Source of the DNA: an uncultured bacterium
GTDB lineage: Bacteria > Fidelibacterota > UBA2242
NCBI GenBank assembly: GCA_964441235.1
Contig: CAYTUQ010000002.1
Span: 1,705 to 65,704 of the forward strand
Length of the DNA: 64,000 bases
Direction: 5' to 3'
Shown: piece after piece, positions 1 to 64,000 of the stretch
How the letters are laid out: every line of letters starts with the position of its first letter
Position numbering within the stretch: the first letter of the stretch is position 1
Program-made: the position numbers and the translations under genes
Notes under the pieces: generated by a model
Databases searched by the model: none
What the model was told of the DNA's origin: nothing
Seen by the model: only the letters and a program-made list of their open reading frames with translations

Positions 1-1
1 G

Positions 2-100
2 ATCGACAAAATTGATGTAGTCGTAACCGACGCAAACATACTTGAAAAGGACAGGAAAAACCTCGAAAATGCGGGTGTACAGGTTATTATTGTAGATTAA
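2..100 (+). CDS. 3' end of a DeoR/GlpR-family transcriptional regulator (partial, starts outside window)
   Basis: Frame 2 is open from the window edge to TAA at 98-100. The tail IDKIDVVVTDANILEKDRKNLENAGVQVIIVD looks like the C-terminal end of DeoR-type sugar-binding domains. Only 32 aa are visible. Confidence 0.35.
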   Translation: MDKIDVVVTDANILEKDRKNLENAGVQVIIVD

Positions 101-112
101 AAGATGGATTCA

Positions 113-265
113 AGTTCTAAGTGCAACAATCTAAGTAAAGTATTTTCACATAAATTCATTTTCCCCAAAACCCTCCAATATTGTGCGAGAGGATTTTGGG
201 AAAAATGAATTATAGAATCTCAGTGTTATACAGTATTATAATGTGTTGCACTTATTACTTGAACT
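113..265. repeat. Nested inverted repeat / long imperfect hairpin in intergenic spacer
   Basis: Inner arms AATTCATTTTCCCCAAAACCCTC (153-175) and GAGGATTTTGGGAAAAATGAATT (189-211) are near-perfect reverse complements. Outer arms AGTTCTAAGTGCAACA (113-128) and TGTTGCACTTATTACTTGAACT (244-265) also pair. Confidence 0.6.
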
Positions 266-271
266 CACGTG

Positions 272-1180
272 ATGTATAAAAGAGTAATCCTCATTATAAT
301 CGGTTTGTTTCTTTTATATACGTCGGTACTTGCAGATGGTTCAAAGCGTGACAAGTTAAATATCCAAATTCAATACCCTGAAAAGTACGAAGAAATAGCA
401 AAATATACTGAGTCAACGATTAGGAAAAACTTTTCAAAGATCTATTCTATATTTAGTAATCCTAAAGATACTATAATTTATATTCTGGTGGATTCTGAGA
501 AGCAATTCAGAAAATATACAGGTCCCTCTCTTCCCTCATGGGCAAATGGTGTGACTCTTTTTCCTCAAGGGGTAGTAGTTATTAAAACCCCTGATCTTAG
601 TCGTTCCACTCTTAAAAATTATAGAACGACAATCGTTCATGAGCTTGTCCATATCATTCAGGGTCAACAGGTACCTCTTAATCTAACGCCGGTGTGGTTT
701 AATGAAGGGTTAGCAGTATATTTTTCGGAAGATTATAATTTGCGAAGCAAAATAATTCTCTCAAGAGCCATTGCAAAGAAAAAATTAATACCACTGAATG
801 AACTGTCTGATATATTAAATTTCGGTGATCTAAAAGCAGAACTTGCATACGATGAAAGTGCTTCAGTAATTGAATATCTTGTTCAGGTTTACGGTTTTAA
901 AGTTTTAAAGGAGATATTTGAGAATATGCGGTCAGGGAACAGATTCGAAAAAAGTATTACAATCGCAACAGATATTGATTATTCAAACTTCTCATATTTT
1001 TGGGAGCGATATGTTTCCAGGACATACAGGTGGATATTTATTCTGGATATTCAATATATTTTGTGGCTTATTATGTCGTTACTTCTTATTTTAGCCTATC
1101 TGAGTATTCGTCGTCGAAACAGGGAAACTGCAAAAACATGGGAAGACCAAGAAAATAATGCGAACAGTATCAGTGCGTAA
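272..1180 (+). CDS. Membrane-anchored MA-clan zinc metallopeptidase-like protein
   Basis: ORF 269-1180 (GTG, then ATG at 272). N-terminal signal/anchor, HELVH zinc motif followed by WFNEGLAVYF (gluzincin-type third ligand), C-terminal TM helix (ILWLIMSLLLILAYL). Confidence 0.65.
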   Translation: MYKRVILIIIGLFLLYTSVLADGSKRDKLNIQIQYPEKYEEIAKYTESTIRKNFSKIYSIFSNPKDTIIYILVDSEKQFRKYTGPSLPSWANGVTLFPQGVVVIKTPDLSRSTLKNYRTTIVHELVHIIQGQQVPLNLTPVWFNEGLAVYFSEDYNLRSKIILSRAIAKKKLIPLNELSDILNFGDLKAELAYDESASVIEYLVQVYGFKVLKEIFENMRSGNRFEKSITIATDIDYSNFSYFWERYVSRTYRWIFILDIQYILWLIMSLLLILAYLSIRRRNRETAKTWEDQENNANSISA

Positions 1181-2090
1181 ATATGTTGGATTTTACCTGA
1201 TAATTGCTGTTTTTGGTATTGTCAGTATGATGCAGGCACAGGCTCTATTTCAGGGTCTGAATCACCCTCTTAATTCACGTGGCTGGGGAATGGGTTCAGC
1301 CGTCTGCGGTTTAGTAAATGATGGGACGGGCATTTCATCTAACCCGGGTACTCTTTCCAGGGCACCGCTCTCCTGGCAGGTTAACTATACTTCATTCGTT
1401 CTTGATATTTATTCAACAACTGGTTTTGTAATTCTAAATGCCCCAGTAAAAGGGAAATATGCAGTTATGATACATTACCTTGATTATGGCTCTTTTAGTG
1501 AACGAAATCGTGAGGGTGAGGCTACAGGAAATTTTTGTGTTAATGATTTAAATATGGGTATAGCTTACGGAACTGATATAACACAGAAACTGAGTGCTGG
1601 CGCTTCAGCCTCAGTTGTTCATTCAAATCTTAATCTATTGTCCGCAAATGCTGTTCTTGGGACAATTGGAATTCTTTACTATGATAGCAATTCAAGTCTT
1701 GCTATTGGCTTTGCCTACAATAACTTTGGTACTCTGTTATCCGGATATAAAACAGAAGATGAACCTCTTCCCAGAACTTTCATAATTGGAGTATCTAAAC
1801 ATCTTGCTCACCTTCCTATGATTTTATCTTTTGATGTGTACCAAGCGTATAAAGATGAGTACATTGCTCGGATAGGTGGAGAATTTCATTTTCATAATCG
1901 TTTCTTTCTCCGGTGGGGTACATCAACCCGAAGATTTCAGATAAATACACAGCAAACTTTTAAAGACTTTTTAGCTGGTTCTTCAGCGGGAGTAGGGATA
2001 AAGTTAAGCAGGTTCCATTTTGATTTAGCATTCATGAGTTTTGGGAATATTGGAACGATTTCATCAATTAGCATATCGCAAAGTCTTTAA
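1158..2090 (+). CDS. Outer-membrane beta-barrel protein, PorV/PorQ-like
   Basis: Signal peptide ends MMQAQA. The following GLNHPLNSRGWGMGSAVCGLVNDGTGISSNPGTL matches the N-terminal signature I associate with PorV/PorQ (UPF0164-like) barrels. Amphipathic strand pattern throughout. Confidence 0.5.
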   Translation: MRTVSVRKYVGFYLIIAVFGIVSMMQAQALFQGLNHPLNSRGWGMGSAVCGLVNDGTGISSNPGTLSRAPLSWQVNYTSFVLDIYSTTGFVILNAPVKGKYAVMIHYLDYGSFSERNREGEATGNFCVNDLNMGIAYGTDITQKLSAGASASVVHSNLNLLSANAVLGTIGILYYDSNSSLAIGFAYNNFGTLLSGYKTEDEPLPRTFIIGVSKHLAHLPMILSFDVYQAYKDEYIARIGGEFHFHNRFFLRWGTSTRRFQINTQQTFKDFLAGSSAGVGIKLSRFHFDLAFMSFGNIGTISSISISQSL

Positions 2091-2103
2091 AGGAGTAATC
2101 CTT

Positions 2104-2490
2104 ATGAAGAAAATTACATTTATATTCGTGAGCCTTGGAATTTTAATTATTACCGTTGCTTCTGTTTTAAGTTGTGAACCTGATGAAAAATACGATGTAA
2201 GTTTTTCTTATGATATTCAACCGATTTTTAACATAAAGTGTCTGGATTGCCATGGTGCAGGTGGAAATGCAAATCTTGACCTGTCCTCTTATTCAACCTT
2301 GATGAGCGGAGGAAATAATAATCCTCCTGTACTAATTCCATTTCAATCAGACCAGAGCTTATTATATGAGAAAGTTTCGCAACAATCTCCGAGTATTGGT
2401 GATAGAATGCCTCTTGGTAGAAATCCTTTAATTAATTCGGATATTATACTTATCAGAGATTGGATAGACCAGGGCGCGAAAGGTAATTAG
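2104..2490 (+). CDS. Small secreted protein with PSCyt1-like CxxCH heme-binding motif
   Basis: ATG at 2104 lies 8 nt after AGGAG (2091-2095). Signal/lipoprotein-like N-terminus (FIFVSLGILIITVASVLSC). IQPIFNIKCLDCHG ... MPLG ... IRDWIDQGA follows the Planctomycete-cytochrome-C (PSCyt1) domain pattern. Confidence 0.65.
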   Translation: MKKITFIFVSLGILIITVASVLSCEPDEKYDVSFSYDIQPIFNIKCLDCHGAGGNANLDLSSYSTLMSGGNNNPPVLIPFQSDQSLLYEKVSQQSPSIGDRMPLGRNPLINSDIILIRDWIDQGAKGN

Positions 2491-2642
2491 ATTTTCCTCT
2501 GTGAATTTGTATATAGGAATCAAACTATATTTTACCGATTGACCATGAAGGTTACATAAAGTTATTAGTGATTGTTTTGATAAAAGAATAAAAAAGGCAA
2601 TATAAAAACATCACCTTTTTAAAATCTATCATGGTTTTTGCG

Positions 2643-3302
2643 TTAGCTCCTTAGTTTGAAAATTACAGGAATTGAAATATAAACACCAACTTTCCTGTCT
2701 CTTTGCATAGCAGGGATGAAACGGGTCATTTTTATGGCTTTAACTGCAGCCTCGTCAAGCCCGGTATTCGGCACACCTTTAAGTATTACGCAGTCTTGCA
2801 CTTTCCCCTTTTTATCTACAAATGCTTGAACGATAACTGTTCCCTCTATTCCGGCTTCCTGAGCAATTTCCGGGTAAACAACATTTTTTTGAATAGCTTC
2901 AAAACCACCAATAGGTTTTGGTGGTTCATCATAAGGGATAAAACGAATAGTTGGACCTGTATTTTCTTCGGGAGGTGCAGGTGGAGCTTCCCATGCTACA
3001 TAATCATCAAAATCCATGTCTATATCCATGGAAATGTCCTCGGAAAAATCTTCATCCTCCGATTCAACCGGGATTGCAGGTCTTGACGGAGGCTTTGCCA
3101 TTTCAATTTTTTGTTCTGTTATTGGAATATCGGTGGTTTCAATGATTATTTGGACCTCTTTCTGTGTTCTACTTCTTTGTTCGAGCTTAGGGAATAGTAC
3201 CATTACAGCGATAATAAAAGCAAGACTAACCACGAGTCCTACTCTAAGGACTAAATTATATCTTAATTTTAGACTGGCTTCGGGATATTTTCTAAGAATC
3301 AT
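2643..3302 (-). CDS. tonB: TonB-family energy transducer
   Basis: N-terminal TM anchor, Pro/acidic-rich linker (KPPSRPAIPVESEDED, APPAPPEE), C-terminal TonB_C pattern GIEGTVIVQAFVDKKGKV...IPVIFKL. Last gene of the exbB-exbD-exbD-tonB operon. Confidence 0.85.
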   Translation of the reverse strand: MILRKYPEASLKLRYNLVLRVGLVVSLAFIIAVMVLFPKLEQRSRTQKEVQIIIETTDIPITEQKIEMAKPPSRPAIPVESEDEDFSEDISMDIDMDFDDYVAWEAPPAPPEENTGPTIRFIPYDEPPKPIGGFEAIQKNVVYPEIAQEAGIEGTVIVQAFVDKKGKVQDCVILKGVPNTGLDEAAVKAIKMTRFIPAMQRDRKVGVYISIPVIFKLRS

Positions 3303-3314
3303 TTGATAAAACCT

Positions 3315-3722
3315 CTAAATGGCAGTCTTTGTAGAATAATTTACTTTCAGAGCATCTGCCAATCTTAATTCTTTGTGAATCTTGTTCATAAGTCCCATAT
3401 TTACTCGTTGATCTGATCTTATGGATACAATAAGGTGTGGATCAGCTGTCCGTTTTTCATACATAACATTCCTGATACTTTTAACATCTAAGAGTTTACC
3501 ATCAATTGAAATCAATTCTTCTTTTGATACCCATAAATAAGTTACGTGCACTTTTGAGGCGAGTTTCTCAATCTGCCTGGCTTTGGGCAGGACGACATTT
3601 AATCCCTCGTATTCACGCAGAACAGAAGACACCATAAAAAAGAAAATCAACATAAAAATAATATCAGGCATTGATGCAGTTGGAATTCCAGTTTTCATCT
3701 TGCTTTTTTTCTTCAATTTCAT
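3315..3722 (-). CDS. exbD: ExbD/TolR biopolymer transport protein
   Basis: About 135 aa with a single N-terminal TM (DIIFMLIFFFMV) and a periplasmic domain. Sits in an operon with exbB and tonB. Confidence 0.85.
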   Translation of the reverse strand: MKLKKKSKMKTGIPTASMPDIIFMLIFFFMVSSVLREYEGLNVVLPKARQIEKLASKVHVTYLWVSKEELISIDGKLLDVKSIRNVMYEKRTADPHLIVSIRSDQRVNMGLMNKIHKELRLADALKVNYSTKTAI

Positions 3723-3734
3723 CTTTTTTCTTTC

Positions 3735-4127
3735 CTATTCAGCAATTGAAACTTTTGCACTTGTCTGTTTTAACTGATCAAGAACCTCAATATATGTGTG
3801 GTATTTGGTTCTTGCATGTGTTTTTACTGAAAATATCATCTTCGGATTTTTCAGTATAATACCCTCAACTGTAGATTTAATTTTGCTGATTTCTATTTCT
3901 TTGTTATCCAGTAATACTCTTCCTGTAGGATCAATTATGAGGTTTGTGATATTTTTCTTAGATATCTCAACCTGGTCTCCTTCTGCAGGTAGAATCAGTT
4001 GTATTCCTTTATCCATGTCAATAGTTGTAGCGACCATAAAGAAAATAAGAATAAGAAAAGCAATATCAGCCAGTGAGCTTGATGGTATTTCCGCTTCACG
4101 GATTCCTTTATTTTTTAATAAACTCAT
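3735..4127 (-). CDS. exbD: ExbD/TolR biopolymer transport protein (second copy)
   Basis: 130 aa. N-terminal SLADIAFLILIFFMV motif typical of ExbD/TolR. Adjacent to exbB. Confidence 0.85.
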   Translation of the reverse strand: MSLLKNKGIREAEIPSSSLADIAFLILIFFMVATTIDMDKGIQLILPAEGDQVEISKKNITNLIIDPTGRVLLDNKEIEISKIKSTVEGIILKNPKMIFSVKTHARTKYHTYIEVLDQLKQTSAKVSIAE

Positions 4128-4138
4128 AATTATTGCCT

Positions 4139-4756
4139 TTAATCTTTTTTCACTTCATTTGCAGATAAGATATCTAAAAGATTTACTGAATTTTCTTCCA
4201 TATCAATGATAATACCATCTACACGTGCTGTAAAGAGATTATAGAAAATCGAGATAGTAATACCGACAATAAGACCAAATAAAGTGGTCAAAAGTGCTTC
4301 TGAAATACCACCTGCAACAACAGCAGGAGATATATCATTAGCAGCAGCAATATCTTGAAATGCTCTTACCATACCTGAAACTGTTCCGGCAAATCCTAAC
4401 ATGGGGGCAAGTGTGATAACTGTAGATAACCAGATCATTCCTTTCTCAAGGAAAGCCATTTCAATAGAACCTGCAGTTTCAATAGCTTTTTCAACAACCT
4501 CAACACCCTGGTCTGCACGAGAAAGACCGGCGTGAAAAACCTCAGCAATAGGTCCGGGAGTTTTCTTGCAAACTTCAAGAGCCTCAGCTACACCTTTATC
4601 ATTCAATGCCTTATTTATCTTTGGAATAAATTTTTTAGTAACCACAGAGGCTTTCGTTAAAGTGTAAATTCTTTCAAGTGTAACCATTAAACCGAAAATT
4701 AAGAGCCCCAAAATCGGCCACATAAAAATTCCACCCTGTAGAAAAAGATCAACCAT
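4139..4756 (-). CDS. exbB: MotA/TolQ/ExbB proton channel protein
   Basis: Three predicted TM helices. Conserved C-terminal region PMLGFAGTVSGMVRAF ... GGISEALLTTLFGLIVGI typical of ExbB/TolQ. Confidence 0.9.
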   Translation of the reverse strand: MVDLFLQGGIFMWPILGLLIFGLMVTLERIYTLTKASVVTKKFIPKINKALNDKGVAEALEVCKKTPGPIAEVFHAGLSRADQGVEVVEKAIETAGSIEMAFLEKGMIWLSTVITLAPMLGFAGTVSGMVRAFQDIAAANDISPAVVAGGISEALLTTLFGLIVGITISIFYNLFTARVDGIIIDMEENSVNLLDILSANEVKKD

Positions 4757-5303
4757 TGAATTACTCCTTTAGTTATATAGTTATTCAGTTAAATCAAACG
4801 GCTGTTTATTTTAAGTGAATATTTTCTAAAAGTCAACATTATTTTCTATTTTATTTTCCGACAGTAAATAGCTTTTCACAATTATGTGTTAAATTAGAGT
4901 CAAGTTTATTAAAAATATTGGATATCAAAAATAATAAGTCCTCAAAAAAAATTCAAGTCGATGTTACTTCTATAAAAATATTTGATGGGATTGGCGGAGA
5001 CTCAGCTAAGGACTGATTTAATTAGAAATAATTAACGATTTATATTGCCATATTAATCTGAAAATACTACTTTGAACCGAAATCTTGATTTTTGATTTTG
5101 TGTGAAATAAAACCCAATTTCTGAGTTATTTATGATAGCGGGCATTTTTAACCTGAATAATTCGTGAATAAATGAATTTATAAGTTATTGGAGTTAAATT
5201 TCAAACAGTAAAAATAGGGAGGACTTAAAAGATTTATTTTCCTATCTTGGTATAAGTGCGAAAAATCCATAAGTTTTACTAGAACAGTGAGTAAAAGATT
5301 TAG

Positions 5304-6239
5304 ATGTACATAATTTATTTTTTAGCTGGATTAGTTTTACTCTACTATGGTGCTAATTTTCTTGTAAATGGCAGTTCCGCTATTGCAGTATCCCTCGGAG
5401 TTAAAAAAATTGTAGTTGGTCTAACACTTGTTGCTCTTGGTACATCAATGCCTGAGTTTGTTGTAAGTTTATTTGGTGCTGTTGAAAAGGTAGACGATGT
5501 AAGCGTTGGAAATATTGTTGGTAGCAATCTGGCAAATATTCTATTAGTTCTTGGAATCTCATCTTTTATTCATCCAATAAAAGCGAAGAGGAGGATATTT
5601 TTTCTTGACTTTCCAGTTCTCTTAATAATAACTGCTATTTTTATAATTTTTTGTTATGATGGGCGTTTAGTTTTTTACGAAGGTACCATTCTTCTAACCT
5701 TATTTGTCGCTTATATGTCATATATCATCGTTAATCGTAAAGTACAGGAAGAAAATGTTGTCGAAGTAAAAAATATTGAAAAGGGGCATATTTCAAAGAA
5801 TATAGCTTTATCTATTTTGGGATTAGGAGCATTGATAATGGGTGGGAATCTAACAGTTAGAGGAGCTATTGGATTGGCACGTGCTTTTGGTATTTCAGAA
5901 CTTATAATTGGTCTTACTATAGTTGCGCTTGGTACTTCTTTACCAGAACTCTTTACAAGTGTAATAGCAGTTATTAAAAGGGAAGATGAAATCTCTATAG
6001 GCAATATTATTGGGAGTAATCTTTTTAATACGGCATTTGTGTTAGGAATTATACCAATGGTCTATTCACTTAAAATAGATAAAAGCATAATCAGGATCGA
6101 GAATCCCTTTATGATGATTATTACTCTCATATTATTAATTTTTTTATTTATTGGGAAGAAATTGTCAAGAATTGAAGGAGTTTTTTTATTAATACTATAT
6201 GCCCTATTTATACTGAATCTGGGATATAGAATAATTTAG
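5304..6239 (+). CDS. Ca2+/Na+ antiporter (CaCA family, YrbG-like)
   Basis: About 10 TM helices with two alpha-repeat signatures: GTSMPEF...GNIVGSNLANILLVLG and GTSLPEL...GNIIGSNLFNTAFVLG. Confidence 0.9.
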   Translation: MYIIYFLAGLVLLYYGANFLVNGSSAIAVSLGVKKIVVGLTLVALGTSMPEFVVSLFGAVEKVDDVSVGNIVGSNLANILLVLGISSFIHPIKAKRRIFFLDFPVLLIITAIFIIFCYDGRLVFYEGTILLTLFVAYMSYIIVNRKVQEENVVEVKNIEKGHISKNIALSILGLGALIMGGNLTVRGAIGLARAFGISELIIGLTIVALGTSLPELFTSVIAVIKREDEISIGNIIGSNLFNTAFVLGIIPMVYSLKIDKSIIRIENPFMMIITLILLIFLFIGKKLSRIEGVFLLILYALFILNLGYRII

Positions 6240-6513
6240 GGGGTGTGATAAAATAACCTTTAGGGGGTGTGTCGATCCTTAGGATTCCTTCGGAAAGACA
6301 TCCCTCTGGGAAGAAGAAATAAAATGGATTTTTGTATTATTCTAAGTTCAATCGCCAGACGGATCTCCGAAAAAATATTATGAATATAATTCTGTAAATG
6401 GTAATTAGTTTTTTCTCACCCCCTGAACATTTTTAGTATTGTAAATTCATCCCGAAGTTTCGGGACACAATGATAGTTAACCATGAATGACAACTTTATT
6501 CTATCACACCCCC
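6239..6513. repeat. 275-bp non-coding element bounded by 12-bp terminal inverted repeats GGGGGTGTGATA / TATCACACCCCC
   Basis: GGGGGTGTGATA at 6239-6250 (extra GGGGGTGTG at 6263-6271) and its exact reverse complement at 6502-6513. Internal GC hairpin CCCGAAGTTTCGGG. A related pair occurs at 43255-43318. Confidence 0.75.
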
Positions 6514-6537
6514 TTAGTGAAAAATTTGGAGTTAAAA

Positions 6538-8898
6538 ATGCCCGTAAAAATTATTACCGATGAGTCTTCAAGTTTAGATGAGGTAGATATTAAAAAATAT
6601 GGAATATCAATAATTCCATTCCTGATTAGCGATGCAGCTGGTAAGGAAGTGATAATTAAAGGTGAGCCAAATACGTATAATTCACAAGAGAATCAGACTA
6701 ATATCAGGAATTTTTCCTCGTTAAATGATTATTGTAGCTTTTTGGGTGGAATAAGAAACAAAGATGAGGCTCCAGTATCTGCAGCTCCAGATATTCATTG
6801 GTGTAAGAAATTTCTCGAAGATATTGTTCAGAAGGATGAAGGGGATATATGTTGCATTTTGCTGGCTAAGAATTTAAGCAAAATATATGATAATATTGAG
6901 ATTGCTTCTAAAGACATCAGTAAAAAGTATAATAGAAGAATAGAAGTAGTTGACTCAAATCAGGCATTTTGTCCTGAAGGACTGCTTGTGGTTGAAGCAG
7001 CAAAGATTGCAAAGCAGGGAAAAAGTCTTGATGAAATTATTGGCCATATTGATGATACAAAACATAAGATATTTTTCATCGCTTCTCTTGACAACTTAGA
7101 ATATTTGAGGAGATCTGGAAGGGTTCCTCTGCATAAAAGTATACTTACTAAGATAGCAGACCTTTTGGGAGTTGTTACAATTATTAGTTTTGCAGATAGT
7201 GTTCCACGTCCGATTTGCACTGTCAGAAAAGCTGATGTCAAAAAAAGGATGCTTCAAGAAATACGCGGAAGAATTGGGGATATGGAAACAATTGAACTTG
7301 TACTTGACTATTCAACCGAAAAACAGAGACTTTTTTTAGAGGAACTTAGTGAGACAGTTAAAAAAGAGTTCAATGTAGAAAAGATTTCATATAGACAGGC
7401 AAATAGGATTGTTGCTACTCATACTGGACCTCATATTTATAGTGCATCAATCCTCAGACTCGGTTATAACTCAATTAATACCTCCCTATTAATTAGAATG
7501 TTCAAGGAATCGGAAAAAAAATTAAGAAGATATCGGGGAATTATAGATAGTATAAATATTTTTCCTGTTAATGATTCAGATACTGGTAAAAATATATTGA
7601 GACCAATTGCTGGCGTAACTACAGGCTTAAGTGAAAAGGATATTGTAGTAAGAACGATCGATAAGATTTCAGGGAAAGCGTTTATGAAGGGGGGCGGTTG
7701 TTCTGGTAATGCACTATCCCAATATCTTTTAGGAATTAGTGATTATGTCAAATCTCATCTTTCTAAAGATAAGGATTTGGATCCTGAGACTTTTGTTTGT
7801 GCATTAAGAAAGGGAACCGAAAGCGTTTATGCTTCATTCAGCGACCCAAAAGAGGGAACGATACTTTCAGTGATGAAAGTGTTTGGCAAACAAGCTGAGG
7901 AAGCCCTTAAGAGAAAATATGAGTTTTCATATATTATTAAGAAGGCTTATTCTGCTAGTGTAAAAGAGCTATTAAATCCGATTGTGCAGGGAGTTAAAAT
8001 TCTGAGAGATAGTGATATTTCGGATTCTGGTGGCCTTGGCTTCATAATTTTTCTTCAGGGCTGGTTAGACACTCTAGGAATTTCTATGGACCCGAAAATC
8101 CAGAAACTCAATAGAAATCTGGAGAGGGAGATTAAAGACCAGATAGCCAGTCTAAAATATAAAGCAAAATATCCCGGTTTTTGTGTAGAATGTAATATTA
8201 AGGGCACTGTGGAGAGAGAAGAAATAAGCGACAGATTAAAGTCTCTTCCAAATAAAATTGACTATAATGCTTTGATAATAAGATACGGCGGCGGGTGCAC
8301 TTATATTCACATTCATGTATCTGATAGGGATTTAGTGGATAAAGTCAGACATATATGCAAGAGTTATGGTTACGAAGTCGAAGCAAAAACCCCGACCAGT
8401 TTATCTCAAAAAAAGATCGATATTTATAAACATAAGATTTTAAAATCATTGAAAAAATTAAAAGAAGTACCTTTCCTTTTTATGTACTGGTTTACACCTT
8501 TACCAAGGATATTCTTTGTAAGAAGCGAAATTAGAAAAAAGAAGAAGTATAAAGATATTTCAGAAGAAAGGGATTATCTCAAGCTTGTCTCAAGAGCTCT
8601 GGAGATAAAAACTGACGAAATGAGGACAATGATTCTAGTCTGTAATAAAAAAGGTGAAGTAATATATCTGAATAAGTTGGCAAGAGAATTTTACAACGTT
8701 GAAGATGGATATATAAAAGAGAAATTGAGCAAATTTTTATCTGAGGAAACATTTATATCTGCTGAGGAAAAGATAATTACAGGCTTGAGAGAGGAACATA
8801 TAATTAAAAACGATAATTCTACTTTATTGCTTAAACCAATACGAGTGAAAAGAAAAAATCTTGGAATAATGCTTGAAATAAAAGTAGAGGGAAATTAG
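6538..8898 (+). CDS. DegV-family domain fused to DAK2 (DhaL-like) domain with C-terminal PAS-like region
   Basis: ORF 6487-8898. ATG at 6538 is preferred because the upstream part overlaps the inverted-repeat element. N-terminus KIITDESSSLD...ATHTGPHIY follows the DegV pattern. INIFPVNDSDTGKNI is the Dak2 signature. The tail (MILVCNKKGEVIYLNKLAREFYNV) is PAS-like. Confidence 0.7.
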   Translation: MPVKIITDESSSLDEVDIKKYGISIIPFLISDAAGKEVIIKGEPNTYNSQENQTNIRNFSSLNDYCSFLGGIRNKDEAPVSAAPDIHWCKKFLEDIVQKDEGDICCILLAKNLSKIYDNIEIASKDISKKYNRRIEVVDSNQAFCPEGLLVVEAAKIAKQGKSLDEIIGHIDDTKHKIFFIASLDNLEYLRRSGRVPLHKSILTKIADLLGVVTIISFADSVPRPICTVRKADVKKRMLQEIRGRIGDMETIELVLDYSTEKQRLFLEELSETVKKEFNVEKISYRQANRIVATHTGPHIYSASILRLGYNSINTSLLIRMFKESEKKLRRYRGIIDSINIFPVNDSDTGKNILRPIAGVTTGLSEKDIVVRTIDKISGKAFMKGGGCSGNALSQYLLGISDYVKSHLSKDKDLDPETFVCALRKGTESVYASFSDPKEGTILSVMKVFGKQAEEALKRKYEFSYIIKKAYSASVKELLNPIVQGVKILRDSDISDSGGLGFIIFLQGWLDTLGISMDPKIQKLNRNLEREIKDQIASLKYKAKYPGFCVECNIKGTVEREEISDRLKSLPNKIDYNALIIRYGGGCTYIHIHVSDRDLVDKVRHICKSYGYEVEAKTPTSLSQKKIDIYKHKILKSLKKLKEVPFLFMYWFTPLPRIFFVRSEIRKKKKYKDISEERDYLKLVSRALEIKTDEMRTMILVCNKKGEVIYLNKLAREFYNVEDGYIKEKLSKFLSEETFISAEEKIITGLREEHIIKNDNSTLLLKPIRVKRKNLGIMLEIKVEGN

Positions 8899-8937
8899 CC
8901 GGAATTATTATTTCTGCCCTATAGGTTAAAAAAGATT

Positions 8938-9732
8938 ATGAAACTTGGAATTTTTCAGTTTGCTCCCATCTGGGGAAGTAAAGAAAAAAATCTTAAAAAA
9001 ATTGAAGGCACTATTTCTTCATATTCTGGTATTGATCTCTGGATTCTGCCAGAATTATGCATTACTGGTTACCAATTTAACTCCAAAGATGAAATTGAAG
9101 AACTCGCTGAAGAATTCCCCCTGGGCAAGTCTTCAAAAGTTCTACAAGAACTTTCGGAGAGCACTCAATCAGCGATAGTAATTGGGATTATGGAACGGGC
9201 TGATAATAGTTTTTTTAACAGTGCAGCTGTTTTTGATAAAGGAGAATTTTTAGGGACCTATCATAAGATTCATCTTTTTTACGAGGAAAAAATTTGGCTT
9301 TTACCTGGAACTGAAACTCCTTCTATTTTCGATATTAACGGAGTTAAAGTCGGAGTTATGATTTGCTTTGATTGGATTTTTCCGGAGATGGCGCGGACTC
9401 TTGCTCTGCAAGGAGCTCAAATAATTGCTCACCCTGCTAATCTGGTATTGCCCTATTGTCAGGATGCGATGATTACAAGAAGCATCGAAAACCGAGTTTT
9501 CACAGCTACTGCAAATAGAATTGGTACAGAAGTGATAAAAGGAAAACAACCTCTTACTTTTACTGGAAAAAGCCAGGTAATAGACCCGGGTGGAAAACGA
9601 CTCGGCAACCTCTCGGAAAATGAAGATGGCGTACTGATTGTTAATATCAATCCTGAAGAAGCTCTTAATAAAATGATTACACCAGTGAATGATATTTTTA
9701 AAGACCGTAATCCTTCGGTTTATCAATTATGA
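8938..9732 (+). CDS. Carbon-nitrogen hydrolase (nitrilase superfamily)
   Basis: 264 aa. LWILPELCITGY (catalytic Glu region), YHKIHLF (Lys), GVMICFDWIFPE (catalytic Cys). This is the typical CN-hydrolase triad order. Confidence 0.85.
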   Translation: MKLGIFQFAPIWGSKEKNLKKIEGTISSYSGIDLWILPELCITGYQFNSKDEIEELAEEFPLGKSSKVLQELSESTQSAIVIGIMERADNSFFNSAAVFDKGEFLGTYHKIHLFYEEKIWLLPGTETPSIFDINGVKVGVMICFDWIFPEMARTLALQGAQIIAHPANLVLPYCQDAMITRSIENRVFTATANRIGTEVIKGKQPLTFTGKSQVIDPGGKRLGNLSENEDGVLIVNINPEEALNKMITPVNDIFKDRNPSVYQL

Positions 9733-9774
9733 ATAACTAATTCTGGAAAGGAATCTTTTAAAGAGTAATAATAT

Positions 9775-10056
9775 ATGTTAGTAAACGCCTCCGAAAAAAA
9801 ATATGAAGAAGAACAAAAGATTCAATGGCTCAGGAGATATTCTGATCTTGTTGTAAATAAATTAAGATCTGAAGATTTTACTGAAATAGAAGCTGCTGAA
9901 TTCCTTGAGTCAGTTAAACGAGAAATTCTGGAGCGATTTCCTGATAAAGAAGAGCAATATAACATAATTTATGAAAGGCGTTTTAAGAGGATTCTTCTAA
10001 AAAAAGGAATTTGCCTCAAACTTTACTCTGAAAATAGCACGAATGATTATAACTAA
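9775..10056 (+). CDS. Hypothetical protein
   Basis: 93-aa ORF in the gap between co-oriented genes. No recognisable motif. Confidence 0.4.
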   Translation: MLVNASEKKYEEEQKIQWLRRYSDLVVNKLRSEDFTEIEAAEFLESVKREILERFPDKEEQYNIIYERRFKRILLKKGICLKLYSENSTNDYN

Positions 10057-10076
10057 AAATTATTTGGAGGGTGGAA

Positions 10077-10643
10077 ATGGATAGAGAAAAAGCATGGAAT
10101 CTTTTATGCAAGTACACAAAAACTGAAAGTTTAAGAAAACATGCTCTTGCTGTCGAAGCAGCTATGCGTTACTATGCCGATTTTTATGGTGAAGATGTTG
10201 AACTTTGGGGGATAACAGGTCTGCTACATGACTTTGACTATGAGAAATATCCCGATGAGAAAAATCACCCTTATCGTGGAAATGAAATTCTTGAAAAGGA
10301 AGGTTATCCAGAAGAAATGCGCCATGCAATAATGGGGCATGCTTCATATACCGGGGTAACGAGAGACTCACTAATGGCAAAAGCGCTTTTCGCTGTTGAT
10401 GAACTTACAGGTTTTATAATTGCTGTTGCATTGGTTCGACCCTCTAAAAGTATCCTTGATGTGAAGCCGAAATCAGTGAAGAAAAAATTTAAGACAAAAG
10501 CTTTTGCGGCTAAAGTGAGTCGAGAAGAAATCAAACAGGGAATTGAGGAACTGGGCGTTGATGAAACCGAACATATTCAGAGAGTTATTGATGCACTCAA
10601 AACTATCGCAGATGATCTCGGTCTTGCAGGAGTAAAGGAATAA
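10077..10643 (+). CDS. HD-domain metal-dependent phosphohydrolase
   Basis: ATG at 10077 follows GGAGGG. KHALAVE...LLHDFDYEKY...GHASYTG gives the H...HD...H pattern of HD/HDIG hydrolases. Confidence 0.8.
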   Translation: MDREKAWNLLCKYTKTESLRKHALAVEAAMRYYADFYGEDVELWGITGLLHDFDYEKYPDEKNHPYRGNEILEKEGYPEEMRHAIMGHASYTGVTRDSLMAKALFAVDELTGFIIAVALVRPSKSILDVKPKSVKKKFKTKAFAAKVSREEIKQGIEELGVDETEHIQRVIDALKTIADDLGLAGVKE

Positions 10644-10645
10644 TA

Positions 10646-10915
10646 ATGAAAAAATGTAGATATTGCGGACATATTTTAGAAGAAGATGTGCTGCTTTGTC
10701 CTAATTGTGGACGTCGAATATATTTAAAGCGGTTTTACAGGTCCAGGAATGACAGGAAATTTTTAGGTATCTGCGGCGGGCTTGGAGAATATTTTGGAAT
10801 TGATTCAAACTTAATTCGTGTTATTGTCGCTTTAATTATTCTATGGACGGGAGTGTTACCCGGTTTTATTGTTTACTTTATACTTGGTGTCATAATTCCT
10901 TATTCAGATGAGTGA
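10646..10915 (+). CDS. PspC-domain protein with N-terminal zinc ribbon
   Basis: CRYCGH...CPNCG zinc ribbon, then RSRNDRKFLGICGGLGEYFGIDSNLIRVIVAL (PspC domain) and a TM helix. Confidence 0.8.
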   Translation: MKKCRYCGHILEEDVLLCPNCGRRIYLKRFYRSRNDRKFLGICGGLGEYFGIDSNLIRVIVALIILWTGVLPGFIVYFILGVIIPYSDE

Positions 10916-11520
10916 AGTATCCCGGCATATTCTCAATATCACCCTAAACAGTATTGAATATTGAATAATGAACAGGGAATAATGAATTTTGAAGTTTTTT
11001 AAAATTAAAAGTTGTATTCTGAATGATTTGCTCTTCTTTATTCGACGTTCGTTGTTCGATATTCATCATTCAAAAGCACATTTATAAAAATTTGTGCCAC
11101 TTCGACTTCGCTCGGAGACCCGTCTGTCGTCAGGGCATTCTTTGTGCCTCGTATACTAAAAGTGGTCTTATTCATGGGTAGAAGAGATTTTAAAAATCTG
11201 TATCTTATTCTCTTTGATTATTACTTCTTATTTAAGAACAAGTTGAAAATCCCAAGTTGTCGGGGGATCAACGATTTTAAATTTTAGATGTTATCCATTC
11301 TCCCTCCTGCTCACTTACTCACTTGACTTTTAGTATAGTATCTCGTGGCTAATAACATCTCAAATATATATTGTTAAAATCGTAAATTTTAAGTAATATT
11401 CAGAGCATTGAAAATTGATTTTCATCTCATGATAAAAACTATCAGAAGGGTTTGGATGAATTAAATTATTTAATCAGCCAATACTCTGAATAGATAAAAA
11501 GATTTTATTGGAAGACTGTT

Positions 11521-14040
11521 TTGACTAAAAATATTCACTCTATCAATTATGATAGAGAGATTTTGCCTTTTGTGGAAAAGCCCGGTCGTTATGTAGGGCA
11601 TGAATTTAATATACAGCATAAAGACCTTTCAAAGGTAAAAGCATCTATTGTGCTTGGCTATCCTGACCTGTACGATGTCGGCATGTCTTATCATGGATTT
11701 CAGATACTTTATCATATTCTAAACAAAGACCGAGAAATAGCTGGAGAGCGTGTTTATGCTCCATGGCCGGATTTTGAAAAGCAACTCAGAAAGCATTCTG
11801 TTCCTTTATACAGCCTTGAGTCTTATACTTCTCTTCGCCAATTTGATATAGTAGGATTTACACTTCCTTATGAACTTACATTTACGAATATTCTGAATAT
11901 GCTGGATCTTTCCGGGATCCCGATATGGTCATACCAGCGGAAAGTAGATGATCCTTTTGTCATTGCAGGTGGGGTTGGGGCTTATAATCCGGAACCATTA
12001 GCTCCTTTTATTGACTTCTTCGTTATTGGAGATGCTGAGGAGGTAATAGTATCAATAGTGAAATTTGTTGCTGATAAACGAAGAAAAAAAGTGCCGCGCA
12101 TTGAGATTCTTAAAGAGCTGACTTACAGATTTCCCGGTATATACGTTCCTGCTCTTTATGAAATTGATATGGAAGAAAAGGACCTATTAAATCCAGCTCA
12201 TCCAATATTTGAGTATGTTCCTGAAAAAGTGAAATCTCTTAGAGTTTCAAAGCTTTTACCTGATTTTTACCCGGATTTTCCTATCATGCCGCTTGTTGAA
12301 ATTGTGCAGGATCGTCTGGTGATTGAGATTATGCGTGGATGTACACAAGGATGTAGGTTTTGCCAGGCAGGTATGATCTATAGACCTGTTAGGGAGCGAC
12401 CTTATAAAGACCTCGTAGACCAAATTCAGAAATCACTACCGAAAACTGGTTATAACGATATATCTTTGCTTTCTCTTTCTACATCAGATTATACAGGATT
12501 AGATAATCTTGCTAGCAAAGTTTTAGATAATTTGATTGCTCAGCATATATCAATTTCTCTCCCATCCCTTCGGCTTGATAGTTTTACTGAGAGAATAACA
12601 AAGTTGGCTAAGCAGACACGGAAGTCAGGATTAACATTTGCTCCTGAAGCTGGATCCTCAAGACTCAGGCATGTTATTAATAAAAATGTTACAGATGAGG
12701 ATTTGTTACAATCTACAGAAATAGCATTGCGGAATGGTTGGAGATTAATAAAACTCTACTATATGTTAGGTCTTCCAACAGAGACTGAAGCTGACATTGA
12801 TGCTGTTATTGAGCTTTCAGGAAAGGTTCTTCAAATTGGAAAGGGGAGACTTTCTCTCAATGTAACGCTTTCGACATTTATTCCTAAGCCGTTTACTCCC
12901 TTTCAATGGGAAGAACAAGATTCTGTGGAAAAGATCCAGAACAAACTGGACTTTGTAAAACCTGAACTCAGGTCGCTAAGAAAAATAAAAGTGATGGCTC
13001 GTGATCCTATATGCTCACAAATAGAAGGCGTGATTTCAAGGGGCGATAGAAGAATAGCAAATGTAATATTTGAGGCATGGAAACATGGTGCAAAGTTCGA
13101 TTCCTGGCATAAATATTTTTCAGCTGAAGTCTGGGACACTGCTTTTAAGAAAGCTGGCGTTGATTCTCAAAAATACATATCAGAAAGAAAAGAGGATAAA
13201 GCCTTATCATGGGATATTATAGACCCTTTAATAAGTAAAAAGTATCTTCTTAGTGAACGAGAAAAATCATATATGGGTGAGATAACACCTGACTGCCGCA
13301 ATGGATGTACCGGATGCGGTGTTTGTAAACCTAACATTTTGGATATGATAATTGTTGGCGGTAATAAGGGGACAACATCTGATAATCTTATTGAGAAAAA
13401 TGATAAAGAGGTTGAACCTGTAAAATACCGCCTGAAATATCGAAAAGGAAAGGAGATGAAATTTACATCACAGCTCGATATACTTCGAATATTTCAACAA
13501 GCTTTTAGGAGAGCTAAATTGAACCTTATCTATTCCCAGGGGTTTAATAAAAGGCCAAAGATTTCTACGGGTTTTTCACTACCTCTTGGATACACTTCAG
13601 AGGAAGAATATATCGAAATAACCTTAAAGAATAGAGTTCCTGAGCTATGTGAATGTATTAATGATAATCTTCCTAATGGTTTAAAAGTTATCAATTCTTT
13701 AGAAATACCATTAAAATCTCCTGCAATCTCCAGTTTAACTAATGGAATAGATTATGAAGTGACTTTTTATGCTGAATTGCCGCGAAATATTGATGATGCC
13801 ATAAATAATTTGTTGTTTAAGAAAGAACTTGCTATCAGCAGGAAGCGAGGTGAAGAAACAAAGCGAATTGATATTCGTAAATATATCAGTTCTATTTCAA
13901 GAAAAGATCGAAAATTACTTGTAAAAGTAAATGTAGAAGATGGGAAAACTGTAAGAATAATTGAGATACTTAAGAAATTAAATATAGAGAAATTTCCCAC
14001 TCAGGTACATAGATTAAAAACATATTTAAAAGAGTTATAA
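11521..14040 (+). CDS. B12-binding-domain radical SAM protein fused to a DUF2344-like domain (TIGR03960/TIGR03936 type)
   Basis: 839 aa, TTG start. MRGCTQGCRFCQAG is a CX3CX2C cluster. The C-terminal third (YRLKYRKGKEMKFTSQLDILRIFQQAFRRA) resembles DUF2344. Conserved position upstream of RNase G/E. Confidence 0.8.
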   Translation: MTKNIHSINYDREILPFVEKPGRYVGHEFNIQHKDLSKVKASIVLGYPDLYDVGMSYHGFQILYHILNKDREIAGERVYAPWPDFEKQLRKHSVPLYSLESYTSLRQFDIVGFTLPYELTFTNILNMLDLSGIPIWSYQRKVDDPFVIAGGVGAYNPEPLAPFIDFFVIGDAEEVIVSIVKFVADKRRKKVPRIEILKELTYRFPGIYVPALYEIDMEEKDLLNPAHPIFEYVPEKVKSLRVSKLLPDFYPDFPIMPLVEIVQDRLVIEIMRGCTQGCRFCQAGMIYRPVRERPYKDLVDQIQKSLPKTGYNDISLLSLSTSDYTGLDNLASKVLDNLIAQHISISLPSLRLDSFTERITKLAKQTRKSGLTFAPEAGSSRLRHVINKNVTDEDLLQSTEIALRNGWRLIKLYYMLGLPTETEADIDAVIELSGKVLQIGKGRLSLNVTLSTFIPKPFTPFQWEEQDSVEKIQNKLDFVKPELRSLRKIKVMARDPICSQIEGVISRGDRRIANVIFEAWKHGAKFDSWHKYFSAEVWDTAFKKAGVDSQKYISERKEDKALSWDIIDPLISKKYLLSEREKSYMGEITPDCRNGCTGCGVCKPNILDMIIVGGNKGTTSDNLIEKNDKEVEPVKYRLKYRKGKEMKFTSQLDILRIFQQAFRRAKLNLIYSQGFNKRPKISTGFSLPLGYTSEEEYIEITLKNRVPELCECINDNLPNGLKVINSLEIPLKSPAISSLTNGIDYEVTFYAELPRNIDDAINNLLFKKELAISRKRGEETKRIDIRKYISSISRKDRKLLVKVNVEDGKTVRIIEILKKLNIEKFPTQVHRLKTYLKEL

Positions 14041-14062
14041 AAGATTTTAACAGGATTTTACA

Positions 14063-15616
14063 ATGGACAAGACAATACTTATTAGTGAAACATCAAAAGA
14101 GACAAGAATAGCCATTCTTGAAAATGAAGATTTAGTAGAATTCTTTGTTGAGAAACCGGGAAGAACAAGAATGGTTGGCAATATTTACAAAGGAAAAGTT
14201 GAAAATGTTGTGCAGGGAATTCAAGCTGCTTTTATTGATATTGGTGATACTCAGAATGCATTTCTCCCTTTTTCGGAGATAGGTGACCCAACATCGGTTA
14301 CTACGATGATGGAAAGTATAAGTCATGATGATGAAGAGGACAGAGAAGAAAAGAAAGGTCTAAAACCTCGCAGACGTAGAGTTCCTCAAACTGGAGAAAT
14401 TAATCTAATAAAAGGACAGGATGTACTTGTACAGGTGATTAAAGAACCTTTCGGTACAAAAGGAGCTAGAGTTACAACTGATATCTCTATTCCCGGAAGA
14501 TTTCTTGTACTTGTTCCAGATGTTGATTTTATCGGAATTTCAAAAAAGATATATAACGTCTCTGAAAAAAAGCGTCTGAGAAGGATTGCGGATTCAATAA
14601 GACCTAAAAATTTTGGTCTGATCATAAGAACAATTACTAAGGGGAAAGATAAAAAAACACTAAATGCTGAACTTCAAAATTTGATGAAAATATGGCACGG
14701 CATAGAGGAGAATGTAAAAGAAAAAACCGCACCAATTTGTGTTTATAGCGATATGGAAATGGCAGCATCTGTTATTCGTGACCTGCTTACTCCAGATGTA
14801 AATAAAATCATTGTTGATACTAAGTATCTGTATAAAAATTTACATGCATATATTAAGTCAGTATCACCAGAATTTATTGATAAACTAAAATATTACCATT
14901 CGAGAAATCCTCTTTTTGAGCAAAATAATATTGAAAAGGAATTTGAAAAATCCCTTGATAAAAAAGTCTGGCTGAAAAGTGGTGGATTTATCGTAATTGA
15001 ACATACTGAAGCAATGGCTACAATTGATGTAAATAGTGGAAAATTTATAGGGAAAAAAGACCACGAAAAGAATTCATTAAAGATTGATCTCCAGGCAGCA
15101 AAAGAGATCGCCAGGCAGCTCAGACTTCGCGATATCGGTGGATTGATTGTAATTGATTTTATTGATATGGAAGAGGAGGAAAATAAAAAGAAAATATATC
15201 AGGAACTTGAACGTGAATTGAAAAAAGATAGAGCAAAAGTATCTTTGTCCCCAATTTCGGAATTTGGTCTACTCGAAATGACACGGCAGAGAGTTCGCGT
15301 AAATCTATTATATACTGTAAGTGAGGAGTGTCCAACATGTCATGGCTCAGGTCGAATTACTTCAAAAGAGTCTTTAGTAACTAAAATTGAAAGCTGGTTT
15401 AGACGCTTTAAAGTAAAGTCTAAAGAAAGAAGGTTGCATTTGCATGTTCAACCCGAAATTGCAGAGTATCTTAGAAAATCAACCGGGAACCTACTTAAAA
15501 GAATACAGTTGATAAATTTACTCCGGATAAAAATTTACGAAGATTCTTCAGTAAATATTAATGAGTTTAGAGTGTTTTCTGTAAAAACAGGAAAAGATAT
15601 TACTGATGAATATTAG
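14063..15616 (+). CDS. Rne/Rng-family ribonuclease (RNase G/E)
   Basis: N-terminal S1 domain (GNIYKGKVENVVQGIQAAFIDIG), catalytic core (TEAMATIDVNSGKF, GGLIVIDFIDM) and Zn-link CPTCHGSG. Confidence 0.9.
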   Translation: MDKTILISETSKETRIAILENEDLVEFFVEKPGRTRMVGNIYKGKVENVVQGIQAAFIDIGDTQNAFLPFSEIGDPTSVTTMMESISHDDEEDREEKKGLKPRRRRVPQTGEINLIKGQDVLVQVIKEPFGTKGARVTTDISIPGRFLVLVPDVDFIGISKKIYNVSEKKRLRRIADSIRPKNFGLIIRTITKGKDKKTLNAELQNLMKIWHGIEENVKEKTAPICVYSDMEMAASVIRDLLTPDVNKIIVDTKYLYKNLHAYIKSVSPEFIDKLKYYHSRNPLFEQNNIEKEFEKSLDKKVWLKSGGFIVIEHTEAMATIDVNSGKFIGKKDHEKNSLKIDLQAAKEIARQLRLRDIGGLIVIDFIDMEEEENKKKIYQELERELKKDRAKVSLSPISEFGLLEMTRQRVRVNLLYTVSEECPTCHGSGRITSKESLVTKIESWFRRFKVKSKERRLHLHVQPEIAEYLRKSTGNLLKRIQLINLLRIKIYEDSSVNINEFRVFSVKTGKDITDEY

Positions 15617-15692
15617 ACTTGACAAATCTCAATGGAATACATAAATTCACCAGCTTTTTTAAAGAGGAAAGTAAGAGAGTCTTATGGAAAAA

Positions 15693-16118
15693 ATGAATTA
15701 CGCTATCGCAGAAATTGCAGGTCAACAGGTTATTTTAGAGCCCGGGAAAAAGGTTTCGGTACCGAAGATTGATGTTGAAGAGGGAACTAAATATACTGCG
15801 GACAAAATTCTTTATATTCGACAGGATGGAAAAGTAAAAATTGGGAAACCTTATGTCAGAGGTGTCTCTGTCGAAACTGTTGTTAAAAAGCACAAACGAG
15901 CAGATAAGATAATTGTATTTAAAAAGAAACGTAGAAAAGGATACAAAGTAAAACGTGGACATCGTCAACCTTTCTGTGTACTTGAAGTAGGTGAGTTCAA
16001 AACAGGGGCAAAAAAAAAGCAGACAAAAAAGGCGGTTTCAAAAGTAAAGCCTAAGCCCGAAGAAGCACAAGTCGAGAAATTAAATGAGAATATAGGAGCT
16101 GATAAAAATGGCACATAA
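15693..16118 (+). CDS. rplU: 50S ribosomal protein L21 with Lys-rich C-terminal extension
   Basis: [18 protein letters not shown]...[23 protein letters not shown] is the canonical L21 sequence. Directly upstream of rpmA. Confidence 0.9.
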
Positions 16119-16359
16119 AAAAGGTGTTGGAAGTTCAAGAAACGGTCGAGATAGCAATGCTCAGAGGTTAGGTATAAAACGATTCGGTGGACAAAATGTT
16201 ACCGCTGGCTCTATCATAGTCCGTCAACGAGGCACAAGAATCCACCCCGGAGATAATGTCGGTGTTGGTGGTGATTACACACTTTTTGCTCTTATTGATG
16301 GTACAGTAAAGTTTGGAAGAAAAGGACGTGACAGGAAAATAGTCAGTATTGTAGCTTAA
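16108..16359 (+). CDS. rpmA: 50S ribosomal protein L27
   Basis: [29 protein letters not shown]...[13 protein letters not shown] is the canonical L27 sequence. Confidence 0.95.
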
Positions 16360-16363
16360 ATAC

Positions 16364-16423
16364 ATCCCGCAATTTCAGTAAAGGGTTCCTCCCACTTACC
16401 CTTATATTTTGCGGGATTTTTAT
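16364..16423 (+). terminator. Putative intrinsic terminator after rpmA
   Basis: ATCCCGCAA (16364-16372) pairs with TTGCGGGAT (16409-16417), followed by TTTTAT. The loop is unusually long (36 nt) with an inner AAGGG/CCCTT stem. Confidence 0.4.
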
Positions 16424-16477
16424 ATTCTTAGCAAATGCAATAATCCCTGGAGGATTCTTTACATGATGAATCGGGAT

Positions 16478-16572
16478 CGTCTCTAAGAGACCTCTGTCCC
16501 AAAGGGATCTCTTCGAGACGAGGCAATGACAGCTAATTCAGACTTTTTATCTCATGGAGATCCCATTGGGAC
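16478..16572. repeat. 95-bp GC-rich palindromic-module repeat, copy A
   Basis: CGTCTCTAAGAGACCTCTGTCCCAAAGGGATCTCTTCGAGACGAGGCAATGACAGC... Its reverse complement recurs at 26718-26812 with about 3 mismatches by manual alignment. A partial third copy lies at 22201-22224. Confidence 0.85.
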
Positions 16573-16738
16573 GAATTCATCAATTTTGTTTCAAAAACAT
16601 AATTTGCAATTTAGACTATTCCATATACTATGTTCAAAAAAAGAAGTATTAACAATCATTATTAGTGAATCTTTTGCAAAATTAATATAGTCTAAAATTT
16701 ACCTTTCGAAAGTACCCTCTTTTACTCTCGACTTTCGC

Positions 16739-18025
16739 TTACCCCTTTAAATCCTTATTTATTTCACCAGCCTTTTCTAAACCAATTTTAGTCAATATAG
16801 GACCGATAATCTCAAAGAAAATACAGGTTGCGGTAACAATAGTTATTACTATTGCACCAAGTTTATCTCCTGAAGTAATATTAGTGCCATTAACAACTTC
16901 TACAATTTTGCCAAGCCCTTTGAATTCATGCTTAACAATTAGAGCTAAACCAATAGCAACACCTGCCTGAGATAAAATCCCCAACCCAAGATATTTTCTT
17001 ATTTTATCTTCAGCCTTACCAACTATTGCACCTATTTTTGCACCTGCGATGAGCCCACCTGAACGAGTTAAAACATATACAATTCCTAAAATCCCAAGTG
17101 AAGGTAGAACATTTAAATGAAGATTAGCTCCCGCCAAGGTGAAAAACAAAATAAATAACAAAGGCATAACAAGTGGTAATCTATCATGTATTTTTTGAAG
17201 TAATGAATGAGACTGGGTATTGACAACTATCATTCCAAATACCATATTTGTAAGAATGAGAGAAAGATGAAAAACTGTACAAATCCCATTTGAAGCAAGA
17301 ATAAATCCAAATATTAAAATTAAAATATCCCCGGCATTCTGCAACTTCCTTGTCAATAAAGAAAATATTGTTGCTATGATTCCACCAAGTAAAAAACTAA
17401 ATATAATTTCTTTGAATGGATAAAGCATCATTGACCAGAAATTCTCAGAAACCGCACCGGTTTCCCGCAAAAGAACAGCGCGGACAATAGCCGCAGCAAA
17501 TCCAAAAATAATTATCCCCAAACCGTCATCAAAGCCAACTACGGCATAAAGCGCTTTAGTTAAGCTCCCTTTTGCTTTATATTCCTGTATCACGGCAACC
17601 GTACCAGCCGGAGCGCTTGCAGGAGCAATTGCAGCAAAAATTAATGCAAGTGGTAAATTGCGAGTCAGTAAATATAATCCTGAAAATACCAATATAAATG
17701 CTCCAAAGGACTCAGCAAAAATAATGTAAATGATACTAATACCTAATTTTTTTAATGAAGAAAATTTAAGTTCCAGTCCAATACTAAATGCAACAAAACC
17801 TAAAGCTATTTCAGTAATAAATGATAACTGCTCCTGCAGTCCGTCGCTCATTATGTTTAAAATTGATGGACCTAAAATAACACCCAAAAGCATATAACCT
17901 ATTATTGATGGCAATTTTATAAACTTCATATTACGGCCAAAGTAAAATCCGAATATAATCGTAAGCCCAATCAATAATATTATCGGCATCGTAAAGTCAT
18001 TTAAATAGTTTATTAACCCCTCCAT
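16739..18025 (-). CDS. Cation:proton antiporter (Na+/H+ exchanger family)
   Basis: 428 aa, about 12 TM helices. N-terminal region LPSIIGYMLLGVILGPS is typical of CPA-type Na_H_Exchanger proteins. Confidence 0.8.
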   Translation of the reverse strand: MEGLINYLNDFTMPIILLIGLTIIFGFYFGRNMKFIKLPSIIGYMLLGVILGPSILNIMSDGLQEQLSFITEIALGFVAFSIGLELKFSSLKKLGISIIYIIFAESFGAFILVFSGLYLLTRNLPLALIFAAIAPASAPAGTVAVIQEYKAKGSLTKALYAVVGFDDGLGIIIFGFAAAIVRAVLLRETGAVSENFWSMMLYPFKEIIFSFLLGGIIATIFSLLTRKLQNAGDILILIFGFILASNGICTVFHLSLILTNMVFGMIVVNTQSHSLLQKIHDRLPLVMPLLFILFFTLAGANLHLNVLPSLGILGIVYVLTRSGGLIAGAKIGAIVGKAEDKIRKYLGLGILSQAGVAIGLALIVKHEFKGLGKIVEVVNGTNITSGDKLGAIVITIVTATCIFFEIIGPILTKIGLEKAGEINKDLKG

Positions 18026-18038
18026 TCCAGACCTTTAT

Positions 18039-18851
18039 TTAAATGTTAAGTGAGCCATTGAAATAAAAAACATCGTGTACTAAAACCAAAATGCCTGATT
18101 TTTCCTCTAAGTCCTCAATAACCATATTGATTCTTCTCAATACTTCATTTGAAAGGGATTTTTTTACTCCGGCAATTATTACTCTGCTGAAACCCTTATC
18201 TTTATCGCTCCAAAAACTTGAAAAAAGAGGTAGCGAATAAAGATACTTACTTGCATCATTGGCTTCAATAACAGTAACTGAACATTCATCGGTCTCGGTA
18301 AATATTTCAAGTATGTCATTAAATTTTTCTTCCAGTTGAATAACCACATAAAACAGACTATACTCCTTTGTTTCTTTAACTTCTTCCTCGATAACTGTAT
18401 GACGTAAAAAACTTTCACGAACAACTGAAGGACTTTTCCCTGATAACATTTCATTCACCTTTTCCGGATCGCGTAAGACACTGGAGATTTTAGATAATAA
18501 CCGTATGTGCTCGTTTCTCCTATCATTCGGCACAACAATAAAAACAAACAGTTCTGTTTTTTTTCTATCTAATGATTCGAAATCTACACCGTCAGGAACT
18601 GTTATAATGCCTATTACAAAATCAGATATTCCGTCTAAAGCACAATGTGGAATAGCAATATAATTACCAAATCCAGTTGAGCCTAATTTCTCTCGATCCT
18701 GTAATCCTTGTAAAATTTCATCTTCACTTTTATTGTCAAGTATGGAATTCCTTTTGGATAATTTCGCAATTTCTTTCAAAACTGAAATCTTATCAGAAGG
18801 TTTAAAATCGACTCGAATACATTCTTCGTGTAAAATTTCATATAAATTCAT
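18039..18851 (-). CDS. PTS EIIA type-2 (PtsN/EIIA-Ntr-like) domain protein with uncharacterised C-terminal domain
   Basis: GSTGFGNYIAIPHCAL contains the EIIA-2 active-site His context. The C-terminal ~120 aa has no motif I recognise. 13 nt upstream of the antiporter gene on the same strand. Confidence 0.7.
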   Translation of the reverse strand: MNLYEILHEECIRVDFKPSDKISVLKEIAKLSKRNSILDNKSEDEILQGLQDREKLGSTGFGNYIAIPHCALDGISDFVIGIITVPDGVDFESLDRKKTELFVFIVVPNDRRNEHIRLLSKISSVLRDPEKVNEMLSGKSPSVVRESFLRHTVIEEEVKETKEYSLFYVVIQLEEKFNDILEIFTETDECSVTVIEANDASKYLYSLPLFSSFWSDKDKGFSRVIIAGVKKSLSNEVLRRINMVIEDLEEKSGILVLVHDVFYFNGSLNI

Positions 18852-19261
18852 AACCTACCCCCAATGAAAAAAGGTTCATTAATAATAGTACTTATTGCAA
18901 AATACATTATAATCGTAATTATTTAGAAAAAATAACCCTATATTTACAAATCGAGTAATAATGAAAAGTAACAAACAGTAAAAGCAAAAAATAGGGCATT
19001 AACAACAAGCAATAGAAATTTACCATATTATTGGCAAAGAATTCAAGATACTTTGTTTTGCGAATGACAATGATAATCTAAGAAATTTACAGAAAAACGA
19101 AATCAATCATAGTTTATTTCACTATCAATTGTATCACTGGATTTTTTATATGTAGGCAGACCCAATTCATTGTTTTGATAATAAAAATATGTGTTTAATT
19201 TTAACCGGATTCTTTGAATGGATGATAAATAAAATTAAAATCGAGGTAAAGGCATAAAAAT

Positions 19262-21019
19262 ATGTTAAAAAGAACAGTAACGTGCGGTGAATTAAGAAGA
19301 GAAAATTCAGGACAAACCGTTGTTTTAAACGGCTGGGTAAACCGCAAACGGGATCACGGCGGACTGAGTTTTATAGATTTGCGTGATAGATATGGGCTAA
19401 CACAAATTGTCTTCGGTCCCGAAATGGGAGAAAAACTTCTAAATAAGGCGAAGAAGTTAGGTGCTGAAGATGTTGTAGCTGTTAGAGGAGTTGTAAGGAT
19501 TCGCCCTCAAGCCTCCCCAAATCGTGAAATGTCCACAGGTGAAATTGAAGTTCTCGCACAAGAGTTAGAAATTCTGAATAAGGCAAAAACATTGCCCTTC
19601 CTTGTAACTGACCGCTCTACCGGTCTCGAAGACTTGCGACTAAAATATAGATATCTTGATCTGCGTACAAAGGATTTACAACGAACAATTGCAATTAGAC
19701 ATTCTGCCGCTCAAAGTGTACGAAAATATTACATAAAGAACAATTTCTACGAAATCGAAACTCCTTTTTTGATGAAAAGTACTCCCGAAGGAGCAAGGGA
19801 TTATCTTGTACCGAGCAGAATTCACAAAGGCAAATTTTATGCTCTTCCTCAATCTCCGCAGACTTACAAACAACTCTTGATGATCTCAGGATTTGATAAA
19901 TATTTCCAGATTGTCAAATGCTTTCGCGATGAAGACCTCCGTGCTGATAGACAGCCGGAATTCACACAGATTGACGTCGAAATGTCATTTATTGAAGAAG
20001 AAGATGTAATTCAATCTACAGAGTCAATGCTCAGACATGTATTTAAAGAAGTAATCGGAATTGAACTGGTAAATCCCTTCCCGCGCATGACATACGAAAA
20101 GGCAATAGAACTTTACGGCTCTGATAAACCTGATATGAGATTCGGTATGGAAATTCACAAACTAAATAAAATTACCTACAAAACAGATTTTAAAGTCTTC
20201 AAATCTGTAATTGATAATGACGGAGTTGTTGCTGGAGTATGCGTTCCTGGTAGAGCAAAACTTTCCAGAAAAGAAATTGATAAATTAACTGAAAAGGCTC
20301 GGAATCTTGGTGCTAAAGGATTGGCATTTACAAAAGTCACCGAAAATGGCTTAGAGAGTGGAATTGCCAGATTTCTTTCTTCTGCTGATAAAGAAATAAT
20401 ACACGAGTTTAAAGCAGACATCGGTGATTTATTGCTGTTTGTAGCAGACCAAAAGAATATTACATATTCGGCACTTGGAAATCTACGTTTAGAAGTCGCA
20501 AAAAAATTAGATTTAATACCAACGGATACTTTTCAACCGGTTTGGGTGATACGCTTTCCCCTGCTTGAGTGGAGTGAAGAAGAAAAGCGTTATCTTGCAA
20601 CTCACCACCCGTTTACTTCATCAGTTCCTGAAGATACGGAGCTGCTGGATAAAGAACCGGAAAAAGCTCATTCACGCTCTTACGATATTGTAATTAACGG
20701 GCAGGAAATTGGTGGCGGCAGTATTAGAAATCATAACGTAGAGATGCAGGAAAAAATGTTTGAAGTATTGAGAATAAGTAAACAAGAGTCACGCAAAAAG
20801 TTCGGTTTCCTTCTGGATGCTCTGTCTTATGGTGCTCCACCCCATGGCGGAATAGCTCTCGGATTTGACCGACTTGTAATGATTTTAGCGGGAGTTGATA
20901 ATATCAGGGAGGTAATAGCCTTCCCAAAAACAACAAGCGCTTCATCTTTAATGGACGGCTGCCCTACAGATGTGGATGAGCAGCAGTTAAAAGAATTAGG
21001 AATTGCAATAAAACAGTGA
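19262..21019 (+). CDS. aspS: Aspartate--tRNA ligase
   Basis: 585 aa. OB-fold N-terminus (GWVNRKRDHGGLSFIDLRDRYG) and class II motifs (FRDEDLRADRQPEFTQID; GGGSIR; GFDRLVM). Confidence 0.95.
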   Translation: MLKRTVTCGELRRENSGQTVVLNGWVNRKRDHGGLSFIDLRDRYGLTQIVFGPEMGEKLLNKAKKLGAEDVVAVRGVVRIRPQASPNREMSTGEIEVLAQELEILNKAKTLPFLVTDRSTGLEDLRLKYRYLDLRTKDLQRTIAIRHSAAQSVRKYYIKNNFYEIETPFLMKSTPEGARDYLVPSRIHKGKFYALPQSPQTYKQLLMISGFDKYFQIVKCFRDEDLRADRQPEFTQIDVEMSFIEEEDVIQSTESMLRHVFKEVIGIELVNPFPRMTYEKAIELYGSDKPDMRFGMEIHKLNKITYKTDFKVFKSVIDNDGVVAGVCVPGRAKLSRKEIDKLTEKARNLGAKGLAFTKVTENGLESGIARFLSSADKEIIHEFKADIGDLLLFVADQKNITYSALGNLRLEVAKKLDLIPTDTFQPVWVIRFPLLEWSEEEKRYLATHHPFTSSVPEDTELLDKEPEKAHSRSYDIVINGQEIGGGSIRNHNVEMQEKMFEVLRISKQESRKKFGFLLDALSYGAPPHGGIALGFDRLVMILAGVDNIREVIAFPKTTSASSLMDGCPTDVDEQQLKELGIAIKQ

Positions 21020-21052
21020 TTATGAAATCATCTTTATTAAGGATTAAATATA

Positions 21053-22009
21053 ATGACATCAAAAGTTATTGAATTAAAGGGAGTGAACCCCTTTTTGGTA
21101 TTCGGAGTGAACGATGTTTTTCTTAAACTTATCGAGAAAAGCTTCCCATTGAACATCTTTGCAAGGGGAAATAAAATAACCCTCGAAGGCGATGAGAAAT
21201 GTATTCAGCAGGTAGATCGGATTTTAGGCGAAATGCTTTTAACAATTAATCAAAAAGGATTTGTAGATGAAAACGATGTTGTAGCACTAATTAATGTGGA
21301 AATCGGTGGACAAAAGTTAAAAGGAGAAATTACACCTGATACCGTTATACTATTTACAAAAAACGGTGCTGTGAAACCTCGCTCACCTAATCAAGAAAAG
21401 TATTACCAGTCAACACTCAAAAACGATATTGTATTTGGTATAGGACCGGCTGGAACCGGAAAAACCTATCTTGCTGTTGCAATAGCTATATCTGCATTCC
21501 GCAATCACGATGTTAAGCGGATAATACTGACTCGACCGGCGGTTGAAGCTGGCGAAAGTCTGGGATATTTACCGGGAGACCTCAAAGAAAAAATTGAGCC
21601 GTACCTCGCTCCATTATATGATGCTCTTCAAGATATGCTACCCTTAGAAAAAATAAAATCTCTGACCGAGCAACATGTAATCGAAATTCTACCGTTAGCA
21701 TATATGAGGGGGAGAACATTAAACAACGCCTTTGTTATTCTCGATGAAGCACAAAATACAGCCAGTATGCAAATGAAGATGTTTCTTACACGACTCGGTG
21801 TTAATTCGAAAGCAATTATTACAGGTGATATTACACAAATAGATATTCCGAATAGACAGAATTCAGGATTGATAGAAGCTAAAAATATTTTAAGAAATAT
21901 AGACGGTATAGATTTTATTTATTTCGACGAAGGAGATGTCGTTCGACATAGGTTGGTGAAGGAGATTATTAAAGCTTATAACGGTAAAAATAGTGCCAAT
22001 AATTTTTGA
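21053..22009 (+). CDS. phoH: PhoH-family ATPase
   Basis: GIGPAGTGKTYLAVA Walker A, FVILDEAQN Walker B, ITGDITQIDIP. Typical PhoH. Confidence 0.9.
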   Translation: MTSKVIELKGVNPFLVFGVNDVFLKLIEKSFPLNIFARGNKITLEGDEKCIQQVDRILGEMLLTINQKGFVDENDVVALINVEIGGQKLKGEITPDTVILFTKNGAVKPRSPNQEKYYQSTLKNDIVFGIGPAGTGKTYLAVAIAISAFRNHDVKRIILTRPAVEAGESLGYLPGDLKEKIEPYLAPLYDALQDMLPLEKIKSLTEQHVIEILPLAYMRGRTLNNAFVILDEAQNTASMQMKMFLTRLGVNSKAIITGDITQIDIPNRQNSGLIEAKNILRNIDGIDFIYFDEGDVVRHRLVKEIIKAYNGKNSANNF

Positions 22010-22299
22010 GAAACTTAAAATCAAAGAAAATAAAGGGAATAAGGTAAAAGGGTATAAGGGAATTTCAAATTTCAAATATCAAATATCAAAGTGCCTAAAA
22101 GAGGCTCCTTCGGAGCAAATTTCAAACAAACCCATTTTAAAGCGAGCGTAGCGAGGTCAAATGGGCTTTGGTTTTACGGGAATAAAGGGATACCAAATTT
22201 CCCCAAAGGGGTCTCTTGCGAGACAAATCGCAGGAAAATTATTGCAATCACAAATAAACTCGCTTTAATCCGTCAGCTGTGACAATCAAATAGGATTTT

Positions 22300-22770
22300 C
22301 TAATCCTTGATCAAAACATCAGCAGTCATCTCTTTGGGAATTTCCAAACTGAGTAAATACAAAACAGTAGGCGAAATATAGGACAGTTTTCCTCGGTCAA
22401 GAAGTTTTCTACCTAAAGAATCTCGGGCAACATATATCAATTCAACAGGAAATGTAGTATGGCTCGTTTTCAGTATCCATGTTTCATAATCGATCATCTG
22501 CTCTGAATTGCCATGGTCAGCTGTAATAAGTATATGAGCATCTAACTCCAGAAGTCTCTTGACTATTTTTCCTACATATTCATCTACAATTTCCACTGCT
22601 TGTTTTGCCGCATTAAAATCACCGGTGTGACCAACAATATCGCCATTTGCATAGTTGATCACTATAAAGGCGTAGAAATTATTTTTAAGACATTTTAACA
22701 GCGCTTCGGCTACATTGTATGTTTCCAGTTTGTTGGTATCATTAAAGTTAGACAGTTTATTTGTTTTCGC
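22300..22770 (-). pseudogene. gpmI: 3' fragment (about the last 155 codons) of 2,3-bisphosphoglycerate-independent phosphoglycerate mutase
   Basis: Frame is open from a stop at about 22771. It encodes ...EALLKCLKNNFYAFIVINYANGDIVGHTGDFNAAKQAVEIVDEYVGKIV...ITADHGNSEQM...HTTFPV...PTVLYLLSLEIPKEMTA, the C-terminal third of iPGM. The N-terminal ~350 aa and a start codon are absent. Confidence 0.75.
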
Positions 22771-22805
22771 TGTTCAGTCATCCGCAAGGCTATCCTATAA
22801 TCTTC

Positions 22806-22834
22806 TTGACTTCCAGGATTGAAAGATATATATT
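22806..22834 (+). promoter_or_regulatory. Candidate sigma70-type promoter for the riboswitch-btuB-like transcript
   Basis: TTGACT (22806-22811), 17-nt spacer, TATATT (22829-22834), about 25 nt upstream of the riboswitch core. The lineage's promoter consensus is unknown. Confidence 0.4.
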
Positions 22835-22857
22835 AAACCGTTACTTTAAAACGTGAT

Positions 22858-22998
22858 TAAAAATAGGGAAACATGTGAAAATCATGTGCAGCCCCGCTAC
22901 TGTAACCGGAGCGTTTTCTGCATTATGTCACGATCCAAATAAATAGGGATTGGAAGGCGCAGAGAGCTGGATGCCGGAAGCCAGGACACCTGTTTGAA
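22858..22998 (+). promoter_or_regulatory. Cobalamin (B12) riboswitch
   Basis: AATAGGGAAACATGTGAAAATCATGTGCAGCCCCGCTACTGTAACCGG (22862-22909) matches the conserved core (AATAGGGAA..GTGAAAATC..GCAGCCCCGCxACTGTAA). GCCGGAAGCCAGGACACCTG (22973-22992) matches the B12 box. Lies directly upstream of a TonB-dependent receptor. Confidence 0.8.
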
Positions 22999-23038
22999 AT
23001 TACTTTAATCCAAAATGCGCGGGCATTAGAGGGTTGAA

Positions 23039-25195
23039 TTGTTTAAAAAATTATTAAAATCTTCACACTACTACTTTTTCAAATCCACTCTTAAATTTTT
23101 CATAGGCAACTACTGCATTCATCATATTGAATATCCCTTGAGGAATACCTTAATTTTAGCATTAGTCGTATATCCCCTGCTTACACTTAATGCTGGAAAC
23201 CAGTGGAAAGGTATGGTTGTCGATTCTTGCAACAATTCCGTTTCCTATGTTTTTATTAATAATTCAACAAAAAATTTATGGACAATTACCGACGAAAACG
23301 GTGAATTCACACTTCCATTTTCCTTTGAAGAAAACGATTCAGTAAGATTTTCCCGCATTGGTTTCAAAACAAAAACAATCAGATTATCAGAAAAGAATAA
23401 CTTACTTTACATAATACTTACAACAAATCCAGTTTTGCTAAAAGAGATAAAAGTATCTGCTAAAAAAGACCAAATAGACATCAGGAACCACAAAATGGCT
23501 GAGATATTCAAATCACCTGAATTAGGAGATATTGAGCACCGACAATTACTTGCTGTCATTCCCGGACTTTCAATCCGATCCTACGGAGGACCAGCTGGAA
23601 TTACTACATTAAGTCTTGATGGAGGACCTTCTTCACAAACCAAAGTTATGGTTTCTGGATTTGATCTGACCAATGCCCAAAATGGTGAAATGGACCTGTC
23701 CCAACTTCCCGGTCCTTTTGTGGAGAACGTAAGTTATATACCCCAGGATGAAAATTTTTACGGCTCGGGTAGCAATGAAAGTACTATACATCTAAACCCC
23801 TGGTCTGGGAAAACCGGATTGTCACTAAGCACTGGAAGTTATGAACATAGTTCTATCCATGGCACTTTAAACCTCAACAAAAACCAGTGGTTTGGAAACT
23901 TTTTGATAGGGAAACGACATGATGATGGCAATTATCCTTTCAAATGGAGAAATGAAAGTTTCAAGCGTGAGAACAACTACTTTGACCAAAAATTCATATC
24001 AGCCCGGTTTAACACAGTTATTCAGAAACGCGCATTTCTTCGTTTTCTCTACTTATTGTCTAATCAGAACAGAGGTATAGCCGGACAGTCGTGGAATCCG
24101 AGCAAAAATGCTAGTAGAGATGATAAACTACAAATAATTGGTGTAAAATTCGGATGGACTAACAAAAAGGGACATGGTTATATCCAAACTATGTATAGAT
24201 ATTCATATGAGCAATACAAAAATCCAATGATTGCAGTAAATAGTTTTCATAGGCTAAGCACATGGCAGGTAATACTGAATCAAGAGAAAAAAATTAACGA
24301 AAAAATTGGGGTAAATTTGCTTTTTGAAACTAAAAAAGATGGGCTTAAAAGCAAAGATACACATAATCATTCTAGAATTAGTTATAGCACTGCAATTACA
24401 ATTCCTTATCATATTTCAAAAACGTTTAAATTTCAACCTGCTTACTGTTACGACATTTCGCCGAATCTATATCATGAAAGCACTTATGAACTGAAATTGC
24501 TGACGTCATTCAATTTTCTTTTTATCAAATCATTAACTATTCATCAAGGCAGATATTTTCGCTATCCTACCTTTAATGATCTCTATTGGATTCCTGGTGG
24601 GAACCCGAATTTGAAGCCGGAACATACCGACAATATAAGTCTTGATATCAAATGTCATTTAATCCAGGATTCCGATCTTGAAATTTTATTATTTTATAAA
24701 TCCAGTGATGATTTAATTCAATGGACACCAATTAGTTCTTATTGGCAGCCTAAAAATATTCAGCATGCAGTCAGGAATGGATATAAAATAATTTATCGCT
24801 GGAATAGTCCAAATTTACCATTAAAAGCTTTTGCTCATTATAGCAGCAATAGAACCAAAGACTTATCTCCAGGTGATTGCTATGGAAAACCGCTTCGATA
24901 TGCACCGGAACAAACCGCTGCAGTAGGTATAAACTGTGAGCCCGAACCGCTATCCTTTCATCTTCAAATACATCATACAAGCGAAAGAATATCTATGTAT
25001 TCCTGGCCAGAAGATGTGATATTATCGGAAGTAGTACTCATATTTACCAGCTGTGCATATACATGGAAAAGACCTTCTGGAGATATAATTATTGTTTTTG
25101 CCATGGATAACCTGGCAAATAAAAGATATGAAACAATCAAGGGTTATCCAGAACCAGGTAGAACATTTAGAATGACAATAAGCTATCAACATTAA
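23039..25195 (+). CDS. TonB-dependent receptor (BtuB-like, riboswitch-controlled) with N-terminal carboxypeptidase-regulatory-like domain
   Basis: 718 aa, TTG start. GMVVDSCNNSV...TDENGEFTL...RFSRIGFKT (CarbopepD_reg-like domain), plug region (IPGLSIRSYGGPAGITTLSLDGG), C-terminal barrel ending NLANKRYETIKGYPEPGRTFRMTISYQH. Confidence 0.8.
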   Translation: MFKKLLKSSHYYFFKSTLKFFIGNYCIHHIEYPLRNTLILALVVYPLLTLNAGNQWKGMVVDSCNNSVSYVFINNSTKNLWTITDENGEFTLPFSFEENDSVRFSRIGFKTKTIRLSEKNNLLYIILTTNPVLLKEIKVSAKKDQIDIRNHKMAEIFKSPELGDIEHRQLLAVIPGLSIRSYGGPAGITTLSLDGGPSSQTKVMVSGFDLTNAQNGEMDLSQLPGPFVENVSYIPQDENFYGSGSNESTIHLNPWSGKTGLSLSTGSYEHSSIHGTLNLNKNQWFGNFLIGKRHDDGNYPFKWRNESFKRENNYFDQKFISARFNTVIQKRAFLRFLYLLSNQNRGIAGQSWNPSKNASRDDKLQIIGVKFGWTNKKGHGYIQTMYRYSYEQYKNPMIAVNSFHRLSTWQVILNQEKKINEKIGVNLLFETKKDGLKSKDTHNHSRISYSTAITIPYHISKTFKFQPAYCYDISPNLYHESTYELKLLTSFNFLFIKSLTIHQGRYFRYPTFNDLYWIPGGNPNLKPEHTDNISLDIKCHLIQDSDLEILLFYKSSDDLIQWTPISSYWQPKNIQHAVRNGYKIIYRWNSPNLPLKAFAHYSSNRTKDLSPGDCYGKPLRYAPEQTAAVGINCEPEPLSFHLQIHHTSERISMYSWPEDVILSEVVLIFTSCAYTWKRPSGDIIIVFAMDNLANKRYETIKGYPEPGRTFRMTISYQH

Positions 25196-25210
25196 AAAGA
25201 GGAGAGAAAA

Positions 25211-26530
25211 ATGAACAAACTATTACTTGTGATTTTGCTAATCCCTGTAACCATTCTTGCACAAACCAATGTATTTATTCTGTGTGAGGGAAACATGACT
25301 CAATTAAATTCTTCACTATGGATTTTAAATGAAGACTTAAATCAAATTACAGGTCCTATTCATTGGGATTCCATTGCAAATCCTCTCGGAGACGTTGGCC
25401 AATCAATGACTATTTACAACAATAAGCTTTATATCATTATGAATAACTCACATACAATAGAAGTTGTGGATTTATCAGATAGCATTCATTATGAAATGAC
25501 TATCTCTGTTCTGGGAGCAAGTCCACGTGAAATGGAAGTTGTTGAAGGAATTGGATACTTAACATGCTGGAATTTACATGGTATTTTAGTTATAGATCTT
25601 GATAGTGGTACTTTACTAGATACTCTTGTTTTATCCGATGTTGGGCAACCAGAGGATATAGTATTCAGTGACGGCAAATTATATACCTCAATTAAACAGA
25701 ACTCAGACTGGTCGGCAGGTCATCAAATTTTTGAAATTTCTATAAATACTGAACCTACTATTACGGACACATTTGAGGTTATTGACGGTCCAGGTCAAAT
25801 GTTAATTCATGACGGATTTCTGTATGTTGTAAGTACTTACTTTGATGCTTCATATAATTCATATATTGGCATGTCAAGGATAGACCTTTTAACAGGTGAA
25901 GTAACCAAGAAAGATTACGGACAGACGTATATCTATGATTCTGACATAACTTTCTATAATGATAAAATATATTTTACTTATTCTACCGGTATTGTGCCAT
26001 TGTCCGATTCCCTGACGATTGAAGAATCAGGGCTAATTGGTAATCTCAGTGGCATTTATTCAATGGCATCTTACAATGGTTATATTTATTTCGGCTTAAG
26101 TGATTATATTGCACCTGATGATATTATAGTGTTAGACTCTTTGGGTAACCAAATAGGAAGTTTTACAGTTGGGGCATGTCCGGGTTCCTTTGCATTTTAT
26201 TCCTCCCAACAAAATTCAATAAAAGATAACTCAAGTAATATACAAACTGCATCTTTATACTCACTACATCAAAATTTTCCCAATCCGTTTAATTCTTATA
26301 CAACAATTCCATATTACATTGGGGGAAAAAGCCATATTACGATTTCAATCTATGATCTTTTAGGACATCACATCGTTGATCTTGTTAATACGAACCAGAA
26401 TAAGGGTAACAAATCAATATCGTGGAATGGTAAAGATAAATTTGGCAAAACAGTCCCGGGGGGAATCTATATCTACGAGTTAAAAACAGGGGGAGTCTTC
26501 TTAGCGAAAAAATTGGTTTATATCAAATAA
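25211..26530 (+). CDS. Secreted YncE-like/DUF5074-like beta-propeller protein with T9SS C-terminal sorting domain
   Basis: Signal peptide MNKLLLVILLIPVTILAQT. NVFILCEGNMTQLNSSLWILNED...LGDVGQSMTIYNNKLYIIMNNSHTIEVVD resembles YncE/DUF5074-type propellers. The last ~85 aa (FPNPFNSYTTIPYYI...ISIYDLLGHHIV...GIYIYELKTG...KKLVYIK) form a typical T9SS CTD. Confidence 0.75.
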   Translation: MNKLLLVILLIPVTILAQTNVFILCEGNMTQLNSSLWILNEDLNQITGPIHWDSIANPLGDVGQSMTIYNNKLYIIMNNSHTIEVVDLSDSIHYEMTISVLGASPREMEVVEGIGYLTCWNLHGILVIDLDSGTLLDTLVLSDVGQPEDIVFSDGKLYTSIKQNSDWSAGHQIFEISINTEPTITDTFEVIDGPGQMLIHDGFLYVVSTYFDASYNSYIGMSRIDLLTGEVTKKDYGQTYIYDSDITFYNDKIYFTYSTGIVPLSDSLTIEESGLIGNLSGIYSMASYNGYIYFGLSDYIAPDDIIVLDSLGNQIGSFTVGACPGSFAFYSSQQNSIKDNSSNIQTASLYSLHQNFPNPFNSYTTIPYYIGGKSHITISIYDLLGHHIVDLVNTNQNKGNKSISWNGKDKFGKTVPGGIYIYELKTGGVFLAKKLVYIK

Positions 26531-26717
26531 GCCGTCCCGTTTCAATATTTAAAATTGAAACTTATAAGGATATTAAAATTTCCCACAGAGGTTCCAATTG
26601 AGAATTTAGCAATACCACAATCATTTTTAAAAAGAAGCCCGGCAATTGTTTGTCAGACTTCTTCAGTATATTATCATAAACCTACAAATTTATTTTTTTA
26701 TTAATTTGGATAAAATT

Positions 26718-26812
26718 GTCCCAACGGGATTTCCATGAGATAAAAAGTCTGAATTAGCTCTCATTGCCTCGTCTCGAAGAGATCCCTTTGGGACAGAGGT
26801 CTCTTAGAGACG
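26718..26812. repeat. 95-bp GC-rich palindromic-module repeat, copy B (inverted relative to 16478-16572)
   Basis: GTCCCAACGGGATTTCCATGAGATAAAAAGTCTGAATTAGCTCTCATTGCCTCGTCTCGAAGAGATCCCTTTGGGACAGAGGTCTCTTAGAGACG is the reverse complement of copy A, with about 3 mismatches. Confidence 0.85.
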
Positions 26813-27090
26813 TTCCTGATTTATCAGAAGGAGCAATCTCCCGGGTCATAAGTACTTGTTTTTAATAGATTGCTCCGCCTGCCTGTCCTGCGGACACAGA
26901 CAGGGATACGCACAGGTAGACGTAGACAGGTCTCTCTGCTCCTCGTCTCGTGGAGAATCCTAAAGAACAAAGCAAAAATTCTGGTTACTAAAAACATGTA
27001 TTAAATCTTTCGAAATGTCAAAAGTGTCTCTGAATTTTAACAATTAAATTTGTATATTATATTTGTGAATAACATAAAGGAAAGTTATAA

Positions 27091-28551
27091 ATGAAAAAGT
27101 CTATTGTACCACTACTTGATTATATTCCAGAGAAAATGGAAAATGCATTTGCTGATTTTCAAAATAATTTTCCCTCTTTTAAAAGAACAAATTCCTTAGA
27201 CAACTTACGTAAGTTAGAATATTCTCGGTTAGACATTAATAACCAGATTTATCTTGATTACACTGGTGGTGGACAGTATGCCGATTTGCAACTCCGAAAG
27301 CATTTAGAGATATTGAGACAGGGCGTATTCGGTAATCCTCATTCTAATAATCCAAGTTCATTAGCATCAACAGCATTAGTACAGAAAGCTCGTTCCTGCG
27401 TACTTGAATTCTTCAACGCATCGCCCGATGAGTATGTGATAATTTTTACTACGAATGCTACCGGAGCAATTAAACTTGTAGCAGAATCCTATCCTTTTTC
27501 ATCAGGTAGTCAACTTCTAATGACTTTTGATAATCATAACTCCGTTAACGGTATTCGTGAGTATGCCCATGCTAAAAACTCTACGGTAAATTATGTACCC
27601 ATCACACCACCAGATTTGAGAGTAGATACGGATAAATTATTTGATTATTTTGAACGCTCCCAAAAAGACCATCATAATTTGTTTGTTTATCCCGCCCAAT
27701 CTAACTTTTCCGGTGTACAGCATCCGTTGGAATGGATTGCCATCGCACAGGATAAAGGTTGGGACGTTATTATAGATTCTGCGGCTTTTGCTCCTACAAA
27801 CCGTATTGACTTAAGTTTGTGGCATCCCGATTTTGTACCAATTTCTTTTTATAAAATGTTTGGATATCCGACTGGCGTGGGTTGTTTACTTGCTCGAAAA
27901 GAGAAATTGCATAAACTTAAGCGTCCCTGGTTTTCCGGAGGAACTATTACTATTTCTTCGGTACAGGGAGAAGGACATTACCTGGCAGAGGATGAAGTGG
28001 CTTTTGAGGATGGTACGGTTAATTACCTCAATCTGCCAGCCGTAGAAATAGGACTCAAGCATATAGCAATTATCGGAATAGAAATAATCCATGAACGTGT
28101 TAACTGTTTAGCAGATTGGCTGTTAAAACAATTATTGTCTTTACATCATAGTAATGGACTACCACTGATTCGGATTTATGGACCGACAGATATGAATATG
28201 CGTGGAGGAACAATTGCATTCAATTTCTATGATCCGCAGGAAAAACTTATCGATTACCGGCAAGTTGAAGCATTAGCCAATAGGGCAAATATTTCATTAC
28301 GTACCGGCTGTTTTTGCAATCCTGGTGTAAGCGAATCAATTCACGGTCTAACTGAAAATGAATTAAAAGATTGTTTCAAGAATAAAGAAAGAATGACATT
28401 CGAACAATTTATCACGGTGATACAGAAAATTGATGGAAAGAGCGCAGGTGCAATTCGTGTTTCGTTGGGTTTAGTAACAAACTTTCCGGATGTATATAGA
28501 TTCATGCAATTTGCCAAAGGTTTTCTGGATAAGCCAGCGGCAGAGACTTAA
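27091..28551 (+). CDS. Class V aminotransferase-fold PLP enzyme, NifS/Moco-sulfurase N-terminal-domain-like
   Basis: 486 aa. LDYTGGGQYADLQLRKHLEILRQGVFGNPHSNNPSS and SFYKMFGYPTGVGCLLARK (PLP-Lys context) resemble the NifS-like domain of molybdenum cofactor sulfurases. No MOSC domain follows. Confidence 0.6.
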   Translation: MKKSIVPLLDYIPEKMENAFADFQNNFPSFKRTNSLDNLRKLEYSRLDINNQIYLDYTGGGQYADLQLRKHLEILRQGVFGNPHSNNPSSLASTALVQKARSCVLEFFNASPDEYVIIFTTNATGAIKLVAESYPFSSGSQLLMTFDNHNSVNGIREYAHAKNSTVNYVPITPPDLRVDTDKLFDYFERSQKDHHNLFVYPAQSNFSGVQHPLEWIAIAQDKGWDVIIDSAAFAPTNRIDLSLWHPDFVPISFYKMFGYPTGVGCLLARKEKLHKLKRPWFSGGTITISSVQGEGHYLAEDEVAFEDGTVNYLNLPAVEIGLKHIAIIGIEIIHERVNCLADWLLKQLLSLHHSNGLPLIRIYGPTDMNMRGGTIAFNFYDPQEKLIDYRQVEALANRANISLRTGCFCNPGVSESIHGLTENELKDCFKNKERMTFEQFITVIQKIDGKSAGAIRVSLGLVTNFPDVYRFMQFAKGFLDKPAAET

Positions 28552-28636
28552 GCACCAATCTGTCATCCAATGGAAAGGCACAAATGAAAAAAGTGATTGG
28601 AAGTAAGTATATATGACATAGAAAATATTTAACAAT

Positions 28637-29369
28637 ATGAAGCTAATAATGAAAAGGATATTAACGCTGCTGATTTTTATGTTTTACACACTTTATTCCC
28701 ATGAAAAAATTGGGCTGGATTTTATATTCGCACATCCCAGAATCTGTTGGACTCCCCGGAAGAAATCAGATGGTCACCGGACGATTCTAAAATTGCATTC
28801 CTATGGAATAATTCAGGAGAACAATTCAGGGACATTCATCCGAGAGATAAAATGGTTACTTTATGACAATTTCCTTGCATTTAAAACTATCACCCACGAC
28901 TTGAAAAAGAGATACATCATTTTATCAAATACAAAATCAGGTGATCTGGGCACATTAATATTGCGAACACAGTAAAAAATGGATCGGCGACTTCGGAAAT
29001 AATCTCTTCTGGATTGAGAGCGGGGAAAAGATGTCATTTGGTGCCGGCAAAAATGGCTTTAACCATCTATACGCAATTCCAATCGAAAGCAGGCAGATTA
29101 TTGCTTTAACATGCGGTAAATGGAATGATATTGATTATAAAGTAGATGATTCCGGTCAGCATATTTTCTTTACCTCAACAAAAGATATCCCTAACGAACA
29201 CCACCTCTATTCTATTTCTATTACAAACGGAAAATCTGTTGATTTCATTTTCTATCCGTGTGAAAGCGATTGTATCAAATTAGATGGAAGCTATATAAAT
29301 TTATTCCAGAAGGTTTGTGAATATTTTGAAAGGAATTTAAAATGCTGCGGCGACCCACCGGAAAATTAG
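28637..29369 (+). pseudogene. Decayed N-terminal (beta-propeller) part of an S9/DPP-IV-like peptidase
   Basis: Homologous pieces lie in different frames. EEIRWSPDDSKIAFLWNNSGEQFRDIH is read in a frame other than ORF 28637-28975. ORF 29031-29369 encodes GFNHLYAIPIESRQIIALTCGKWNDIDYKVDDSGQHIFFTSTKDIPNEHHLYSISITNGK (DPPIV_N-like). No catalytic alpha/beta-hydrolase domain follows. Confidence 0.5.
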
Positions 29370-29390
29370 ATACCTGGTTTTTACTAATCT

Positions 29391-29714
29391 TCAGTTAGGC
29401 AATTTATCAGGTGGAATTGGCTGAATACCGAACGGCAAATTTCTCTCTTTATCGGGCATTTTGACTTCACCAAACTTTGACTCAAACTTAGCAATGTTGT
29501 CTCTAAGTGTATAAAGCAGAGTTTTTGCATGTATTGGAGTCATAATAATCCTGCTTTGAACGACAGCTTTGGGAGCTCCTGGCATAACTCTGGCAAAATC
29601 AATGACAAATTCTGCGCCTGAATGTGATATTACCGTAAAGTTGCTATAGTTACCTTCAGCTTTTGATTCGGGTAGCTCTATTTTTATCTGAGTAACCTGC
29701 TTTTTTTGATCCAC
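29391..29714 (-). CDS. DUF3467-family protein
   Basis: 107 aa. YSNFTVISHSGAEFVIDFARVMPG...RIIMTPIHAKTLLYTLRDNIAKFESKFGE matches my recollection of DUF3467. Confidence 0.65.
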   Translation of the reverse strand: MDQKKQVTQIKIELPESKAEGNYSNFTVISHSGAEFVIDFARVMPGAPKAVVQSRIIMTPIHAKTLLYTLRDNIAKFESKFGEVKMPDKERNLPFGIQPIPPDKLPN

Positions 29715-29752
29715 AATATCTCCTTGTTAAAAATCCCAAATTGTAAACCTGA

Positions 29753-30211
29753 TTATTTTTTCTTCTTTTTAGGTTTTTTCTTGGGTTTATCGGAAGATTC
29801 ATTTACTGAATTATCTTCATGGGATTCGTCCTCCCAATCATCAATAATTGCGATGTTATCCCCAAAAATATTCCATGCATCTTCTTCATTCTCATTTTGA
29901 AGACTTTTTTCGCGTTCTAATTCCTCTTCAAATTCGTCCCAGACTTCCTTACGCTTTTCAAACTTAGACGGATCTATTTCAGGCTCATCATAATCTTCCA
30001 GTTCTTCCTTTAACATTTCATCTCCATATAGACTCATATCAAAGAAATCTATATCATCTACTATATCATAGAAAACGAGTAACTCGAGGAAATTTAAATA
30101 TTTGGGATTTCGTAAATTTTTCTTACAGTGTGGACAAATTAAAGATTTTTTTAATTGTTCTTCCGATAATGGCTGACCACATTCTGGGCAAGCTAAATCT
30201 TCCATTGTCAC
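29753..30211 (-). CDS. Zinc-ribbon protein with acidic middle and Lys-rich tail (hypothetical)
   Basis: CPECGQ...CPHCKK zinc ribbon, highly acidic central region, KPKKKPKKKKK C-terminus. Confidence 0.5.
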   Translation of the reverse strand: MTMEDLACPECGQPLSEEQLKKSLICPHCKKNLRNPKYLNFLELLVFYDIVDDIDFFDMSLYGDEMLKEELEDYDEPEIDPSKFEKRKEVWDEFEEELEREKSLQNENEEDAWNIFGDNIAIIDDWEDESHEDNSVNESSDKPKKKPKKKKK

Positions 30212-30395
30212 TCCTCAATAATTGCGGCGGTAAATATAAACTGTTAAGCCCAGTTGGTCAAGAGAAATTTTAGATTTTTTTAATATTTTATTTTATGTAA
30301 AAATATTACTCTTAAAACGCATGAAACGCTTATTTTAATTACCTTTTATAATAAAATTCATACAGAACTTTTATATTGTGTATTACTGAAATTTT

Positions 30396-30929
30396 TCAAG
30401 TATTATTCTCAGTCGTCTGTTTATGTATAGATGTTATCAGGCTCTTTATTTGGATGTACCCGGATTCAATGGAATTATCTTCCTTCTTGTCAATTTGCAT
30501 ATTAAAACAGAAATCGGAATAATCTGATTTAAAGCCGATTCGTAATTGTACATTGCTATTATTAACGAAATATGCTGTCGTTAAATTGAAATCAATATTT
30601 AAATCAGCTGCTGCAATATAATTGTACTGAAAAATTTCTTTTACCAGACTATCTGAGGGTAGCAGAGACCTGCCAATATCAGAATTTAAAACAGGTATAA
30701 AACGGTTTGGGTCAATATTCTTGATAATCGGAAAAAATGCCTGGTGAATTATTGCCTTTATTTTAATACTATGCTCATCTATTAATGGGAAAAATACACG
30801 CTGTGCAATTTTAAATGGTATCGTATCAAATGGTAAACAAATGAGTATATATTCCTCATCTGAAGAATGCTGTGGACTGAGATTTCCGGTGCCCAATAAT
30901 TTTTTAACAGTTCGCTTTGATGTACTCAA
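30396..30929 (-). CDS. Hypothetical protein
   Basis: 177-aa ORF with no recognisable motif. First gene-sized ORF of the accessory island. Confidence 0.4.
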   Translation of the reverse strand: MSTSKRTVKKLLGTGNLSPQHSSDEEYILICLPFDTIPFKIAQRVFFPLIDEHSIKIKAIIHQAFFPIIKNIDPNRFIPVLNSDIGRSLLPSDSLVKEIFQYNYIAAADLNIDFNLTTAYFVNNSNVQLRIGFKSDYSDFCFNMQIDKKEDNSIESGYIQIKSLITSIHKQTTENNT

Positions 30930-31150
30930 TTATATCTCAATATTTTATCCTTATATCAAAATGCCTTTTTTTATATGGTACGCCTATAAGTCGAAGGGAA
31001 CGATTTTAAAAGACCTTTTTTCTTATCACTCACTAAACATTCCTTATTTTTTATTGGGTGGAAAATAAGTTATTCAGATGAAAAACAAAAGATATTTTAA
31101 ACCTGCACAGTAATTCACCAAGTTATAGGTTTTGCTCGTACCACGAAGCT

Positions 31151-31178
31151 CTGCTTCGCAAGCATATTTGCGAAGCAG
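31151..31178. repeat. Perfect 11-bp-stem GC-rich palindrome
   Basis: CTGCTTCGCAA (31151-31161), loop GCATAT, TTGCGAAGCAG (31168-31178). Partially pairing flanks (GTACCACG / CGCGGTAC). Confidence 0.8.
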
Positions 31179-31408
31179 TACGTAGGACGCGGTACATTTA
31201 TCCGTTTTAGTAAGAAGATCAGAAGACACGTCTGTGCCCGTAACTGACTCATTACCTTGCAAAACCAGGATAATGTTATCACTCATCAAACTTGTTATAT
31301 TATCTTAGATGATAAATAACAAAAGTTTTTATAGAAATTTAATTTATTGTCTTTTTACTTATTATCTGTAATTTTGTTTTCTGTGAAGATTTAAATAGGG
31401 AAATAACG

Positions 31409-31860
31409 ATGAGCATTAAAATAAAAAAGTTCGGCACTTTTGAGGGAGTTTTGACTCTACGCTCCTTGCTACTCTATTTTATTTACGGCAATAATTATAG
31501 AACTAAGCCTGCTGGTTATTCCGTAAATGATATTGGAAAAATAGATTTCTCCAAATTACGTAATGTTACAATTGGTAGGATTTTTTCTGAATTAAATATA
31601 ATTGAGCAGTGGGGACGGGAATTTACAAATATTATTGAATCTTGTAGGCAATATAAAAATATCGTTCCGGAATTCAAAGAAGAATTATTGTAGTTTAAGA
31701 TTATTTTTTGGAATAAGAAAATAGATAAAAAAGTCGGAGATAAGCTCGGAGAAAAGGTGGTCAGAAAATCTTGCAAAAAGCTAAAAATATATTAGACTTA
31801 GTTAAAACAAATCCACATATTTCAAAAAGTGAACGCACTGCGTTCAGAATTGAGCTGGAC
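31409..31860 (+). pseudogene. Frameshifted C-terminal remnant of an AlbA_2/HATPase_c_4-type (RecG-like) putative transcriptional regulator
   Basis: GRIFSELNIIEQWGREFTNIIESCRQYKNIVPEFKEE resembles the conserved ...E.WG.GI..I...C......P.F segment. Downstream, in other frames, KVGDKLGEK... and QKILQKAKNILDLVKTNPHISKSE resemble the C-terminal wHTH. The N-terminal AlbA_2 part is absent. Confidence 0.45.
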
Positions 31861-32020
31861 GCATTATAGTCTATTGTTGAAGGTAGAAATTGATGTTGTT
31901 GACCATATTATTGCCACCAAAACTGAATATTTTAGTTTTAAAGATAGAAAATTATTGCAATGTTGCTGAAAGTTTAATATTTTCATTTACCTGTATAAAT
32001 TTATACAGGAATTATAAAAT

Positions 32021-32602
32021 ATGAAAAATATAAAGGCTATAGAAATCTTACAAAATTCAGGGAAGAAGATTTTCACCCTTTCTGAAATAAAGAATATTTT
32101 AGGCATTGAGAAAGATAATACAATCTACAAAAAAGTAGAATCTTTGATAAAAGATCGGATATTAAAAAGGGCAATTAAAGGAATCTATTATTTTACTTAT
32201 AATTCACCGTCAGATTTTGAATTAGCTAATCATCTTTATCAACCGTCTTATGTCTCTCTTACTTCGGCGTTAAATTTCCATGGAATTTTAGTCCAGGTGC
32301 CATATAAAATAACTTCTGTTACTCCTAAATTAACACGGGAAATTTATATTAACGAAAAGACCTTTAAATATTCTCATATCTCAAAAGATTATTTTTGGGG
32401 ATATCAAAAAGTAGAAGGATTTCTAATTGCAGAACCAGAAAAAGCATTTTTGGATGTTCTGTTCTTTATGAGCTTGGGGAGGATTATTATAAGTTACGAT
32501 GAACTTTTGTTAGATAGGATTGATTATGAAAAATTTTCAGAAATGACCAAAAAAATTAAAAACCCTAACTTTCACAGATTTTTAAAAAAATTAAAATTAT
32601 GA
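32021..32602 (+). CDS. AbiEi-family type IV TA antitoxin / transcriptional regulator
   Basis: 193 aa with an N-terminal wHTH-like region. Its stop overlaps the start of the AbiEii gene (ATGA). Size and position are typical of AbiEi. Confidence 0.65.
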   Translation: MKNIKAIEILQNSGKKIFTLSEIKNILGIEKDNTIYKKVESLIKDRILKRAIKGIYYFTYNSPSDFELANHLYQPSYVSLTSALNFHGILVQVPYKITSVTPKLTREIYINEKTFKYSHISKDYFWGYQKVEGFLIAEPEKAFLDVLFFMSLGRIIISYDELLLDRIDYEKFSEMTKKIKNPNFHRFLKKLKL

Positions 32603-33399
32603 TTACACCTGAACAGATTCAAGATTTATCAAAAAAAAAGAGGATAAATCAAGATACTATACTGCGAGAATATCTTCAACTTTTATTTTTGCAGAATCTT
32701 TATAGCGAAAAGTTGTCACAGAAAATTTATTTTAGAGGCGGAACAGCAATTCATTTGCTTTTAGGTTCTTCACGATTTTCAATGGATTTGGATTTTACTT
32801 CAGAAATTTCTACAACTTGTCTGGAAAAATTAATAAAAAAGATTGTTGATAGAATGAATTTGGAAATTCCAGATATCAGATTAAAATCATCAAGAAAAAG
32901 AATCAATCACTCATTTTCTAAGATTCTATCCTATTATCCAAAAGAGAAGAAATACCCTGTTAATATTGCAATTGATTTCTCTTTAAGAGAAAAACCTGTG
33001 AAAAAAACTCAAATAACAGTATTGAAAACTGATTTTCCAATAAGTGGTTTACCTGTAATTTCACATCTACATTGGCAGGAAATCTTAGCAGAAAAAATCA
33101 GGGCAATCTTGATTCGTGGAAAAGGAAGAGATTTATATGATATTTATTATTTGGTTATGAAAAATATCCGCCAGCTGGCAGATTGGGATGTGGTGAAAGA
33201 AAAAATGAAGATATATCCAGAAGTTGATATTGATACAAATATGAATACTCTTATTAGTAGAATTGAAAAATTGGGAAACAAAGAGCTTAAAAATGATTTA
33301 GCCCAGTTTTTACCTGATTCTGAAAGAAATTCTCTTTTGCCAATATTGAAAGACGAGTTAATTAAAGAACTTGAAAAATATAAACAAACACGAGGATGA
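32599..33399 (+). CDS. AbiEii/AbiGii-family nucleotidyltransferase toxin
   Basis: FRGGTAIHLLLGSSRFSMDLDF (GGTAL...R.S.DLDF signature) and GKGRDLYDIYYL are both typical of AbiEii. Confidence 0.8.
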   Translation: MITPEQIQDLSKKKRINQDTILREYLQLLFLQNLYSEKLSQKIYFRGGTAIHLLLGSSRFSMDLDFTSEISTTCLEKLIKKIVDRMNLEIPDIRLKSSRKRINHSFSKILSYYPKEKKYPVNIAIDFSLREKPVKKTQITVLKTDFPISGLPVISHLHWQEILAEKIRAILIRGKGRDLYDIYYLVMKNIRQLADWDVVKEKMKIYPEVDIDTNMNTLISRIEKLGNKELKNDLAQFLPDSERNSLLPILKDELIKELEKYKQTRG

Positions 33400-33490
33400 G
33401 TTTATAATTCGGTGAAAATTATGAACAAAAATAATTACCAAAATTGGACAAATGATGCTTATAATAATTAAATAGGACCATGAAATAGTT

Positions 33491-34216
33491 ATGGATGAAA
33501 AGAGTTGGATAAAAAATAGACCGGAGTATGAAAGACCTCGTGAAAAACTTTTGAAGTTTGGTTCTAAGAATCTTTCTAATTCGGAATTACTTGCTATCTT
33601 TCTTAGAATAGGTGTTAAAGACAAAAGTGCAATTCAACTTGCAGCAGAAATATTAGAAAAATTTGGTGGGATTAGAGGAATTTGTACTGCCAAAATAGAA
33701 GATTTACTTACAATAAAAGGATTGGGTATAGCAAAGATTGCTCAATTAAAAGCAACTTTAGAACTCGCTGAAAGGTATCTTAAAGAAGATGTTAAGCAAA
33801 AATCAATTGTAGAAAGCTCAAAGGAAGTTTTAAATTATCTTCATCATTCAATGCAAGATTTAGATCATGAATTAATGAAAGTAATCCTTTTGAATGGTCA
33901 AAATCAAATAATAAATATTGTAGATTTATTTAGAGGCTCTATAAGTTCATCAAGTGTTTATCCAAGGGAGATAATCAAATTGGCTCTTAAATATTCAGCT
34001 TTAGCAATTGTTATTGTTCATAATCATCCTTCTGGAATTTCAAAACCAAGCGAAGGTGATAAAAAACTTACAAAAGAAATTATTTTTGCATGTATTTCTA
34101 CAGGTATTAAAGTTCACGACCATATAATAATTGGCAATAAAAAGCATTATAGTTTTGCTGATGAGGGAATTATTGAAGTTTACGAAAAAGAATATGAAAA
34201 GAGGATGAAACTATGA
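33491..34216 (+). CDS. radC: RadC-family JAB-domain protein
   Basis: N-terminal PEYERPREKLLKFGSKNLSNSELLAIFLRIG, HhH region (IKGLGIAKIAQLKATLEL) and JAMM motif VHNHPSG...PSEGD. Confidence 0.9.
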   Translation: MDEKSWIKNRPEYERPREKLLKFGSKNLSNSELLAIFLRIGVKDKSAIQLAAEILEKFGGIRGICTAKIEDLLTIKGLGIAKIAQLKATLELAERYLKEDVKQKSIVESSKEVLNYLHHSMQDLDHELMKVILLNGQNQIINIVDLFRGSISSSSVYPREIIKLALKYSALAIVIVHNHPSGISKPSEGDKKLTKEIIFACISTGIKVHDHIIIGNKKHYSFADEGIIEVYEKEYEKRMKL

Positions 34217-36096
34217 GTCCAGTAAAATATCAAAGAGTGGATGAAATAGAAAAAAGGGGATATTTAAGAGATTATGCAACGGGAAAATGGGTTAGGTCAA
34301 GGCCCGAAGAAGGACCAAGACAAATATTTGAAAAAAGGTTAGTTGGAGAATATGGCTACGACAAAGGTCAAATTGAAATTGAGTTCTTAATACAAAAAGG
34401 AGCTAGAAAAATCGGTCCTGCTGATATAGTTGTTTTTCACGATTCAAAAAGAAAAACATTTGATAACATAAAAATAGTGGTTGAAACAAAGAGAAAAGAA
34501 AAAAATGATGGAAAAGATCAATTAAGATCTTATTCAATATCACCATCCCAAGAATTTGCAGTTTGGTTTAACGGAAAAGACATTCTATTTCTACAGGTTC
34601 TGAAAAAAGCACCATGGTTTAGAGAAATCCCAGATATTCCTAAAAAAGGTGAGACATTAGAAGATGTAGGGCTTTATTATAAGAAGGATTTAAAACCTGC
34701 AACAGAACTGAAAACTGTTTTTGAGATTTGTCACAATTATATTTATGCAAATGAGGGACTCTTGAAAGAGAAGGTATTTAATGAGGTGCTAAAACTAATT
34801 TTTATCAAAATGGCTGATGAAAAGAAATCAAATCCCAAATGTGAGTTTAGAATTACTGACAAAGAATTAAAAGAATTAGAAGAGGGCAAAGAAAATGCAT
34901 TTGTGAATAGGATTTTGAATCTTTTTAGTGAAGTAAAAACAAGATATAGTGATGTTTTTGAGAAAAATGAAAGAATATATCTAAGACCTTTAACAATTGC
35001 CTTTATTGTCAGTCAATTCCAAAAATATAGTTTGATTAACACTAAAGCAGATGTTAAAGGAACAGCATTTCAAACATTTGTTTATGCTCATCAAAGAGGA
35101 GAGAGAGGGGAGTTCTTTACACCACATCCAATTGTTGAATTAGCAGTAAATATGCTAAATCCAAAAGACAATGAAAGATTTATTGACCCTGCTTGTGGTT
35201 CTGGCGGTTTCCTTGTTAAAGGAATGAATTATATTAAAGAAAAATTTATTAAAGATAATCCTCATAGGATAACTGAAGCAGATAAATTTATAGGTGAATA
35301 TGCACATTCTTATGTTTCTGGAATTGATATTAATCCTGATTTGGCAAAAGTTGCAAAGATGCACATGATTTTGTATGATGATGGACACACGGGAATTTTT
35401 TCAGCGAATACTTTAGAGAGTTTTGATAATTTGGTAAAAACTGCACAAGAAATGGGAGTTCCAAGAGCAATACAACCAAGACCAAATACTTTTCAAGTTT
35501 TGATGACCAATCCACCTTTTGGGACAAAGGGAAAAGTAACGAATAAAAGAATCTTGGAAAACTTTGAACTTGGCCATAAATGGAAAAACGATAAAGAAAT
35601 AGGAGGATGGATAAAAACAAATAAAATCTTGGATGGGCAAGTTCCAGATATTTTATTCATTGAGAGATGTTTGCGGTTATTGGACAATCATGGTAGAATG
35701 GCAATTGTTTTGCCTGACGGTGATTTAACAAATCAAAATACAGAGCATATAAGAGAATTTATTAAACAAAAAGCAAGATTACTGGCAGTAGTTTCTATGC
35801 CTATTGGAACATTTATGCATGCTGGAGTTAATCCAAAAGCAAGTGTATTGTTTTTACAAAAATTGGATGAAGAAAAATTAGAAGAGTTGAATAGAAAAGA
35901 TTATCCCATCTTCATGGCCATTGCTGAGAGGATAGGCTATGATTTAACAAGTAAAACACCTAAAATACTTTACAAAAGAGATGAGAAGGGAGAGATAATT
36001 AAATATAAAGAAGGAAAACCAATTATTGAATCTGATATTCCAGAAATAATAGAAGCGTTTAACGGATTCAAAAGGAAATATAACTTGAGGTTTTAA
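34213..36096 (+). CDS. hsdM: Type I-like N6-adenine DNA methyltransferase (HsdM-like) with N-terminal PD-(D/E)xK-like (HsdR_N-type) domain
   Basis: Motif I IDPACGSGGFLV, motif IV LMTNPPFGTKG. The N-terminal ~130 aa carries GPADIVVF...IKIVVETKRK (D...E-x-K arrangement). Start overlaps the radC stop (ATGA). Confidence 0.85.
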   Translation: MSPVKYQRVDEIEKRGYLRDYATGKWVRSRPEEGPRQIFEKRLVGEYGYDKGQIEIEFLIQKGARKIGPADIVVFHDSKRKTFDNIKIVVETKRKEKNDGKDQLRSYSISPSQEFAVWFNGKDILFLQVLKKAPWFREIPDIPKKGETLEDVGLYYKKDLKPATELKTVFEICHNYIYANEGLLKEKVFNEVLKLIFIKMADEKKSNPKCEFRITDKELKELEEGKENAFVNRILNLFSEVKTRYSDVFEKNERIYLRPLTIAFIVSQFQKYSLINTKADVKGTAFQTFVYAHQRGERGEFFTPHPIVELAVNMLNPKDNERFIDPACGSGGFLVKGMNYIKEKFIKDNPHRITEADKFIGEYAHSYVSGIDINPDLAKVAKMHMILYDDGHTGIFSANTLESFDNLVKTAQEMGVPRAIQPRPNTFQVLMTNPPFGTKGKVTNKRILENFELGHKWKNDKEIGGWIKTNKILDGQVPDILFIERCLRLLDNHGRMAIVLPDGDLTNQNTEHIREFIKQKARLLAVVSMPIGTFMHAGVNPKASVLFLQKLDEEKLEELNRKDYPIFMAIAERIGYDLTSKTPKILYKRDEKGEIIKYKEGKPIIESDIPEIIEAFNGFKRKYNLRF

Positions 36097-37034
36097 TGAT
36101 GGAAAAAGAAAAAATGACTTTTGAGGATTTTTGGAATCATGAAACAGAATATTTTAAAGAAACGGCAAAAGAAAGTTTTAAAAAAAATAAACAGGGAGTT
36201 GAATATTTTATAGAATATCTCGATAATTATATAGATCTATTTGGCATAAACAAGTATTACCAAAAAGATGAAATAACAAATTCTATTTCTGCTATGTTTC
36301 TCTTTTACTCCTTTAAACAATTGCGATGGGTTAATCATGAGATTCTATCAGGTGCTTATTTTGAGGCAATCAGAGATTTAAGATTTGCATTTGAAACTAT
36401 TGTTTGGGCACATTTTTTAGATGAGTGGATTAACGAAAAAACAAAAGAATACCTAAAAGTAAGTATAGGAGCAGGAATATCTTTAAAATATGAGATTTTA
36501 AAGTTAAGAGATGAGATATATGATGTCAAAGGTTATAGAAAAAAGAAAAATGAAAGAGAGAAAATAGTTAAGGAAAATGTTGGCAAATTCATAAAAAAGC
36601 ATGCCCAAGATTTTACAAACGAAGAAACGTGGAAATATAAAGAACTTTATTTTGAAATCTTGAAGAACTTGGGAGTTGGATTTACTGGAAAAAATGGATT
36701 AATTGCTAAACTTCCCTTAGAAGAGGAAGATGAAAAGAAGTTGGACAAACTTTATTCAGAATTATCAAAATATATCCATCCATCAAACAGAATAATAAAA
36801 CCGTTTTATGAAGACGATATTGGTTTAATCTTTAATTTTTGCTATAATAAAATATTATTTAATAGCTGTATGAGGTTTCTTGTAGATGTTATGGACTTAT
36901 TTTATGCCATTCTTTACGTCCATTTTGAGAAACTTAGAGAAGTGATTAAAGAAAAAATTGTAGATTTTTGTAAGGTTAATTTTAATATGGAATTTCCGAT
37001 AACTGAAAAATTAATACGGGATGACCTAGTATGA
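36096..37034 (+). CDS. Hypothetical all-alpha protein inserted between hsdM and hsdS
   Basis: 312 aa. Start overlaps the hsdM stop (TAATG) and the stop overlaps the hsdS start (ATGA). No catalytic motif recognised. RDLRFAFETIVWAHFL and LSKYIHPSN faintly recall HEPN/AbiV-like helical proteins. Confidence 0.6.
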   Translation: MMEKEKMTFEDFWNHETEYFKETAKESFKKNKQGVEYFIEYLDNYIDLFGINKYYQKDEITNSISAMFLFYSFKQLRWVNHEILSGAYFEAIRDLRFAFETIVWAHFLDEWINEKTKEYLKVSIGAGISLKYEILKLRDEIYDVKGYRKKKNEREKIVKENVGKFIKKHAQDFTNEETWKYKELYFEILKNLGVGFTGKNGLIAKLPLEEEDEKKLDKLYSELSKYIHPSNRIIKPFYEDDIGLIFNFCYNKILFNSCMRFLVDVMDLFYAILYVHFEKLREVIKEKIVDFCKVNFNMEFPITEKLIRDDLV

Positions 37035-39439
37035 TAATTTCAGAAGCAAAATTTTCAGAAGCTTATACCAAACTAAGATTTGATGCTGAATATTTTAAAA
37101 CAGAATTCATTGAAACACGATATAGATTAGAAAAAATTAATGCATCCAAACTTACTTCTATTGCTGAAATATCAAAATTAAGGAGGGATCCTACAAAAGA
37201 ATCGGATAAAGAATTTATATACATTGATATAAGCAATATTGATACATCTGTTGCTGATGTCAGTACACAGAAAATAATAGGTTATAAAGCACCAACAAGA
37301 GCGAGAAAATTAGTTCAAACAGGAGATGTTATAGTATCTACTGTACGACCGAATAGAAATGCCGTCGCAATTATACCAAAAGAATTAGATAATAGCGTTT
37401 GTTCTACAGGCTTTTGTGTTTTAAAACCGACGGAAGTAAATTTGCATTATTTGTTTGTTTTCTTAAAAACAAAATATGCAATAAATCAACTAGTAAGAGA
37501 AACTATGGCTTCTATGTATCCCGCAGTTAGTGAAGATCAAATTAAAAAGATATTGGTGTTTTTACCATCTTTTGAATTCCAGTTTCACGTAGAAAAACTC
37601 GTCAAAGAAGCATTTTCAAAACGAAAACTTGCTGATGAAAAATACAAACAAGCAAAACAACTTTTAGAAAAAGAATTAGGACTTGATAAATTAAAATTAA
37701 AAGAAGAAAAAACATTTGAAGCAAAATCATCAGAACTATTTGGAAGTAGAAGATTTGATTCTGAGTACTACAAGCCGAAGTGCAAACAAATCATAAGGTT
37801 TCTTAAAAATTCTGGGTTTGAAGTAAAGAAATTAAAAGAGATTGTAAAAATTTCAAATAAGAAAATTGACCCAACAAAGGAGCCAACCAAAAGGTTTAGA
37901 TATGTTCCAATAGCAAAGATAAATTCAAATGGAGAAATTGATGAGTGGGATGAATTTAATGGTTGGCAGGCACCAAGCAGGGCAAGAATGCTTATTAAAA
38001 AAGGGGATGTTTTAGTCTCATCATTAGGTGGTTCGCTTAACAAAATAGCATTAGTTCCTGAAGAATTAAATAATTCAATTGCTACAACAGGAACCTTTGT
38101 CATCAATTCTGAAAACTTTTATAGTGAATTCTTATTTTTATTATTCAGAACAGAACTAATCAAATTGCAGTTGGAGCGGAAAACAGCAGGTGCAATAATG
38201 ACTGCTGTTCCTAAAACAACTTTTGGAAATTTACTAATTCCAATTATTCCAAAACAAAAGCAAGAAAATATTGCAAAATTAATAAACCAATCTTTTACTT
38301 TGAGAAAAGAAGCAAAACAACTTTTAGAAGAGGCAAAAGAAAAGGTGGAAAGTATGATAGAAAATCCTTTAGAAATCTCTGAAACCCAACCCGTTCTCCG
38401 TAGTCCTGATAAAATTGGGACGAAGGGTGAACCTGAGATTATTATCCCTTTTCCTATTCCTTCAAAATTAATAAGCCTTAAACCGCCTGTCAAAGTAAAA
38501 TATAAAGATTACCAAATGCTTGATGGTTCAATAAAGAAATTGGTTCAACAAATAGGAGATGGTTCAATCATTAAAAGATTTGAAAAAACACCAATACCTA
38601 AAAGTAAAATAGATGTAGTTTGTCCTCATTTTCTTGAATTAAAATGGGCAACAGGATGTCCTTATGATTGTTCCTGGTGCTATCTGAAAGGAACTTTTAG
38701 ATTCTTGCCGTATAAAGCGAAACCACATATTAAGGATTTTGATAAGATAGAAAAACATACAAAGACATTTTTGGAATATGTTCAAACTCCTGAAGTATTA
38801 AATACAGGTGAGCTGGCAGACTCACTAATGCTTGAAGTAAAGAATAAATCATTTGTTAAGTTTATTGTTCCACTTTTTGAAAACCAAAATAAGCATAAGA
38901 TTCTCTTTTTGAGTAAATCAAACAAAATAGAAAATCTTTTATTACTTAATACACATCGTCAGGTTATAGTAAGTTTTAGTCTTAATGCTATTCCTGTGGC
39001 ACAAAGATGGGAAAAGAAAGCACCTTCAGTTGAAGACCGCATAAAAGCAGCAGGGATTCTATACAAACAACGATTTGAAGTAAGGATAAGGATAGACCCA
39101 ATGATCCCTGTGGAAAACTGGGAGCAACTTTATACTGATTTAATAGACCGCATATTTAATTCGTTTATACCTGAAAGAATTACTTTAGGTTCTCTTAGAG
39201 GATTACAGAGTACTATCAATGGAACATCAGATAAGTCCTGGGTAAAATATCTATCTGAACGCTCAAACTGGGGAAGAAAAATAGATATTAATTTAAGGCT
39301 TGCTATGTACAAAACAATTATCTCTTATTTAAATGAAAAGTATAAATATAATAAGGTCGCTCTTTGCAAAGAAACTTTGGCAATTTGGGATATACTAAAT
39401 ACGAATTATAAAAATATAAAATGTAATTGTGTGTGGTAG
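37031..39439 (+). CDS. hsdS: Type I restriction-modification specificity subunit (two TRDs) fused to a C-terminal radical-SAM-type (CX3CX2C) domain
   Basis: - aa 1-~440: two TRDs (RFDAEYF...STGFCVLKP...; RFDSEYY...TTGTFVINS...) separated and followed by the conserved S-subunit coiled-coil spacers (EKYKQAKQLLEKEL; EAKQLLEEAKEKVESMIEN).
- aa ~440-500: Pro-rich linker.
- aa ~500-802: VVCPHFLELKWATGCPYDCSWCYLKG (CX3CX2C), then an alternating beta/alpha pattern (ILFLSKSN, VIVSFSLN, RIRIDPMIP) reminiscent of SPL/COG1533-type radical SAM enzymes. Confidence 0.75.
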   Translation: MIISEAKFSEAYTKLRFDAEYFKTEFIETRYRLEKINASKLTSIAEISKLRRDPTKESDKEFIYIDISNIDTSVADVSTQKIIGYKAPTRARKLVQTGDVIVSTVRPNRNAVAIIPKELDNSVCSTGFCVLKPTEVNLHYLFVFLKTKYAINQLVRETMASMYPAVSEDQIKKILVFLPSFEFQFHVEKLVKEAFSKRKLADEKYKQAKQLLEKELGLDKLKLKEEKTFEAKSSELFGSRRFDSEYYKPKCKQIIRFLKNSGFEVKKLKEIVKISNKKIDPTKEPTKRFRYVPIAKINSNGEIDEWDEFNGWQAPSRARMLIKKGDVLVSSLGGSLNKIALVPEELNNSIATTGTFVINSENFYSEFLFLLFRTELIKLQLERKTAGAIMTAVPKTTFGNLLIPIIPKQKQENIAKLINQSFTLRKEAKQLLEEAKEKVESMIENPLEISETQPVLRSPDKIGTKGEPEIIIPFPIPSKLISLKPPVKVKYKDYQMLDGSIKKLVQQIGDGSIIKRFEKTPIPKSKIDVVCPHFLELKWATGCPYDCSWCYLKGTFRFLPYKAKPHIKDFDKIEKHTKTFLEYVQTPEVLNTGELADSLMLEVKNKSFVKFIVPLFENQNKHKILFLSKSNKIENLLLLNTHRQVIVSFSLNAIPVAQRWEKKAPSVEDRIKAAGILYKQRFEVRIRIDPMIPVENWEQLYTDLIDRIFNSFIPERITLGSLRGLQSTINGTSDKSWVKYLSERSNWGRKIDINLRLAMYKTIISYLNEKYKYNKVALCKETLAIWDILNTNYKNIKCNCVW

Positions 39440-39451
39440 AAAGGAAAGATT

Positions 39452-40549
39452 ATGTCTATTAAAGAAACAATATGGAAGATTGAACTGCACACACAGGCAA
39501 AGCATGAAATACTAAAGCGGTATCTTCAAGCGTGGCTTCCAATAATGAGTACTGTTAGTGGGCGTATTTTGTATATTGATGGCTTTGCAGGTCCAGGAAA
39601 GTATTTAGACGAAAATAATCAGCCAACTATTGATGGCTCTCCACTTGTGGCTATGAATGCAGCAATAAAGCACAAGTTACCGCTAAAGGCGGAGATAGTA
39701 TTTCTTTTAATTGAAGCAGACCCTAAAAGATTTGACTATCTTAAAAATTTGCTTTCAGAAATAACTTTTGCAGATAGTATGAAATATAAAGTAGTATGTA
39801 GTAAATTTGATGAAACTCTTACATCTATTCTAAACGACTTTGATGAGCAGAAGAAACAATTAGCTCCAACTTTTGCATTCATTGACCCATTTGGATATTC
39901 CGATACACCTCTTGCAGTTGTTAAACGAATAATGGAGAGCCCAAAGTGTGAGGTCCTTATTACATTTATGTATAGTTTTATAAAAAGAGCTATTGTCAAA
40001 CTCGACCAAGAAGATCATCTAGACATTCTTTTTGGTACCCAAGAATGGAGAAAAATTCGAGATATTGGTTATCCTTCAAAGAAACGAGAATTTGCCCAGC
40101 AACTTTATAAAAAACAATTGGAAAAGGAAGCCAATATAAAATATGTGCGTTTTTTTGAGATGATTAATAAGTTCAATCAAACTGAATATTTTTTATTTTT
40201 CGGAACTAATAGTCTTGAAGGACTTAGATATATGAATTCGTCAATGTGGAAAGTTGATCCGAGTGGAACATTTCAATTTTCTGATAGAACAAATCCTAAT
40301 CAAACAGTGCTCTTTACTCTAGAGCCTAACTATAACTTACTTAAAAGATTAATTGTCAGAGAATATAAAGGTAAAACGGTCTCAGTTGAAGAAGTTGATG
40401 AATTTGTATTAGTGGCTGGTTTCACTCATTTCAAAAAGAATATTTTGGAACCTATGGAAAGAGCAAAACCTGCTCAGATAGAAGTGATTAAGAGTAATAG
40501 GAAGAGAAGATATACTTATCCACCAAGAACTATAATTAAATTTTTGTAA
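39452..40549 (+). CDS. TcmP-like (three-Cys-motif partner protein family) protein, possible RlmJ-like methyltransferase fold
   Basis: 365 aa, 12 nt after the fusion gene and preceded by AAAGGAAAG. HTQAKHEILKRYLQAWLPIM, RILYIDGFAGPGKY, DGSPLVAMNA and FAFIDPFGYSD match my recollection of TcmP (TIGR04474) N-terminal halves. The same motif order occurs in RlmJ-type methyltransferases. Confidence 0.5.
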   Translation: MSIKETIWKIELHTQAKHEILKRYLQAWLPIMSTVSGRILYIDGFAGPGKYLDENNQPTIDGSPLVAMNAAIKHKLPLKAEIVFLLIEADPKRFDYLKNLLSEITFADSMKYKVVCSKFDETLTSILNDFDEQKKQLAPTFAFIDPFGYSDTPLAVVKRIMESPKCEVLITFMYSFIKRAIVKLDQEDHLDILFGTQEWRKIRDIGYPSKKREFAQQLYKKQLEKEANIKYVRFFEMINKFNQTEYFLFFGTNSLEGLRYMNSSMWKVDPSGTFQFSDRTNPNQTVLFTLEPNYNLLKRLIVREYKGKTVSVEEVDEFVLVAGFTHFKKNILEPMERAKPAQIEVIKSNRKRRYTYPPRTIIKFL

Positions 40550-40643
40550 AAGAATTTAAAACATATTTTGATACAAAAATTAAATTTAATATCAGGTCAG
40601 TTTTAAAGTGAAATGCTAAATAAAAATTAAGGTGAGGAATAGG

Positions 40644-40922
40644 ATGAAGAAAAATCAGAAAACTGGCTACCAATATGAAAAATCTCAAGCAAAAAAACAC
40701 CGAGGTAAACATCTTGGTGGCCCAGGAAAACCGGATTATCAAAGAGGTAAAATTAAGGGTGAAGTAAAAGACTGGAAACATCCCGTACATAGCGGAGTAA
40801 TTAAAAAAGCCATAAAAAATGGTGTAAAAGAAGTTGTAAGTAAAAGTGGTTTCACAAAACCAGCTATACAATTGGCTAAAAAGAAAAATATAAAATTTAT
40901 AAGACGAGGAAAAAAAGTTTAG
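40644..40922 (+). CDS. Mini restriction-endonuclease-like (Mrr_cat / PD-(D/E)xK) protein
   Basis: ATG at 40644 follows AAGGTGAGG. 92 aa. GYQYEKSQAKKHRGKHLGGPGKPDYQRGKIKGEVKDWKHPVHSGVIKK...VVSKSGFTKPAIQLAKKKNIKFI follows the Mrr-catalytic-domain order (G..yE...D...E-x-K...sGFT..A...A). Confidence 0.5.
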   Translation: MKKNQKTGYQYEKSQAKKHRGKHLGGPGKPDYQRGKIKGEVKDWKHPVHSGVIKKAIKNGVKEVVSKSGFTKPAIQLAKKKNIKFIRRGKKV

Positions 40923-41087
40923 AAAAAAATATAATTCTCCTATTCAGTCATTATAAATAAGATAAAAAATTTCTTATTTATAATGCAAATTTATTAGAAG
41001 CAATTGTTACTAAAAATCTTATTATTATGAAAAAAACATAGACATTTAGAGATTTGCCGATATAAGAGCAATAAATAGCATAAATGC

Positions 41088-41168
41088 AAAAGAAAAGCAA
41101 AATAGCTTTTTGAAGAAGCAAAAAGAAAAATTGAGAAGATGATTTTAAGATCATCTACAAGAAAATGA
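41088..41168 (+). pseudogene. Remnant of an hsdS 3' end (conserved C-terminal coiled-coil), copy 1
   Basis: ...KRKAK*LFEEAKRKIEKMILRSSTRK* aligns at nucleotide level with the intact RKEAKQLLEEAKEKVESMIEN region (38304-38366). The CAA codon is replaced by TAG. Confidence 0.65.
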
Positions 41169-41524
41169 CTTTATTTATAGAGAACAAAATGAATAGAGAT
41201 AAAAATATCAGAAAAATAATTTCAAGAATGGTAGAGAAAATCAAAACTGAATATCAACCAGAAAGGATAGTTCTCTTTGGTTCTTATTCTTGGGGAAAGC
41301 CAACAAGGGATAGTGATGTAGATTTACTTATTATTAAAAAGACAAATGAAAGACATTTAGAGAGAGCAATTAGGGTTAGAGAAATTGTTGATAAAGAAAA
41401 CCGAATGGTTCCACTAGATATTGTGGTATATACTCCACAAGAGCTCAAACAGAGATTGAAAGCAAGAGATTGTTTTATAAAAACAATATTAACAAAAGGA
41501 GATGTAGTTTATGAACAAGAATGA
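41165..41524 (+). CDS. MNT-type nucleotidyltransferase (type VII TA antitoxin-like)
   Basis: RIVLFGSYSWGKPTRDSDVDLLI is the minimal nucleotidyltransferase GS...D.D motif. Overlaps the downstream HEPN gene by 14 nt. An alternative ATG lies at 41189. Confidence 0.85.
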   Translation: MTLFIENKMNRDKNIRKIISRMVEKIKTEYQPERIVLFGSYSWGKPTRDSDVDLLIIKKTNERHLERAIRVREIVDKENRMVPLDIVVYTPQELKQRLKARDCFIKTILTKGDVVYEQE

Positions 41525-41894
41525 AGCATTTAGATGGTTCAAACGAGCTCAAAAAGATATTGAAGATGCAGAATTCCTCTTGAAAGAAAGCCGAACTTTA
41601 GAAAATGTAGCACTCCTTATTCAACAAGCAATTGAAAAATATCTCAAAGGATTCATAATATATCATGATTGGGAATTGGAGAAAATCCATGATTTGATAA
41701 CGCTTATTAACTATGCGAGTAAAATTGACAAATCCTTTGAGAAGTTTGTTCCTTCTCTCAGAATTATCACTAATTTCTATTTTGAAAGCCGCTATCCTAT
41801 TACCTATGAACCAGATTATACAAAAGAAGAAATAAGAGAATCTCTTAAAGAAGCAAAGAAACTTATTGCTCTAATTAAAGAAAAAGTAAAATAA
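41511..41894 (+). CDS. HEPN-domain protein (type VII TA toxin-like)
   Basis: 127 aa, all-alpha. A..D...A..L...........QQAIEKYLKGF...H.L and a FESRYP motif typical of HEPN partners of MNT. Confidence 0.8.
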   Translation: MNKNEAFRWFKRAQKDIEDAEFLLKESRTLENVALLIQQAIEKYLKGFIIYHDWELEKIHDLITLINYASKIDKSFEKFVPSLRIITNFYFESRYPITYEPDYTKEEIRESLKEAKKLIALIKEKVK

Positions 41895-42008
41895 TGCTTT
41901 GATTACTTGTTCAATCCCCTGAAGCAACAAGAAGCAAAGCAACTCTTAGAAGAAGCAAAAAGAAAAGTTGAGAAGATAATGGATAGAGAAAGTGATAAAA
42001 ACAGGTAG
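41895..42008 (+). pseudogene. Remnant of an hsdS 3' end, copy 2
   Basis: Immediately after the HEPN stop: CFDYLFNPLKQQEAKQLLEEAKRKVEKIMDRESDKNR*. The EAKQLLEEAK.KVE..M core is nearly identical to the intact hsdS spacer at 38304-38366. Confidence 0.7.
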
Positions 42009-42013
42009 GAAAA

Positions 42014-43051
42014 ATGTTTAAACCCAAATTTACATACACAAATAAAATTGTAAGGTTGCTTACCAGAATATCTGCAGCGAGAGAGATAATTCTTAATTCG
42101 CCTTTGATCCCGGGGTGGAATGTTACATTAAGGCAGGAAGCAATAATCCACAGTGCTCATTCGTCCACGCGTATTGAGGGAAATAGATTATCATTGGAAC
42201 AAGTAAGCGAATTATCTCTTGGAAGAGAAGTAATGGCGACTCGAAGAGATAAACAGGAAGTTTTGAACTATCTGAATGTGCTAAAAAATATTGATAAGCT
42301 GATAAAAGGAAATTCTATAAGTGAGAAAGATATCTTAAATATTCACCGTATGGTAACAGAAGACACATTAGACAATTCTAATGATTGTGGGGTTTATCGT
42401 AACCGTTATGTTGTGGTTGGAAATAGATTTACAGGGGAGATTTTCTTTAAGCCACCGCAAAATGAGGATGTTCCCGGGTTAATAGAAGATTTGATTGAAT
42501 GGATAAACTCTGAGGAATCAAAATCACTCGAGCCTGTTATTGAAGCGGGTATTGAGCATTATGAATTTGTCAGAATTCATCCTTTTGTTGATGGTAATGG
42601 GAGAACTGCAAGAGTTCTGGCAACTTTGATTCTCTACATGCGAGATTTCGACACAAAACAATTTTTTTGCCTTGATGATTATTACGATTCTGATAGACAA
42701 GCATACTATTTAGCATTACAAAGTGTTAAACAAGACACATTAGACCTGACAAACTGGTTGGAATATTTTGTCGAGGGAGTAAGTGTAAGCACTGAGGCTG
42801 TCAAAGAAAGAGTGATAAGGTTAAGTAGTGAGAGACTGAGAAGATCAAAAGGCGGGCAAATAGCTTTAACCGAAAGACAGATAAGAATTGTGGAATTTAT
42901 TAATAAAAATGGTAAAATAACTAATAGAGATGTACGGGGAATGTTTAAACTTTCGGATGAAGGTGCATTGAGAGAGATTAAAAAACTAATGGTGTTGAAA
43001 GTTATTCAAAGCCAGGGTAAAGGGAGAGGGTTGCATTATGTCCTTAAATAA
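42014..43051 (+). CDS. Fic-family protein (AMPylase-type) with C-terminal wHTH
   Basis: HPFVDGNGRTARVLATL is the Fic motif HxFx(D/E)GNGRxxR. Fic_N-like N-terminus (STRIEGN). C-terminal LTERQIRIVEFINKNGKITNRDV is a wHTH. Confidence 0.9.
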   Translation: MFKPKFTYTNKIVRLLTRISAAREIILNSPLIPGWNVTLRQEAIIHSAHSSTRIEGNRLSLEQVSELSLGREVMATRRDKQEVLNYLNVLKNIDKLIKGNSISEKDILNIHRMVTEDTLDNSNDCGVYRNRYVVVGNRFTGEIFFKPPQNEDVPGLIEDLIEWINSEESKSLEPVIEAGIEHYEFVRIHPFVDGNGRTARVLATLILYMRDFDTKQFFCLDDYYDSDRQAYYLALQSVKQDTLDLTNWLEYFVEGVSVSTEAVKERVIRLSSERLRRSKGGQIALTERQIRIVEFINKNGKITNRDVRGMFKLSDEGALREIKKLMVLKVIQSQGKGRGLHYVLK

Positions 43052-43122
43052 GGTTGGCGATTAGGTTGGCGATTAGGTTGGCGATTAGGTTGATGATTAG
43101 GTTGATGATTAGGTTGATGATT
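43052..43122. repeat. 12-bp tandem repeat, 6 units (AGGTTGGCGATT x3, AGGTTGATGATT x3)
   Basis: Read directly. The array starts at the Fic stop codon. Confidence 0.95.
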
Positions 43123-43254
43123 TGACAATTTTATTTTGTCTAAATTTACCCTACAACGTCATTTGTCGCAGACATCTCTTTGAGATAGCAAATCAGGCAA
43201 ATGCCTGATATAGTTCGTACCATCAACTGTAAATACTACATCCGGTATATTTAA

Positions 43255-43318
43255 GGGGGTGTGATAGAATGAAGTTTTCACTCAGTCAACTTACTAAAGG
43301 TTATATTATCACACCCCC
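43255..43318. repeat. Second copy of the GGGGGTGTGATA / TATCACACCCCC inverted-repeat pair (40-nt spacer)
   Basis: GGGGGTGTGATA at 43255-43266 and TATCACACCCCC at 43307-43318. The flank AACTTCATTCTATCACACCCCC (reverse complement of 43255-43276) resembles 6492-6513. Confidence 0.8.
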
Positions 43319-43360
43319 TAAATTTTTATATTACGTAGTAGGGTTAATAGTGGTGTAATA

Positions 43361-44200
43361 ATGAAACGATTATATTTTCAAAGAAATCTTTTTAGAATCC
43401 TTTGCATACTACCAGTTCTTATCTTCTTCTCATTTACTTCTGCTGCTCAGATAGATACTGTCGAAATTAAAAGTGAAGCGATGCAGAAGTCGCCAAAAGC
43501 GGTTGTAGTATTGCCTGAAAAATATTTAAGCAGCGACAGCAATTTCCCCGTACTCTATCTCTTACACGGTTGGAGTGGATGTTATGGGGATTGGAGCAAG
43601 CATATAGATTTGCGTCCTTTAGCGGATGAATACAATTTGATAATTGTCTGTCCTGACGGCGGTTATGCCGGCTGGTATATAGATAGTCCTCTGGTTGAAG
43701 ATTCTCAATATGAAACCTATATTTCCAATGAAGTGGTTGCTTTTGTTGATAAAAATTATAGAACAATTGAAAAGACAGATGGCAGGGTGATTTGTGGTTT
43801 AAGTATGGGTGGGCATGGTGCGATTAGTCTGCTTGCCAAACATCCTGATATTTACTGTGCTGCGGGAAGTATGAGTGGCGTAATGGAATTGACTTCATCA
43901 AGTAAAAAATACGGGCTTACTAATTTGCTTGGTGATTACAGGACGAATAAAAATAAGTGGAGAAAGAATTCTTGTATTAATTTGGCTGGTAAATTAGTTG
44001 GGAAAAATAGAGGAGTTATTATTGATTGCGGTGTAGATGATTTTCTCGTTAAAGGTAATAGGAAAATGCACAAGAAACTTCTGAAATTGAAGATAGAACA
44101 CGATTATTATGAGAGAACGGGGAAACACAGTTGGAGCTATTGGACAAATGCTCTGGAATACCATATTTTATTTTTTAGCAAGTTTTTAAGGCATGAATAG
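43361..44200 (+). CDS. Secreted esterase-family alpha/beta hydrolase (esterase D / putative-esterase family)
   Basis: Signal peptide. YLLHGWSG..., nucleophile elbow GLSMGGHGA, C-terminal H in GKHSW. Typical of the PF00756-type esterase pattern. Confidence 0.8.
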   Translation: MKRLYFQRNLFRILCILPVLIFFSFTSAAQIDTVEIKSEAMQKSPKAVVVLPEKYLSSDSNFPVLYLLHGWSGCYGDWSKHIDLRPLADEYNLIIVCPDGGYAGWYIDSPLVEDSQYETYISNEVVAFVDKNYRTIEKTDGRVICGLSMGGHGAISLLAKHPDIYCAAGSMSGVMELTSSSKKYGLTNLLGDYRTNKNKWRKNSCINLAGKLVGKNRGVIIDCGVDDFLVKGNRKMHKKLLKLKIEHDYYERTGKHSWSYWTNALEYHILFFSKFLRHE

Positions 44201-44277
44201 TAATATGAATCTTTTTATCAGAGAAAAAGGAATCATTTTACTTATAGTTTCAAAATCAGATCAATTTGAGGAATAGT

Positions 44278-45306
44278 ATGAAAGCTATGGTATTGAATGC
44301 TATTTGTGATATAAGGGGAAATAAAACTCCTTTAGAACTTGTAGATATGCCGAAACCAAAGCCTGGTGAAAAAGAGATTTTGATTAAGGTTACTGCATGC
44401 GGTGTATGTCATACAGAATTAGATGAAATTGAAGGGAGAACACCTCCCCCTAAATTCCCGGTGGTTCCTGGACATGAGGTAGTTGGCAAAGTTGAAGAAG
44501 CTGGTAGTCAGGCTAACCGTTTTAAGATTGGAGACAGAGTGGGAGTCGCATGGATATTTTCCTCGTGTGGGAAATGTAAATTCTGCCTATCCGGAAATGA
44601 AAACCTCTGCCCGGACTTTAAAGCAACCGGGAGAGATGCAAACGGAGGTTATGCACAATATATGACGGTACCGGAAGATTTTGCTTATTCTATTCCAGAT
44701 ATTTTCAGTGATACCGAAGCAGCTCCACTTTTATGTGCCGGGGCAATTGGATATCGTTCGTTGAAGTTATCGGGTTTGAAAGATGGACAGAATCTTGGGC
44801 TCACCGGGTTTGGAGCTTCCGCTCACCTGGTATTGAAAATGGTAAAACACAAATATCCTAATACGAATGTCTATGTGTTTGCGAGGAGTGAAAAGGAGCA
44901 GATATTTGCGAGGGAACTTGGAGCAGTATGGGCAAGTGACACAGAAAAAACTTCCCCTGTCAAACTAGATTCTATTATAGATACAACCCCAGTATGGAAA
45001 CCAATAGTCGAAGCGATGAAAAATCTTGAGCCCGGTGGAAGATTGATCATAAATGCAATACGCAAAGAGGAGATAGATAAAGAATATTTACTAAAATTAA
45101 ATTATCCAACACATCTCTGGATGGAAAAAGAGATAAAGAGCGTTGCTAATGTTGCGAGTAACGATGTCAGCGAGTTTATTAAATTGGCTGCTGAAATTCC
45201 AATAAAGCCGGAAGTTCAGGAATATAGCCTTGAGGAAGCCAATAAAGCTCTGCTTGAACTTAAGGAACAAAAAATCAGGGGAGCGAAAGTTTTAAAAATA
45301 GAGTAA
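44278..45306 (+). CDS. Zinc-dependent alcohol dehydrogenase
   Basis: ATG at 44278 follows GAGGAA. ACGVCHTELDEIEG, PGHEVVG, structural-zinc CGKCKFCLSGNENLC and GLTGFGASAH Rossmann motif. Confidence 0.9.
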   Translation: MKAMVLNAICDIRGNKTPLELVDMPKPKPGEKEILIKVTACGVCHTELDEIEGRTPPPKFPVVPGHEVVGKVEEAGSQANRFKIGDRVGVAWIFSSCGKCKFCLSGNENLCPDFKATGRDANGGYAQYMTVPEDFAYSIPDIFSDTEAAPLLCAGAIGYRSLKLSGLKDGQNLGLTGFGASAHLVLKMVKHKYPNTNVYVFARSEKEQIFARELGAVWASDTEKTSPVKLDSIIDTTPVWKPIVEAMKNLEPGGRLIINAIRKEEIDKEYLLKLNYPTHLWMEKEIKSVANVASNDVSEFIKLAAEIPIKPEVQEYSLEEANKALLELKEQKIRGAKVLKIE

Positions 45307-45394
45307 ACAATTGATTAAAACAGTATGATTTGTTAAAATGAATGCGAATGATCACGGCTCAAGTTGAAAATATTAGTCAGGGGAGATATAAGAA

Positions 45395-46417
45395 ATGAAT
45401 TACACAAAAACACTGCAGGGAAAACATCTAATTACAACACAGGATTGGGGAAAAGTAGAATTAGATATTGTCCTTGGACTTGCAAAGGAAATGAAAAAAA
45501 ATCGTTTCCATCACCCGTTAAACAAATCCCTGGAGAATAAAAGTTTCTTTATGTTTTTTTACAATCCATCAGTAAGGACCCGGCAATCATTTGAAGTTGC
45601 AGCTACAGAGTTGGGTGGGCATGCTCTGTTTCTGGAGCCTAAATCCATGAGGCTTAAAACAGCAACGACCGCGGGAGAAACAATTGAAGATGCTGCTAAG
45701 GTAATGTCAAGATATGCTTGCGGTTTGGGCATAAGAATACTTGAAGATAAAATTCCACATTATGGGGCTGGAGAAGAGCTGGTTCGTGAATATGCTAAAT
45801 ATTCGACTATCCCAATTGTATCTATGGCACATGATAAATACCACCCATGTCAGGGATTAGCAGACATTATGGGGATTCAGGAGCATTTAGGCGAACTTAA
45901 AGGGAAAAAAACTTTATTAACATGGGGATGCAGTGCTCTTGCCCGGTCATGGTGTTCTGTTCAGGAGTATTTATTGATTGCTTCGCGATATGGTATGTCT
46001 GTTAACCTTGCTTTCCCTGAGAGTTATGATTTGGATCCGGAAATAATTGAGCAGGCGAAAAAGAATTGTGAGCAGAATTCTCAGGAATTTAATATCACAA
46101 ATGATGTGAAAGAGGGATATGAGGACGTTGATGTTGTCTATTCCAGAAACTGGATGAGTCCGCAGGCGTATAGAGACAACAAGTTGCATAAGGATGAGGA
46201 GATTGAAAAAGCATTACAGTTCAATGAATGGATATTTGATGCGGAGAAAATGAGATTAACAAATGATGCGTTATTTATTCATCCGATGCCTATTGATAGG
46301 GAAAATGAAGTTACAGATGAGATAGCATCAGGTTCACGTTCTATCATATATGATGTTGCCGAAAACAGACTTCATGTTCAAAAGGCGGTAATGGCGTTGA
46401 CAATGGGTGAATTCTAA
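45395..46417 (+). CDS. Ornithine/aspartate-carbamoyltransferase-family enzyme (substrate unknown)
   Basis: SVRTRQSFE (carbamoyl-phosphate site S-x-R-T-R), HPCQGLAD (HPxQ), FIHPMP (HCLP-equivalent). Confidence 0.8.
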   Translation: MNYTKTLQGKHLITTQDWGKVELDIVLGLAKEMKKNRFHHPLNKSLENKSFFMFFYNPSVRTRQSFEVAATELGGHALFLEPKSMRLKTATTAGETIEDAAKVMSRYACGLGIRILEDKIPHYGAGEELVREYAKYSTIPIVSMAHDKYHPCQGLADIMGIQEHLGELKGKKTLLTWGCSALARSWCSVQEYLLIASRYGMSVNLAFPESYDLDPEIIEQAKKNCEQNSQEFNITNDVKEGYEDVDVVYSRNWMSPQAYRDNKLHKDEEIEKALQFNEWIFDAEKMRLTNDALFIHPMPIDRENEVTDEIASGSRSIIYDVAENRLHVQKAVMALTMGEF

Positions 46418-46447
46418 TCAGTGTTCGCAAGGTTTAAGGAGAGTAGT

Positions 46448-47530
46448 ATGGGAATTAAGAGAATTAGAATATTTGCATTAGGTGGAAATGAAGTATCCCC
46501 AATTGATATTAAAGATAAAAATGGAAGTTCTGTAAGAGCTGATATCCCAATGCAGTGGCAACGGACAGCGGATACATGTAAAGAAATAGCCAATATTATT
46601 GAGGAGTTCCCGGAAGATTCCTTTATAATAACACATGGGAACGGTCCACAGGTAGGGAATATTTTGTTAAGAGCCGAACACTCTTTGGATATATTACCAC
46701 CTTTGCCTTTAGATGTATGCGGAGCTGATAGTCAGGGTGCAATTGGTTATATGATTGGTCAGCTTTTGAATAATGAATTAAGAACGAGAAATATCAAAAG
46801 GAACGTTGATACTATTATAACACAGGTAGTCGTTGATAGAAACGACCCTAATTTTAAAAATCAGACCAAATTTATCGGACCTGCCTTTACGAAAGAAGAG
46901 GCGCTGGAGAGAAAAGAAAAAGCAGGTTGGATTGTGAAACTTTACAAAAAAGACCCTGAGGGATATGAGATATGGCGGAGAGTCGTACCTTCTCCTCAAC
47001 CCATAGATATTGTTGAACTTGATCTGGTTCAATCTACTTTGGAAAAAGGGATTATACCTATTACAGTTGGTGGCGGTGGTATCCCGGTTATAGAAGTTGA
47101 GGCAGATAATAGAGGAGTTTACAAATGTAATTATAACATAAAGTATCAAAATGAAAGAGATTTGAAAATTTTCACCGGTGTTGAAGTTGTTATTGATAAA
47201 GACCTTGCATCCGCACTTCTTGGAGTATTATTAATACAAAGATATAAAAGATATGGCGAGTGTGTTGAGGTAATGTTGACGATTTTCACGGCCGAAGATG
47301 GAGCTAAACTATATTATCAGAAACCAGATCAGAGTGATTTAAGAATTGTAACACTCGACGAGATAAAAGAGTATTATAATGCTGGACATTTTCCGCCAGG
47401 TAGTATGGGCCCCAAAATCAAAGCCATTATTAATTTTATGGAGGGTGGCGGTGAGAGAGCCTATATTTCACTTACTAAGAAATATAAAAAAACAATTAGA
47501 GGTGAAGCGGGAACTACTATTGTCAAGTAA
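46448..47530 (+). CDS. Carbamate kinase(-like)
   Basis: ATG at 46448 follows AAGGAG. RIFALGGNE, ITHGNGPQVG, GGGGIPV. Typical amino-acid-kinase-fold carbamate kinase motifs. Confidence 0.85.
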   Translation: MGIKRIRIFALGGNEVSPIDIKDKNGSSVRADIPMQWQRTADTCKEIANIIEEFPEDSFIITHGNGPQVGNILLRAEHSLDILPPLPLDVCGADSQGAIGYMIGQLLNNELRTRNIKRNVDTIITQVVVDRNDPNFKNQTKFIGPAFTKEEALERKEKAGWIVKLYKKDPEGYEIWRRVVPSPQPIDIVELDLVQSTLEKGIIPITVGGGGIPVIEVEADNRGVYKCNYNIKYQNERDLKIFTGVEVVIDKDLASALLGVLLIQRYKRYGECVEVMLTIFTAEDGAKLYYQKPDQSDLRIVTLDEIKEYYNAGHFPPGSMGPKIKAIINFMEGGGERAYISLTKKYKKTIRGEAGTTIVK

Positions 47531-47585
47531 CAATGATTTATAAATTGAAAAAGAATATTAACAAATAGAAAATAGGAGGATCAAA

Positions 47586-48662
47586 ATGAGATCAAATAAA
47601 TTTTTAGGGAAAGATTGGATTGATGCCGAATTGGATTTTACAAAAGAGGAATGGGAAACATTAATTGACGTGGCGCTTTATTTAAAACGCCGTCACGCCA
47701 TGAATGAAGATCAAAGCAATATTCTAAAAGGTAAAACTTTATTTACGATGTTTTTCAATCAATCACTGAGAACTCGCAGTACTTTTGCAGTGGGGATTCA
47801 GCAGTTGGGCGGTATTCACGTGGATTTAGAACCTGGAAAAACATATACTCCGGCAAGGAAAGGTTTTGATATTCCATATAAAACCGAGAGAATTTCTGAT
47901 GTAGCGAGAATGTTAAGCAGAGTTGGTGATGCTATAGCTATTCGTATGTATGGTCCGCCGGCTTACTGGATATACGGATTTGCAAATGCTACGGTAAAAG
48001 AGTTTGCGGAATATGCTGGAATTCCTATCATTAATATGGAATGTGATAAATACCATCCGACACAAGCCCTTGCAGATCTCATTACTATTAAAGAAAAATT
48101 CGGTACGTTTAAGGCTGTGAATCTTACAATGTCCTGGGCATATTCGGGCTCTATCGAAAAACCGAGAGCTGTACCTCAAAGCGTCATACTTGCTGCAACT
48201 AAAATGGGAATGAATGTAACTTTAGCACATCCTGAAGGGTTTGAATTAGACCCTGAAGTCAACAAGGCATGTCAGAAGTTTTCAGAACAGACAAATGGTT
48301 CATTCAAGATAACCAATGATTTTGAGGAAGGTTTTAAAGGTGCAGATGTTGTATATCCTAAATCCTGGGGCGCCGCTTCCTGCTTTAATTATACGGATGA
48401 AAAAGGCAATACTATTAAGAAACAAGATCATGAGGAAGCGGAAAGATTGAACAATGCCAGTAAAAATTGGATGACTACAGAGAAACAGATGCGATTAGTT
48501 AATAAAAATGGTGTCTATATGCACTGTCTCCCGGCAGATAGAGGACAGGAAGTGACTGACGAAGTGATTGACGGACCCAATTCTGTTGTTATTGATGAAG
48601 CGGAGAACAGACTGCACGCTCACAAGGCTATTATGGCGATGATCATGGGGGGAAGGCTGTAG
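47586..48662 (+). CDS. YgeW-like carbamoyltransferase
   Basis: SLRTRSTF, HPTQALADL, YMHCLPADRG. The block MSWAYSGSIEKPRAVPQSVILAATKMGMNVTLAHPEGFELDPEV...GSFKITNDFEEGFKGADVVYPKSW closely parallels my recollection of E. coli YgeW. Confidence 0.75.
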   Translation: MRSNKFLGKDWIDAELDFTKEEWETLIDVALYLKRRHAMNEDQSNILKGKTLFTMFFNQSLRTRSTFAVGIQQLGGIHVDLEPGKTYTPARKGFDIPYKTERISDVARMLSRVGDAIAIRMYGPPAYWIYGFANATVKEFAEYAGIPIINMECDKYHPTQALADLITIKEKFGTFKAVNLTMSWAYSGSIEKPRAVPQSVILAATKMGMNVTLAHPEGFELDPEVNKACQKFSEQTNGSFKITNDFEEGFKGADVVYPKSWGAASCFNYTDEKGNTIKKQDHEEAERLNNASKNWMTTEKQMRLVNKNGVYMHCLPADRGQEVTDEVIDGPNSVVIDEAENRLHAHKAIMAMIMGGRL

Positions 48663-49004
48663 GATTGTAGATTGTGATTAGAGATTTTCGATTTGAAATA
48701 CAGAAGACTGAAATTAGACAAATATGGTTATTTCATTGTAGAGCACAACTTACATAACCACAGCGGTGAATTGTCGCAGATTGCACCTGGATCATTCAAG
48801 TTAAGCCCAACAAGTTATTCTCATTGTATTCTACCAGACCCGTTTGTTTTGAAAAACGGTCAAACAATTTACAAGCCAAAGGATTGGTGATGCAGGTTTC
48901 GATTGTTAAATATTCAGAGTTTGCGAATGTCTATCTTCAGTTGTATTTTGTTTTAATGAACTATTTCCAGAATCTCGTTAATTTCATTAACATAGAAGGA
49001 TTAT

Positions 49005-50213
49005 ATGAAGTTTTATTACAAATGTATCGATTGTGATGCTGAATATTCATCGGATAAGATCCTTTACCTTTGTCCAAAATGTGAGAAAGAGCAAATATCC
49101 GGCGAATTTCAAAAAGGTGTTCTCCGGACTAAGTTGGATGAAGATTATCTCAAATCACTTCAACGAAAATTTGAAATCAGTCCCGATGACTTCTCTGTTT
49201 ATAAAATTCCACATTCTGAATCCTATCCGGTTGGGGGTACACCGTTTATTTCACCAATACGTTTGAGACAGAAAACCGGGTTTAAATATCTTTATTTTAA
49301 GAATGACAGTACAAATCCATCCGGTTCTTTGAAAGACAGAGCGTCACGGCTCGTAGCAGCGCAGGCAATTTACCACAAAGAAAAAACCGTAACCCTTGCA
49401 TCAACGGGCAATGCAGGCTCAGCCATGGCTTGTGCCGGTGCTGCTTATGGATTAGATATTGTGCTTTTTGTACCGGAGAGTGCTCCGAAAGCAAAATTGA
49501 TTCAATCACTGTTATATGGTGCTAAAGTAATACCGATAAAAGGCACTTATGATGATGCATTTCGGCTTTCGATAGAATTTACAAATATGTATGGTGGAAT
49601 AAACCGAAATACTGCCTATAATCCGCTGACAATAGAGGGCAAAAAAACGGTATCGGTTGAAATTTACAATCAATTAAATAAAACTGCTCCTGATATTGTC
49701 TATTTACCAGTTGGTGACGGCGTAATATATTCCGGTGTGTATAAAGGATTTTCGGATTTACAAGAGGCAGGACTTATTGAAAATATACCTCAAATTGTAG
49801 GTGTTCAATCAGTAGGAAGCAATGCGATTTCCAGGGCATTTCATACTGGGAAAATGAAAGCGCTCGAATCTGCGAACACAATAGCGGATTCGATTTCCGT
49901 CGCCTCACCTGCGTGTGGTAGAATGGCGGTTAAATATTTAAAGAGTTGTAAGGGTTGGATGACTGAAGTTACAGATGACGAAATTTCCAAAGCGCAATTG
50001 CAGCTCTGCCGCGATTCGGGAATCTTCGTAGAGCCAGCTGCTGCTGCATCGTGGGCTGGATTTTTAAAAGACAGCGACAAACTGGATAAAGATAAAACAA
50101 TTGTTATTCTTTTGACGGGAACTGGTTTAAAAGATATGAAAGCGGTGGAAGATATTGTGTCAATTCCTGATTCAATTAAGCCCGAATTAAAAGAGGTTGA
50201 AAAGTTATTTTGA
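49005..50213 (+). CDS. Fold-type II PLP enzyme, threonine-synthase-like, with N-terminal zinc ribbon
   Basis: YKCIDCDAEY...CPKCEKE zinc ribbon. NPSGSLKDRAS holds the PLP-lysine context, and STGNAGSAMA and TGTGLKD are typical of the Thr-synthase/TrpB-like family. Confidence 0.75.
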   Translation: MKFYYKCIDCDAEYSSDKILYLCPKCEKEQISGEFQKGVLRTKLDEDYLKSLQRKFEISPDDFSVYKIPHSESYPVGGTPFISPIRLRQKTGFKYLYFKNDSTNPSGSLKDRASRLVAAQAIYHKEKTVTLASTGNAGSAMACAGAAYGLDIVLFVPESAPKAKLIQSLLYGAKVIPIKGTYDDAFRLSIEFTNMYGGINRNTAYNPLTIEGKKTVSVEIYNQLNKTAPDIVYLPVGDGVIYSGVYKGFSDLQEAGLIENIPQIVGVQSVGSNAISRAFHTGKMKALESANTIADSISVASPACGRMAVKYLKSCKGWMTEVTDDEISKAQLQLCRDSGIFVEPAAAASWAGFLKDSDKLDKDKTIVILLTGTGLKDMKAVEDIVSIPDSIKPELKEVEKLF

Positions 50214-50782
50214 ATATCGAAGCGATTGTACTTGCAGCCGGCAAATCAAGCAGGATGACTGGATTTAAACCGTTACTCCTATATGGAAATTCCACGATCA
50301 TTGAAACTGTCATAGAAAGTGCGCTTTCCGTCGCAGAAAGGGCAATTGTTGTTGTAGGATATTATAGCGATAGAATACTGAATTTAAAAAATTGGGATGA
50401 CAGAATCCTATTTGTAAAAAACCCAAATCCCGAATTCGGGATGTTTTCTTCAGTAAAGATTGGCGTAAAAGAAATTACAACCCCGAGATTTTTTATAGTC
50501 TTAGGTGATCAGCCGCAGGTCTCAAAGAAAGTTTATAAACAGTTGTTAGAAGTCACTGATGCCGATGTAGTTTCGCCAAGGTATAAAGAAATATCCGGTC
50601 ATCCGGTACTATTGTCAGAAGCCGTAAGGATACGTATTTTGCAAGCAGATGAAAAAGATAGTTCAGTTACTTTAAGGACCATTTTATCAGAATTTAAGCA
50701 CAAATATATAGAAGTAAATGATGAATGGATTTTGTGGAATATTAATACCGATGATCAATACCGGGAAATATTAAAAAAATAG
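50210..50782 (+). CDS. MobA/MocA-like molybdenum cofactor nucleotidyltransferase
   Basis: IVLAAGKSSRMTGFKPLL N-terminal NTP-transferase motif and ...LGDQP... TTG start overlaps the previous stop. Confidence 0.75.
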   Translation: MNIEAIVLAAGKSSRMTGFKPLLLYGNSTIIETVIESALSVAERAIVVVGYYSDRILNLKNWDDRILFVKNPNPEFGMFSSVKIGVKEITTPRFFIVLGDQPQVSKKVYKQLLEVTDADVVSPRYKEISGHPVLLSEAVRIRILQADEKDSSVTLRTILSEFKHKYIEVNDEWILWNINTDDQYREILKK

Positions 50783-50857
50783 ATATAGGCAGTTGATATT
50801 GCCGATTTTCTATTTTTGGGTAAATTCTAAACAATAAGGAGGTTATTAAAGGGAATT

Positions 50858-51655
50858 GTGGACATTTTTAAAGAAATCACTGCTATCAGAAATTCCGGAA
50901 CTCCTTGTGTTCTTGTCACAGTTATTAAAACAATAGGTGCTTCACCAGGGAAAAAATCCTTCAAAATGATTGTTCTGCCCGATGGGAAGACATTTGGAAC
51001 CGTTGGAGGAGGTGATGTTGAACAAATGGCTTTGCAAGAAGCTCTTAAAGTCCTGAAGAGTGAAATTTCCGGATTAAAGGAATATGACCTTGATAAACTT
51101 CAGATGGAGTGCGGCGGAAGTATTTCGCTGTTTTACGATTTCATTCCACCAGAACGCCAATTGTTAATCTTTGGTGGAGGACACGTAGGACAGGCGCTTT
51201 ATAGGATTGCGAGGAATGTTTCATTTTATACGAGAGTTTATGACGATAGAGAAAGTTTGAAATCAAATTTTGACGCACAAGATTTTGTTCTTTGTAATTT
51301 TGAAAATCTGCCAGTGGAAATGTTTCCTGTTTCAAATTCTTATGTGGCTATTATGACCTATAATCACAAATACGATTATACAGTTTTAAAACAAGTTTTG
51401 AAATGCGGGGAGTCTTTTAAATATATTGGCTTAATTGGATCAAATAAAAAAGTCGAGGCTACTCATAAAAAGTTGCTTAAGGAGGGAATTAATATACCTG
51501 ATAATCTATATGCGCCAATTGGATTGGATATCGGAGCAAAAACCGCTGAAGAAATAGCAGTAGCAATAATGGGAGAAATCATCGGCGTAGCAAATAAAAA
51601 AGAAGTTGATTCTATGAGGAAATCAATTACCCACAAAACACACGAAAAACACTAA
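50858..51655 (+). CDS. XdhC/CoxI-family molybdoenzyme maturation factor
   Basis: N-terminal XdhC_CoxI pattern (PCVLVTVIKTIGASPG...VGGG) and C-terminal Rossmann-like LLIFGGGHVGQAL. Confidence 0.8.
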   Translation: MDIFKEITAIRNSGTPCVLVTVIKTIGASPGKKSFKMIVLPDGKTFGTVGGGDVEQMALQEALKVLKSEISGLKEYDLDKLQMECGGSISLFYDFIPPERQLLIFGGGHVGQALYRIARNVSFYTRVYDDRESLKSNFDAQDFVLCNFENLPVEMFPVSNSYVAIMTYNHKYDYTVLKQVLKCGESFKYIGLIGSNKKVEATHKKLLKEGINIPDNLYAPIGLDIGAKTAEEIAVAIMGEIIGVANKKEVDSMRKSITHKTHEKH

Positions 51656-51721
51656 TAGTATTTGTAGAAAGATTTTACCATTTTAGAGTGTTTCGTGGGA
51701 AAAGAGAAAGTTGTTATTTAA

Positions 51722-53944
51722 ATGGGATATGTAGGGAAAAGTATAAATAGAGTTGATGCACCTGACAAGATTCGAGGGAAAGCGAAGTACATTGATGATT
51801 TAACTTTTCCGTATATGTTATTTGGGATAACCGTTCGTTCTACGAGGCAGCGTGCTCACATTGTTGACATAAAAATACCCGAATTGCCCAAAGATGTTTT
51901 TACTTTCACTGCTGATGAAATTCCCGGTGATAACTATGTAGCACTATTTAAAGAAGACCAACCGTTTTTAGCATGTGGTATTGTACAGTATATAGGTGAG
52001 CCTGTACTTTTGCTTGCAGGTCCCGATAAAAATATACTCCGTGAAGTTGAAGACAAAATTAAGATAAATTACGAGGATATTCCAGCGATCAATACTATTG
52101 AAGAAGCGCTGTCCGGCAAATTTCTTCCAATTTATGGCGAAGAAAATATTTACAAAAAGTATGGCTACGTAAAAGGTGATCCCAATTCCATTTTCAAGGA
52201 GAAAGAAAAAAGTAAAAAGTATAAAATATTTTGTGGCACTTATAAAACTGGTTACCAGGAACATGTCTATATGGAAACACAGGGCATGATAGCAATGCCG
52301 TATGGAAGTGGTGTAAAAATCTTGGGTTCTATGCAATGTCCTTTTTATATCAATAGGGCTCTGGCAATTGGATTGGGACTTAAGCCTGACGATGTTGTAA
52401 TAGAGCAGGTTTGTACCGGGGGCGCATTTGGTGGGAAGGAAGAATTTCCCTCGTTAATAGCGGGTCATGCTGCATTTCTTGCCTTAAAAACCGGAAAACC
52501 GGTCAAAATGGTCTATGATCGCCAGGAAGACCTTTTAGTTACTACCAAACGTCACCCTTCAAAAACAGCTCAAAGAATTGCATTTGATTCTGATAATAGA
52601 ATTGTAGCCCTGGACACTGATTTCACTCTTGATGGAGGAGCACACAGCACTTTATCAGAAGTAGTATTAGCACGAGGAGCGCTGGCCGCAACAGGAGTTT
52701 ATCGCTGTAAGAACTCTAAACTATCGAGTCGGGTGGTCAGTACAAATAATGTTCCCTCCGGTGCATTTAGAGGTTTTGGTGCACCGCAAGCTTTTTTCGC
52801 CATTGAACAATCAATCAACCATTCAGCATATAGACTGGGGGTAAATCCTTACGACCTGCGAAAAATTAATATATTAAGAAAAGGTGACATCTCAACAACA
52901 GGACAATTGCTAAGCGAGTCTATTGGTTTGGAGAGAGTTTTAGATGCAGTTGAAAAGGCAACTGATTTTAAAAGAAAGTATAAATCTTATAAAAATAGAG
53001 AACCTGATGATAAACCGTTAAAAGGGATAGGTATTTCCTCATTTTTCCATGGAATCGGATTTACAGGCAAGGGAGAAGAAATTATAAAAGCAACGGCTAC
53101 GGTTGAATATTCAATAAAGTACGGCGCCGTTATCAAAATTGGCACAGTGGAAATGGGGCAGGGAATGAATACAGTCATAAGGCAAATCGGAGCAGATTCT
53201 TTACATCTTCCGATTTCTGAAGTTCATATCTCTGCACCCGATACTTCAAGGGTTCCCAATTCAGGTCCAACAGTTGCATCAAGAACGACAACAATTGTAG
53301 GTGGATTGGTTTATCAGTGCTGTATGGAATTGAGAGAAAAAGTTAATGCAAAAGATTTTTCCAGAGATTTTTCCTTTTTGGCGAAAGAGAATTTACGTAA
53401 GGAAGAAGTTATTTCATCTACGAAAAGTTATAAAATTCCGAAGGATGTTCACTGGGACGATGATAATTTTATTGGAAGTGCATATCCTACTTATTCATGG
53501 GCAGCGGCAGTTGTAGAAGTCGAAGTTGATCCGACAACTTTTGAGGTTTCCGTAGAGAAAATTACAGCGGCACATGACATTGGAAAAGCAATTAATCCGA
53601 TTTTAGTAGAAGGACAGATAGAAGGCGGCTCAGTTCAGGGACTGGGTTACGCTTCGATGGAAGTGATGACGATAACTAATGGTAAAATTAATAATCCTAA
53701 TTTGACTGATTATATAATTCCTACATCACTTGATACTCCGGAGATTGATTCAATTATTGTAGAAGAAAGATACCCTCGCGGTCCATTTGGTGCGAAAGGC
53801 GTCGGCGAGCAGCCTCTGGTTGGAGTTCCACCTGCTTATATCGGAGCGGTGGAAAATGCACTTGGCGTGGAATTTTATAAAATACCATTAACGCCAGAAA
53901 AAATCTATAATAAATTAAAAGATACTAACCGCAGAGGACGCTGA
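51722..53944 (+). CDS. Xanthine dehydrogenase-family molybdopterin-binding (large) subunit
   Basis: 740 aa. GKAKYIDD, QEHVYMETQ, GGAFGGKE, GFGAPQ, VASRTT and FGAKGVGEQP are hallmark motifs of the aldehyde oxidase/XDH Mo subunit. Confidence 0.9.
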   Translation: MGYVGKSINRVDAPDKIRGKAKYIDDLTFPYMLFGITVRSTRQRAHIVDIKIPELPKDVFTFTADEIPGDNYVALFKEDQPFLACGIVQYIGEPVLLLAGPDKNILREVEDKIKINYEDIPAINTIEEALSGKFLPIYGEENIYKKYGYVKGDPNSIFKEKEKSKKYKIFCGTYKTGYQEHVYMETQGMIAMPYGSGVKILGSMQCPFYINRALAIGLGLKPDDVVIEQVCTGGAFGGKEEFPSLIAGHAAFLALKTGKPVKMVYDRQEDLLVTTKRHPSKTAQRIAFDSDNRIVALDTDFTLDGGAHSTLSEVVLARGALAATGVYRCKNSKLSSRVVSTNNVPSGAFRGFGAPQAFFAIEQSINHSAYRLGVNPYDLRKINILRKGDISTTGQLLSESIGLERVLDAVEKATDFKRKYKSYKNREPDDKPLKGIGISSFFHGIGFTGKGEEIIKATATVEYSIKYGAVIKIGTVEMGQGMNTVIRQIGADSLHLPISEVHISAPDTSRVPNSGPTVASRTTTIVGGLVYQCCMELREKVNAKDFSRDFSFLAKENLRKEEVISSTKSYKIPKDVHWDDDNFIGSAYPTYSWAAAVVEVEVDPTTFEVSVEKITAAHDIGKAINPILVEGQIEGGSVQGLGYASMEVMTITNGKINNPNLTDYIIPTSLDTPEIDSIIVEERYPRGPFGAKGVGEQPLVGVPPAYIGAVENALGVEFYKIPLTPEKIYNKLKDTNRRGR

Positions 53945-54073
53945 GACCGCAGAGCGAGAAAATTAAAAAAATGTTTGGGAAAACGTTCATACTTTTATTG
54001 TCTATAAAGAATGCTAATCCTAATTATTGTAGAGACTCATCTATATTCTCAGCGTTCTCTGCGAACTCTGCGG
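53929..54073. repeat. Imperfect inverted arrays of CGCWGAG modules flanking an AT-rich ~90-bp core
   Basis: Left arm CCGCAGAGGACGCTGAGACCGCAGAGCGAG (53929-53958) overlaps the last codons NRRGR* of the Mo-subunit gene. Right arm CTCAGCGTTCTCTGCGAACTCTGCGG (54048-54073). Same module family as 62357-62582. Confidence 0.75.
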
Positions 54074-54092
54074 TGAGAAAAGTGAGGAAGTT

Positions 54093-54533
54093 TTGAAGAT
54101 TATAGTTAATGGAATTGAATATCTCCCAACCGTTTCCCCAACAATGAGGTTACTTGATTATCTAAGAAAAGAAATAAAACTAACCGGTACAAAAGAGGGC
54201 TGCGATGAAGGTGAATGTGGAGCGTGTTCTGTTCTTATAGATGGCAAATTAGTGAACTCATGTATGGTTTTATTAGGGCAGGTTGATGATAAATCGGTTA
54301 CGACGATTGAAGGTATTGACGAGCCGGAACTGTTCAGAGCATTTGAAGAAACAGGGGCGGTGCAGTGCGGATTTTGCACGCCGGGAATGATTATGGCGGC
54401 AACTGCTCTGTTGAGAAAAAATCCAAATCCATCTGTTTATGAAATTAAAGAAGCAATTTCCGGAAATCTCTGCCGCTGTACGGGATATAAGAAAATTGTG
54501 GAAGCGATTTCGAAAGTGAAACGTGAATTGTGA
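54093..54533 (+). CDS. (2Fe-2S)-binding small subunit of XDH-family enzyme
   Basis: GCDEGECGACSV (plant-type 2Fe-2S cluster) and QCGFCTPGM...CRCTGY (second cluster). Confidence 0.9.
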   Translation: MKIIVNGIEYLPTVSPTMRLLDYLRKEIKLTGTKEGCDEGECGACSVLIDGKLVNSCMVLLGQVDDKSVTTIEGIDEPELFRAFEETGAVQCGFCTPGMIMAATALLRKNPNPSVYEIKEAISGNLCRCTGYKKIVEAISKVKREL

Positions 54534-54633
54534 ATCGTGAACATAAAATTATCAATAGTCAATAATCAATGGTCAATAGTCAATAATCAATAGCCAATAG
54601 TCAATAATCAATGGTCAATGGTCAATAGACAAT
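54514..54633. repeat. 7-bp-periodic micro-arrays: NNGTGAA x4, then NNTCAAT x12
   Basis: AAGTGAA ACGTGAA TTGTGAA TCGTGAA (54514-54541, covering the last codons and stop of the 2Fe-2S gene). Then ATCAAT AGTCAAT AATCAAT GGTCAAT AGTCAAT AATCAAT AGCCAAT AGTCAAT AATCAAT GGTCAAT GGTCAAT AGACAAT (54551-54633). Confidence 0.9.
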
Positions 54634-54643
54634 CGAGTAAGGG

Positions 54644-55465
54644 ATGTGGTACGAATCACTAAAATTTGAGAATCCGAAAACCGTAGAAGAAGCATTAAAC
54701 TGTCTGGAAACTGATGGTGCAGAAATCATTGCCGGGGGTACGGATGAACTCATTCAGATAAGAGAAAAGAAAAAATGTATAAAAAAATTAGTCAATATTG
54801 GAGATATAAAATCTCTTAAAAAGATAAAGAAAAAAGATAATACTCTAATTATTGGAGCATGTGTAACATATTCGGAGTTTCTTGAACTTGCTTCTGAAAA
54901 TTTGCCTCCATTGACAGATGCCGTAAAGCAAATTGCATCTCCCTCGATAAGAAATATTGCTACTTTTGGAGGAAATATTGTGAACGCTTCCCCTGCAGGT
55001 GATACTTTACCTGTTTTGTATGCTTTTAATGCGGAATTGGTTCTGGAGTCTTTGCAGGGCAAGAGAGTTGTAAAGATAAGCGATTTTATTGTCGGCCCAG
55101 GCAAAACAATACTGAATAATATAGAACTTCTAACCGAAATTCGGGTAAATATTCCATCCTTCACTTGTTACTATCGAAAATTCGGTCCACGTAAAGCATT
55201 AGCACTTTCGAAGGTTTCTTTTTGCGGAGTTCACCTGACTGATTACGATGAAATCCGATTGGCGTACGGCTCGGTGGGGCCTACTGTCATAAGGGCTTAT
55301 GAAGCAGAGGAATTATATAAAAAAGGTCAAAAAGACAAAATCCCAAAGTTAATAAATAAATTAGTTCAGCCAATAAATGACCAGCGCTCTACTGCGGAAT
55401 ATCGGAGATATCTGTGCGTGGAAATGACGAGGGAGTTTTTAAAAAAGTGTGAAAATTTGTCTTAA
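54644..55465 (+). CDS. FAD-binding (medium) subunit of XDH-family enzyme
   Basis: IIAGGTDELIQI and ATFGGNIVNASPAGD are typical of FAD_binding_5 / CO-dehydrogenase flavoprotein subunits. Confidence 0.85.
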   Translation: MWYESLKFENPKTVEEALNCLETDGAEIIAGGTDELIQIREKKKCIKKLVNIGDIKSLKKIKKKDNTLIIGACVTYSEFLELASENLPPLTDAVKQIASPSIRNIATFGGNIVNASPAGDTLPVLYAFNAELVLESLQGKRVVKISDFIVGPGKTILNNIELLTEIRVNIPSFTCYYRKFGPRKALALSKVSFCGVHLTDYDEIRLAYGSVGPTVIRAYEAEELYKKGQKDKIPKLINKLVQPINDQRSTAEYRRYLCVEMTREFLKKCENLS

Positions 55466-55716
55466 ATTTTCTATTGATTGTTTCATTTTATTTGGTTACA
55501 CTAACTAATAGTATAAGTGATAAAGAGGAGAAATGAGATTTTATTACTTTAAATTTATAAATCAGAAAGATTTTGTAGATTATCCTAAATTTTCTTCAAT
55601 AATATCTAAATATGTCGAATATAGTAGAAGTCTGTATTAGGTATATGTTGTATTTATAATTTTTCAGGATTCTTTCGTGAGTAATGTTGGATTTTTAGAA
55701 ATTTATAATCGTTAAT

Positions 55717-56388
55717 ATGGAAAATAAAATGAATTTTGATGATCTTTATTTAAATAGAGTGATTTTGGAATTTAGATATGATGGAGGATTTCTATATTGG
55801 GACAAATGTGGAGAAACAATTTTAGATATTCAGAGTAATTTTCCTGAGTGGAATTGGGAAGGAATTTCAACTGAATTAGCAAGGTTGAAAAACCATACAA
55901 GAAATATGGAACTTGTGTTTAATTATAAAAATATACGCTTCATTCAAAATGAAGTCGAGAATCTGAACCAGTTCAAAGAAGCAGCAAGTAAGATTACACC
56001 AATAATTGTCAAAAGCCTTGAGATAAACAAATTCAAGCGAATAGGTAACAGATATCAGTATGTTTTTCCTCTGGAGAATCCTGAGCAGGGCAAGAAAATC
56101 ATAAGAGAGAGTTCCTTGATTAAAATACCTGAGGGAAAACTGGCCTTGTTTGGAGAGAATTCCATTAAAACTAATTTTATTGTCCACATTGAAAACGAAA
56201 ATTATCGTTACAGGATTGAACTTGTAGGCATCGAGCGAGTTGAGGTGCCAAAGAATATTAAGATTGATGAGCGGTTTAACCCCAAATATGGACTGCGTGT
56301 TGATGTAGATATTGCTACTATTAATAAAGTTAATGCTTTAGATTTTGATTGCAGTAGCTTTATTCAATCAAGCAAGAAGTTCCTGTAA
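55717..56388 (+). CDS. TIGR04255-like family protein
   Basis: LNRVILEFRYDGG near the N-terminus and FKRIGNRYQYVF parallel the ...VIEAVFEIRF... and ...NRTGLRYINHI... motifs of the clearer family member at 58883. Confidence 0.5.
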   Translation: MENKMNFDDLYLNRVILEFRYDGGFLYWDKCGETILDIQSNFPEWNWEGISTELARLKNHTRNMELVFNYKNIRFIQNEVENLNQFKEAASKITPIIVKSLEINKFKRIGNRYQYVFPLENPEQGKKIIRESSLIKIPEGKLALFGENSIKTNFIVHIENENYRYRIELVGIERVEVPKNIKIDERFNPKYGLRVDVDIATINKVNALDFDCSSFIQSSKKFL

Positions 56389-56439
56389 AATAATTTAATT
56401 AAATTTATCTAAGAATCAGTGATAAAGGAGGTAGTTCTT

Positions 56440-57087
56440 GTGAATAACACAACCACTGAGACAAGAATTGATGAGAGAGGTGAAGGAATCGCCAAATATG
56501 TTCTCTCAAGAGGAATGACTCAGGTTGAAACTGTAGGCACGTTCCCAAAAGAGCAATTTGCACCGTTCTATTTGCCAACAGAGGAAGAAGAAACTCATAA
56601 GGAATTAGAAGAAACAGATATGACTTTATCAACATCTCCTACAGGTGAAATTGAAAGAGAAATTATACCCACTATAAAAAGGCTAGTTGAAATCATTGAA
56701 TCTGCAATTAGTTTGCTTGATGAGGTATTGGAAGTTTATGATGATGAGATTGAAAGGATAAACACGTTTTCACTCTTTGAAGAAGAAATTAAATCTCTGT
56801 GGGAGTTACGGGAAGAGGCAAACAAGAACTTTGTAGATGTTCTCGTTCTTTTAGAAGTAGCAGCTAAAAATTCACATTATAAAAATTATCAGAAACATCA
56901 GTACCAATCTATAAAAATGGTTTTAGAAAAAATTAAGAGTATCTATATCACACCCCAGAACGCAAGAGAATGTAGAAGATTATTAATGGACAATGGGATT
57001 GACCTTTTTGCTCCTATCAGAAACTGGGAGAATTATACAGTTGAAATAAAGAAAAATAGTATCCTCTCAATAAAGCATGGTAAATAA
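56440..57087 (+). CDS. Hypothetical acidic coiled-coil protein
   Basis: GTG at 56440 lies 9 nt after AAGGAGG (56424-56430). No recognisable motif. Immediately downstream of the TIGR04255-like gene. Confidence 0.5.
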   Translation: MNNTTTETRIDERGEGIAKYVLSRGMTQVETVGTFPKEQFAPFYLPTEEEETHKELEETDMTLSTSPTGEIEREIIPTIKRLVEIIESAISLLDEVLEVYDDEIERINTFSLFEEEIKSLWELREEANKNFVDVLVLLEVAAKNSHYKNYQKHQYQSIKMVLEKIKSIYITPQNARECRRLLMDNGIDLFAPIRNWENYTVEIKKNSILSIKHGK

Positions 57088-57326
57088 ATTCTAAATTCTA
57101 ATATCTAAACTCTAAACAATTTTAAAATTCAAATGTTCAAATGCTCAAAATTCGGCAGATGCTGGACCGATGATTAAATGGATTCCCGTCGATACTTTTG
57201 GTCATTTTGATTTTGGGTTTTTAATTTGTTTAGTATTTCGGATTTCGTACTTCGGATTTTACCTTGTTGGAAATTTACTAATATCAAAGAAACTTACCAT
57301 AAGATATTGAGCGGATACGAAAAATA

Positions 57327-58019
57327 TTGAAACAAAATAGAAAGTTATTTTTAGAAACCACTATCCAGATAGATCGGTTCTCTGCTGACCTAGATAAAAA
57401 GGAAAGAATAGATAAGATAATTTCCCAGTTTAGCCAGATTCTAAGTTCTACTTACGTGAAGATGGAATTCAGAAGAAGGTTTATCCAGGATTTAGTTTAC
57501 CTTTACAATGAAGCCATTTGGGGTGCTGAAACTTTTGCCGATGTCTATGCTAGAATTGACAAACTACATTCTGATTTCCATAAAAGGAAAATTAAAGGGA
57601 TAGTTGCCAGTTTTTACAGATTTTTTTCAGATACCAAAGATGAAGAAATTTCAGGAACATTAGGTAAGATAATTTTAGAAAAAGTAAGACCGTATTTTAA
57701 ACAAATTATATTAGCTGCCTGGGAAAGTTTTGATTTTGGGATCAATACAATACTAAATGAGATTAATTGCTATCATGGATTGAGAGGTCCAGTTCAAAAA
57801 GGCGGGAAGTTTGATAATAGGATGAGCAAGTGTAAAAAAGCAGATATAAGATGTAAGATTCAGGAATTCTTCAATAGAAATATGGAAACTTTCAGAAAAA
57901 TATATGACAAATTTTCTCAAATGGACTGTTTGGATAGTGAACAACAAAAGATGAAGAAATTCTTGAAAAATATAATTCGCTTGAAGGGCTTGCAAATCAG
58001 CCACTTGAAAATTTATTGA
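57327..58019 (+). CDS. Hypothetical protein (weak PIN-like N-terminal pattern)
   Basis: 230-aa ORF, TTG start. LFLETTIQIDRF...LSSTYVKMEF is loosely like the first two acidic positions of PIN domains. Not convincing on its own. Confidence 0.4.
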   Translation: MKQNRKLFLETTIQIDRFSADLDKKERIDKIISQFSQILSSTYVKMEFRRRFIQDLVYLYNEAIWGAETFADVYARIDKLHSDFHKRKIKGIVASFYRFFSDTKDEEISGTLGKIILEKVRPYFKQIILAAWESFDFGINTILNEINCYHGLRGPVQKGGKFDNRMSKCKKADIRCKIQEFFNRNMETFRKIYDKFSQMDCLDSEQQKMKKFLKNIIRLKGLQISHLKIY

Positions 58020-58108
58020 AAATTAAAGGCATATCCGACGTGAAGATAATACGAATAGCTGCAGCTTTTGAAATAGCACTGAGACTGATAGAAAGAAAGA
58101 AGAAATAA
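57971..58108 (+). pseudogene. RadC N-terminal (HhH) fragment
   Basis: In a frame different from ORF 57327-58019: YNSLEGLANQPLENLLKIKGISDVKIIRIAAAFEIALRLIERKKK*. This parallels IEDLLTIKGLGIAKIAQLKATLELAERYL of the intact RadC at 33491. No JAB domain follows. Confidence 0.6.
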
Positions 58109-58158
58109 TTTGTCTAATAAGAAAACCAGGCTAACTGAAAGAGCAACAAGTTATTTTA

Positions 58159-58536
58159 AAAGGGATTATTACTGAGAGTGGAACATATTATTATGAAACA
58201 AATAATATAAATGAGGCATTATATTTACTATCTGTTCTAAATTCGGTAATAGTAGATAAACTTGTCAAACCACTTCAAGTGCGTGGGCTATGGGGATCCC
58301 GTCATTTTCATAAAAAAGTTCTCAAGCTGCCCATTCCGCAATTTGGTGTAAATAATACGCATCATCATAGACTAGCAGAAATTGGTAAAGAATGTAGTAA
58401 AAAAGTAGAAAAATGGTTAAAATGTGGTGGAGTGGGAAAGATTAGAAGTATTGGGAAGTTGCGGAGTATGGTGAGGGAAATGTTGAGGGGAGAGTTGGGG
58501 GAGATTGATGGGGTGGTGGAAGGGATTCTTAGATAA
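58159..58536 (+). pseudogene. C-terminal fragment of a TRD-like / DNA-methyltransferase-associated protein family (AT-rich copy)
   Basis: Frame is open from 58159 without a start. GTYYYETNNINEALYLLSVLNSVIVDKLVKPLQVRGLWGSRHFHKKVLKLPIPQFGVNNTHHHRLAEIGKECSKKVEKWLKCGGVGKIRSIG is a paralogue of 60309-60740. Confidence 0.55.
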
Positions 58537-58882
58537 AAAAAAGCACAAAGGATAAAACAGAAGTTATTTGCGAAATATTATAACTCGTTTCATAATGAAT
58601 TATCAAATTGATTTTTTAATAAAGATTTAGACGAGGGAGTTTTTAAATGACTTATGCAAAATTTCTTGTTGATTTATTTATTTCATTTACTTAAAATAAT
58701 TATAGGAAAGATGTACAAGAGAAGAAATATTGCCTTATCATTTAAATCTGTTGTATTATTGGGTATTAATTTTACGATTTTTGATTACTTTTTGAACAAT
58801 TGAGTGAGGAAAGTAGTCAAGAGATTGGGAATAGAATATTAAACTTTTAATCAGAATTGGTTAAAGTAAATCTGAGGACAAA

Positions 58883-59581
58883 ATGAATACTAAATATATT
58901 GATCCTCCTGTTATAGAGGCTGTTTTCGAAATTAGATTTCCTGCAGAATTATCTATAGAATCTCAAAGAGATAAGTACTATGAAAAGATTAGAGAATATT
59001 TCCCCGATATTTCCGTTCCTAAGGTTGAAAGTCCAGAGCCTTATCCTCTAAAACCTTATCGGTTTGAAACTTCTGATAAATTAAAGATGATCCAATTTTC
59101 AATCAATAGATTTTCTTTTCATACTAAGAAGTATAATACATTTAATGAATTCAATACGGAAGTGATTAATTATATTGAATCTTTTTGCGAGCTGTATAGA
59201 ATATCAAAACTCAATAGAACAGGATTAAGATATATCAATCACATTCCTATAGAACGAGAAAATGGAGTTTTGCAAATATCTAAATATTTGAAATTTGGAT
59301 ATATTTTACCTGATATTATTCCAAGCAACTTAGAACTGTTTCAAACGGTCTTATTGTCACGAATTGAAGAGGGGAAATTAAGGATATTAATTGCTTCTCA
59401 AAATGCAATAGGTACCGGGGATGGAGAGATTATGGTGCTTGACTTTGATTTCTTTTTTGAGGGTGATCTTTCTGTAGATTTGTTAAAGAATTATTTACAA
59501 AATTCTCATATACATACTAAGAAAGTTTTTGAAAGTTTGATTAGTAAAGAATACAGAAGTATTCCAGAGAAAGGGGATTAA
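58883..59581 (+). CDS. TIGR04255-family protein
   Basis: N-terminal YIDPPVIEAVFEIRFPAEL and internal LNRTGLRYINHIP match my recollection of the TIGR04255 signature (PPL.EVV.ElrF...R.GLRYiN). Confidence 0.65.
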   Translation: MNTKYIDPPVIEAVFEIRFPAELSIESQRDKYYEKIREYFPDISVPKVESPEPYPLKPYRFETSDKLKMIQFSINRFSFHTKKYNTFNEFNTEVINYIESFCELYRISKLNRTGLRYINHIPIERENGVLQISKYLKFGYILPDIIPSNLELFQTVLLSRIEEGKLRILIASQNAIGTGDGEIMVLDFDFFFEGDLSVDLLKNYLQNSHIHTKKVFESLISKEYRSIPEKGD

Positions 59582-60061
59582 ATGGATGTTTCTGGTGAAA
59601 CAGTTGAAAAGTTAACTTATCACAATATGTATGATTATCCGGGTGGACAGATTGAGACTTACAAGGGATGGACAGGACCCGGCAAATTTATTGCTCAGGG
59701 AGGTTCCTATGTACCTTTAGCCTATGTTCCGATAAGGCGTGAAGTTCTAACTATGCTTTTATCAGTTGATTCCCAGGTACAAGGCATTATTGAAAAAATA
59801 AATGGCTTGGAAAATAGAGTTTCTACGTTGGAAAAAGGAATTTCATCGGTAGGGATGATTGAGATTTCTGAATCAAATCCAATTGAAGGTAATATTAGGA
59901 TAACAAAAACGGAGGCGAGGAAAAAGATATTAAAACACTTTCAGCTAAGAGGTGAGTTAGATTACTTTGACATAGTAGAAGATCTTGGTCTAGACTTGAA
60001 ATTTGTTGTTGAAATTTGTGAAGAACTAGAAAATGAGAAAGAAATAAAAGCAGTAAAATAA
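59582..60061 (+). CDS. Hypothetical protein with C-terminal wHTH-like region
   Basis: ATG follows the upstream stop directly (TAAATG). Central coiled coil. The C-terminus KKILKHFQLRGELDYFDIVEDLGLDLKFVVEICEELENEKEI looks like a winged helix. Confidence 0.5.
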   Translation: MDVSGETVEKLTYHNMYDYPGGQIETYKGWTGPGKFIAQGGSYVPLAYVPIRREVLTMLLSVDSQVQGIIEKINGLENRVSTLEKGISSVGMIEISESNPIEGNIRITKTEARKKILKHFQLRGELDYFDIVEDLGLDLKFVVEICEELENEKEIKAVK

Positions 60062-60308
60062 TGCCAATATATTTCAAAGAGGGGGATGCAATTCAGGGTG
60101 AAAAATTAGTTTTCACTTGTAGGAAATTTAGTATCTCTAAGAAACCTGTAAAACGAACATCAGCTCATAGAGCACAGAGTGGGAAATTAGATAACGCATA
60201 TTGTGTAATAAATAAGCGTTTTAGGCACATACCAGAGAAATGAAGGTAAAAAAGTATCAATTATATGCTATTTTAAAATAAAATCATCATGTAATTTACA
60301 AATATCGA

Positions 60309-60740
60309 GTGATTTGTAATACTTCGGGGACATTTCTTACTGCTGCAACTGTTGAAAATGAACCTATAGCATTTGAGATTAACGGTCAGAAAATTATATC
60401 AAATGGATTCGTAGCTGATTATGTAACTTACTATTTCGAAACATCAAATTTTAAAGAAGCATACTATCTTAGTTCAATTCTGAACTCTCCTATCCTGAAC
60501 ATTCTGATCAAGCCTATGCAAGCACGGGGCTTATGGGGTCCTCGGGATATTCATAAAAAAGTTCTCGAGTTGCCCATTCCGCAGTTTGATGCGGAAAACT
60601 CCCAACATCGGCAATTGACTGAATTGGGCCAAGCCTGCTCTGCCAAAGTCAGGCAGTGGGTCAACAGCGGCGGTCTCGGCAATATTCGCAGCATCGGTAC
60701 GCTGCTCACACGATGGAAACGTTATACGAAACCGGTATAA
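60309..60740 (+). pseudogene. C-terminal fragment of the same TRD-like family (GC-rich copy)
   Basis: VTYYFETSNFKEAYYLSSILNSPILNILIKPMQARGLWGPRDIHKKVLELPIPQFDAENSQHRQLTELGQACSAKVRQWVNSGGLGNIRSIG. The 3' half is visibly much more GC-rich than its surroundings. No N-terminal catalytic part. Confidence 0.55.
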
Positions 60741-60778
60741 TTTAATTTTGGGTTATTTTTAAAGTAAGGAAGTGTATT

Positions 60779-60967
60779 ATGGTTGAACAATTAAGTAAGG
60801 AAATTCTTGCTTTTGAAAGTGATCATATATGGGTACATGAGAATTTTGATGATTTGCTTAAAGATTATCAAGACCGGTGGATTGACAAATTTCAAGTTTC
60901 AATCATAGCCTCAGCCTTTGTAGTCAATGGGACAGGCAAGTTTCAAGTATCACGTTTTACGTATTAA
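60779..60967 (+). pseudogene. Possible truncated DUF5678-like small (antitoxin-like) gene
   Basis: ILAFESDHIWVHENFDDLLKDYQDRWI resembles the start of DUF5678-type proteins. The rest is encoded by a CAARTTTCAAGTWTCA duplication and looks non-native. Confidence 0.25.
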
Positions 60968-61312
60968 TTTATATGAAAGTAACCACGAATTACACTAATT
61001 ACACTAATTGAAACCGTTCACCCCGTTAGATACTTACTATTTTAAACAATGAATATCTATCAGGGGTTGTTATCTTACGGGGTTCATGGTTTACAGTTTA
61101 TGGTTAACGGTCTCTTAATCCCACCCCGATTTGTATAAGTTAGTTTTGAACATTAGACATTGAGATTTGTAATTTGTTTGAAATTTGATCCGCCAGCTGG
61201 TGGATTAATATTTGCAATTTGCAATTTGATATTTATTTTGTCTCAGCCTTTTTAAATTTCACGCTTCGTTGTGGTGAAAAATCATGGGTGTTATTAACAA
61301 TATGTTGCTAAT

Positions 61313-62281
61313 ATGTACTTTGAAGCTGAATTAAACGAAGCCATTCGGTTGAAACAGAAGAAGGAATATCACCGGGCATGGGAACTGTTTGATGAGATTT
61401 CAAAGTCCAATCCCCGGTCGGCTTATTTCTGGTCCAATTATGCCCATTTGGCATTCCTGATGAACCGATATCAGAAAGCAAAGGAGTTTTCGGAAACGGC
61501 TTTGAGCATTGACCCCCTGTCCAGATTTGTGAGGTCGTTATATTCATCTATCCTGCTTCACACTAATGATACAGCGTCTTCTCTGGAATTAATACAGGAA
61601 CTCATCGAAGAAAAAATGGAAGTTCCTCTTTTGAAAAAATTGGTGAAAGCCGGTGAATCTCTGGGAATTCTCAACGATCTTGAGCCGTATTTCAATGATT
61701 GGATTCTACGATTTCACAGTGATAGAGAATTTGTTTCAACAGCGGCTGAGTATTACCATAAAATTGGTAAGACAGAGAAGACAATTGAACTTTATCAACG
61801 ACTGGTATCGGAAGAAAAATCAAACGATTTTATTTATGAACGTTTGATAGCACTTAAGACACTGGGCAAGTCAAGTCAGGAAAAAATCCGCGAACTGGAA
61901 ATAATACTGAAGCTTCCATCTCAGGAGAGGAATATTCACCTACTTGGTCTGTTGGCACGAGAGTACAAGAAAAGCAAGGAGTGGGGAAAGGCAGAACAAA
62001 CATATCGCAAGATACTTTCCATTAATCCTGATGATTTGTTTCAAAAGAAACAGATGGGATTTCTCTACGCCCGGAGTGGCAATCTGGAACAGGCTGTTGA
62101 AATCTTGAAAGATTGTTTATTTAAAGACCCAGACGACCATTTTGTCCGTAGTTCCCTGCTCTCAGCTTTTAAAAAGATGAACAGTAAGGAAAAAGCTCTT
62201 CAATTCATTGATCAGTTGCTCCTCCATTATCCTGAGAAGAAGAGTTATCTGGGTATTCGGAAAAGAGTTGAGAAGTGGTAA
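61313..62281 (+). CDS. TPR-repeat protein
   Basis: 322 aa with repeated 34-aa A/Y/L patterns (e.g. WGKAEQTYRKILSINPDDLFQKKQMGFLYARSGNLEQAVEILKDCLFKDPDD). Confidence 0.7.
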   Translation: MYFEAELNEAIRLKQKKEYHRAWELFDEISKSNPRSAYFWSNYAHLAFLMNRYQKAKEFSETALSIDPLSRFVRSLYSSILLHTNDTASSLELIQELIEEKMEVPLLKKLVKAGESLGILNDLEPYFNDWILRFHSDREFVSTAAEYYHKIGKTEKTIELYQRLVSEEKSNDFIYERLIALKTLGKSSQEKIRELEIILKLPSQERNIHLLGLLAREYKKSKEWGKAEQTYRKILSINPDDLFQKKQMGFLYARSGNLEQAVEILKDCLFKDPDDHFVRSSLLSAFKKMNSKEKALQFIDQLLLHYPEKKSYLGIRKRVEKW

Positions 62282-62356
62282 TTGATAATTGGTGAGTGGT
62301 GTTTACTTAAATGTAAAAATTCAGTAAACTACGTCTGACTTAAAAAAAGATTAAAA

Positions 62357-62582
62357 CGCAGAGGCGCAGAGAACGCAGGGAGAAAAAGAAATATTGTAAA
62401 TAGATAAGATGTCGAAAATAGTATCATTAATTAGACGCTAAGGAAAGTTGAAAGATTATGAACATATATTTTAAACAGAGATTGTGAAATGAATAGGAAA
62501 ATTAACATAACTAATCATAAAAATTCTGCGTCTAAAGAATATTATATATCATTTAAATCTCTGCGTTCTCTGCGCCTCTGCG
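62357..62582. repeat. 226-bp element with 24-bp terminal inverted repeats of CGCAGAG modules
   Basis: CGCAGAGGCGCAGAGAACGCAGGG (62357-62380) against CTCTGCGTTCTCTGCGCCTCTGCG (62559-62582): 23/24 complementary. The AT-rich 178-bp core has an extra CTGCG. Ends 56 nt before the BrxC-like start. Confidence 0.85.
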
Positions 62583-62638
62583 TTTATAAATTTGGTTCTT
62601 TTTTTGTTCTGGTTTGTCCAAGTTAGGTGCACAACACT

Positions 62639-64000
62639 ATGAATAAACATGACCTAAAAATAGCTGATCTCATCACCGTTCCACCAGTGGAGACGGTAAT
62701 TCAACTTGAAACGGCGGACAGCAGAGATTTAGATCTCAGCCGGGGACTCCTCACCTCATTCGTACTCACTGATGAAATCGAAAATGCCCTTGCTCAACTT
62801 TTTACGCACATTCTGGAAAAGAAGGGTGCAGGGGCATTCCTGAAAGGGAATTACGGCTCCGGTAAATCTCATTTTCTGGCTGTCGTCTCATTGTTGTTGG
62901 AATCAAACCAGTGCTGGCAGTTTATCACTCACCCTCTACTCAAACAGTTTTCTGACATTCAGAAGCAACAGACTTTAATCGTAAAAATTGCTCTACATAA
63001 CTATTCAGCCGGAGAACCTCTGGAAGCTATTATTCTGGAAGAAACAGAAAAGGCGCTTCAAGACCGAACTGGTAAACCCATACTTCTCCGCAGTAAGGCT
63101 TTGCTGATTGAGCATTTCAACCGATATATCCTTCCACAGCATTCAGAATTCTTAAAATCCGCTGACCACTCCAGAGAGAGTTGGAAACGTTTTTGTAAAA
63201 CTGATCTGTCCCAAGCAGTGAAAAAGGTCACTGCCTTCATCCAATCCCATGGTATTCCTCTAAAAGCGCAATTCGATCGCCGTCAATCCCTTAGAACACT
63301 CCTATCATTTTTGAAGAACGAGCAATTTGCGGGGATATTCTTCGCCGTAGATGAACTATCGGAATTCCTGAAATCCAAAAGCAATTCATCCCTCCTCTCT
63401 GAAGACCTTCGCTTTTTACAGTTTCTTGGGGAAGCATGCAAACAGAACCCTTTCTATCTGGTAGCTACCCTCCAAGAAAATATTGAACAAACGGGGTATG
63501 TGGAAGATGACCTGGTATACCGGATCAAGGACCGTTTCCCCTTAAGATTTAGCCTGTCTGCACACCACGTCAACCAGTTGATTTCCAAACGTCTTGTACA
63601 AAAGAAAGCAGGTTCGGATAAACCCATCCAGGTTGTGTACGACCGTTTCCGGTCATCTTTTCCAAAACTTGAAGTGGGACCAAAGACATTTACCGAAATA
63701 TATCCGGTTCATCCGGATACGGTTACTATGCTGGAAGGTCTGACACCTATCTTCTCCCAACACCGAGGAGTGGTGGACTTCATCTATCACCAGTTGACAG
63801 GTGATGAAAACAGGCAATGGGATGGAATGCTTTCACTTGGTGCCGATTGCCTGATGACTCCCGACACCATCTTTGACCATTTCCGCGAGCGAATCAAAGA
63901 GCACCCGGATTTAGAAGCCTATTCGGAAGTTGTATTCAAAACTATAGAGCGTGAAATCCCTGCTTTGTTTGAATCAGAGAAGGATCAACATATTGCCCTT
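62639..64000 (+). CDS. Large P-loop ATPase, BrxC/PglY-like (DUF499/DUF6079-type), 5' part only (runs off window)
   Basis: Open frame from ATG 62639 to the window end (454 codons; absent from the ORF track because it has no stop). IADLITVPPVETVIQLETAD...FVLTDEIENAL...LKGNYGSGKSHFLAVVSLLLE (Walker A), FFAVDELSEFL (Walker B), IYPVHPDT, FSQHRGVVDF. This pattern matches the N-terminal thirds of BREX-type ATPases. Confidence 0.55.
   Translation, partial: MNKHDLKIADLITVPPVETVIQLETADSRDLDLSRGLLTSFVLTDEIENALAQLFTHILEKKGAGAFLKGNYGSGKSHFLAVVSLLLESNQCWQFITHPLLKQFSDIQKQQTLIVKIALHNYSAGEPLEAIILEETEKALQDRTGKPILLRSKALLIEHFNRYILPQHSEFLKSADHSRESWKRFCKTDLSQAVKKVTAFIQSHGIPLKAQFDRRQSLRTLLSFLKNEQFAGIFFAVDELSEFLKSKSNSSLLSEDLRFLQFLGEACKQNPFYLVATLQENIEQTGYVEDDLVYRIKDRFPLRFSLSAHHVNQLISKRLVQKKAGSDKPIQVVYDRFRSSFPKLEVGPKTFTEIYPVHPDTVTMLEGLTPIFSQHRGVVDFIYHQLTGDENRQWDGMLSLGADCLMTPDTIFDHFRERIKEHPDLEAYSEVVFKTIEREIPALFESEKDQHIAL

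Follow-up and report, generated by a model that had tools for sequence, protein, structure and literature searches.

A predicted corrinoid-capturing BtuG-family propeller, probably exported through the type IX secretion system, in a riboswitch operon of Marinimicrobia

How would a protein that resembles the surface lid of a vitamin transporter be brought to the cell surface if it has no site for lipid attachment and ends in a domain of the type IX secretion system (T9SS)? The question is raised by a 439-aa protein of Marinimicrobia/Fidelibacterota, encoded in the window (the whole stretch of 64,000 nucleotides that was analysed). According to current descriptions, BtuG is a surface lipoprotein specific to Bacteroidetes; it binds B12 so tightly that gut Bacteroides out-compete their rivals and the host. 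Among 313 gut genomes its homologues were found in Bacteroidetes only (Wexler 2018, PMC6143338), and the BtuG proteins of B. thetaiotaomicron are surface lipoprotein lids of BtuB (PMC6143338; Abellon-Ruiz 2023, PMC10404256). We propose that the protein studied here is probably a corrinoid-binding propeller of the BtuG family, which shares a two-gene riboswitch operon with BtuB and is exported via the T9SS. The elements of the locus are the following:

22806..22834, + strand: promoter-like site TTGACT-17-TATATT from a consensus scan (10/12 matches), ending at the riboswitch start
22832..23011, + strand: cobalamin riboswitch aptamer RF00174 (92.1 bits vs a gathering score of 31.5, E 1.6e-21)
23012..23137, + strand: putative leader and expression platform, from the aptamer to the probable transporter start, read from the sequence
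23039..25195, + strand: BtuB-like TonB-dependent transporter (Pfam: CarboxypepD_reg-like domain, Plug, TonB_dep_Rec_b-barrel)
25199..25206, + strand: Shine-Dalgarno GAGGAGAG, 4 nt 5' of the propeller ATG, read from the sequence
25211..26530, + strand: whole gene of the BtuG-family propeller with T9SS C-terminal domain, 439 aa plus stop

The ATG of the propeller gene lies 15 nt past the TAA (25193-25195) of the transporter ORF 23039..25195, and the covariance-model match of RF00174 is full-length (model positions 1-189). These ORF coordinates, together with the riboswitch score, bear out the preliminary description, which had placed the gene 15 nt after a btuB-like gene in a B12-riboswitch operon. 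The matches to RF00174, DUF5074 and TIGR04183 are far beyond chance. The promoter-like site is weak evidence, because such sites are no commoner in the region than in shuffled sequence.

The real start of the transporter is probably the TTG at 23138 rather than the listed TTG at 23039, and this start yields the signal peptide MRNTLILALVVYPLLTLNA. Only four PDB entries matched the transporter at E<=1e-5, all of them BtuB2, BtuB1 or BtuB3 of B. thetaiotaomicron (1e-13 to 7e-10). With the E. coli-type BtuB model TIGR01779 the score was far under the equivalog cut-off (76.4 bits vs 599.7), and with NF007926 the equivalog level was not reached either (43.8 bits, cut-off 836). Judged by these comparisons of its sequence, the transporter is a Bacteroides-type BtuB and not an enterobacterial-type one.

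The 439-aa protein is made up of the following parts:

25211..25261, + strand: signal peptide, residues 1-17, of the signal-peptidase-I type, with predicted cleavage between ILA and QT (inspection of the translation)
25265..26203, + strand: seven-bladed beta-propeller, residues 19-331, the predicted corrinoid-binding domain (AlphaFold2, Foldseek, profile)
26204..26275, + strand: low-complexity linker, residues 332-355, predicted to be disordered (pLDDT <50 at residues 334-348)
26276..26527, + strand: T9SS type A C-terminal sorting domain, residues 356-439 (FPNPFN, GIYIY, C-terminal KKLVYIK)

The motifs NVFILCEGN, LGDVGQSM and NNSHTIEVVD, from which the preliminary description had read a YncE/DUF5074-like propeller, are all found in the translation. 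DUF5074 (Pfam PF16819) matches at residues 21-80, its 30.0 bits exceeding the gathering score of 27.2. A phmmer search of the PDB retrieved BtuG1 (8ptf/8ptd, E 6e-11; 8blw_B, 3e-10) and, at about 1e-5, BtuG2/3; the family profile found BtuG2 in the PDB with E 1.2e-27 over residues 16-328, so that the whole propeller was covered. That the PDB entries matched are indeed BtuG was confirmed from PMC10404256 and from the preprint 10.1101/2024.02.16.580637. The AlphaFold2 model of the 439-aa protein reached a pLDDT of 84.4, with 79-96 in the propeller block except for a loop near residues 51-60 (58). In a Foldseek search of the PDB, the 16 top matches of this model were all BtuG1/2/3 (E 3e-16 to 6e-14), and against 15 propeller-only BtuG chains the model gave TM values of 0.75-0.85 with an rmsd of 2.6-3.8 A. 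The structural comparison with BtuG that had been suggested for this protein thus agrees with the sequence searches, and the combined evidence of sequence and predicted structure makes this protein a genuine homologue of BtuG.

To BtuG1, BtuG2 and BtuG3 of B. thetaiotaomicron (reference structures PDB 8BLW, 8BMX/8BMY/3DSM and 8OKV/8P97, respectively) the protein is similar in its seven-bladed fold (TM up to 0.85), in DUF5074 and in most of the corrinoid-contacting residues, as well as in its context: the gene comes right after a Bacteroides-type btuB, with a cobalamin riboswitch ahead. It differs from them in its host, which belongs to Marinimicrobia/Fidelibacterota, and its sequence identity to BtuG is about 20%. 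The BtuG2 contact set compared comprised 14 residues (E55, G56, F58, Q93, N107, S131, R133, W149, W194, S195, Q219, W272, Y316 and Y335). By residue mapping, approximately ten of them are conserved in the 439-aa protein, at E26, G27, Q64, N78, S104, R106, W120, W167, S168 and Y299, whereas the positions at M29, G193, I276 and the W272 loop are not. Phe58, which in BtuG2 stacks on the lower ligand, is replaced by Met and Gln219 by Gly, and the loop of Trp272 is shorter than in BtuG2.

Within the family, E55, G56, N107, R133 and W149 (BtuG2 numbering) are invariant in 80/80 members. Q93 is retained in 77 of the 80 and W194 in 75; position 58 is F or Y in 77/80, position 335 is Y or F in all 80, and S195 is mostly S/T. 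Q219 and Y316 are not conserved across the 80 members. The BtuG-like capture role suggested earlier for this protein gains from these comparisons. The protein is more than propeller-like, namely a BtuG homologue in which most of the predicted ligand-binding residues are conserved.

Regarding export, BtuG1-3 are lipobox-bearing surface lipoprotein lids, whereas the 439-aa protein combines a signal-peptidase-I signal with a C-terminal linker and a T9SS domain. The signal peptide MNKLLLVILLIPVTILA, followed by QT, was called by eye; a small residue and then Gln stand at the cleavage site in 28 of the 48 family members of the signal-peptidase-I type. Inspection of the translation revealed no lipobox cysteine in the 439-aa protein: the first Cys is C25, which sits in the first propeller strand and is Ser/Asn in Bacteroides BtuG. 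In the family, a median of 23 residues separates the propeller end from the PNPF motif. The sorting domain matches TIGR04183 with 33.1 bits (cut-off 23) at the extreme C-terminus, residues 356-436, and is borderline for Pfam PF18962, where its 26.8 bits are 0.2 bits under the gathering score of 27; in the AlphaFold2 model it forms six beta-strands (residues 364-437) with a pLDDT of 88-91 over most of its length. A signal peptide and a T9SS sorting domain, as claimed in the preliminary description, are borne out by these results. Furthermore, C-terminal domains that are ~32-49% identical sit on proteins with unrelated domains, such as subtilases, a 5'-nucleotidase and LRR proteins (P0107-P0120), and a C-terminal domain common to many unrelated proteins of a lineage is the mark of a functioning sorting signal. 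Within the window, a family-specific HMM of this domain found no second protein carrying it. No open literature on T9SS in Marinimicrobia/Fidelibacter was found.

Another aspect to consider is the distribution of the tethers among relatives. The comparison covered 80 related loci, each of them from a metagenome-assembled genome of Marinimicrobia/FCB. A btuB-like gene is directly upstream of the propeller gene in 78/78 loci having upstream sequence, and RF00174 is upstream of the transporter in 50/50 loci tested; the order riboswitch-btuB-propeller, whose conservation in relatives had been put forward as a check, is therefore kept in every testable related locus. With lipobox classes set by hand from the distance between Cys and the CEG motif, and NGC and IGC counted as lipoboxes, 45 of the 82 family genes encode a signal peptide plus T9SS domain, 32 a lipobox plus linker without tail, three a signal peptide plus dockerin and two odd forms. 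These two could stem from chimeric assembly, since all relatives are metagenome-assembled. By the same distance, the hydrophobic-core Cys of L003, L063 and L067 was excluded as a lipobox. Lipobox and T9SS domain are almost never found together (Fisher's exact test, p 1.8e-20). The tether types are interleaved in an unbootstrapped neighbour-joining tree, on which at least ten switches are needed, and N- and C-terminal modules have been reassorted among close relatives. In addition, the lipobox and T9SS types have their convergent neighbouring genes in common.

In the lipid form, the lipobox Cys is followed by D/E-rich residues and a linker of 11-17 residues, and the protein ends at the propeller end. 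Marinimicrobia lipoprotein-type BtuG proteins of this kind (L038, L041, L051, L064; P0060, P0061) have propellers 42-50% identical to that of the 439-aa protein, and match it in the riboswitch-btuB-btuG operon, in neighbour genes and in the invariant ligand residues; they differ from it in the lipobox Cys, the D/E-rich stretch, the 11-17-residue linker and the lack of a T9SS tail. The 439-aa protein, on the other hand, has no N-terminal linker, the element serving as the hinge of BtuB2G2. The different anchoring route conceived earlier for this protein is strengthened by the alternation, among orthologues in the same slot, of lipobox plus linker and T9SS domain, almost never both. It seems likely to us that in this lineage the means of surface tethering is a swappable module, being an N-terminal lipid, a T9SS domain or a dockerin.

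In the mechanism that we propose, plentiful B12 would shut off the btuB-propeller operon through the cobalamin riboswitch. When expressed, the propeller protein would pass the inner membrane via Sec and be cut by signal peptidase I; the T9SS would then recognise the C-terminal domain, move the protein over the outer membrane and have the domain removed there. Outside, the central pocket of the propeller would bind corrinoids with high affinity and deliver them to BtuB; docking on the barrel as a lid, as Bacteroides BtuG does, is the likeliest way. The tether could be an N-terminal lipid with a linker of 11-17 residues, a C-terminal linker of ~15-20 residues with a T9SS domain, or a C-terminal dockerin. 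Attachment of the A-LPS type to secreted cargo is firmly known from only a few Bacteroidota.

Instead of staying as a resident lid, the propeller might be released by the T9SS to the medium or to vesicles, acting as a diffusible, haemophore-like corrinoid scavenger that returns loaded to BtuB. Some T9SS type A cargo is indeed released in soluble form. Riboswitch-controlled propellers with a T9SS domain and without an adjacent btuB also exist: in three marine loci (L082, L084, L085) the riboswitch is followed by such a stand-alone gene, and in Flavobacterium ardleyense (L081) a cobalamin riboswitch of 101 bits lies directly 5' of a gene for DUF5074 plus a T9SS domain. Moreover, an N-terminal hinge linker is lacking in the signal-peptidase-I forms, whose mature N-terminus is only 2-5 residues ahead of strand 1. 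Nevertheless, in Marinimicrobia the gene is always within the btuB operon, and its alternation with lipid-anchored and dockerin-tethered forms argues that selection acts on retention at the surface. In open sea water, moreover, a diffusible binder of picomolar or tighter affinity, like that of BtuG, would soon be lost. We consider release unlikely for this protein, and a surface-tethered lid the better reading.

It is a good deal less probable that the C-terminal domain has no role in secretion in this organism and that the protein stays in the periplasm, binding B12 or chaperoning it. No T9SS machinery genes were detected among the 17 annotated ORFs of the window (Pfam and NCBIfam, the latter including ten large ORFs), and in L019, one of the close relatives, a signal peptide is present without any tether. 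In opposition to this, the sorting domain has intact motifs in 45 orthologues, the same domain is present on many unrelated proteins of the lineage, and its loss coincides exactly with the gain of a lipobox. Finally, a YncE/YVTN-type propeller that has nothing to do with corrinoids and lies beside the transporter by chance is very improbable: the family profile does match YncE (3vgz, E 3e-4) and an archaeal S-layer YVTN propeller (1l0q, E 9e-15) weakly, but BtuG matches at least 12 orders of magnitude better, the invariant family columns are ligand-contact residues, and the riboswitch linkage occurs in 50/50 loci and in three other gene arrangements.

The proposed surface-tethered BtuG homologue has parallels in lids such as SusD, XusB and HmuY, surface-exposed binding proteins encoded beside their transporters (10.1101/2023.03.17.533168). 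The lids of TonB-dependent transporters of Bacteroidota described in that preprint are all lipoproteins, none of them reported with a T9SS or dockerin tether. In the literature we found no paper linking BtuG to T9SS and nothing relevant on DUF5074, in keeping with the view of the preliminary description that this would be an undescribed variation on corrinoid piracy. It is conceivable, although we hold it with some doubt, that such lids in general need not be lipoproteins, with BtuG as a T9SS cargo in Marinimicrobia and some Flavobacteriia and a dockerin-tethered minority. If so, type IX secretion would gain vitamin acquisition as a new physiological function, and evolution would have freely swapped surface-attachment modules on one nutrient-capture domain. 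The stand-alone riboswitch-controlled versions may then be released scavengers of B12 in sea water, the vitamin counterpart of haemophores. Apparently, a B12-capture module of the BtuG type is widespread in Marinimicrobia (SAR406/Fidelibacterota), and it would have at least three interchangeable routes to the cell surface. Corrinoid piracy and type IX secretion are thereby linked, which suggests a T9SS function beyond enzymes and adhesins, in which the cargo could be under direct control of a vitamin riboswitch. The tether variants also form a natural experiment, in which one can ask what the lid of a transporter requires of its tether.

The F. ardleyense locus provides a cultivable test organism, in a genus whose T9SS is well studied. 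Its protein WP_318640089.1, annotated only as 'DUF5074 domain-containing protein', resembles the 439-aa protein in having a signal peptide, a BtuG-like propeller and a T9SS type A domain (TIGR04183, 53.8 bits). It differs in that no btuB is adjacent, the next gene encoding a second T9SS cargo of 325 aa, for which there was no Pfam or PDB match beyond the sorting domain. Some ligand positions differ as well (F58 to Ala, W194 to Phe, S195 to Gly). A transporter at 3394-5463 of L081 was considered as partner of the propeller and rejected, as it belongs to a different unit; a Fur-family gene is located ~670 nt upstream of that transporter, on the opposite strand. As a separate observation, locus L083 carries gldH.

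The ORF listing and the Rfam search bore out the arrangement reported in the preliminary description, namely a 439-aa reading frame that starts 15 nt past the stop codon of a transporter gene and lies behind a B12 riboswitch, which was the sole Rfam match across the 64-kb window:

22832-23011, + strand, cobalamin riboswitch aptamer (RF00174; 92.1 bits, gathering score 31.5)
23039..25195, + strand, TonB-dependent transporter ORF, 718 codons
25199-25206, ribosome-binding site GAGGAGAG before the propeller ORF
25211..26530, + strand, BtuG-like propeller ORF, 439 aa
start 27091, class V aminotransferase gene, 560 nt beyond the propeller gene

Because of this last gap, the unit is considered to comprise riboswitch, transporter and propeller. 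The gap itself presents a G+C-rich stretch with several hairpins (26740-26970; MFE -73.2 kcal/mol, z -2.07) that had no Rfam match at gathering score; the hairpins of the gap include 24-nt inverted arms at 26717-26740 and 26772-26795. The transporter contains, according to Pfam, a carboxypeptidase-regulatory-like N-terminus, a plug and a barrel. In the PDB, BtuB2, BtuB1 and BtuB3 of Bacteroides thetaiotaomicron were the only relatives with E<=1e-5, and against E. coli-type BtuB models the transporter scores far under the equivalog cut-offs. The listed start, TTG 23039, is just 28 nt past the aptamer and is probably too early; an alternative TTG at 23138 yields a proper signal peptide, MRNTLILALVVYPLLTLNA, with 127 nt then available for an expression platform. 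In the related locus L003, the transporter homologue starts 109 nt past its own aptamer.

The signal peptide, DUF5074-like N-terminus and T9SS C-terminal domain claimed for the 439-aa protein were all recovered. DUF5074 occupies residues 21-80 (Pfam, 30.0 bits, gathering score 27.2) and the sorting domain residues 356-436 (PF18962, 26.8 bits, 0.2 under the gathering score; NCBIfam TIGR04183, 33.1 bits, cut-off 23). By inspection, the N-terminus (MNKLLLVILLIPVTILA, then QTNVF after the predicted cleavage site) is of the signal-peptidase-I type, without a lipobox. A small residue followed by Gln is present at the predicted cleavage site in 28 of 48 signal-peptidase-I type family members, as Ala-Gln in the window protein (25259-25264). 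For Bacteroidetes secreted proteins a "Q-rule" (N-terminal pyroglutamate) has been described, which these sites in Marinimicrobia members recall.

In a PDB sequence search the top ranks were occupied only by BtuG proteins: 8ptf and 8ptd (BtuG1, E 6e-11), 8blw_B (BtuG1 in complex with BtuB1, E 3e-10, residues 19-359) and the BtuG2 and BtuG3 entries (E ~1e-5), identified as such in Abellon-Ruiz et al. 2023 (PMC10404256) and in the preprint 10.1101/2024.02.16.580637. Furthermore, a family profile of 30 homologues (alignment A1) matched BtuG2 over the whole propeller with E 1.2e-27. The same alignment was the input for an AlphaFold2 model (mean pLDDT 84.4, pTM 0.71), in which the propeller spans residues 19-331, a disordered linker follows at 334-348 and residues 364-437 form a beta-sandwich. 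When this model was compared with the PDB by Foldseek, the 16 best matches were all BtuG3, BtuG2 or BtuG1 chains (E 3e-16 to 6e-14), in agreement with the BtuG-like role proposed beforehand; the 15 propeller-only chains gave target-normalised TM values of 0.75-0.85 and rmsd of 2.6-3.8 A over ~330 columns. The next match was an archaeal YVTN propeller (E 1.5e-11).

The cobalamin-contacting residues of BtuG2 that the two structural papers name were mapped by aligning BtuG2 with 82 members of the family in MAFFT.

Counterparts of BtuG2 contact residues (BtuG2; window protein; family)
E55; E26; 80/80
G56; G27; 80/80
Q93; Q64; 77/80
N107; N78; 80/80
S131; S104; S or G in 77/80
R133 (our count; Arg135 in the preprint); R106; 80/80
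W149; W120; 80/80, alignment one column off
W194; W167; 75/80
S195; S168; mostly S or T
Y335; Y299; Y or F in 80/80
F58; M29; aromatic in 77/80, Met in this protein
Q219; G193; Gly throughout
Y316; I276; aliphatic
W272; shorter loop; not comparable

The conserved contact positions fall on those columns that are invariant in the family alignment, which strongly argues, at the sequence level, that the window protein would be a corrinoid binder. Elsewhere in the window, 11521-14040 encodes a B12-binding radical SAM protein of the TIGR03960 family (709 bits) fused to TIGR03936; the product is likely a B12-dependent enzyme, consistent with a need for corrinoid import in the same genome.

Homologues in a large protein collection came nearly all from Candidatus Marinimicrobia metagenome-assembled genomes, and 418 relatives came from a scan that took a single genome for each GTDB species. 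Among the best 80 of these, labelled Neomarinimicrobiota, Fidelibacterota, FCB group or uncultured bacterium (one, Lentisphaeria), a BtuB-like ORF in the same orientation immediately precedes the propeller gene in all 78 loci with upstream sequence, the window included, with an overlap or a gap of <=60 nt in 75 of them. In addition, RF00174 was located just 5' of the transporter gene in 50/50 loci examined. Lack of co-conservation with riboswitch and btuB was a ground for refutation in the preliminary description; the outcome clearly favours its idea of a corrinoid-capture protein. No third co-directional gene was conserved among the compared loci; the conserved neighbours are convergent genes, common to loci of both tether types. 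In chromosome OY781066.1 (L068:2508-7260), two tandem propeller genes follow btuB, the second encoding a 1134-aa protein in which PKD domains precede the propeller and a T9SS domain closes the chain.

The module predicted to hold the propeller at the surface varies among orthologues.

Tether classes in 82 family genes, manually corrected
Signal-peptidase-I signal and T9SS domain; 45/82; 427-449 aa
Lipobox Cys and 11-17-residue linker, ending directly after the propeller; 32/82; 338-362 aa
Signal-peptidase-I signal and C-terminal dockerin type I; 3/82; PF00404 26-29 bits, gathering score 22.9
Lipobox and T9SS domain; 1/82; L008
Signal-peptidase-I signal without tether; 1/82; L019

In line with the non-lipid anchoring route suggested in the preliminary description, a T9SS sorting domain replaces the lipobox in the window protein and in the other members of the first class. 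Absence of a lipobox is associated with presence of a C-terminal tether (Fisher p 1.8e-20). On the neighbour-joining tree of the propellers, the tether type must have changed at least 10 times, a number that is soft because the tree is unbootstrapped. The tether is a swappable module, interchangeable among orthologues. In the lipoprotein forms, the stretch after the Cys is D/E-rich and lacks K/R at +1 to +3, a pattern like the surface-export signal of Bacteroidota. In the T9SS forms, a median of 23 residues separates the propeller end from the PNPF motif; part of this stretch already belongs to the start of the sorting domain, so that the linker itself measures roughly 15-20 residues, slightly longer than the N-terminal one. 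Going by the order of strands in the model, the N-terminal strand 19-25 probably closes the last blade beside the C-terminal strands 303-331, in which case both tethers would exit the propeller at about the same place.

The dockerin-ended propellers lie behind btuB (L067:5956-7131, L070:5989-7164, L073:5962-7137), with the riboswitch confirmed at L067, and imply a cohesin-bearing surface partner in those Marinimicrobia; further examples are proteins P0106, P0141, P0164, P0168 and P0190. Five close relatives (L004, L008, L018, L019, L022) have propeller genes that are mosaic in modules: the signal peptide of L019 matches the L004 one with 100% identity, but its core is 90% identical to that of L008, which in turn combines a lipoprotein N-terminus as in L018 (82%) with a T9SS domain resembling that of L004. 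Either module reassortment by recombination between alleles or chimeric metagenome assembly could produce this pattern.

The protein is thus a BtuG homologue with a matching predicted fold and most of the ligand residues, under riboswitch control and in an operon with btuB. In the route that we propose, it would be exported by Sec, would transit the T9SS with removal of the sorting domain, and would be retained at the surface, where it would capture corrinoids and hand them over to BtuB as a lid. The BtuB2-BtuG2 interface of B. thetaiotaomicron covers 3463 A2 with ~40 hydrogen bonds and survives SDS; by analogy, a propeller delivered by a non-lipid route could plausibly still dock on BtuB. No T9SS machinery genes were found among the annotated window ORFs, and no literature on them was located for Marinimicrobia. 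The same sorting domain on proteins of these genomes whose other domains are unrelated (subtilases, a 5'-nucleotidase, PKD proteins) gives indirect support for a T9SS.

A tail-less profile searched against 1.84 billion representative proteins retrieved 8370 clusters at E<=1e-3, 3680 of them also passing E<=1e-10; the full-length proteins of the best 150 clusters were ~81 lipoprotein-type, ~25 T9SS-type and ~5 dockerin-type. One T9SS-type cluster includes WP_318640089.1 of Flavobacterium ardleyense, a "DUF5074 domain-containing protein" (TIGR04183, 53.8 bits). In the complete genome (CP137891.1, L081:7619-10279), a cobalamin riboswitch (101 bits) lies ~170 nt upstream of its gene, which has no adjoining transporter gene and is followed by a 325-aa T9SS cargo. 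The N-terminal ~250 residues of this cargo had no Pfam or PDB match, and it may be a new B12-related surface protein. The same pair was found at L083:116-3480, preceded by a 355-aa DUF5074 protein without T9SS domain, with gldH on the same contig. Three marine loci (L082:6811-8287, L084:126-2058, L085:192-2122) carry stand-alone T9SS-type BtuG-like genes of 428 and 576 aa, with the riboswitch directly upstream and no adjoining transporter gene. Therefore, B12-controlled, T9SS-sorted BtuG relatives exist in at least three gene arrangements, one of them from a cultivable Bacteroidota genus. The stand-alone arrangements favour the main rival explanation, in which the T9SS forms leave the cell as soluble B12 scavengers; against release in Marinimicrobia stand the strict btuB linkage and the alternation of the T9SS domain with lipid and dockerin tethers, which favour surface retention.

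Both the B12-capture module and its pairing with BtuB were known already. Among 313 gut genomes, Wexler et al. 2018 (PMC6143338) found BtuG solely in Bacteroidetes, with a lipobox conserved in nearly all homologues, and BtuG figures as a surface lipoprotein in subsequent structural papers and reviews. Our full-text literature search found nothing linking BtuG, DUF5074 or cobalamin/BtuB to T9SS, and public annotation names such proteins only "T9SS type A sorting domain-containing protein" or "DUF5074 domain-containing protein". As far as this search showed, the presence in this phylum, the export and tether route and the modular tether swapping had not been described.

Apart from this locus, the window harbors a defence island (34213-40549 and 62627-64000) whose MADS-like genes are those for a MAD2 methyltransferase (476 bits, below cut-off), a MAD5-like S subunit that carries a fused spore-photoproduct-lyase-like domain, and TcmP (219 bits); at the window end lies a BrxC-like P-loop protein. 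There are also two tandem 112-aa ORFs (28637-28975 and 29031-29369). The sole match of the second is to part of the DPP IV N-terminal domain (PF00930, profile positions 256-320), and it may be the remnant of a broken peptidase gene.

Follow-up and report, generated by a model that had tools for sequence, protein, structure and literature searches.

Leftover gene ends in a composite defense island around a type IIB-like restriction-modification operon of an uncultured Fidelibacterota bacterium

Defense genes embedded in restriction-modification (RM) loci are an already known type of island. TgvAB sits inside the type I RM operon of VPI-2 (PMC11411939), and 'embedded' defenses have been described by Payne et al. 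(bioRxiv 10.1101/2024.01.29.577857). The type IIB RM enzymes BcgI and BsaXI have an (RM)2S architecture (PMC11997821), and the methylation-associated defense system (MADS) is encoded by the genes mad1–mad8 (bioRxiv 10.1101/2023.03.30.534895).

Here, we analyzed a stretch of 64,000 nucleotides from an uncultured Fidelibacterota bacterium (the window), which contains a genuine cluster of about 12 kb of anti-phage and toxin-antitoxin genes without mobility genes (Table 1). As in the RM-embedded defenses mentioned above, several unrelated modules are nested and co-oriented in and beside an RM operon and lack mobility genes of their own. Unlike there, the host operon is type IIB-like instead of type I, Hma or BREX, each module is preceded by the leftover 3′ end of the gene which it follows elsewhere, and one insertion appears to have produced a fusion of the S subunit with a radical-SAM (rSAM) domain. 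We consider it rather probable that the region represents a composite defense island, acquired by horizontal transfer and no longer mobile, in which cassettes are stacked on an RM scaffold, and that the leftover gene ends preserve a record of its assembly.

Table 1. Features of the island and its borders (positions in the window)
Feature	Position	Strand	Evidence or remark
Composite defense island	~30947 to 43051–43330		recognized genes AbiEi to Fic all on + strand
orf177, 177 aa	30396–30929	-	core gene outside island; tblastn synteny
AT-rich non-coding left-edge DNA	30947–31408	.	homology to L089 ends at 30946
Decayed regulator remnant	31409–31870	+	HATPase_c_4 fragment, KVGDKLGEK linker, out-of-frame HTH-like pieces
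Putative RadC 3′-end remnant (IDVVDHIIATKTEYFSFKDRKLL)	31880–31951	+	Pfam RadC; directly 5′ of AbiEi
AbiEi	32021–32602	+	PADLOC 2.1e-32
AbiEii	32599–33399	+	PADLOC 8e-35; Pfam AbiEii 2.9e-26
RadC, full-length (UPF0758_N + JAB)	33491–34216	+	Pfam 5.9e-40, 1.1e-27; NCBIfam PRK00024
RM subunit, 627 aa	34213–36096	+	Pfam HSDR_N_2 1.8e-16, N6_Mtase 1.3e-34
unk312, 312 aa	36096–37034	+	translationally coupled between RM and S genes
HsdS part of 802-aa fusion ORF	37031–38395	+	Pfam Methylase_S (2 stretches); PADLOC Specificity_I 5e-45
SPL-like rSAM domain	38396–39439	+	Pfam SPL 1.5e-15; alignment; fused in frame to HsdS
TcmP, three-Cys-motif partner protein	39452–40549	+	TIGR04474; PADLOC PDC-M30A 3e-60
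mini96, 96 aa, small basic ORF	40632–40922	+	Pfam Mrr_cat E 0.0064, below cutoff
First orphan hsdS 3′ tail (K, stop, LFEEAKRKIEKMILRSSTRK, stop)	41092–41168	+	direct-repeat family; translation; alignment
MNT	41165–41524	+	Pfam NTP_transf_2 3.9e-12
HEPN	41511–41894	+	Pfam HEPN 4.5e-24
Second orphan hsdS 3′ tail (QEAKQLLEEAKRKVEKIMDRESDKNR, stop)	41907–42008	+	direct-repeat family; alignment
Fic-domain protein	42014–43051	+	Pfam Fic 4.9e-22; PADLOC SoFic 6e-58
12-bp tandem array (AGGTTGGCGATT), 5.5 copies	43051–43116	.	TRF score 104, 96% matches
64-bp mini copy of dispersed MITE/REP-like element	43255–43318	.	GGGGGTGTGATA terminal inverted repeats

A first-pass annotation had recognized this cluster and listed AbiEi/AbiEii, RadC, an HsdM-type methyltransferase, HsdS-rSAM, TcmP, MNT/HEPN and Fic as co-oriented genes. 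Orientation and, in essence, the gene list were borne out by Pfam, NCBIfam and PADLOC, the last with matches to the models AbiEi, AbiEii, MTase_II, Specificity_I, PDC-M30A and SoFic. The borders assumed then (30396–43318) needed correction, the left edge lying at ~30947 and the right edge between 43052 and ~43330. Also, the leftmost ORF, which had been taken as an orphan, is the core gene orf177. Some 40 metagenome contigs from relatives show it in synteny, within the conserved gene order orf177, Zn-ribbon protein, DUF3467, then DPP-IV. The island is flanked by the trio of orf177, Zn-ribbon protein and DUF3467 and by an esterase gene. Its left junction was fixed by the closest relative, L089, which aligns at 92% nucleotide identity up to 30946 and no further, with 60 nt of L089 beyond the junction; no empty site was found among the relatives fetched, and none of them keeps esterase, ADH and OTCase, which form the right flank, in synteny with the left one.

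An assembly chimera of unrelated contigs joined at repeats has a probability close to nil. Logan contigs do break at 31556, 31590, 43177 and 43300, but they break also within an unrelated 160-nt repeat at 26783, so that the breaks reflect short repeats. Independent conspecific JGI and Logan assemblies match the island at 99.8–100%; JGI contig L174 (99.8% identity) runs from 27914 to 44064 and thus through both junctions, which L175 and L176 overlap as well (100%).

The composition of the island is foreign, contrary to the earlier statement that its G+C content is similar to the surroundings. Positions 30947–41900 have a G+C content of 0.302 versus 0.341–0.382 in 120 other 11-kb windows, and the block from AbiEi to HEPN forms the 11 kb of lowest G+C in the window. 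GC3 averages 0.296 (sd 0.041) in the background and ranges from 0.16 to 0.25 in the island, a difference of about 2 sd; a few core genes (GC3 0.21–0.25) overlap the island range. The tetranucleotide distance is elevated over 30–41 kb, and the AbiEi-to-HEPN profile is distinct. Further low-G+C patches occur in the window, e.g. at 55.7–60.7 kb. These patches and the core genes of low GC3 would fit vertically inherited, lineage-specific DNA, the low G+C then being the AT-rich bias of defense genes and not a trace of transfer. We regard this as very improbable: the otherwise 92%-identical L089 diverges completely at 30946, family-level relatives carry none of the island genes beside orf177 and have other, non-defense-looking neighbors there (e.g. 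a predicted D-Ala-D-Ala dipeptidase), and the scaffold module of a related metagenomic locus, L180, has a different G+C content (0.36).

The scaffold is a translationally coupled four-gene operon of RadC, RM subunit, unk312 and S subunit. RadC scores above its NCBIfam cutoff (PRK00024, 248 versus 180 bits), and its stop codon overlaps the RM subunit start. The RM subunit combines an N-terminal HSDR_N_2 nuclease-like domain (PAD...ETK) with a gamma-class N6-adenine methyltransferase (FIDPACGSGGF, NPPF), motifs taken from the translation and kept in L180. It matches PADLOC MTase_II at 3.7e-114 and, among solved structures, is closest to the type IIB enzyme RM.BsaXI (9e-25); it has no relatives on 2.9 million viral contigs. 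The all-alpha protein unk312 has no match in Pfam, NCBIfam or PADLOC; only six close homologues were detected in 5.8 billion proteins. At E ≤ 1e-3 the family comprises 185 representatives, and some of these match DUF5677 below the threshold. The HsdS part contains two target-recognition domains (TRDs) and conserved regions, and no HsdR gene lies in the island.

Based on the HSDR_N_2 domain with PAD...ETK, the relationship to RM.BsaXI and the (RM)2S architecture (PMC11997821), the scaffold looks like a type IIB (BcgI/BsaXI-like) rather than a type I RM system and, if so, would not require HsdR. With BcgI and BsaXI it shares an RM polypeptide with an N-terminal PD-(D/E)xK-type domain followed by the gamma-class methyltransferase, an HsdS-like subunit that is encoded separately and carries two TRDs, and the lack of HsdR. 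In contrast to BsaXI (916 aa), the RM subunit has 627 aa and leaves the C-terminal 'paddle' unmatched, and the operon includes RadC and the conserved 312-aa gene. The RM and S subunits also match the MAD2 and MAD5 models of MADS over their full length, but below the NCBIfam cutoffs (476 versus 720 bits for MAD2 and 134 versus 400 for MAD5), and MAD6, MAD7 and MAD8, mandatory in the authors' detection model, are absent from the window.

L180 carries the RadC-RM-unk312 module at 74% nucleotide identity to the window, with RadC linked to the same methyltransferase and unk312 (77% identical) in the same position. HsdS stands alone there (446 aa, ending ...EELIEGV-stop) and runs directly into an overlapping MNT gene, to which the MNT of the window is 43% identical. 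Between hsdS and MNT, the window has rSAM, TcmP and mini96, whereas L180 lacks this insert. TRD1 of the window matches TRD2 of L180 (54% identity), which indicates domain shuffling.

Three hsdS tails make up the only direct-repeat family of at least 40 nt in the window, and in the alignment their homology begins abruptly at conserved-region codons of hsdS. Both orphan tails are decayed and contain stop codons. The TGA of the first overlaps the start codon of MNT (ATGA); the second stops 6 nt short of the Fic start and is 86% identical to the first and 76–78% to the resident hsdS tail. At the left edge, the non-coding DNA includes a GC-rich patch (31074–31289) with a perfect 11-bp hairpin and has no Pfam or Rfam match. 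The adjacent remnant is a decayed regulator as annotated at first, but no AlbA_2 domain was detected in it; only a HATPase_c_4 fragment survives (ORF 31409–31693; Pfam E 6.7e-8 and 3.4e-8, profile positions 23–89 of 89). It is followed by a probable RadC remnant, an assignment of moderate strength based on 24 residues (Pfam RadC E 0.005, profile positions 97–120 of 121), which aligns to the island RadC with a Smith-Waterman score of 48, compared with a mean of 28.5 (sd 4.4, maximum 45) for 200 shuffles.

The first-pass annotation had proposed an old, ameliorated island built by cassette accretion. Accretion is supported by the orphan hsdS tails, the RadC remnant and the L180 locus without the rSAM-TcmP insert; amelioration is not borne out by the composition. 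A long-resident island with host-like composition that grew entirely in situ would agree with the decayed HATPase_c_4, RadC and hsdS pieces, the missing mobility genes, the near-identity in all conspecific assemblies and the host-like composition of Fic (G+C 0.360, GC3 0.301). It is nevertheless rather unlikely given the low G+C, GC3 and distinct tetranucleotide profile described above, and the decayed pieces could have come in already decayed. Because of its host-like G+C, Fic may be older than the other genes or lie outside the same acquisition.

In the preferred reading of an acquired RM scaffold with stacked cassettes, self-contained modules of one or two genes would have been added around and into the RadC-RM-unk312-HsdS scaffold. 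AbiEi/AbiEii would have been stacked upstream, behind the RadC 3′ remnant, and the rSAM/TcmP pair, with the 96-aa ORF, inserted at the hsdS 3′ end, thereby fusing rSAM in frame to HsdS. MNT-HEPN would follow behind the first orphan tail and Fic, as the last, behind the second. We infer from these end states and one comparator locus, L180, that growth may have occurred by recombination in the conserved hsdS 3′ coding segment, and perhaps in radC too, without a dedicated recombinase.

The absence of integrase, transposase, tRNA and att repeats, noted earlier for the cluster, holds for the entire 64 kb: no tRNA, relaxase, phage structural gene, flanking direct repeats or att pair was found, and no integrase or transposase domain in the scanned ORFs of at least 110 aa. 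This argues against a remnant of an integrative element, i.e. a small integrative mobilizable element or prophage fragment whose integrase and att sites were deleted or changed beyond recognition. Such an origin would match the foreign composition, the junk and decayed regulator fragments at 30947–32020 and the occurrence of TcmP and rSAM-TcmP on phages and predicted viral contigs. We judge it unlikely, as the RM subunit has no relatives on the 2.9 million viral contigs and RM-anchored stacking accounts for the internal architecture.

The rSAM domain carries the motifs CPYDCSWC and, C-terminally, CNCVW. It has at least 1983 homologues. The 120 that match best all have 305–532 aa and no Methylase_S domain, and the fusion to the HsdS C-terminus occurs in none of these 120. 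The 802-aa ORF (37031–39439) is also called in the independent assemblies. TcmP exceeds its TIGR04474 cutoff (219 versus 53 bits) and adjoins an SPL-like rSAM with CxxxCxxC, as in the TcmP/three-Cys-motif rSAM pair (PADLOC candidate PDC-M30). Its AF2 model (pLDDT 86.7) has an RlmJ-like Rossmann methyltransferase fold and a C-terminal winged helix, with RlmJ 6qe5 as best PDB match (E 3e-6). Its motifs DGFAGPG and DPFG do not vary across 32 sequences. Both genes are adjacent in L169, L170, L172, L182 and L186 and occur together on three IMG/VR contigs; as their neighbors vary among loci, we count them as a putative mobile pair. We found no published function for the pair, whose role might be nucleic-acid modification or sensing. 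mini96, absent beside rSAM-TcmP from all other fetched loci, exists as an ORF; its former designation as a mini-nuclease is only a lead because of the weak Mrr_cat match, and it is possibly a minimal PD-(D/E)xK protein.

AbiEi/AbiEii, a predicted type IV toxin-antitoxin and abortive-infection pair (4-nt gene overlap), MNT-HEPN, a predicted toxin-antitoxin pair, and Fic resemble AbiE, type VII MNT-HEPN and SoFic-type Fic in domain content, gene order and overlapping pairs. Fic has the active-site motif HPFxxGNGR (HPFVDGNGR), an N-terminal STRIEGN and a C-terminal wHTH. Unlike the equivalogs, all score below the NCBIfam cutoffs (AbiEi 47 versus 150, MntA 29 versus 60, SoFic 82 versus 550) and, judged by these scores, are distant members of their families. 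Functionally, the island may act in layers, with restriction of unmethylated DNA followed by abortive-infection and toxin modules.

At the right edge, the 12-bp tandem array described before is genuine; it begins at the Fic stop codon and occurs nowhere else in the window. The GGGGGTGTGATA palindrome pair, formerly regarded as a right-edge marker, is a real inverted pair (43255–43266 and 43307–43318; five matches of the motif versus 0.09 expected). As an att site or island edge it was rejected, because the same pair bounds a second, 275-bp copy at 6239–6513, which identifies it as a dispersed MITE-like repeat.

A cluster of defence and toxin-antitoxin (TA) genes extends from about 30947 to 43051-43330 of the window. 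Several independent systems are packed into it, as AbiE, a methyltransferase with a specificity subunit, PDC-M30A, PDC-S09/MNT, HEPN and SoFic were all detected within 11 kb by PADLOC and Pfam searches, and the region is thus a defence island. ORF calling and family searches recovered the gene list of the first-pass annotation for 32.0-43.05 kb, with all genes on the + strand (see the table below). The island belongs to a known kind, in which a restriction-modification (RM) operon contains and adjoins defence and toxin modules, and defence genes embedded in RM loci have been described (PMC11411939; bioRxiv 10.1101/2024.01.29.577857). The most valuable leads obtained from it are two orphan 3' ends of hsdS and a unique fusion of the specificity subunit HsdS to a radical-SAM (rSAM) domain.

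Genes and sequence elements of the defence island, with the evidence for each
Feature	Position	Strand	Evidence or description
AbiEi	32021-32602	+	PADLOC 2e-32
AbiEii	32599-33399	+	Pfam 3e-26
RadC, full length	33491-34216	+	NCBIfam 248 bits, cutoff 180
627-aa methyltransferase (RM subunit)	34213-36096	+	HSDR_N_2 plus N6_Mtase
unk312 (312-aa protein)	36096-37034	+	no family match
HsdS fused to SPL-like radical SAM, 802 aa	37031-39439	+	two HsdS TRDs; CPYDCSWC
TcmP	39452-40549	+	TIGR04474 219 bits, cutoff 53; PADLOC PDC-M30A 3e-60
mini96 (96-aa ORF)	40632-40922	+	Mrr_cat E 0.006, below cutoff
Orphan hsdS tail 1	41092-41168		reads K*LFEEAKRKIEKMILRSSTRK*
MNT	41165-41524	+	Pfam NTP_transf_2 3.9e-12
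HEPN	41511-41894	+	Pfam HEPN 4.5e-24
Orphan hsdS tail 2	41907-42008		reads QEAKQLLEEAKRKVEKIMDRESDKNR*
Fic	42014-43051	+	HPFVDGNGR; PADLOC SoFic 6e-58
12-bp tandem array	43051-43116		
GGGGGTGTGATA inverted pair	43255-43266 and 43307-43318		ends of a 64-bp element, 43255-43318

The TA modules show the layouts of known systems, while their scores on the corresponding equivalog models are low. The AbiEi gene lies directly upstream of the AbiEii nucleotidyltransferase gene and overlaps it, as in type IV AbiE systems, but AbiEi reaches just 47 bits against an NCBIfam equivalog cutoff of 150. Likewise, the gene of the minimal nucleotidyltransferase MNT overlaps the HEPN gene by 14 nt, as in MNT-HEPN systems, but MNT scores 29 bits on the MntA equivalog model (cutoff 60). 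The Fic protein carries the HPFx(D/E)GNGR motif and matches Pfam Fic (4.9e-22), but obtains 82 bits against the cutoff of 550 of the NCBIfam SoFic equivalog. Directly upstream of a DUF3467 gene, a distant relative encodes a Fic-domain protein of another type, with 534 aa (L135, 2969-4570; L136, 133-1734). It matches the Fic protein of the island in the Fic core only (41% over 63 aa), and its position is probably a coincidence.

In composition, the island deviates from the surrounding DNA, as is characteristic of horizontally acquired genomic islands. The segment 30947-41900 has a G+C content of 0.302, compared to 0.341-0.382 in 120 other 11-kb windows of the 64 kb, and GC3 is 0.16-0.25 in the eleven genes from AbiEi to HEPN, compared to a mean of 0.296 (sd 0.041) in 41 other ORFs. 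The tetranucleotide profile at 30-41 kb also lies farther from that of the remaining window, and Fic alone is host-like (GC 0.360, GC3 0.301). Hence, the earlier statement that G+C is similar to that of the surroundings was wrong, and the description of the island as ameliorated is unsupported by G+C, GC3 and tetranucleotide profile alike.

The left border, previously set at 30396, was moved to about 30947, since the closest relative (L089, Ga0180301_10110620; 92% nucleotide identity) aligns with 29326-30946 and then diverges completely. The intervening 177-aa ORF at 30396-30929 (orf177) had been taken for an orphan. A metagenome search with the neighboring DUF3467 protein gave 80 loci, about 40 of which keep the order orf177, Zn-ribbon protein, DUF3467 and opposite-strand DPP-IV, so that orf177 is a core gene. 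In family-level relatives, other genes adjoin orf177, among them one for a VanX-like dipeptidase. A VanX-like remnant at 43143-43205, suggested by a weak tblastn match, was rejected (E=83 with a profile of 15 relatives). The fetched contigs revealed no empty site and none of them joins both flanks, because synteny between the left and the right flank is lacking in all relatives fetched. Past the junction, the first 60 nt of L089 score no higher against the window than shuffled sequence does, and therefore no empty site can be defined there. A search of genome contigs with the flanking aminotransferase returned no close relatives, and the best matches were 64% identical Chloroflexota genes.

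Further differences from the relatives were observed to the left of the island. The DPP-IV gene at 28637-29369 is a frameshifted pseudogene with two 112-aa ORF fragments, and relatives hold DPP-IV-like sequence at the same position. In six family-level relatives (L093, L099, L101, L105, L109, L111) a TonB/ExbD/ExbB cluster directly follows DPP-IV. In the window, this cluster is located at 2643-4768, 24 kb from DPP-IV (28.6 kb), so that roughly 24 kb with housekeeping genes such as those for RNase G, L21, AspRS and PhoH lie in between or have been rearranged.

The reported absence of a recombinase, tRNA and direct-repeat att sites stands after domain, tRNA and repeat searches. Neither tRNA nor tmRNA genes were found in the whole 64-kb window, and the ORFs scanned (0.3-62 kb) contain no domain of an integrase, transposase or relaxase. 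An IntI integrase, as expected of an integron-type cassette array, was not found either. Rfam gave no match across 28-45 kb, promoter and terminator scans stayed at chance level, and no flanking direct repeats were detected, with 9-mer sharing between the two island edges equal to the shuffled expectation. A candidate att pair at 30273-30301 and 43116-43144 (29 nt, 76% identical, AT-rich) was rejected because it encloses the core gene orf177 and the true edges share 9-mers at chance level. The island is not an assembly artefact, since a JGI contig (L174) spans 27914-44064 at 99.8% and two others (L175, L176) overlap both junctions at 100%. Breaks in the short-read Logan contigs at 31556/31590 and 43177/43300 were rejected as borders because the JGI contigs span the junctions and the same assemblies also break in an unrelated 160-nt repeat. 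The latter is an inverted repeat (16445-16604 and 26686-26845, 83% complementary), inside which the short-read contigs end.

The RM scaffold consists of RadC, the 627-aa methyltransferase, unk312 and HsdS, which form one operon, as their stop and start codons overlap (34213/34216, 36096, 37031/37034). The RM subunit combines an HSDR_N_2 domain at the N-terminus (1.8e-16; PAD...ETK motif) with an N6_Mtase domain (1.3e-34; FIDPACGSGGF and NPPF motifs), and its best relative among solved structures is RM.BsaXI (9e-25). In BsaXI, a type IIB enzyme, the RM subunit has a PD-(D/E)xK domain at its N-terminus and acts, together with an HsdS-like subunit, as (RM)2S (PMC11997821). The polypeptide of the window is likewise composed of an N-terminal PD-(D/E)xK-type domain and a gamma-class N6-adenine methyltransferase, and a separate S subunit (HsdS part, 37031-38395) is encoded beside it in the same operon, an arrangement kept in the scaffold comparator L180. 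A type I system was considered as well, since the HsdS part has Methylase_S in two stretches (PADLOC Specificity_I 5e-45), with two TRDs and conserved regions as in type I HsdS. However, neither in the island nor in the remaining window was a helicase or ResIII-type ORF found that could represent the HsdR motor-nuclease. Because of the HSDR_N_2 and N6_Mtase domains, the likeness to BsaXI and the absence of HsdR, the scaffold suggests a type IIB-like and not a type I RM module, with predicted cleavage. An identity with MADS was rejected. PADLOC matched mad2 and mad5 only, both scores are below cutoff (MAD2, 476 against 720 bits; MAD5, 134 against 400 bits), and MAD6, MAD7 and MAD8, which the model of the MADS authors requires, are missing. 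No relatives of the RM subunit were found on viral contigs.

The third scaffold protein, unk312, is nearly an orphan, all-alpha and rare: of 5.8 billion proteins, six are close homologues. At E<=1e-3, 185 representatives were obtained, and some of its relatives have sub-threshold DUF5677 matches. There was no PDB sequence match, and Foldseek matches of its low-confidence AF2 model were meaningless (E 0.24 or worse). Together, RadC and this rare all-alpha protein as two conserved accessory genes suggest a possible variant of type IIB systems.

In the 802-aa fusion protein, HsdS is followed by an SPL-like rSAM domain, with CPYDCSWC at residues 543-550, and thereby a CxxxCxxC rSAM partner adjoins TcmP as in PDC-M30 systems (TcmP, 218.9 bits on TIGR04474). 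The usual rSAM partner in such pairs stands alone and has about 330 aa, whereas here it is fused to HsdS. The rSAM domain is a member of a large family with high conservation; at least 1983 homologues exist, the best being 60-81% identical. All of the 120 best have 305-532 aa and none carries Methylase_S, so that the fusion is peculiar to the lineage of the window. Several assemblies made independently from the same population, 99.8-100% identical to the window, have the same 802-aa ORF. Translation may also start at an in-frame ATG (residue 442), which would give a stand-alone product of 361 aa. The fusion may be a by-product of the insertion or a functional tether, and we regard the tether as rather unlikely. 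If it were functional, the S subunit would deliver the SPL-like rSAM and the RlmJ-like TcmP to defined DNA sequences, and a sequence-specific non-methyl DNA modification or lesion would be part of an RM system. The physical placement of the widespread rSAM/TcmP pair on a DNA specificity subunit offers a concrete substrate hypothesis.

The predicted TcmP model, of high confidence, is closest in fold to the rRNA m6A methyltransferase RlmJ (E 3e-6), with further class I SAM methyltransferases ranking next, and 32 sequences all share the motifs DGFAGPG and DPFG unchanged. A GMT-wHTH match in TcmP (E 0.0013, below cutoff) was taken as a generic winged helix and not as evidence for a Gamma-Mobile-Trio. 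The rSAM and TcmP genes are adjacent in five further loci (L169, L170, L172, L182, L186) and three IMG/VR contigs, with different neighbors each time, and mini96 was never beside the pair in the other loci examined. Judged by this gene context, the pair represents a self-contained mobile cassette with a predicted nucleic-acid-directed function; no published function was found in the literature searched. In L172, a 976-aa type IIG-like methyltransferase is encoded upstream of the pair. The upstream gene in L182, which holds the closest rSAM homologue, was considered as a possible type IIG C-terminus; it has no Pfam match and no similarity to the L172 enzyme. TcmP-like genes also adjoin the immunity repressor in Gordonia phages. 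In phage ThankyouJordi (L181, 3263-5089), a TcmP homologue of 32% identity, annotated as methyltransferase, is located immediately downstream of the repressor and co-oriented with it, with no SPL-like rSAM annotated next to it. Two predicted viral contigs (L187, 7941-11321; L189, 3342-6739) have two tandem SPL-like rSAM paralogues, 61% and 37% identical to the domain of the window, beside a divergently oriented TcmP.

The history of the locus can be read by comparison with L180, a contig from a different metagenome reached via an unk312 homologue. It carries RadC, the 627-aa RM subunit and unk312 at 74% nucleotide identity over 2.7 kb, followed by a normal, stand-alone HsdS of 446 aa ending in ...EAKTEVEELIEGV*, the stop codon of which is overlapped by an MNT gene (43% identical to MNT of the window). 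TRD1 of the window corresponds to TRD2 of L180 (54% identity), which is ordinary hsdS domain shuffling. An insert of about 2.7 kb, comprising the rSAM domain, TcmP and mini96, separates hsdS from MNT in the window but not in L180, which represents the state before one of the insertions. Orphan tail 1 is the earlier end of hsdS, still in place. Its TGA overlaps the ATG of MNT as ATGA, an overlap typical of coupled genes. Orphan tail 2 stops 6 nt before Fic. The three hsdS tails are the only direct-repeat family of at least 40 nt in the window, with 86% identity between the two orphans and 76% between orphan 1 and the resident tail, and the homology begins abruptly at conserved-region codons. 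A 24-residue remnant of the RadC C-terminus just upstream of AbiEi (Pfam E 0.005, profile positions 97-120 of 121; Smith-Waterman score 48 compared to 28.5 +/- 4.4 in shuffles) may, with moderate support, be a fourth case of this pattern.

Both the comparator locus and the leftover gene ends support the cassette accretion proposed in the first-pass annotation. This annotation was thus confirmed in part, for gene content and lack of a recombinase, and its interpretation supported in part, for the mode of assembly, but not for G+C, amelioration, left border, the AlbA_2 assignment and the palindrome as edge. Recombinase-less defence islands are common, and their growth is poorly understood. This island would have grown, in this genome or in donors, by homologous or illegitimate recombination at conserved ends of RM genes. 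Three cassettes, each directly behind an hsdS 3' end (one intact, two orphaned), provide a readable assembly record, and the orphan tails a model of recombinase-free island growth that is testable genome-wide. We give only a small chance to two wider readings, a functional fusion and, more generally, a conserved hsdS 3' segment that serves as a recombinase-independent docking site where defence cassettes are captured and stacked.

At the left edge, a decayed AlbA_2-type regulator had been proposed. A HATPase_c_4 fragment was detected, but no AlbA_2 domain in the left-edge frames. The DNA of the KVGDKLGEK linker of the decayed regulator (31728-31763) resembles the 12-bp tandem array after Fic with 64% identity, and one frame of the array, the presence of which was confirmed, reads VGD*VGD*. 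Tetrapeptide-repeat linkers occur in the family of the decayed regulator, and the array may be a dead linker. Within the AT-rich left edge, a GC-rich (0.40) patch at 31074-31289 has no Rfam or Pfam match and contains a perfect hairpin, CTGCTTCGCAA-GCATAT-TTGCGAAGCAG.

The GGGGGTGTGATA palindrome pair exists but does not mark the island border. It forms the terminal inverted repeats of a dispersed MITE/REP-like element, present as a 275-bp copy at 6239-6513 and as the 64-bp mini copy at the right edge. A half-site of the element with one mismatch was observed at 56946. The segment 55717-60740 contains six consecutive co-oriented ORFs (143-232 aa) with no Pfam match and a lowered G+C content (0.31-0.34), and may be a second accessory region.

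Follow-up and report, generated by a model that had tools for sequence, protein, structure and literature searches.

What would a restriction-modification (R-M) operon gain from fusing its DNA-reading subunit to a radical enzyme? The question is raised by a locus within the window analysed here, a 64,000-nucleotide stretch of contig CAYTUQ010000002.1 from an uncultured bacterium, where a first-pass annotation had recognised a type I-like operon with a radical-SAM domain attached to the specificity subunit. All five ORFs of this operon were found where the annotation had placed them, on the + strand, and its account of their junctions was accurate. The MTase gene (34213-36096) overlaps the preceding radC gene (33491-34216, + strand; 241 aa, RadC-like JAB domain, PF04002 5.9e-40, PF20582 1.1e-27) through an ATGA at 34213, that is, the two are translationally coupled. 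A TAATG at 36094-36098 links the MTase gene to the gene for a 312-aa protein (36096-37034), which in turn overlaps the gene for the 802-aa fusion protein through an ATGA at 37031. The tcmP gene (39452-40549) starts with the ATG at 39452 after a 12-nt gap containing GAAAGGAAAG, and the gene for a 92-aa basic protein (40644-40922) with the ATG at 40644 after a 94-nt gap containing AAGGTGAGG. RadC is also found upstream of related RM+S units that lack radical-SAM and TcmP genes (loci L103 and L105), and it belongs to the R-M unit, not to the radical-SAM cassette. The locus sits within a defence/TA island of low GC content that also carries AbiE, MNT-HEPN and Fic.

The 627-aa MTase is a gamma-class N6-adenine enzyme as originally proposed, matching PF02384 (1.3e-34) and containing the DPACGSGGF and NPPFG motifs. 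Its N-terminal region carries a PD-(D/E)xK nuclease-like domain (HSDR_N_2, aa 31-143, 1.8e-16) with the residues D71...E91-x-K93. This D...ExK pattern is kept in seven of the eight type I-like MTases compared (six of them adjoining this radical-SAM family; L037 being the exception). Among solved structures, the top sequence match is RM.BsaXI (8w0p, 9.1e-25), over the helical and MTase region only; BsaXI is an (RM)2S enzyme (PMC11997821). Of the window's twelve ORFs of at least 400 aa, ten were scanned (two operon genes and eight others; all but 27091-28551 and 49005-50213), and none of these is an HsdR helicase or translocase. The first-pass label "HsdR-less type I" needs refining: in view of the PD-(D/E)xK domain and the RM.BsaXI match, the unit is better described as type IIB-like, with RadC preceding an RM subunit and an S subunit that has two TRDs. 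Like BsaXI, it has an RM-type subunit, here with a conserved PD-(D/E)xK domain, and so a likely restriction arm of its own.

The HsdS portion of the fusion protein (aa 1-445; 37031-38365) contains two stretches matching Methylase_S (PF01420), corresponding to two TRDs, and is recognised by the PADLOC models Specificity_I (5.3e-45) and mad5 (2.4e-41). Stand-alone homologues are about 448 aa long and at most 68% identical. A linker of about 38 aa, ENPLEISETQPVLRSPDKIGTKGEPEIIIPFPIPSKLIS (38366-38479), leads to the radical-SAM domain (aa 484-802; 38480-39439). A stop codon or frameshift around 38.37 kb, named in the first-pass annotation as grounds for doubt, is excluded: the linker region contains neither, and the 802-aa ORF recurs unchanged on 18 contigs, which come from at least five samples (JGI, NCBI and Logan assemblies). 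Moreover, at least four further divergent fusion variants were found, making at least five in all. P0122 and P0123 are full-length (55-58% identity), while P0146 and P0156 are truncated read-through variants; P0123 has the identical linker, and the other three have shorter or dissimilar ones. The identity of the ORF on 18 contigs, together with these variants, shows that the fusion is no artefact. TRDs are shuffled between the variants, with the in-frame junction retained. A comparison with locus L006 illustrates the pattern: RadC is 96% and the linker plus radical-SAM domain 92% identical, against 37% for the MTase and 25-29% for the TRDs. Selection keeps the junction even where the whole M and TRD core has been swapped. 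These data support the view that the HsdS::radical-SAM fusion is genuine and conserved, and that it evolves as a working specificity subunit would. A literature search found no published account of such a system, the first-pass annotation likewise being aware of none, and we know of no type I or type IIB S subunit that bears an enzymatic domain.

The C-terminal domain proved to have a radical-SAM fold. The SPL model PF20903 scored 57.4 bits against a cut-off of 27, whereas Radical_SAM PF04055 stayed below its gathering score (20.8 versus 29.5); the assignment therefore relies on the SPL model and on the fold search. The CX3CX2C motif reads CPYDCSWC (38657-38680), and further invariant cysteines are C531 (in CPHF) and those of a C-terminal CKE...CNC. 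By fold and structure comparison, SPL is by far the nearest relative of this family among solved structures. SPL, a DNA repair lyase, is the family's sole characterised relative. The two nevertheless share only about 14% identity, and the SPL model TIGR04070 scores 71-73 on the family against a cut-off of 400. The hydrogen-donor Cys140 of SplB is absent, so that the mechanism cannot be transferred from SPL, and the CPHF and CKE...CNC cysteines are additional to those of SplB. Unlike SplB, the family resides in non-sporulating sediment anaerobes and archaea, and pairs with TcmP. Its mean column identity is 67% across phyla and domains. PADLOC has no model for it.

The identity of the 365-aa TcmP was confirmed by TIGR04474 (218.9 bits versus a cut-off of 53); the protein also matches the PADLOC defence candidate PDC-M30A (3e-60). 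It adopts an RlmJ-like (N6-adenine) class-I SAM-methyltransferase fold with intact motifs, a fully conserved SAM-binding site and a motif-IV-like DPFG, and it looks like a transferase rather than a sensor. RlmJ is the methyltransferase for m6A2030 of 23S rRNA. The resemblance is structural, at 15-17% identity, and sequence-level searches of TcmP against RlmJ gave no match. TcmP differs from RlmJ in having DPFG instead of DPPY as motif IV, an extra C-terminal wHTH and a DNA-related genomic context.

The two remaining genes had been counted as parts of the system, a proposal that comparative data contradict. The 312-aa protein matched nothing in Pfam, NCBIfam or PADLOC, and its gene is missing from the syntenic loci L006 and L007 and from every other locus compared, some of which have AbiJ/Abi_C or DUF1016 at the position between M and S. 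A search of 1.84 billion proteins gave a small family of 93 representatives, in which Y88, R93 and R96 are invariant; one member weakly matches DUF5677. The 92-aa protein shows a PD-(D/E)xK-like pattern (GKPDY...GEVKDW; D-x7-E-x-K) and is possibly a mini-nuclease, but the Mrr_cat match that its first-pass name implied falls short of the threshold (E 0.0064; 17 bits, gathering score 21). Its gene is confined to the window's lineage and L006/L007, where an in-frame stop makes it a pseudogene. The 89-aa ORF of L002 is unrelated to it. Both genes are lineage-specific accessories and not core.

Radical SAM and TcmP make up an independent, mobile cassette with about 2,000-2,700 homologues in anaerobe MAGs, the hosts found being all uncultured anaerobes; its distribution is patchy, island-borne and horizontally spread. 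Among 80 species-level radical-SAM loci, tcmP lies next to the radical-SAM gene in 33 and is fused to it in 27, so that 60 (75%) support TcmP as the obligate partner of the radical-SAM enzyme; TcmP::radical-SAM fusions account for 31 of 90 ORFs. No TcmP was detectable in the other 20 loci, 10 of which have full flanks. The cassette is enriched directly 3' of adenine MTases that belong to several types of R-M system: of the gene positions near it, 17 of 342 hold an MTase, versus 2 of 302 distant ones (OR 7.8, p=0.0016), and nine loci have one at position -1. The partner systems include type I/IIB-like M+S, type IIG-like and type III Mod/Res. Other cassettes are solitary among housekeeping genes, with no MTase; some lie in recA-recX neighbourhoods or among MTA/5'-deoxyadenosine salvage genes, and several have the tRNA-modification genes MnmA, TrmO or MnmE beside them. 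Since the cassette occurs alone or beside type IIG and type III systems, fusion to S is one route of recruitment rather than a defining feature.

In type I and IIB enzymes, S recognises a bipartite DNA target and places two RM subunits, which flip out the adenines of the target and methylate them at N6. Joining such a DNA-reading subunit to a radical enzyme provides a route by which the two-enzyme module is probably delivered to defined DNA sites. It seems conceivable, and is the reading we tentatively favour at somewhat less than even confidence, that a type IIB-like unit captured the cassette for a radical-dependent modification or edit at targeted sites, with adenine or m6A at its centre. 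One half of the cassette would have been captured by fusion to the C-terminus of S, the linker holding the radical-SAM domain and its bound TcmP at the target site. There, TcmP might grip the flipped base through its SAM site and DPFG motif, and the 5'-deoxyadenosyl radical would take a hydrogen from this base or its methyl group, leaving a second covalent modification or edit at or beside the recognition sequence. Restriction would fall to the nuclease domain of the RM subunit itself, and the 312-aa and 92-aa genes would be dispensable passengers. Solitary cassettes among housekeeping genes are easier to reconcile with a modifying or editing activity that is not toxic than with a nuclease-like toxin. 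Several observations speak against modification, however. A unit that already has an MTase does not obviously need a second protective mark; the RadC+RM+S gene set occurs without the cassette, and a quarter of the radical-SAM loci are without detectable TcmP. SPL repairs rather than modifies, and its hydrogen-donor cysteine is missing here; finally, the relationship of TcmP to RlmJ is structural only, and with rRNA as the RlmJ substrate, TcmP might act on RNA.

The kinship with SPL could instead point to an anaerobic repair or eraser module, an explanation we consider unlikely. An SPL-like enzyme would use radical chemistry to remove or reverse a methyl-derived adduct (for instance a methylene cross-link, or adenine methylation that is aberrant or unwanted), with TcmP as a base-flipping reader, as an oxygen-independent counterpart of AlkB-type demethylation in anaerobes, where O2-dependent demethylases are unable to work. 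As Vsr does with Dcm, it would accompany MTases, limiting collateral damage or resetting methylation after a specificity change, for which the TRD and M-core swaps at this locus would provide a use; fusion to S would direct repair to the R-M's own sites. Conservation like that of housekeeping repair enzymes and cassettes without any MTase agree with this. So do the recA-recX and salvage-gene neighbourhoods, except that recA/recX, alaS, mnmE and mtnA belong to conserved housekeeping clusters and may be mere insertion sites. A mere reader, though, would not need a fully conserved methyltransferase site, the patchy, island-borne spread and enrichment beside R-M genes are unlike core repair genes, and the catalytic cysteine of SPL is missing.

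It is rather improbable that the cassette is a killing arm, brought to unmodified foreign DNA by S or other R-M proteins, or activated by a phage anti-restriction block, which damages DNA sugar or base, or rRNA/tRNA in view of the RlmJ-like partner, by hydrogen abstraction. The defence/TA island, the PDC-M30A match of TcmP, the Abi-type inserts common in these M-S operons (AbiJ/Abi_C, OLD, DUF1016) and the association with several R-M types, as expected of a shared accessory effector, would suit such a role. Viperins are radical-SAM enzymes acting in defence. Another radical-SAM enzyme in defence is that of Ophion (bioRxiv 10.1101/2025.09.30.679545). Yet many cassettes are solitary among housekeeping genes and lack an accompanying MTase, immunity gene or sensor, most partner R-M systems already contain nuclease domains, conservation lies far above that usual for arms-race effectors, and TcmP resembles a transferase and not a sensor. 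Least probable, at a low chance, is a cassette that modifies an R-M-unrelated RNA or small molecule. R-M islands would merely be where it lands, and its fusion to S a tolerated read-through of adjacent genes. That RlmJ, nearest to TcmP in structure, acts on rRNA, that tRNA-modification genes lie beside several cassettes and that R-M units and cassettes each occur without the other would be explained, but at least five fusion variants have stayed in frame despite TRD and M-core replacement, MTases stand at -1 far above chance frequency, and the fold is that of the sole DNA-acting radical-SAM enzyme among solved structures. Were DNA binding by S irrelevant, splitting the partners over S::radical-SAM and TcmP would be costly.

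Several known systems resemble parts of this operon. Pairs of TcmP with a three-Cys protein (TIGR04474, PDC-M30) likewise contain a Cys-motif enzyme of the SPL/DUF5131 radical-SAM branch; here the partner is SPL-like (PF20903) and fused to HsdS, and not of the DUF5131/Gp37-Gp68 family, which we take to be the canonical one. Vsr with Dcm, and PrrC in EcoprrI, are accessory genes welded to MTase or R-M genes for repair and back-up defence, respectively; both the cassette and the 312-aa insert that separates M from S can be likened to them, though there is no sequence or fold kinship, and neither is covalently joined to a specificity subunit. The operon matches both mad2 (MTase) and mad5 (S half) of PADLOC. 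In NCBIfam, the MTase aligns nearly end-to-end with the MADS MAD2 model at 476 bits (equivalog cut-off 720) and the S half matches MAD5 at 134 bits (cut-off 400), both far short of the mark; no other MADS component model matched the operon proteins, and neither a radical-SAM enzyme nor TcmP is known among the components of MADS. With the type IIB systems BsaXI and BcgI, the unit shares an RM subunit combining an N-terminal nuclease domain with a gamma-class N6-adenine MTase, a separate HsdS-like S subunit with two TRDs, and the lack of an HsdR translocase; it departs from them in the fusion of S to a radical-SAM enzyme and in the RadC translationally coupled upstream.

The R-M unit of this operon is type IIB-like, and its S subunit forms a single polypeptide with the SPL-like (spore photoproduct lyase-like) half of a two-enzyme cassette. 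The five co-oriented ORFs recognized in the first-pass annotation are all present exactly as it described them, and the couplings it gave were verified base by base. The gene for an RM-type methyltransferase with N6_Mtase and HSDR_N_2 domains (34213-36096) overlaps radC through an ATGA at 34213 and is joined through TAATG (36094-36098) to a 312-aa ORF without a library match (36096-37034); an ATGA at 37031 leads into the gene for the 802-aa HsdS::radical-SAM protein (37031-39439; PF01420 twice and PF20903). A 12-nt gap with the Shine-Dalgarno sequence GAAAGGAAAG precedes the ATG of tcmP (39452-40549; TIGR04474), and a 94-nt gap with AAGGTGAGG lies ahead of the ATG of a 92-aa ORF at 40644. Promoter and terminator scans performed no better than on shuffled sequence. 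Directly 3' of the 92-aa ORF, an AT-rich inverted repeat (ATTATAAATAAGA ... TCTTATTTATAAT, 40950-40984) may be the operon terminator, left unflagged by the consensus scan because it has no G+C pairs.

The operon lies in a low-GC island (window 30000-43100; GC 27-31% versus 35-39% in the flanks), where toxin-antitoxin and defence genes flank it: AbiEi (32021-32602), AbiEii (32599-33399), MNT (41165-41524), HEPN (41511-41894) and Fic (42014-43051). Two syntenic relatives of the locus, L006 and L007, show this frame as well (AbiE, RadC and so on). A 94-aa ORF with a HATPase_c_4 match (31409-31693) looks like what is left of a 449-aa SLFN_AlbA_2/HATPase_c_4/HTH gene, of which L006 and L007 have an intact copy in the equivalent position; members of this gene cluster (C7) are also found in the neighbourhood of the cassette at several further loci. 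The window encodes another, unrelated radical-SAM protein of 839 aa (Radical_SAM_N2, Radical_SAM and DUF2344; 11521-14040) just ahead of an RNase E/G gene (14063-15616); it looks like a housekeeping protein.

The methyltransferase had been read as a gamma-class N6-adenine enzyme, in agreement with its match to PF02384 (N6_Mtase, 1.3e-34); HsdM of StySJI and HsdM of EcoKI are among its PDB matches. Among solved structures RM.BsaXI gives the best match (9.1e-25) and outranks the HsdM proteins; BsaXI is a type IIB (RM)2S enzyme (PMC11997821). An HSDR_N_2 domain of the PD-(D/E)xK kind spans aa 31-143 (1.8e-16). Its D71...E91-x-K93 motif is kept in seven of the eight type I-like methyltransferases compared (the exception is at locus L037), and six of them adjoin the present radical-SAM family. 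As in the BsaXI/BcgI-like type IIB enzymes, a nuclease domain stands N-terminal to a gamma-class methyltransferase. The operon also encodes a two-TRD S-like protein, with an extra 357 aa. With type I systems the window shares an HsdM-type gamma-class methyltransferase and a two-TRD HsdS with conserved helices; unlike them, it showed no HsdR helicase/translocase-nuclease subunit among the ORFs scanned. No helicase/translocase (ResIII) was found in 10 of the 12 window ORFs of at least 400 aa, the other two being 27091-28551 and 49005-50213, and on these grounds we take HsdR to be absent, as the first-pass annotation had claimed. HsdR was not found in L006 or L007 either. Of the original description as an HsdR-less type I-like operon, the first half therefore stands, while the second gives way to a type IIB-like assignment in view of the nuclease-methyltransferase RM subunit and the BsaXI match. 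A MADS system was also considered. The NCBIfam MAD2 model aligns nearly end-to-end with the methyltransferase, but its 476 bits fall short of the cut-off (720), MAD5 scores 134 against 400, and the other MADS models of NCBIfam and PADLOC match no operon protein; these sub-cut-off scores and missing components rule it out. In type I and IIB enzymes, S brings a pair of RM subunits to a bipartite site, and these N6-methylate adenines there.

In the 802-aa protein, a complete two-TRD HsdS, as originally proposed (aa 1-445; PF01420 twice, PADLOC Specificity_I at 5.3e-45), is followed by a linker of about 38 aa and the SPL-family radical-SAM domain, and the junction DNA contains neither stop codon nor frameshift. 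JGI, NCBI and Logan assemblies together hold 18 contigs with the identical protein; they stem from five samples or more, and the operon around it never differs. P0122 (800 aa) and P0123 (807 aa) are divergent fusions of full length (55-58% identity), and two contig-truncated homologues, P0146 (Ca. Aerophobetes) and P0156, run from HsdS through the linker into the N-terminus of the radical-SAM domain. TRD1 is common to the fusion proteins P0121, P0122, P0146 and P0156 and TRD2 differs, which is the classic picture of TRD reassortment. A mosaic emerges when the window is compared with L006 (window 33491-40549 versus L006 7527-13540). Identity is high for AbiEi (95%), AbiEii (88%), RadC (96%) and the linker plus radical-SAM domain (92%; DNA 91%), as against 37% for the methyltransferase, 67% for TcmP and 25-29% for the TRDs. 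The pattern implies that recombination took place within hsdS, at its conserved C-terminal helix, and also between the radical-SAM gene and tcmP. The M+TRD specificity core was swapped within a conserved frame, with the in-frame S-radical-SAM junction kept. The fusion is real and held by selection: a sequencing or assembly artefact, or an accident of stop-codon loss, is excluded by the 18 contigs, the four further variants and the survival of the junction through the M+TRD swap.

The C-terminal domain was rightly assigned to the radical-SAM superfamily, its CX3CX2C cluster motif lying in a partial TIM-barrel fold, and the match to the SPL model PF20903 (57.4 bits, cut-off 27) identifies the fold as that of SPL. 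A genuine SPL repair gene is excluded. Scores fall far below the cut-offs of the SPL equivalog TIGR04070 (71.5-73.1 bits versus 400) and of TIGR03886 (33-36 versus 437), the catalytic H-donor Cys (Cys140/141, in RFEAACTSDIV) is absent, the family having instead an invariant NTGE[LI]ADSLM, and the hosts are non-sporulating. SPL Tyr98/99 is retained as the Tyr that follows the third cluster Cys (CSWCYL). In an alignment of 28 sequences, mean column identity is 67%; CPxDCxWCY is invariant, as are further Cys residues in CPHF and CKE...CNC. No PADLOC model matched this domain, even at E <=1.

The next gene had been called TcmP-like, and TIGR04474 identifies its product as TcmP (218.9, cut-off 53; model positions 2-262 of 263). 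The protein also matches the PADLOC candidate PDC-M30A at 3e-60; of the two components that define PDC-M30 this is the one found, the radical-SAM domain having no PADLOC model. We take DUF5131 to be the canonical partner family of TcmP. Here the partner with the Cys motif, encoded directly upstream across the 12-nt gap, is SPL-like and not DUF5131; at RadicalSAM.org, SPL and DUF5131 are sister subgroups (Megacluster-5-3 and 5-2, PMC9477430). The AF2 model of TcmP (pLDDT 87.5, pTM 0.85) has a class-I SAM-methyltransferase fold. Residues invariant among 44 TcmP sequences (D43-G-F-x-G-P-G49, E88 and D145-P-F-G148) occupy the positions of motifs I, II and IV of N6-adenine methyltransferases and resemble what we take to be RlmJ's own motifs. 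Searches for a sequence-level match to RlmJ or to any PDB chain found none, even with a profile at E <=10, so that the link to RlmJ is structural only, as read from the predicted fold. One TcmP, P0298 of Methanobacterium formicicum, comes from a cultured organism.

The cassette is a conserved, mobile, two-enzyme unit, with an RlmJ-like SAM enzyme as its other half. The pair has about 2,000-2,700 homologues in anaerobic bacteria and archaea. For TcmP the number is roughly 2,700; the 2019 homologues of the radical-SAM domain are for the most part free-standing (about 330 aa, 58-81% identity). A scan of one genome per species located the radical-SAM family at 194 loci; the best 80 of these belong to anaerobic bacteria and archaea, nearly all labelled as MAGs or uncultured isolates, with hosts that include Zixibacteria, Dehalococcoidia, Omnitrophota, Nitrospirota, ANME-1 and Methanoperedens. 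When pairing was scored with domain-restricted HMMs in these best 80 of 194 loci, TcmP proved to be fused N-terminally to the radical-SAM protein in 27 and adjacent to it in 33 (paired or fused in 60/80); no TcmP was detected with the radical-SAM gene in 20/80, ten of which have full flanks. Three topologies were found: S with a separate radical-SAM protein, S with a TcmP::radical-SAM fusion, and the S::radical-SAM fusion with separate TcmP. The family is all but missing from phages and plasmids: 2.9 M IMG/VR contigs yielded four close matches, and INPHARED and PLSDB yielded no match. No cultured representative of the pair was found. On IMG/VR contigs L096-L098, two tandem SPL-like radical-SAM paralogues (321 and about 370 aa) are followed by TcmP on the opposite strand (L096 ~8885-12160), an arrangement unseen among the genome loci.

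Adenine methyltransferases of several R-M types are found directly upstream of the cassette: type I/IIB-like M+S, type IIG-like proteins of 900-1388 aa, and a type III Mod+Res pair. Of the 342 gene positions up to three genes from the cassette, 17 hold a methyltransferase, and of the 302 at a distance of five or more, 2 do (OR 7.8, p=0.0016; crude ORF calls, with control positions from the same contigs); in nine loci one stands at position -1. At other loci the cassette has only housekeeping genes around it (MtnA/MTAP, RecA-RecX/AlaS, MnmA/AsmA, YidC/MnmE). Ten recurrent partner clusters (C2, C3, C8, C21, C27-29, C39, C90 and C93) were rejected as system components, being housekeeping flanks: MtnA, MTAP, AlaS, AsmA, RecA, CinA, RecX, MnmA, MnmE and YidC. 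The closest stand-alone HsdS genes (L103, L105) belong to RadC-RM-[insert]-S units devoid of radical SAM and TcmP, and L009 has such a unit with the SPL-like gene set apart by a two-gene insert. It follows that RadC is part of the R-M unit and the cassette an add-on, and that the M-S interval often takes up extra genes.

Some neighbourhoods merit separate mention. In ten Dehalococcoidia/Chloroflexota loci (L033, L034, L038, L041, L043, L044, L052, L055, L066 and L068), the cassette is directly downstream of MtnA (methylthioribose-1-P isomerase), with or without a methyltransferase of about 900 aa, and in most of them (not L041, L043 or L052) MTAP, a PNP_UDP_1 phosphorylase, comes after it. MtnA and MTAP salvage MTA and 5'-deoxyadenosine, a radical-SAM by-product; this position could reflect a functional link or a mere insertion hot-spot. 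At L001/L011 (6256-12148), L090 and L074, the cassette has alternative partners of about 525, 315 and 382 aa: the first is a HATPase_c_3 protein, the second is unannotated and the third is a radical-SAM protein of the B12-binding kind. PADLOC gave no match to any of them. A TrmO_N-domain protein (about 150-165 aa) adjoins the cassette in Ignavibacteria and Coatesbacteria loci (L065, L069 at ~10958-11413, and L023). TrmO acts in N6-methylation of t6A in tRNA; the neighbour may be a coincidence, yet it echoes the N6-adenine theme.

Defence-type inserts occur in or beside related RM+S units (L009 11753-13464, L103 3762-4652, L105 853-2526) and comprise an AAA_15/21 ATPase with DUF4276, AbiJ_NTD4/Abi_C, an OLD-family ATPase-TOPRIM and DUF1016/YhcG. 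Insertions of this kind seem to cluster in the M-S interval, which is where the 312-aa gene of the window sits. Its product, initially called unknown, has no match in Pfam, NCBIfam or PADLOC, and a PDB profile search brought no identification; a scan of 32 family members returned one weak DUF5677 match. Among all loci examined the gene is confined to the window's own lineage, while the family has 93 representatives in 1.84 billion proteins, mostly of 230-320 aa, with Y88, R93 and R96 invariant and G86, E100, H228 and D267 near-invariant. Fusions with HEAT repeats or with a cupin domain occur in a few members. The protein has no similarity to the 315-aa neighbour of the cassette in L001. As for the 92-aa ORF, designated Mrr_cat-like at the outset, the D-x7-E-x-K pattern is visible by eye, but the match to PF04471 is below threshold (17 bits versus 21, E 0.0064) and contains no individually significant stretch. 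The gene is present only in the window and in L006/L007, where it has an in-frame stop, and shows no similarity to the 89-aa ORF of locus L002.

What the cassette does may be approached through the fusion, which supplies a substrate hypothesis: DNA at a bipartite motif, readable from the m6A pattern. The tethered radical-SAM enzyme and TcmP would act on DNA at or near the bipartite site of the R-M system. Adenine-centred chemistry is favoured because adenine methyltransferase partners of several R-M types recur, because TcmP resembles N6-adenine methyltransferases and has an intact SAM site, and because the radical-SAM fold is a DNA-base-flipping one. That this chemistry is centred on adenine or m6A and constitutes a second modification is a serious possibility, if short of an even chance. 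Radical chemistry on the same base could alternatively serve removal or repair, which we think unlikely. For the cassette to be an effector, which would make it a new restriction mechanism, seems distinctly unlikely, and a cassette with no functional coupling to R-M is the least probable. The most far-reaching reading, likewise short of an even chance, is a new class of DNA-acting pair that would perform oxygen-independent radical chemistry on adenine or m6A in dsDNA (hypermodification or anaerobic demethylation) and would be recruited by R-M systems, here via the S fusion, so that marks would be written or erased at programmable bipartite sequences.

Should such a new enzyme pair exist, it would include the first radical-SAM enzyme known to have its action on DNA programmed by sequence, and R-M self-marking in anaerobes would gain a second layer that does not consist of methyl marks. 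A new base modification or anaerobic demethylation would represent a new DNA mark or eraser, would explain what strict anaerobes have as a counterpart of the AlkB-type oxygenases of aerobes, and would permit TRD-programmable delivery of radical chemistry to DNA. Conservatively, we regard the locus as an R-M system that has gained a new catalytic accessory; the chances are substantial that the chemistry of the cassette is categorically new.

Each component family is individually catalogued. In line with the first-pass annotation, which knew of no described system with this architecture, a literature search found no description of HsdS::radical-SAM proteins or of an association of the cassette with R-M systems. 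To our knowledge, SPL repair apart, no radical-SAM enzyme acts directly on DNA, and we know of no R-M specificity subunit with a catalytic domain. The locus links a large, uncharacterised enzyme pair to a programmable DNA-recognition module. Radical-SAM proteins have other places in defence: viperins are one such group, and in Ophion a radical-SAM protein is paired with PHP and PRTase (bioRxiv 10.1101/2025.09.30.679545). Both are known radical-SAM defence systems, and both are unrelated to the system in the window.
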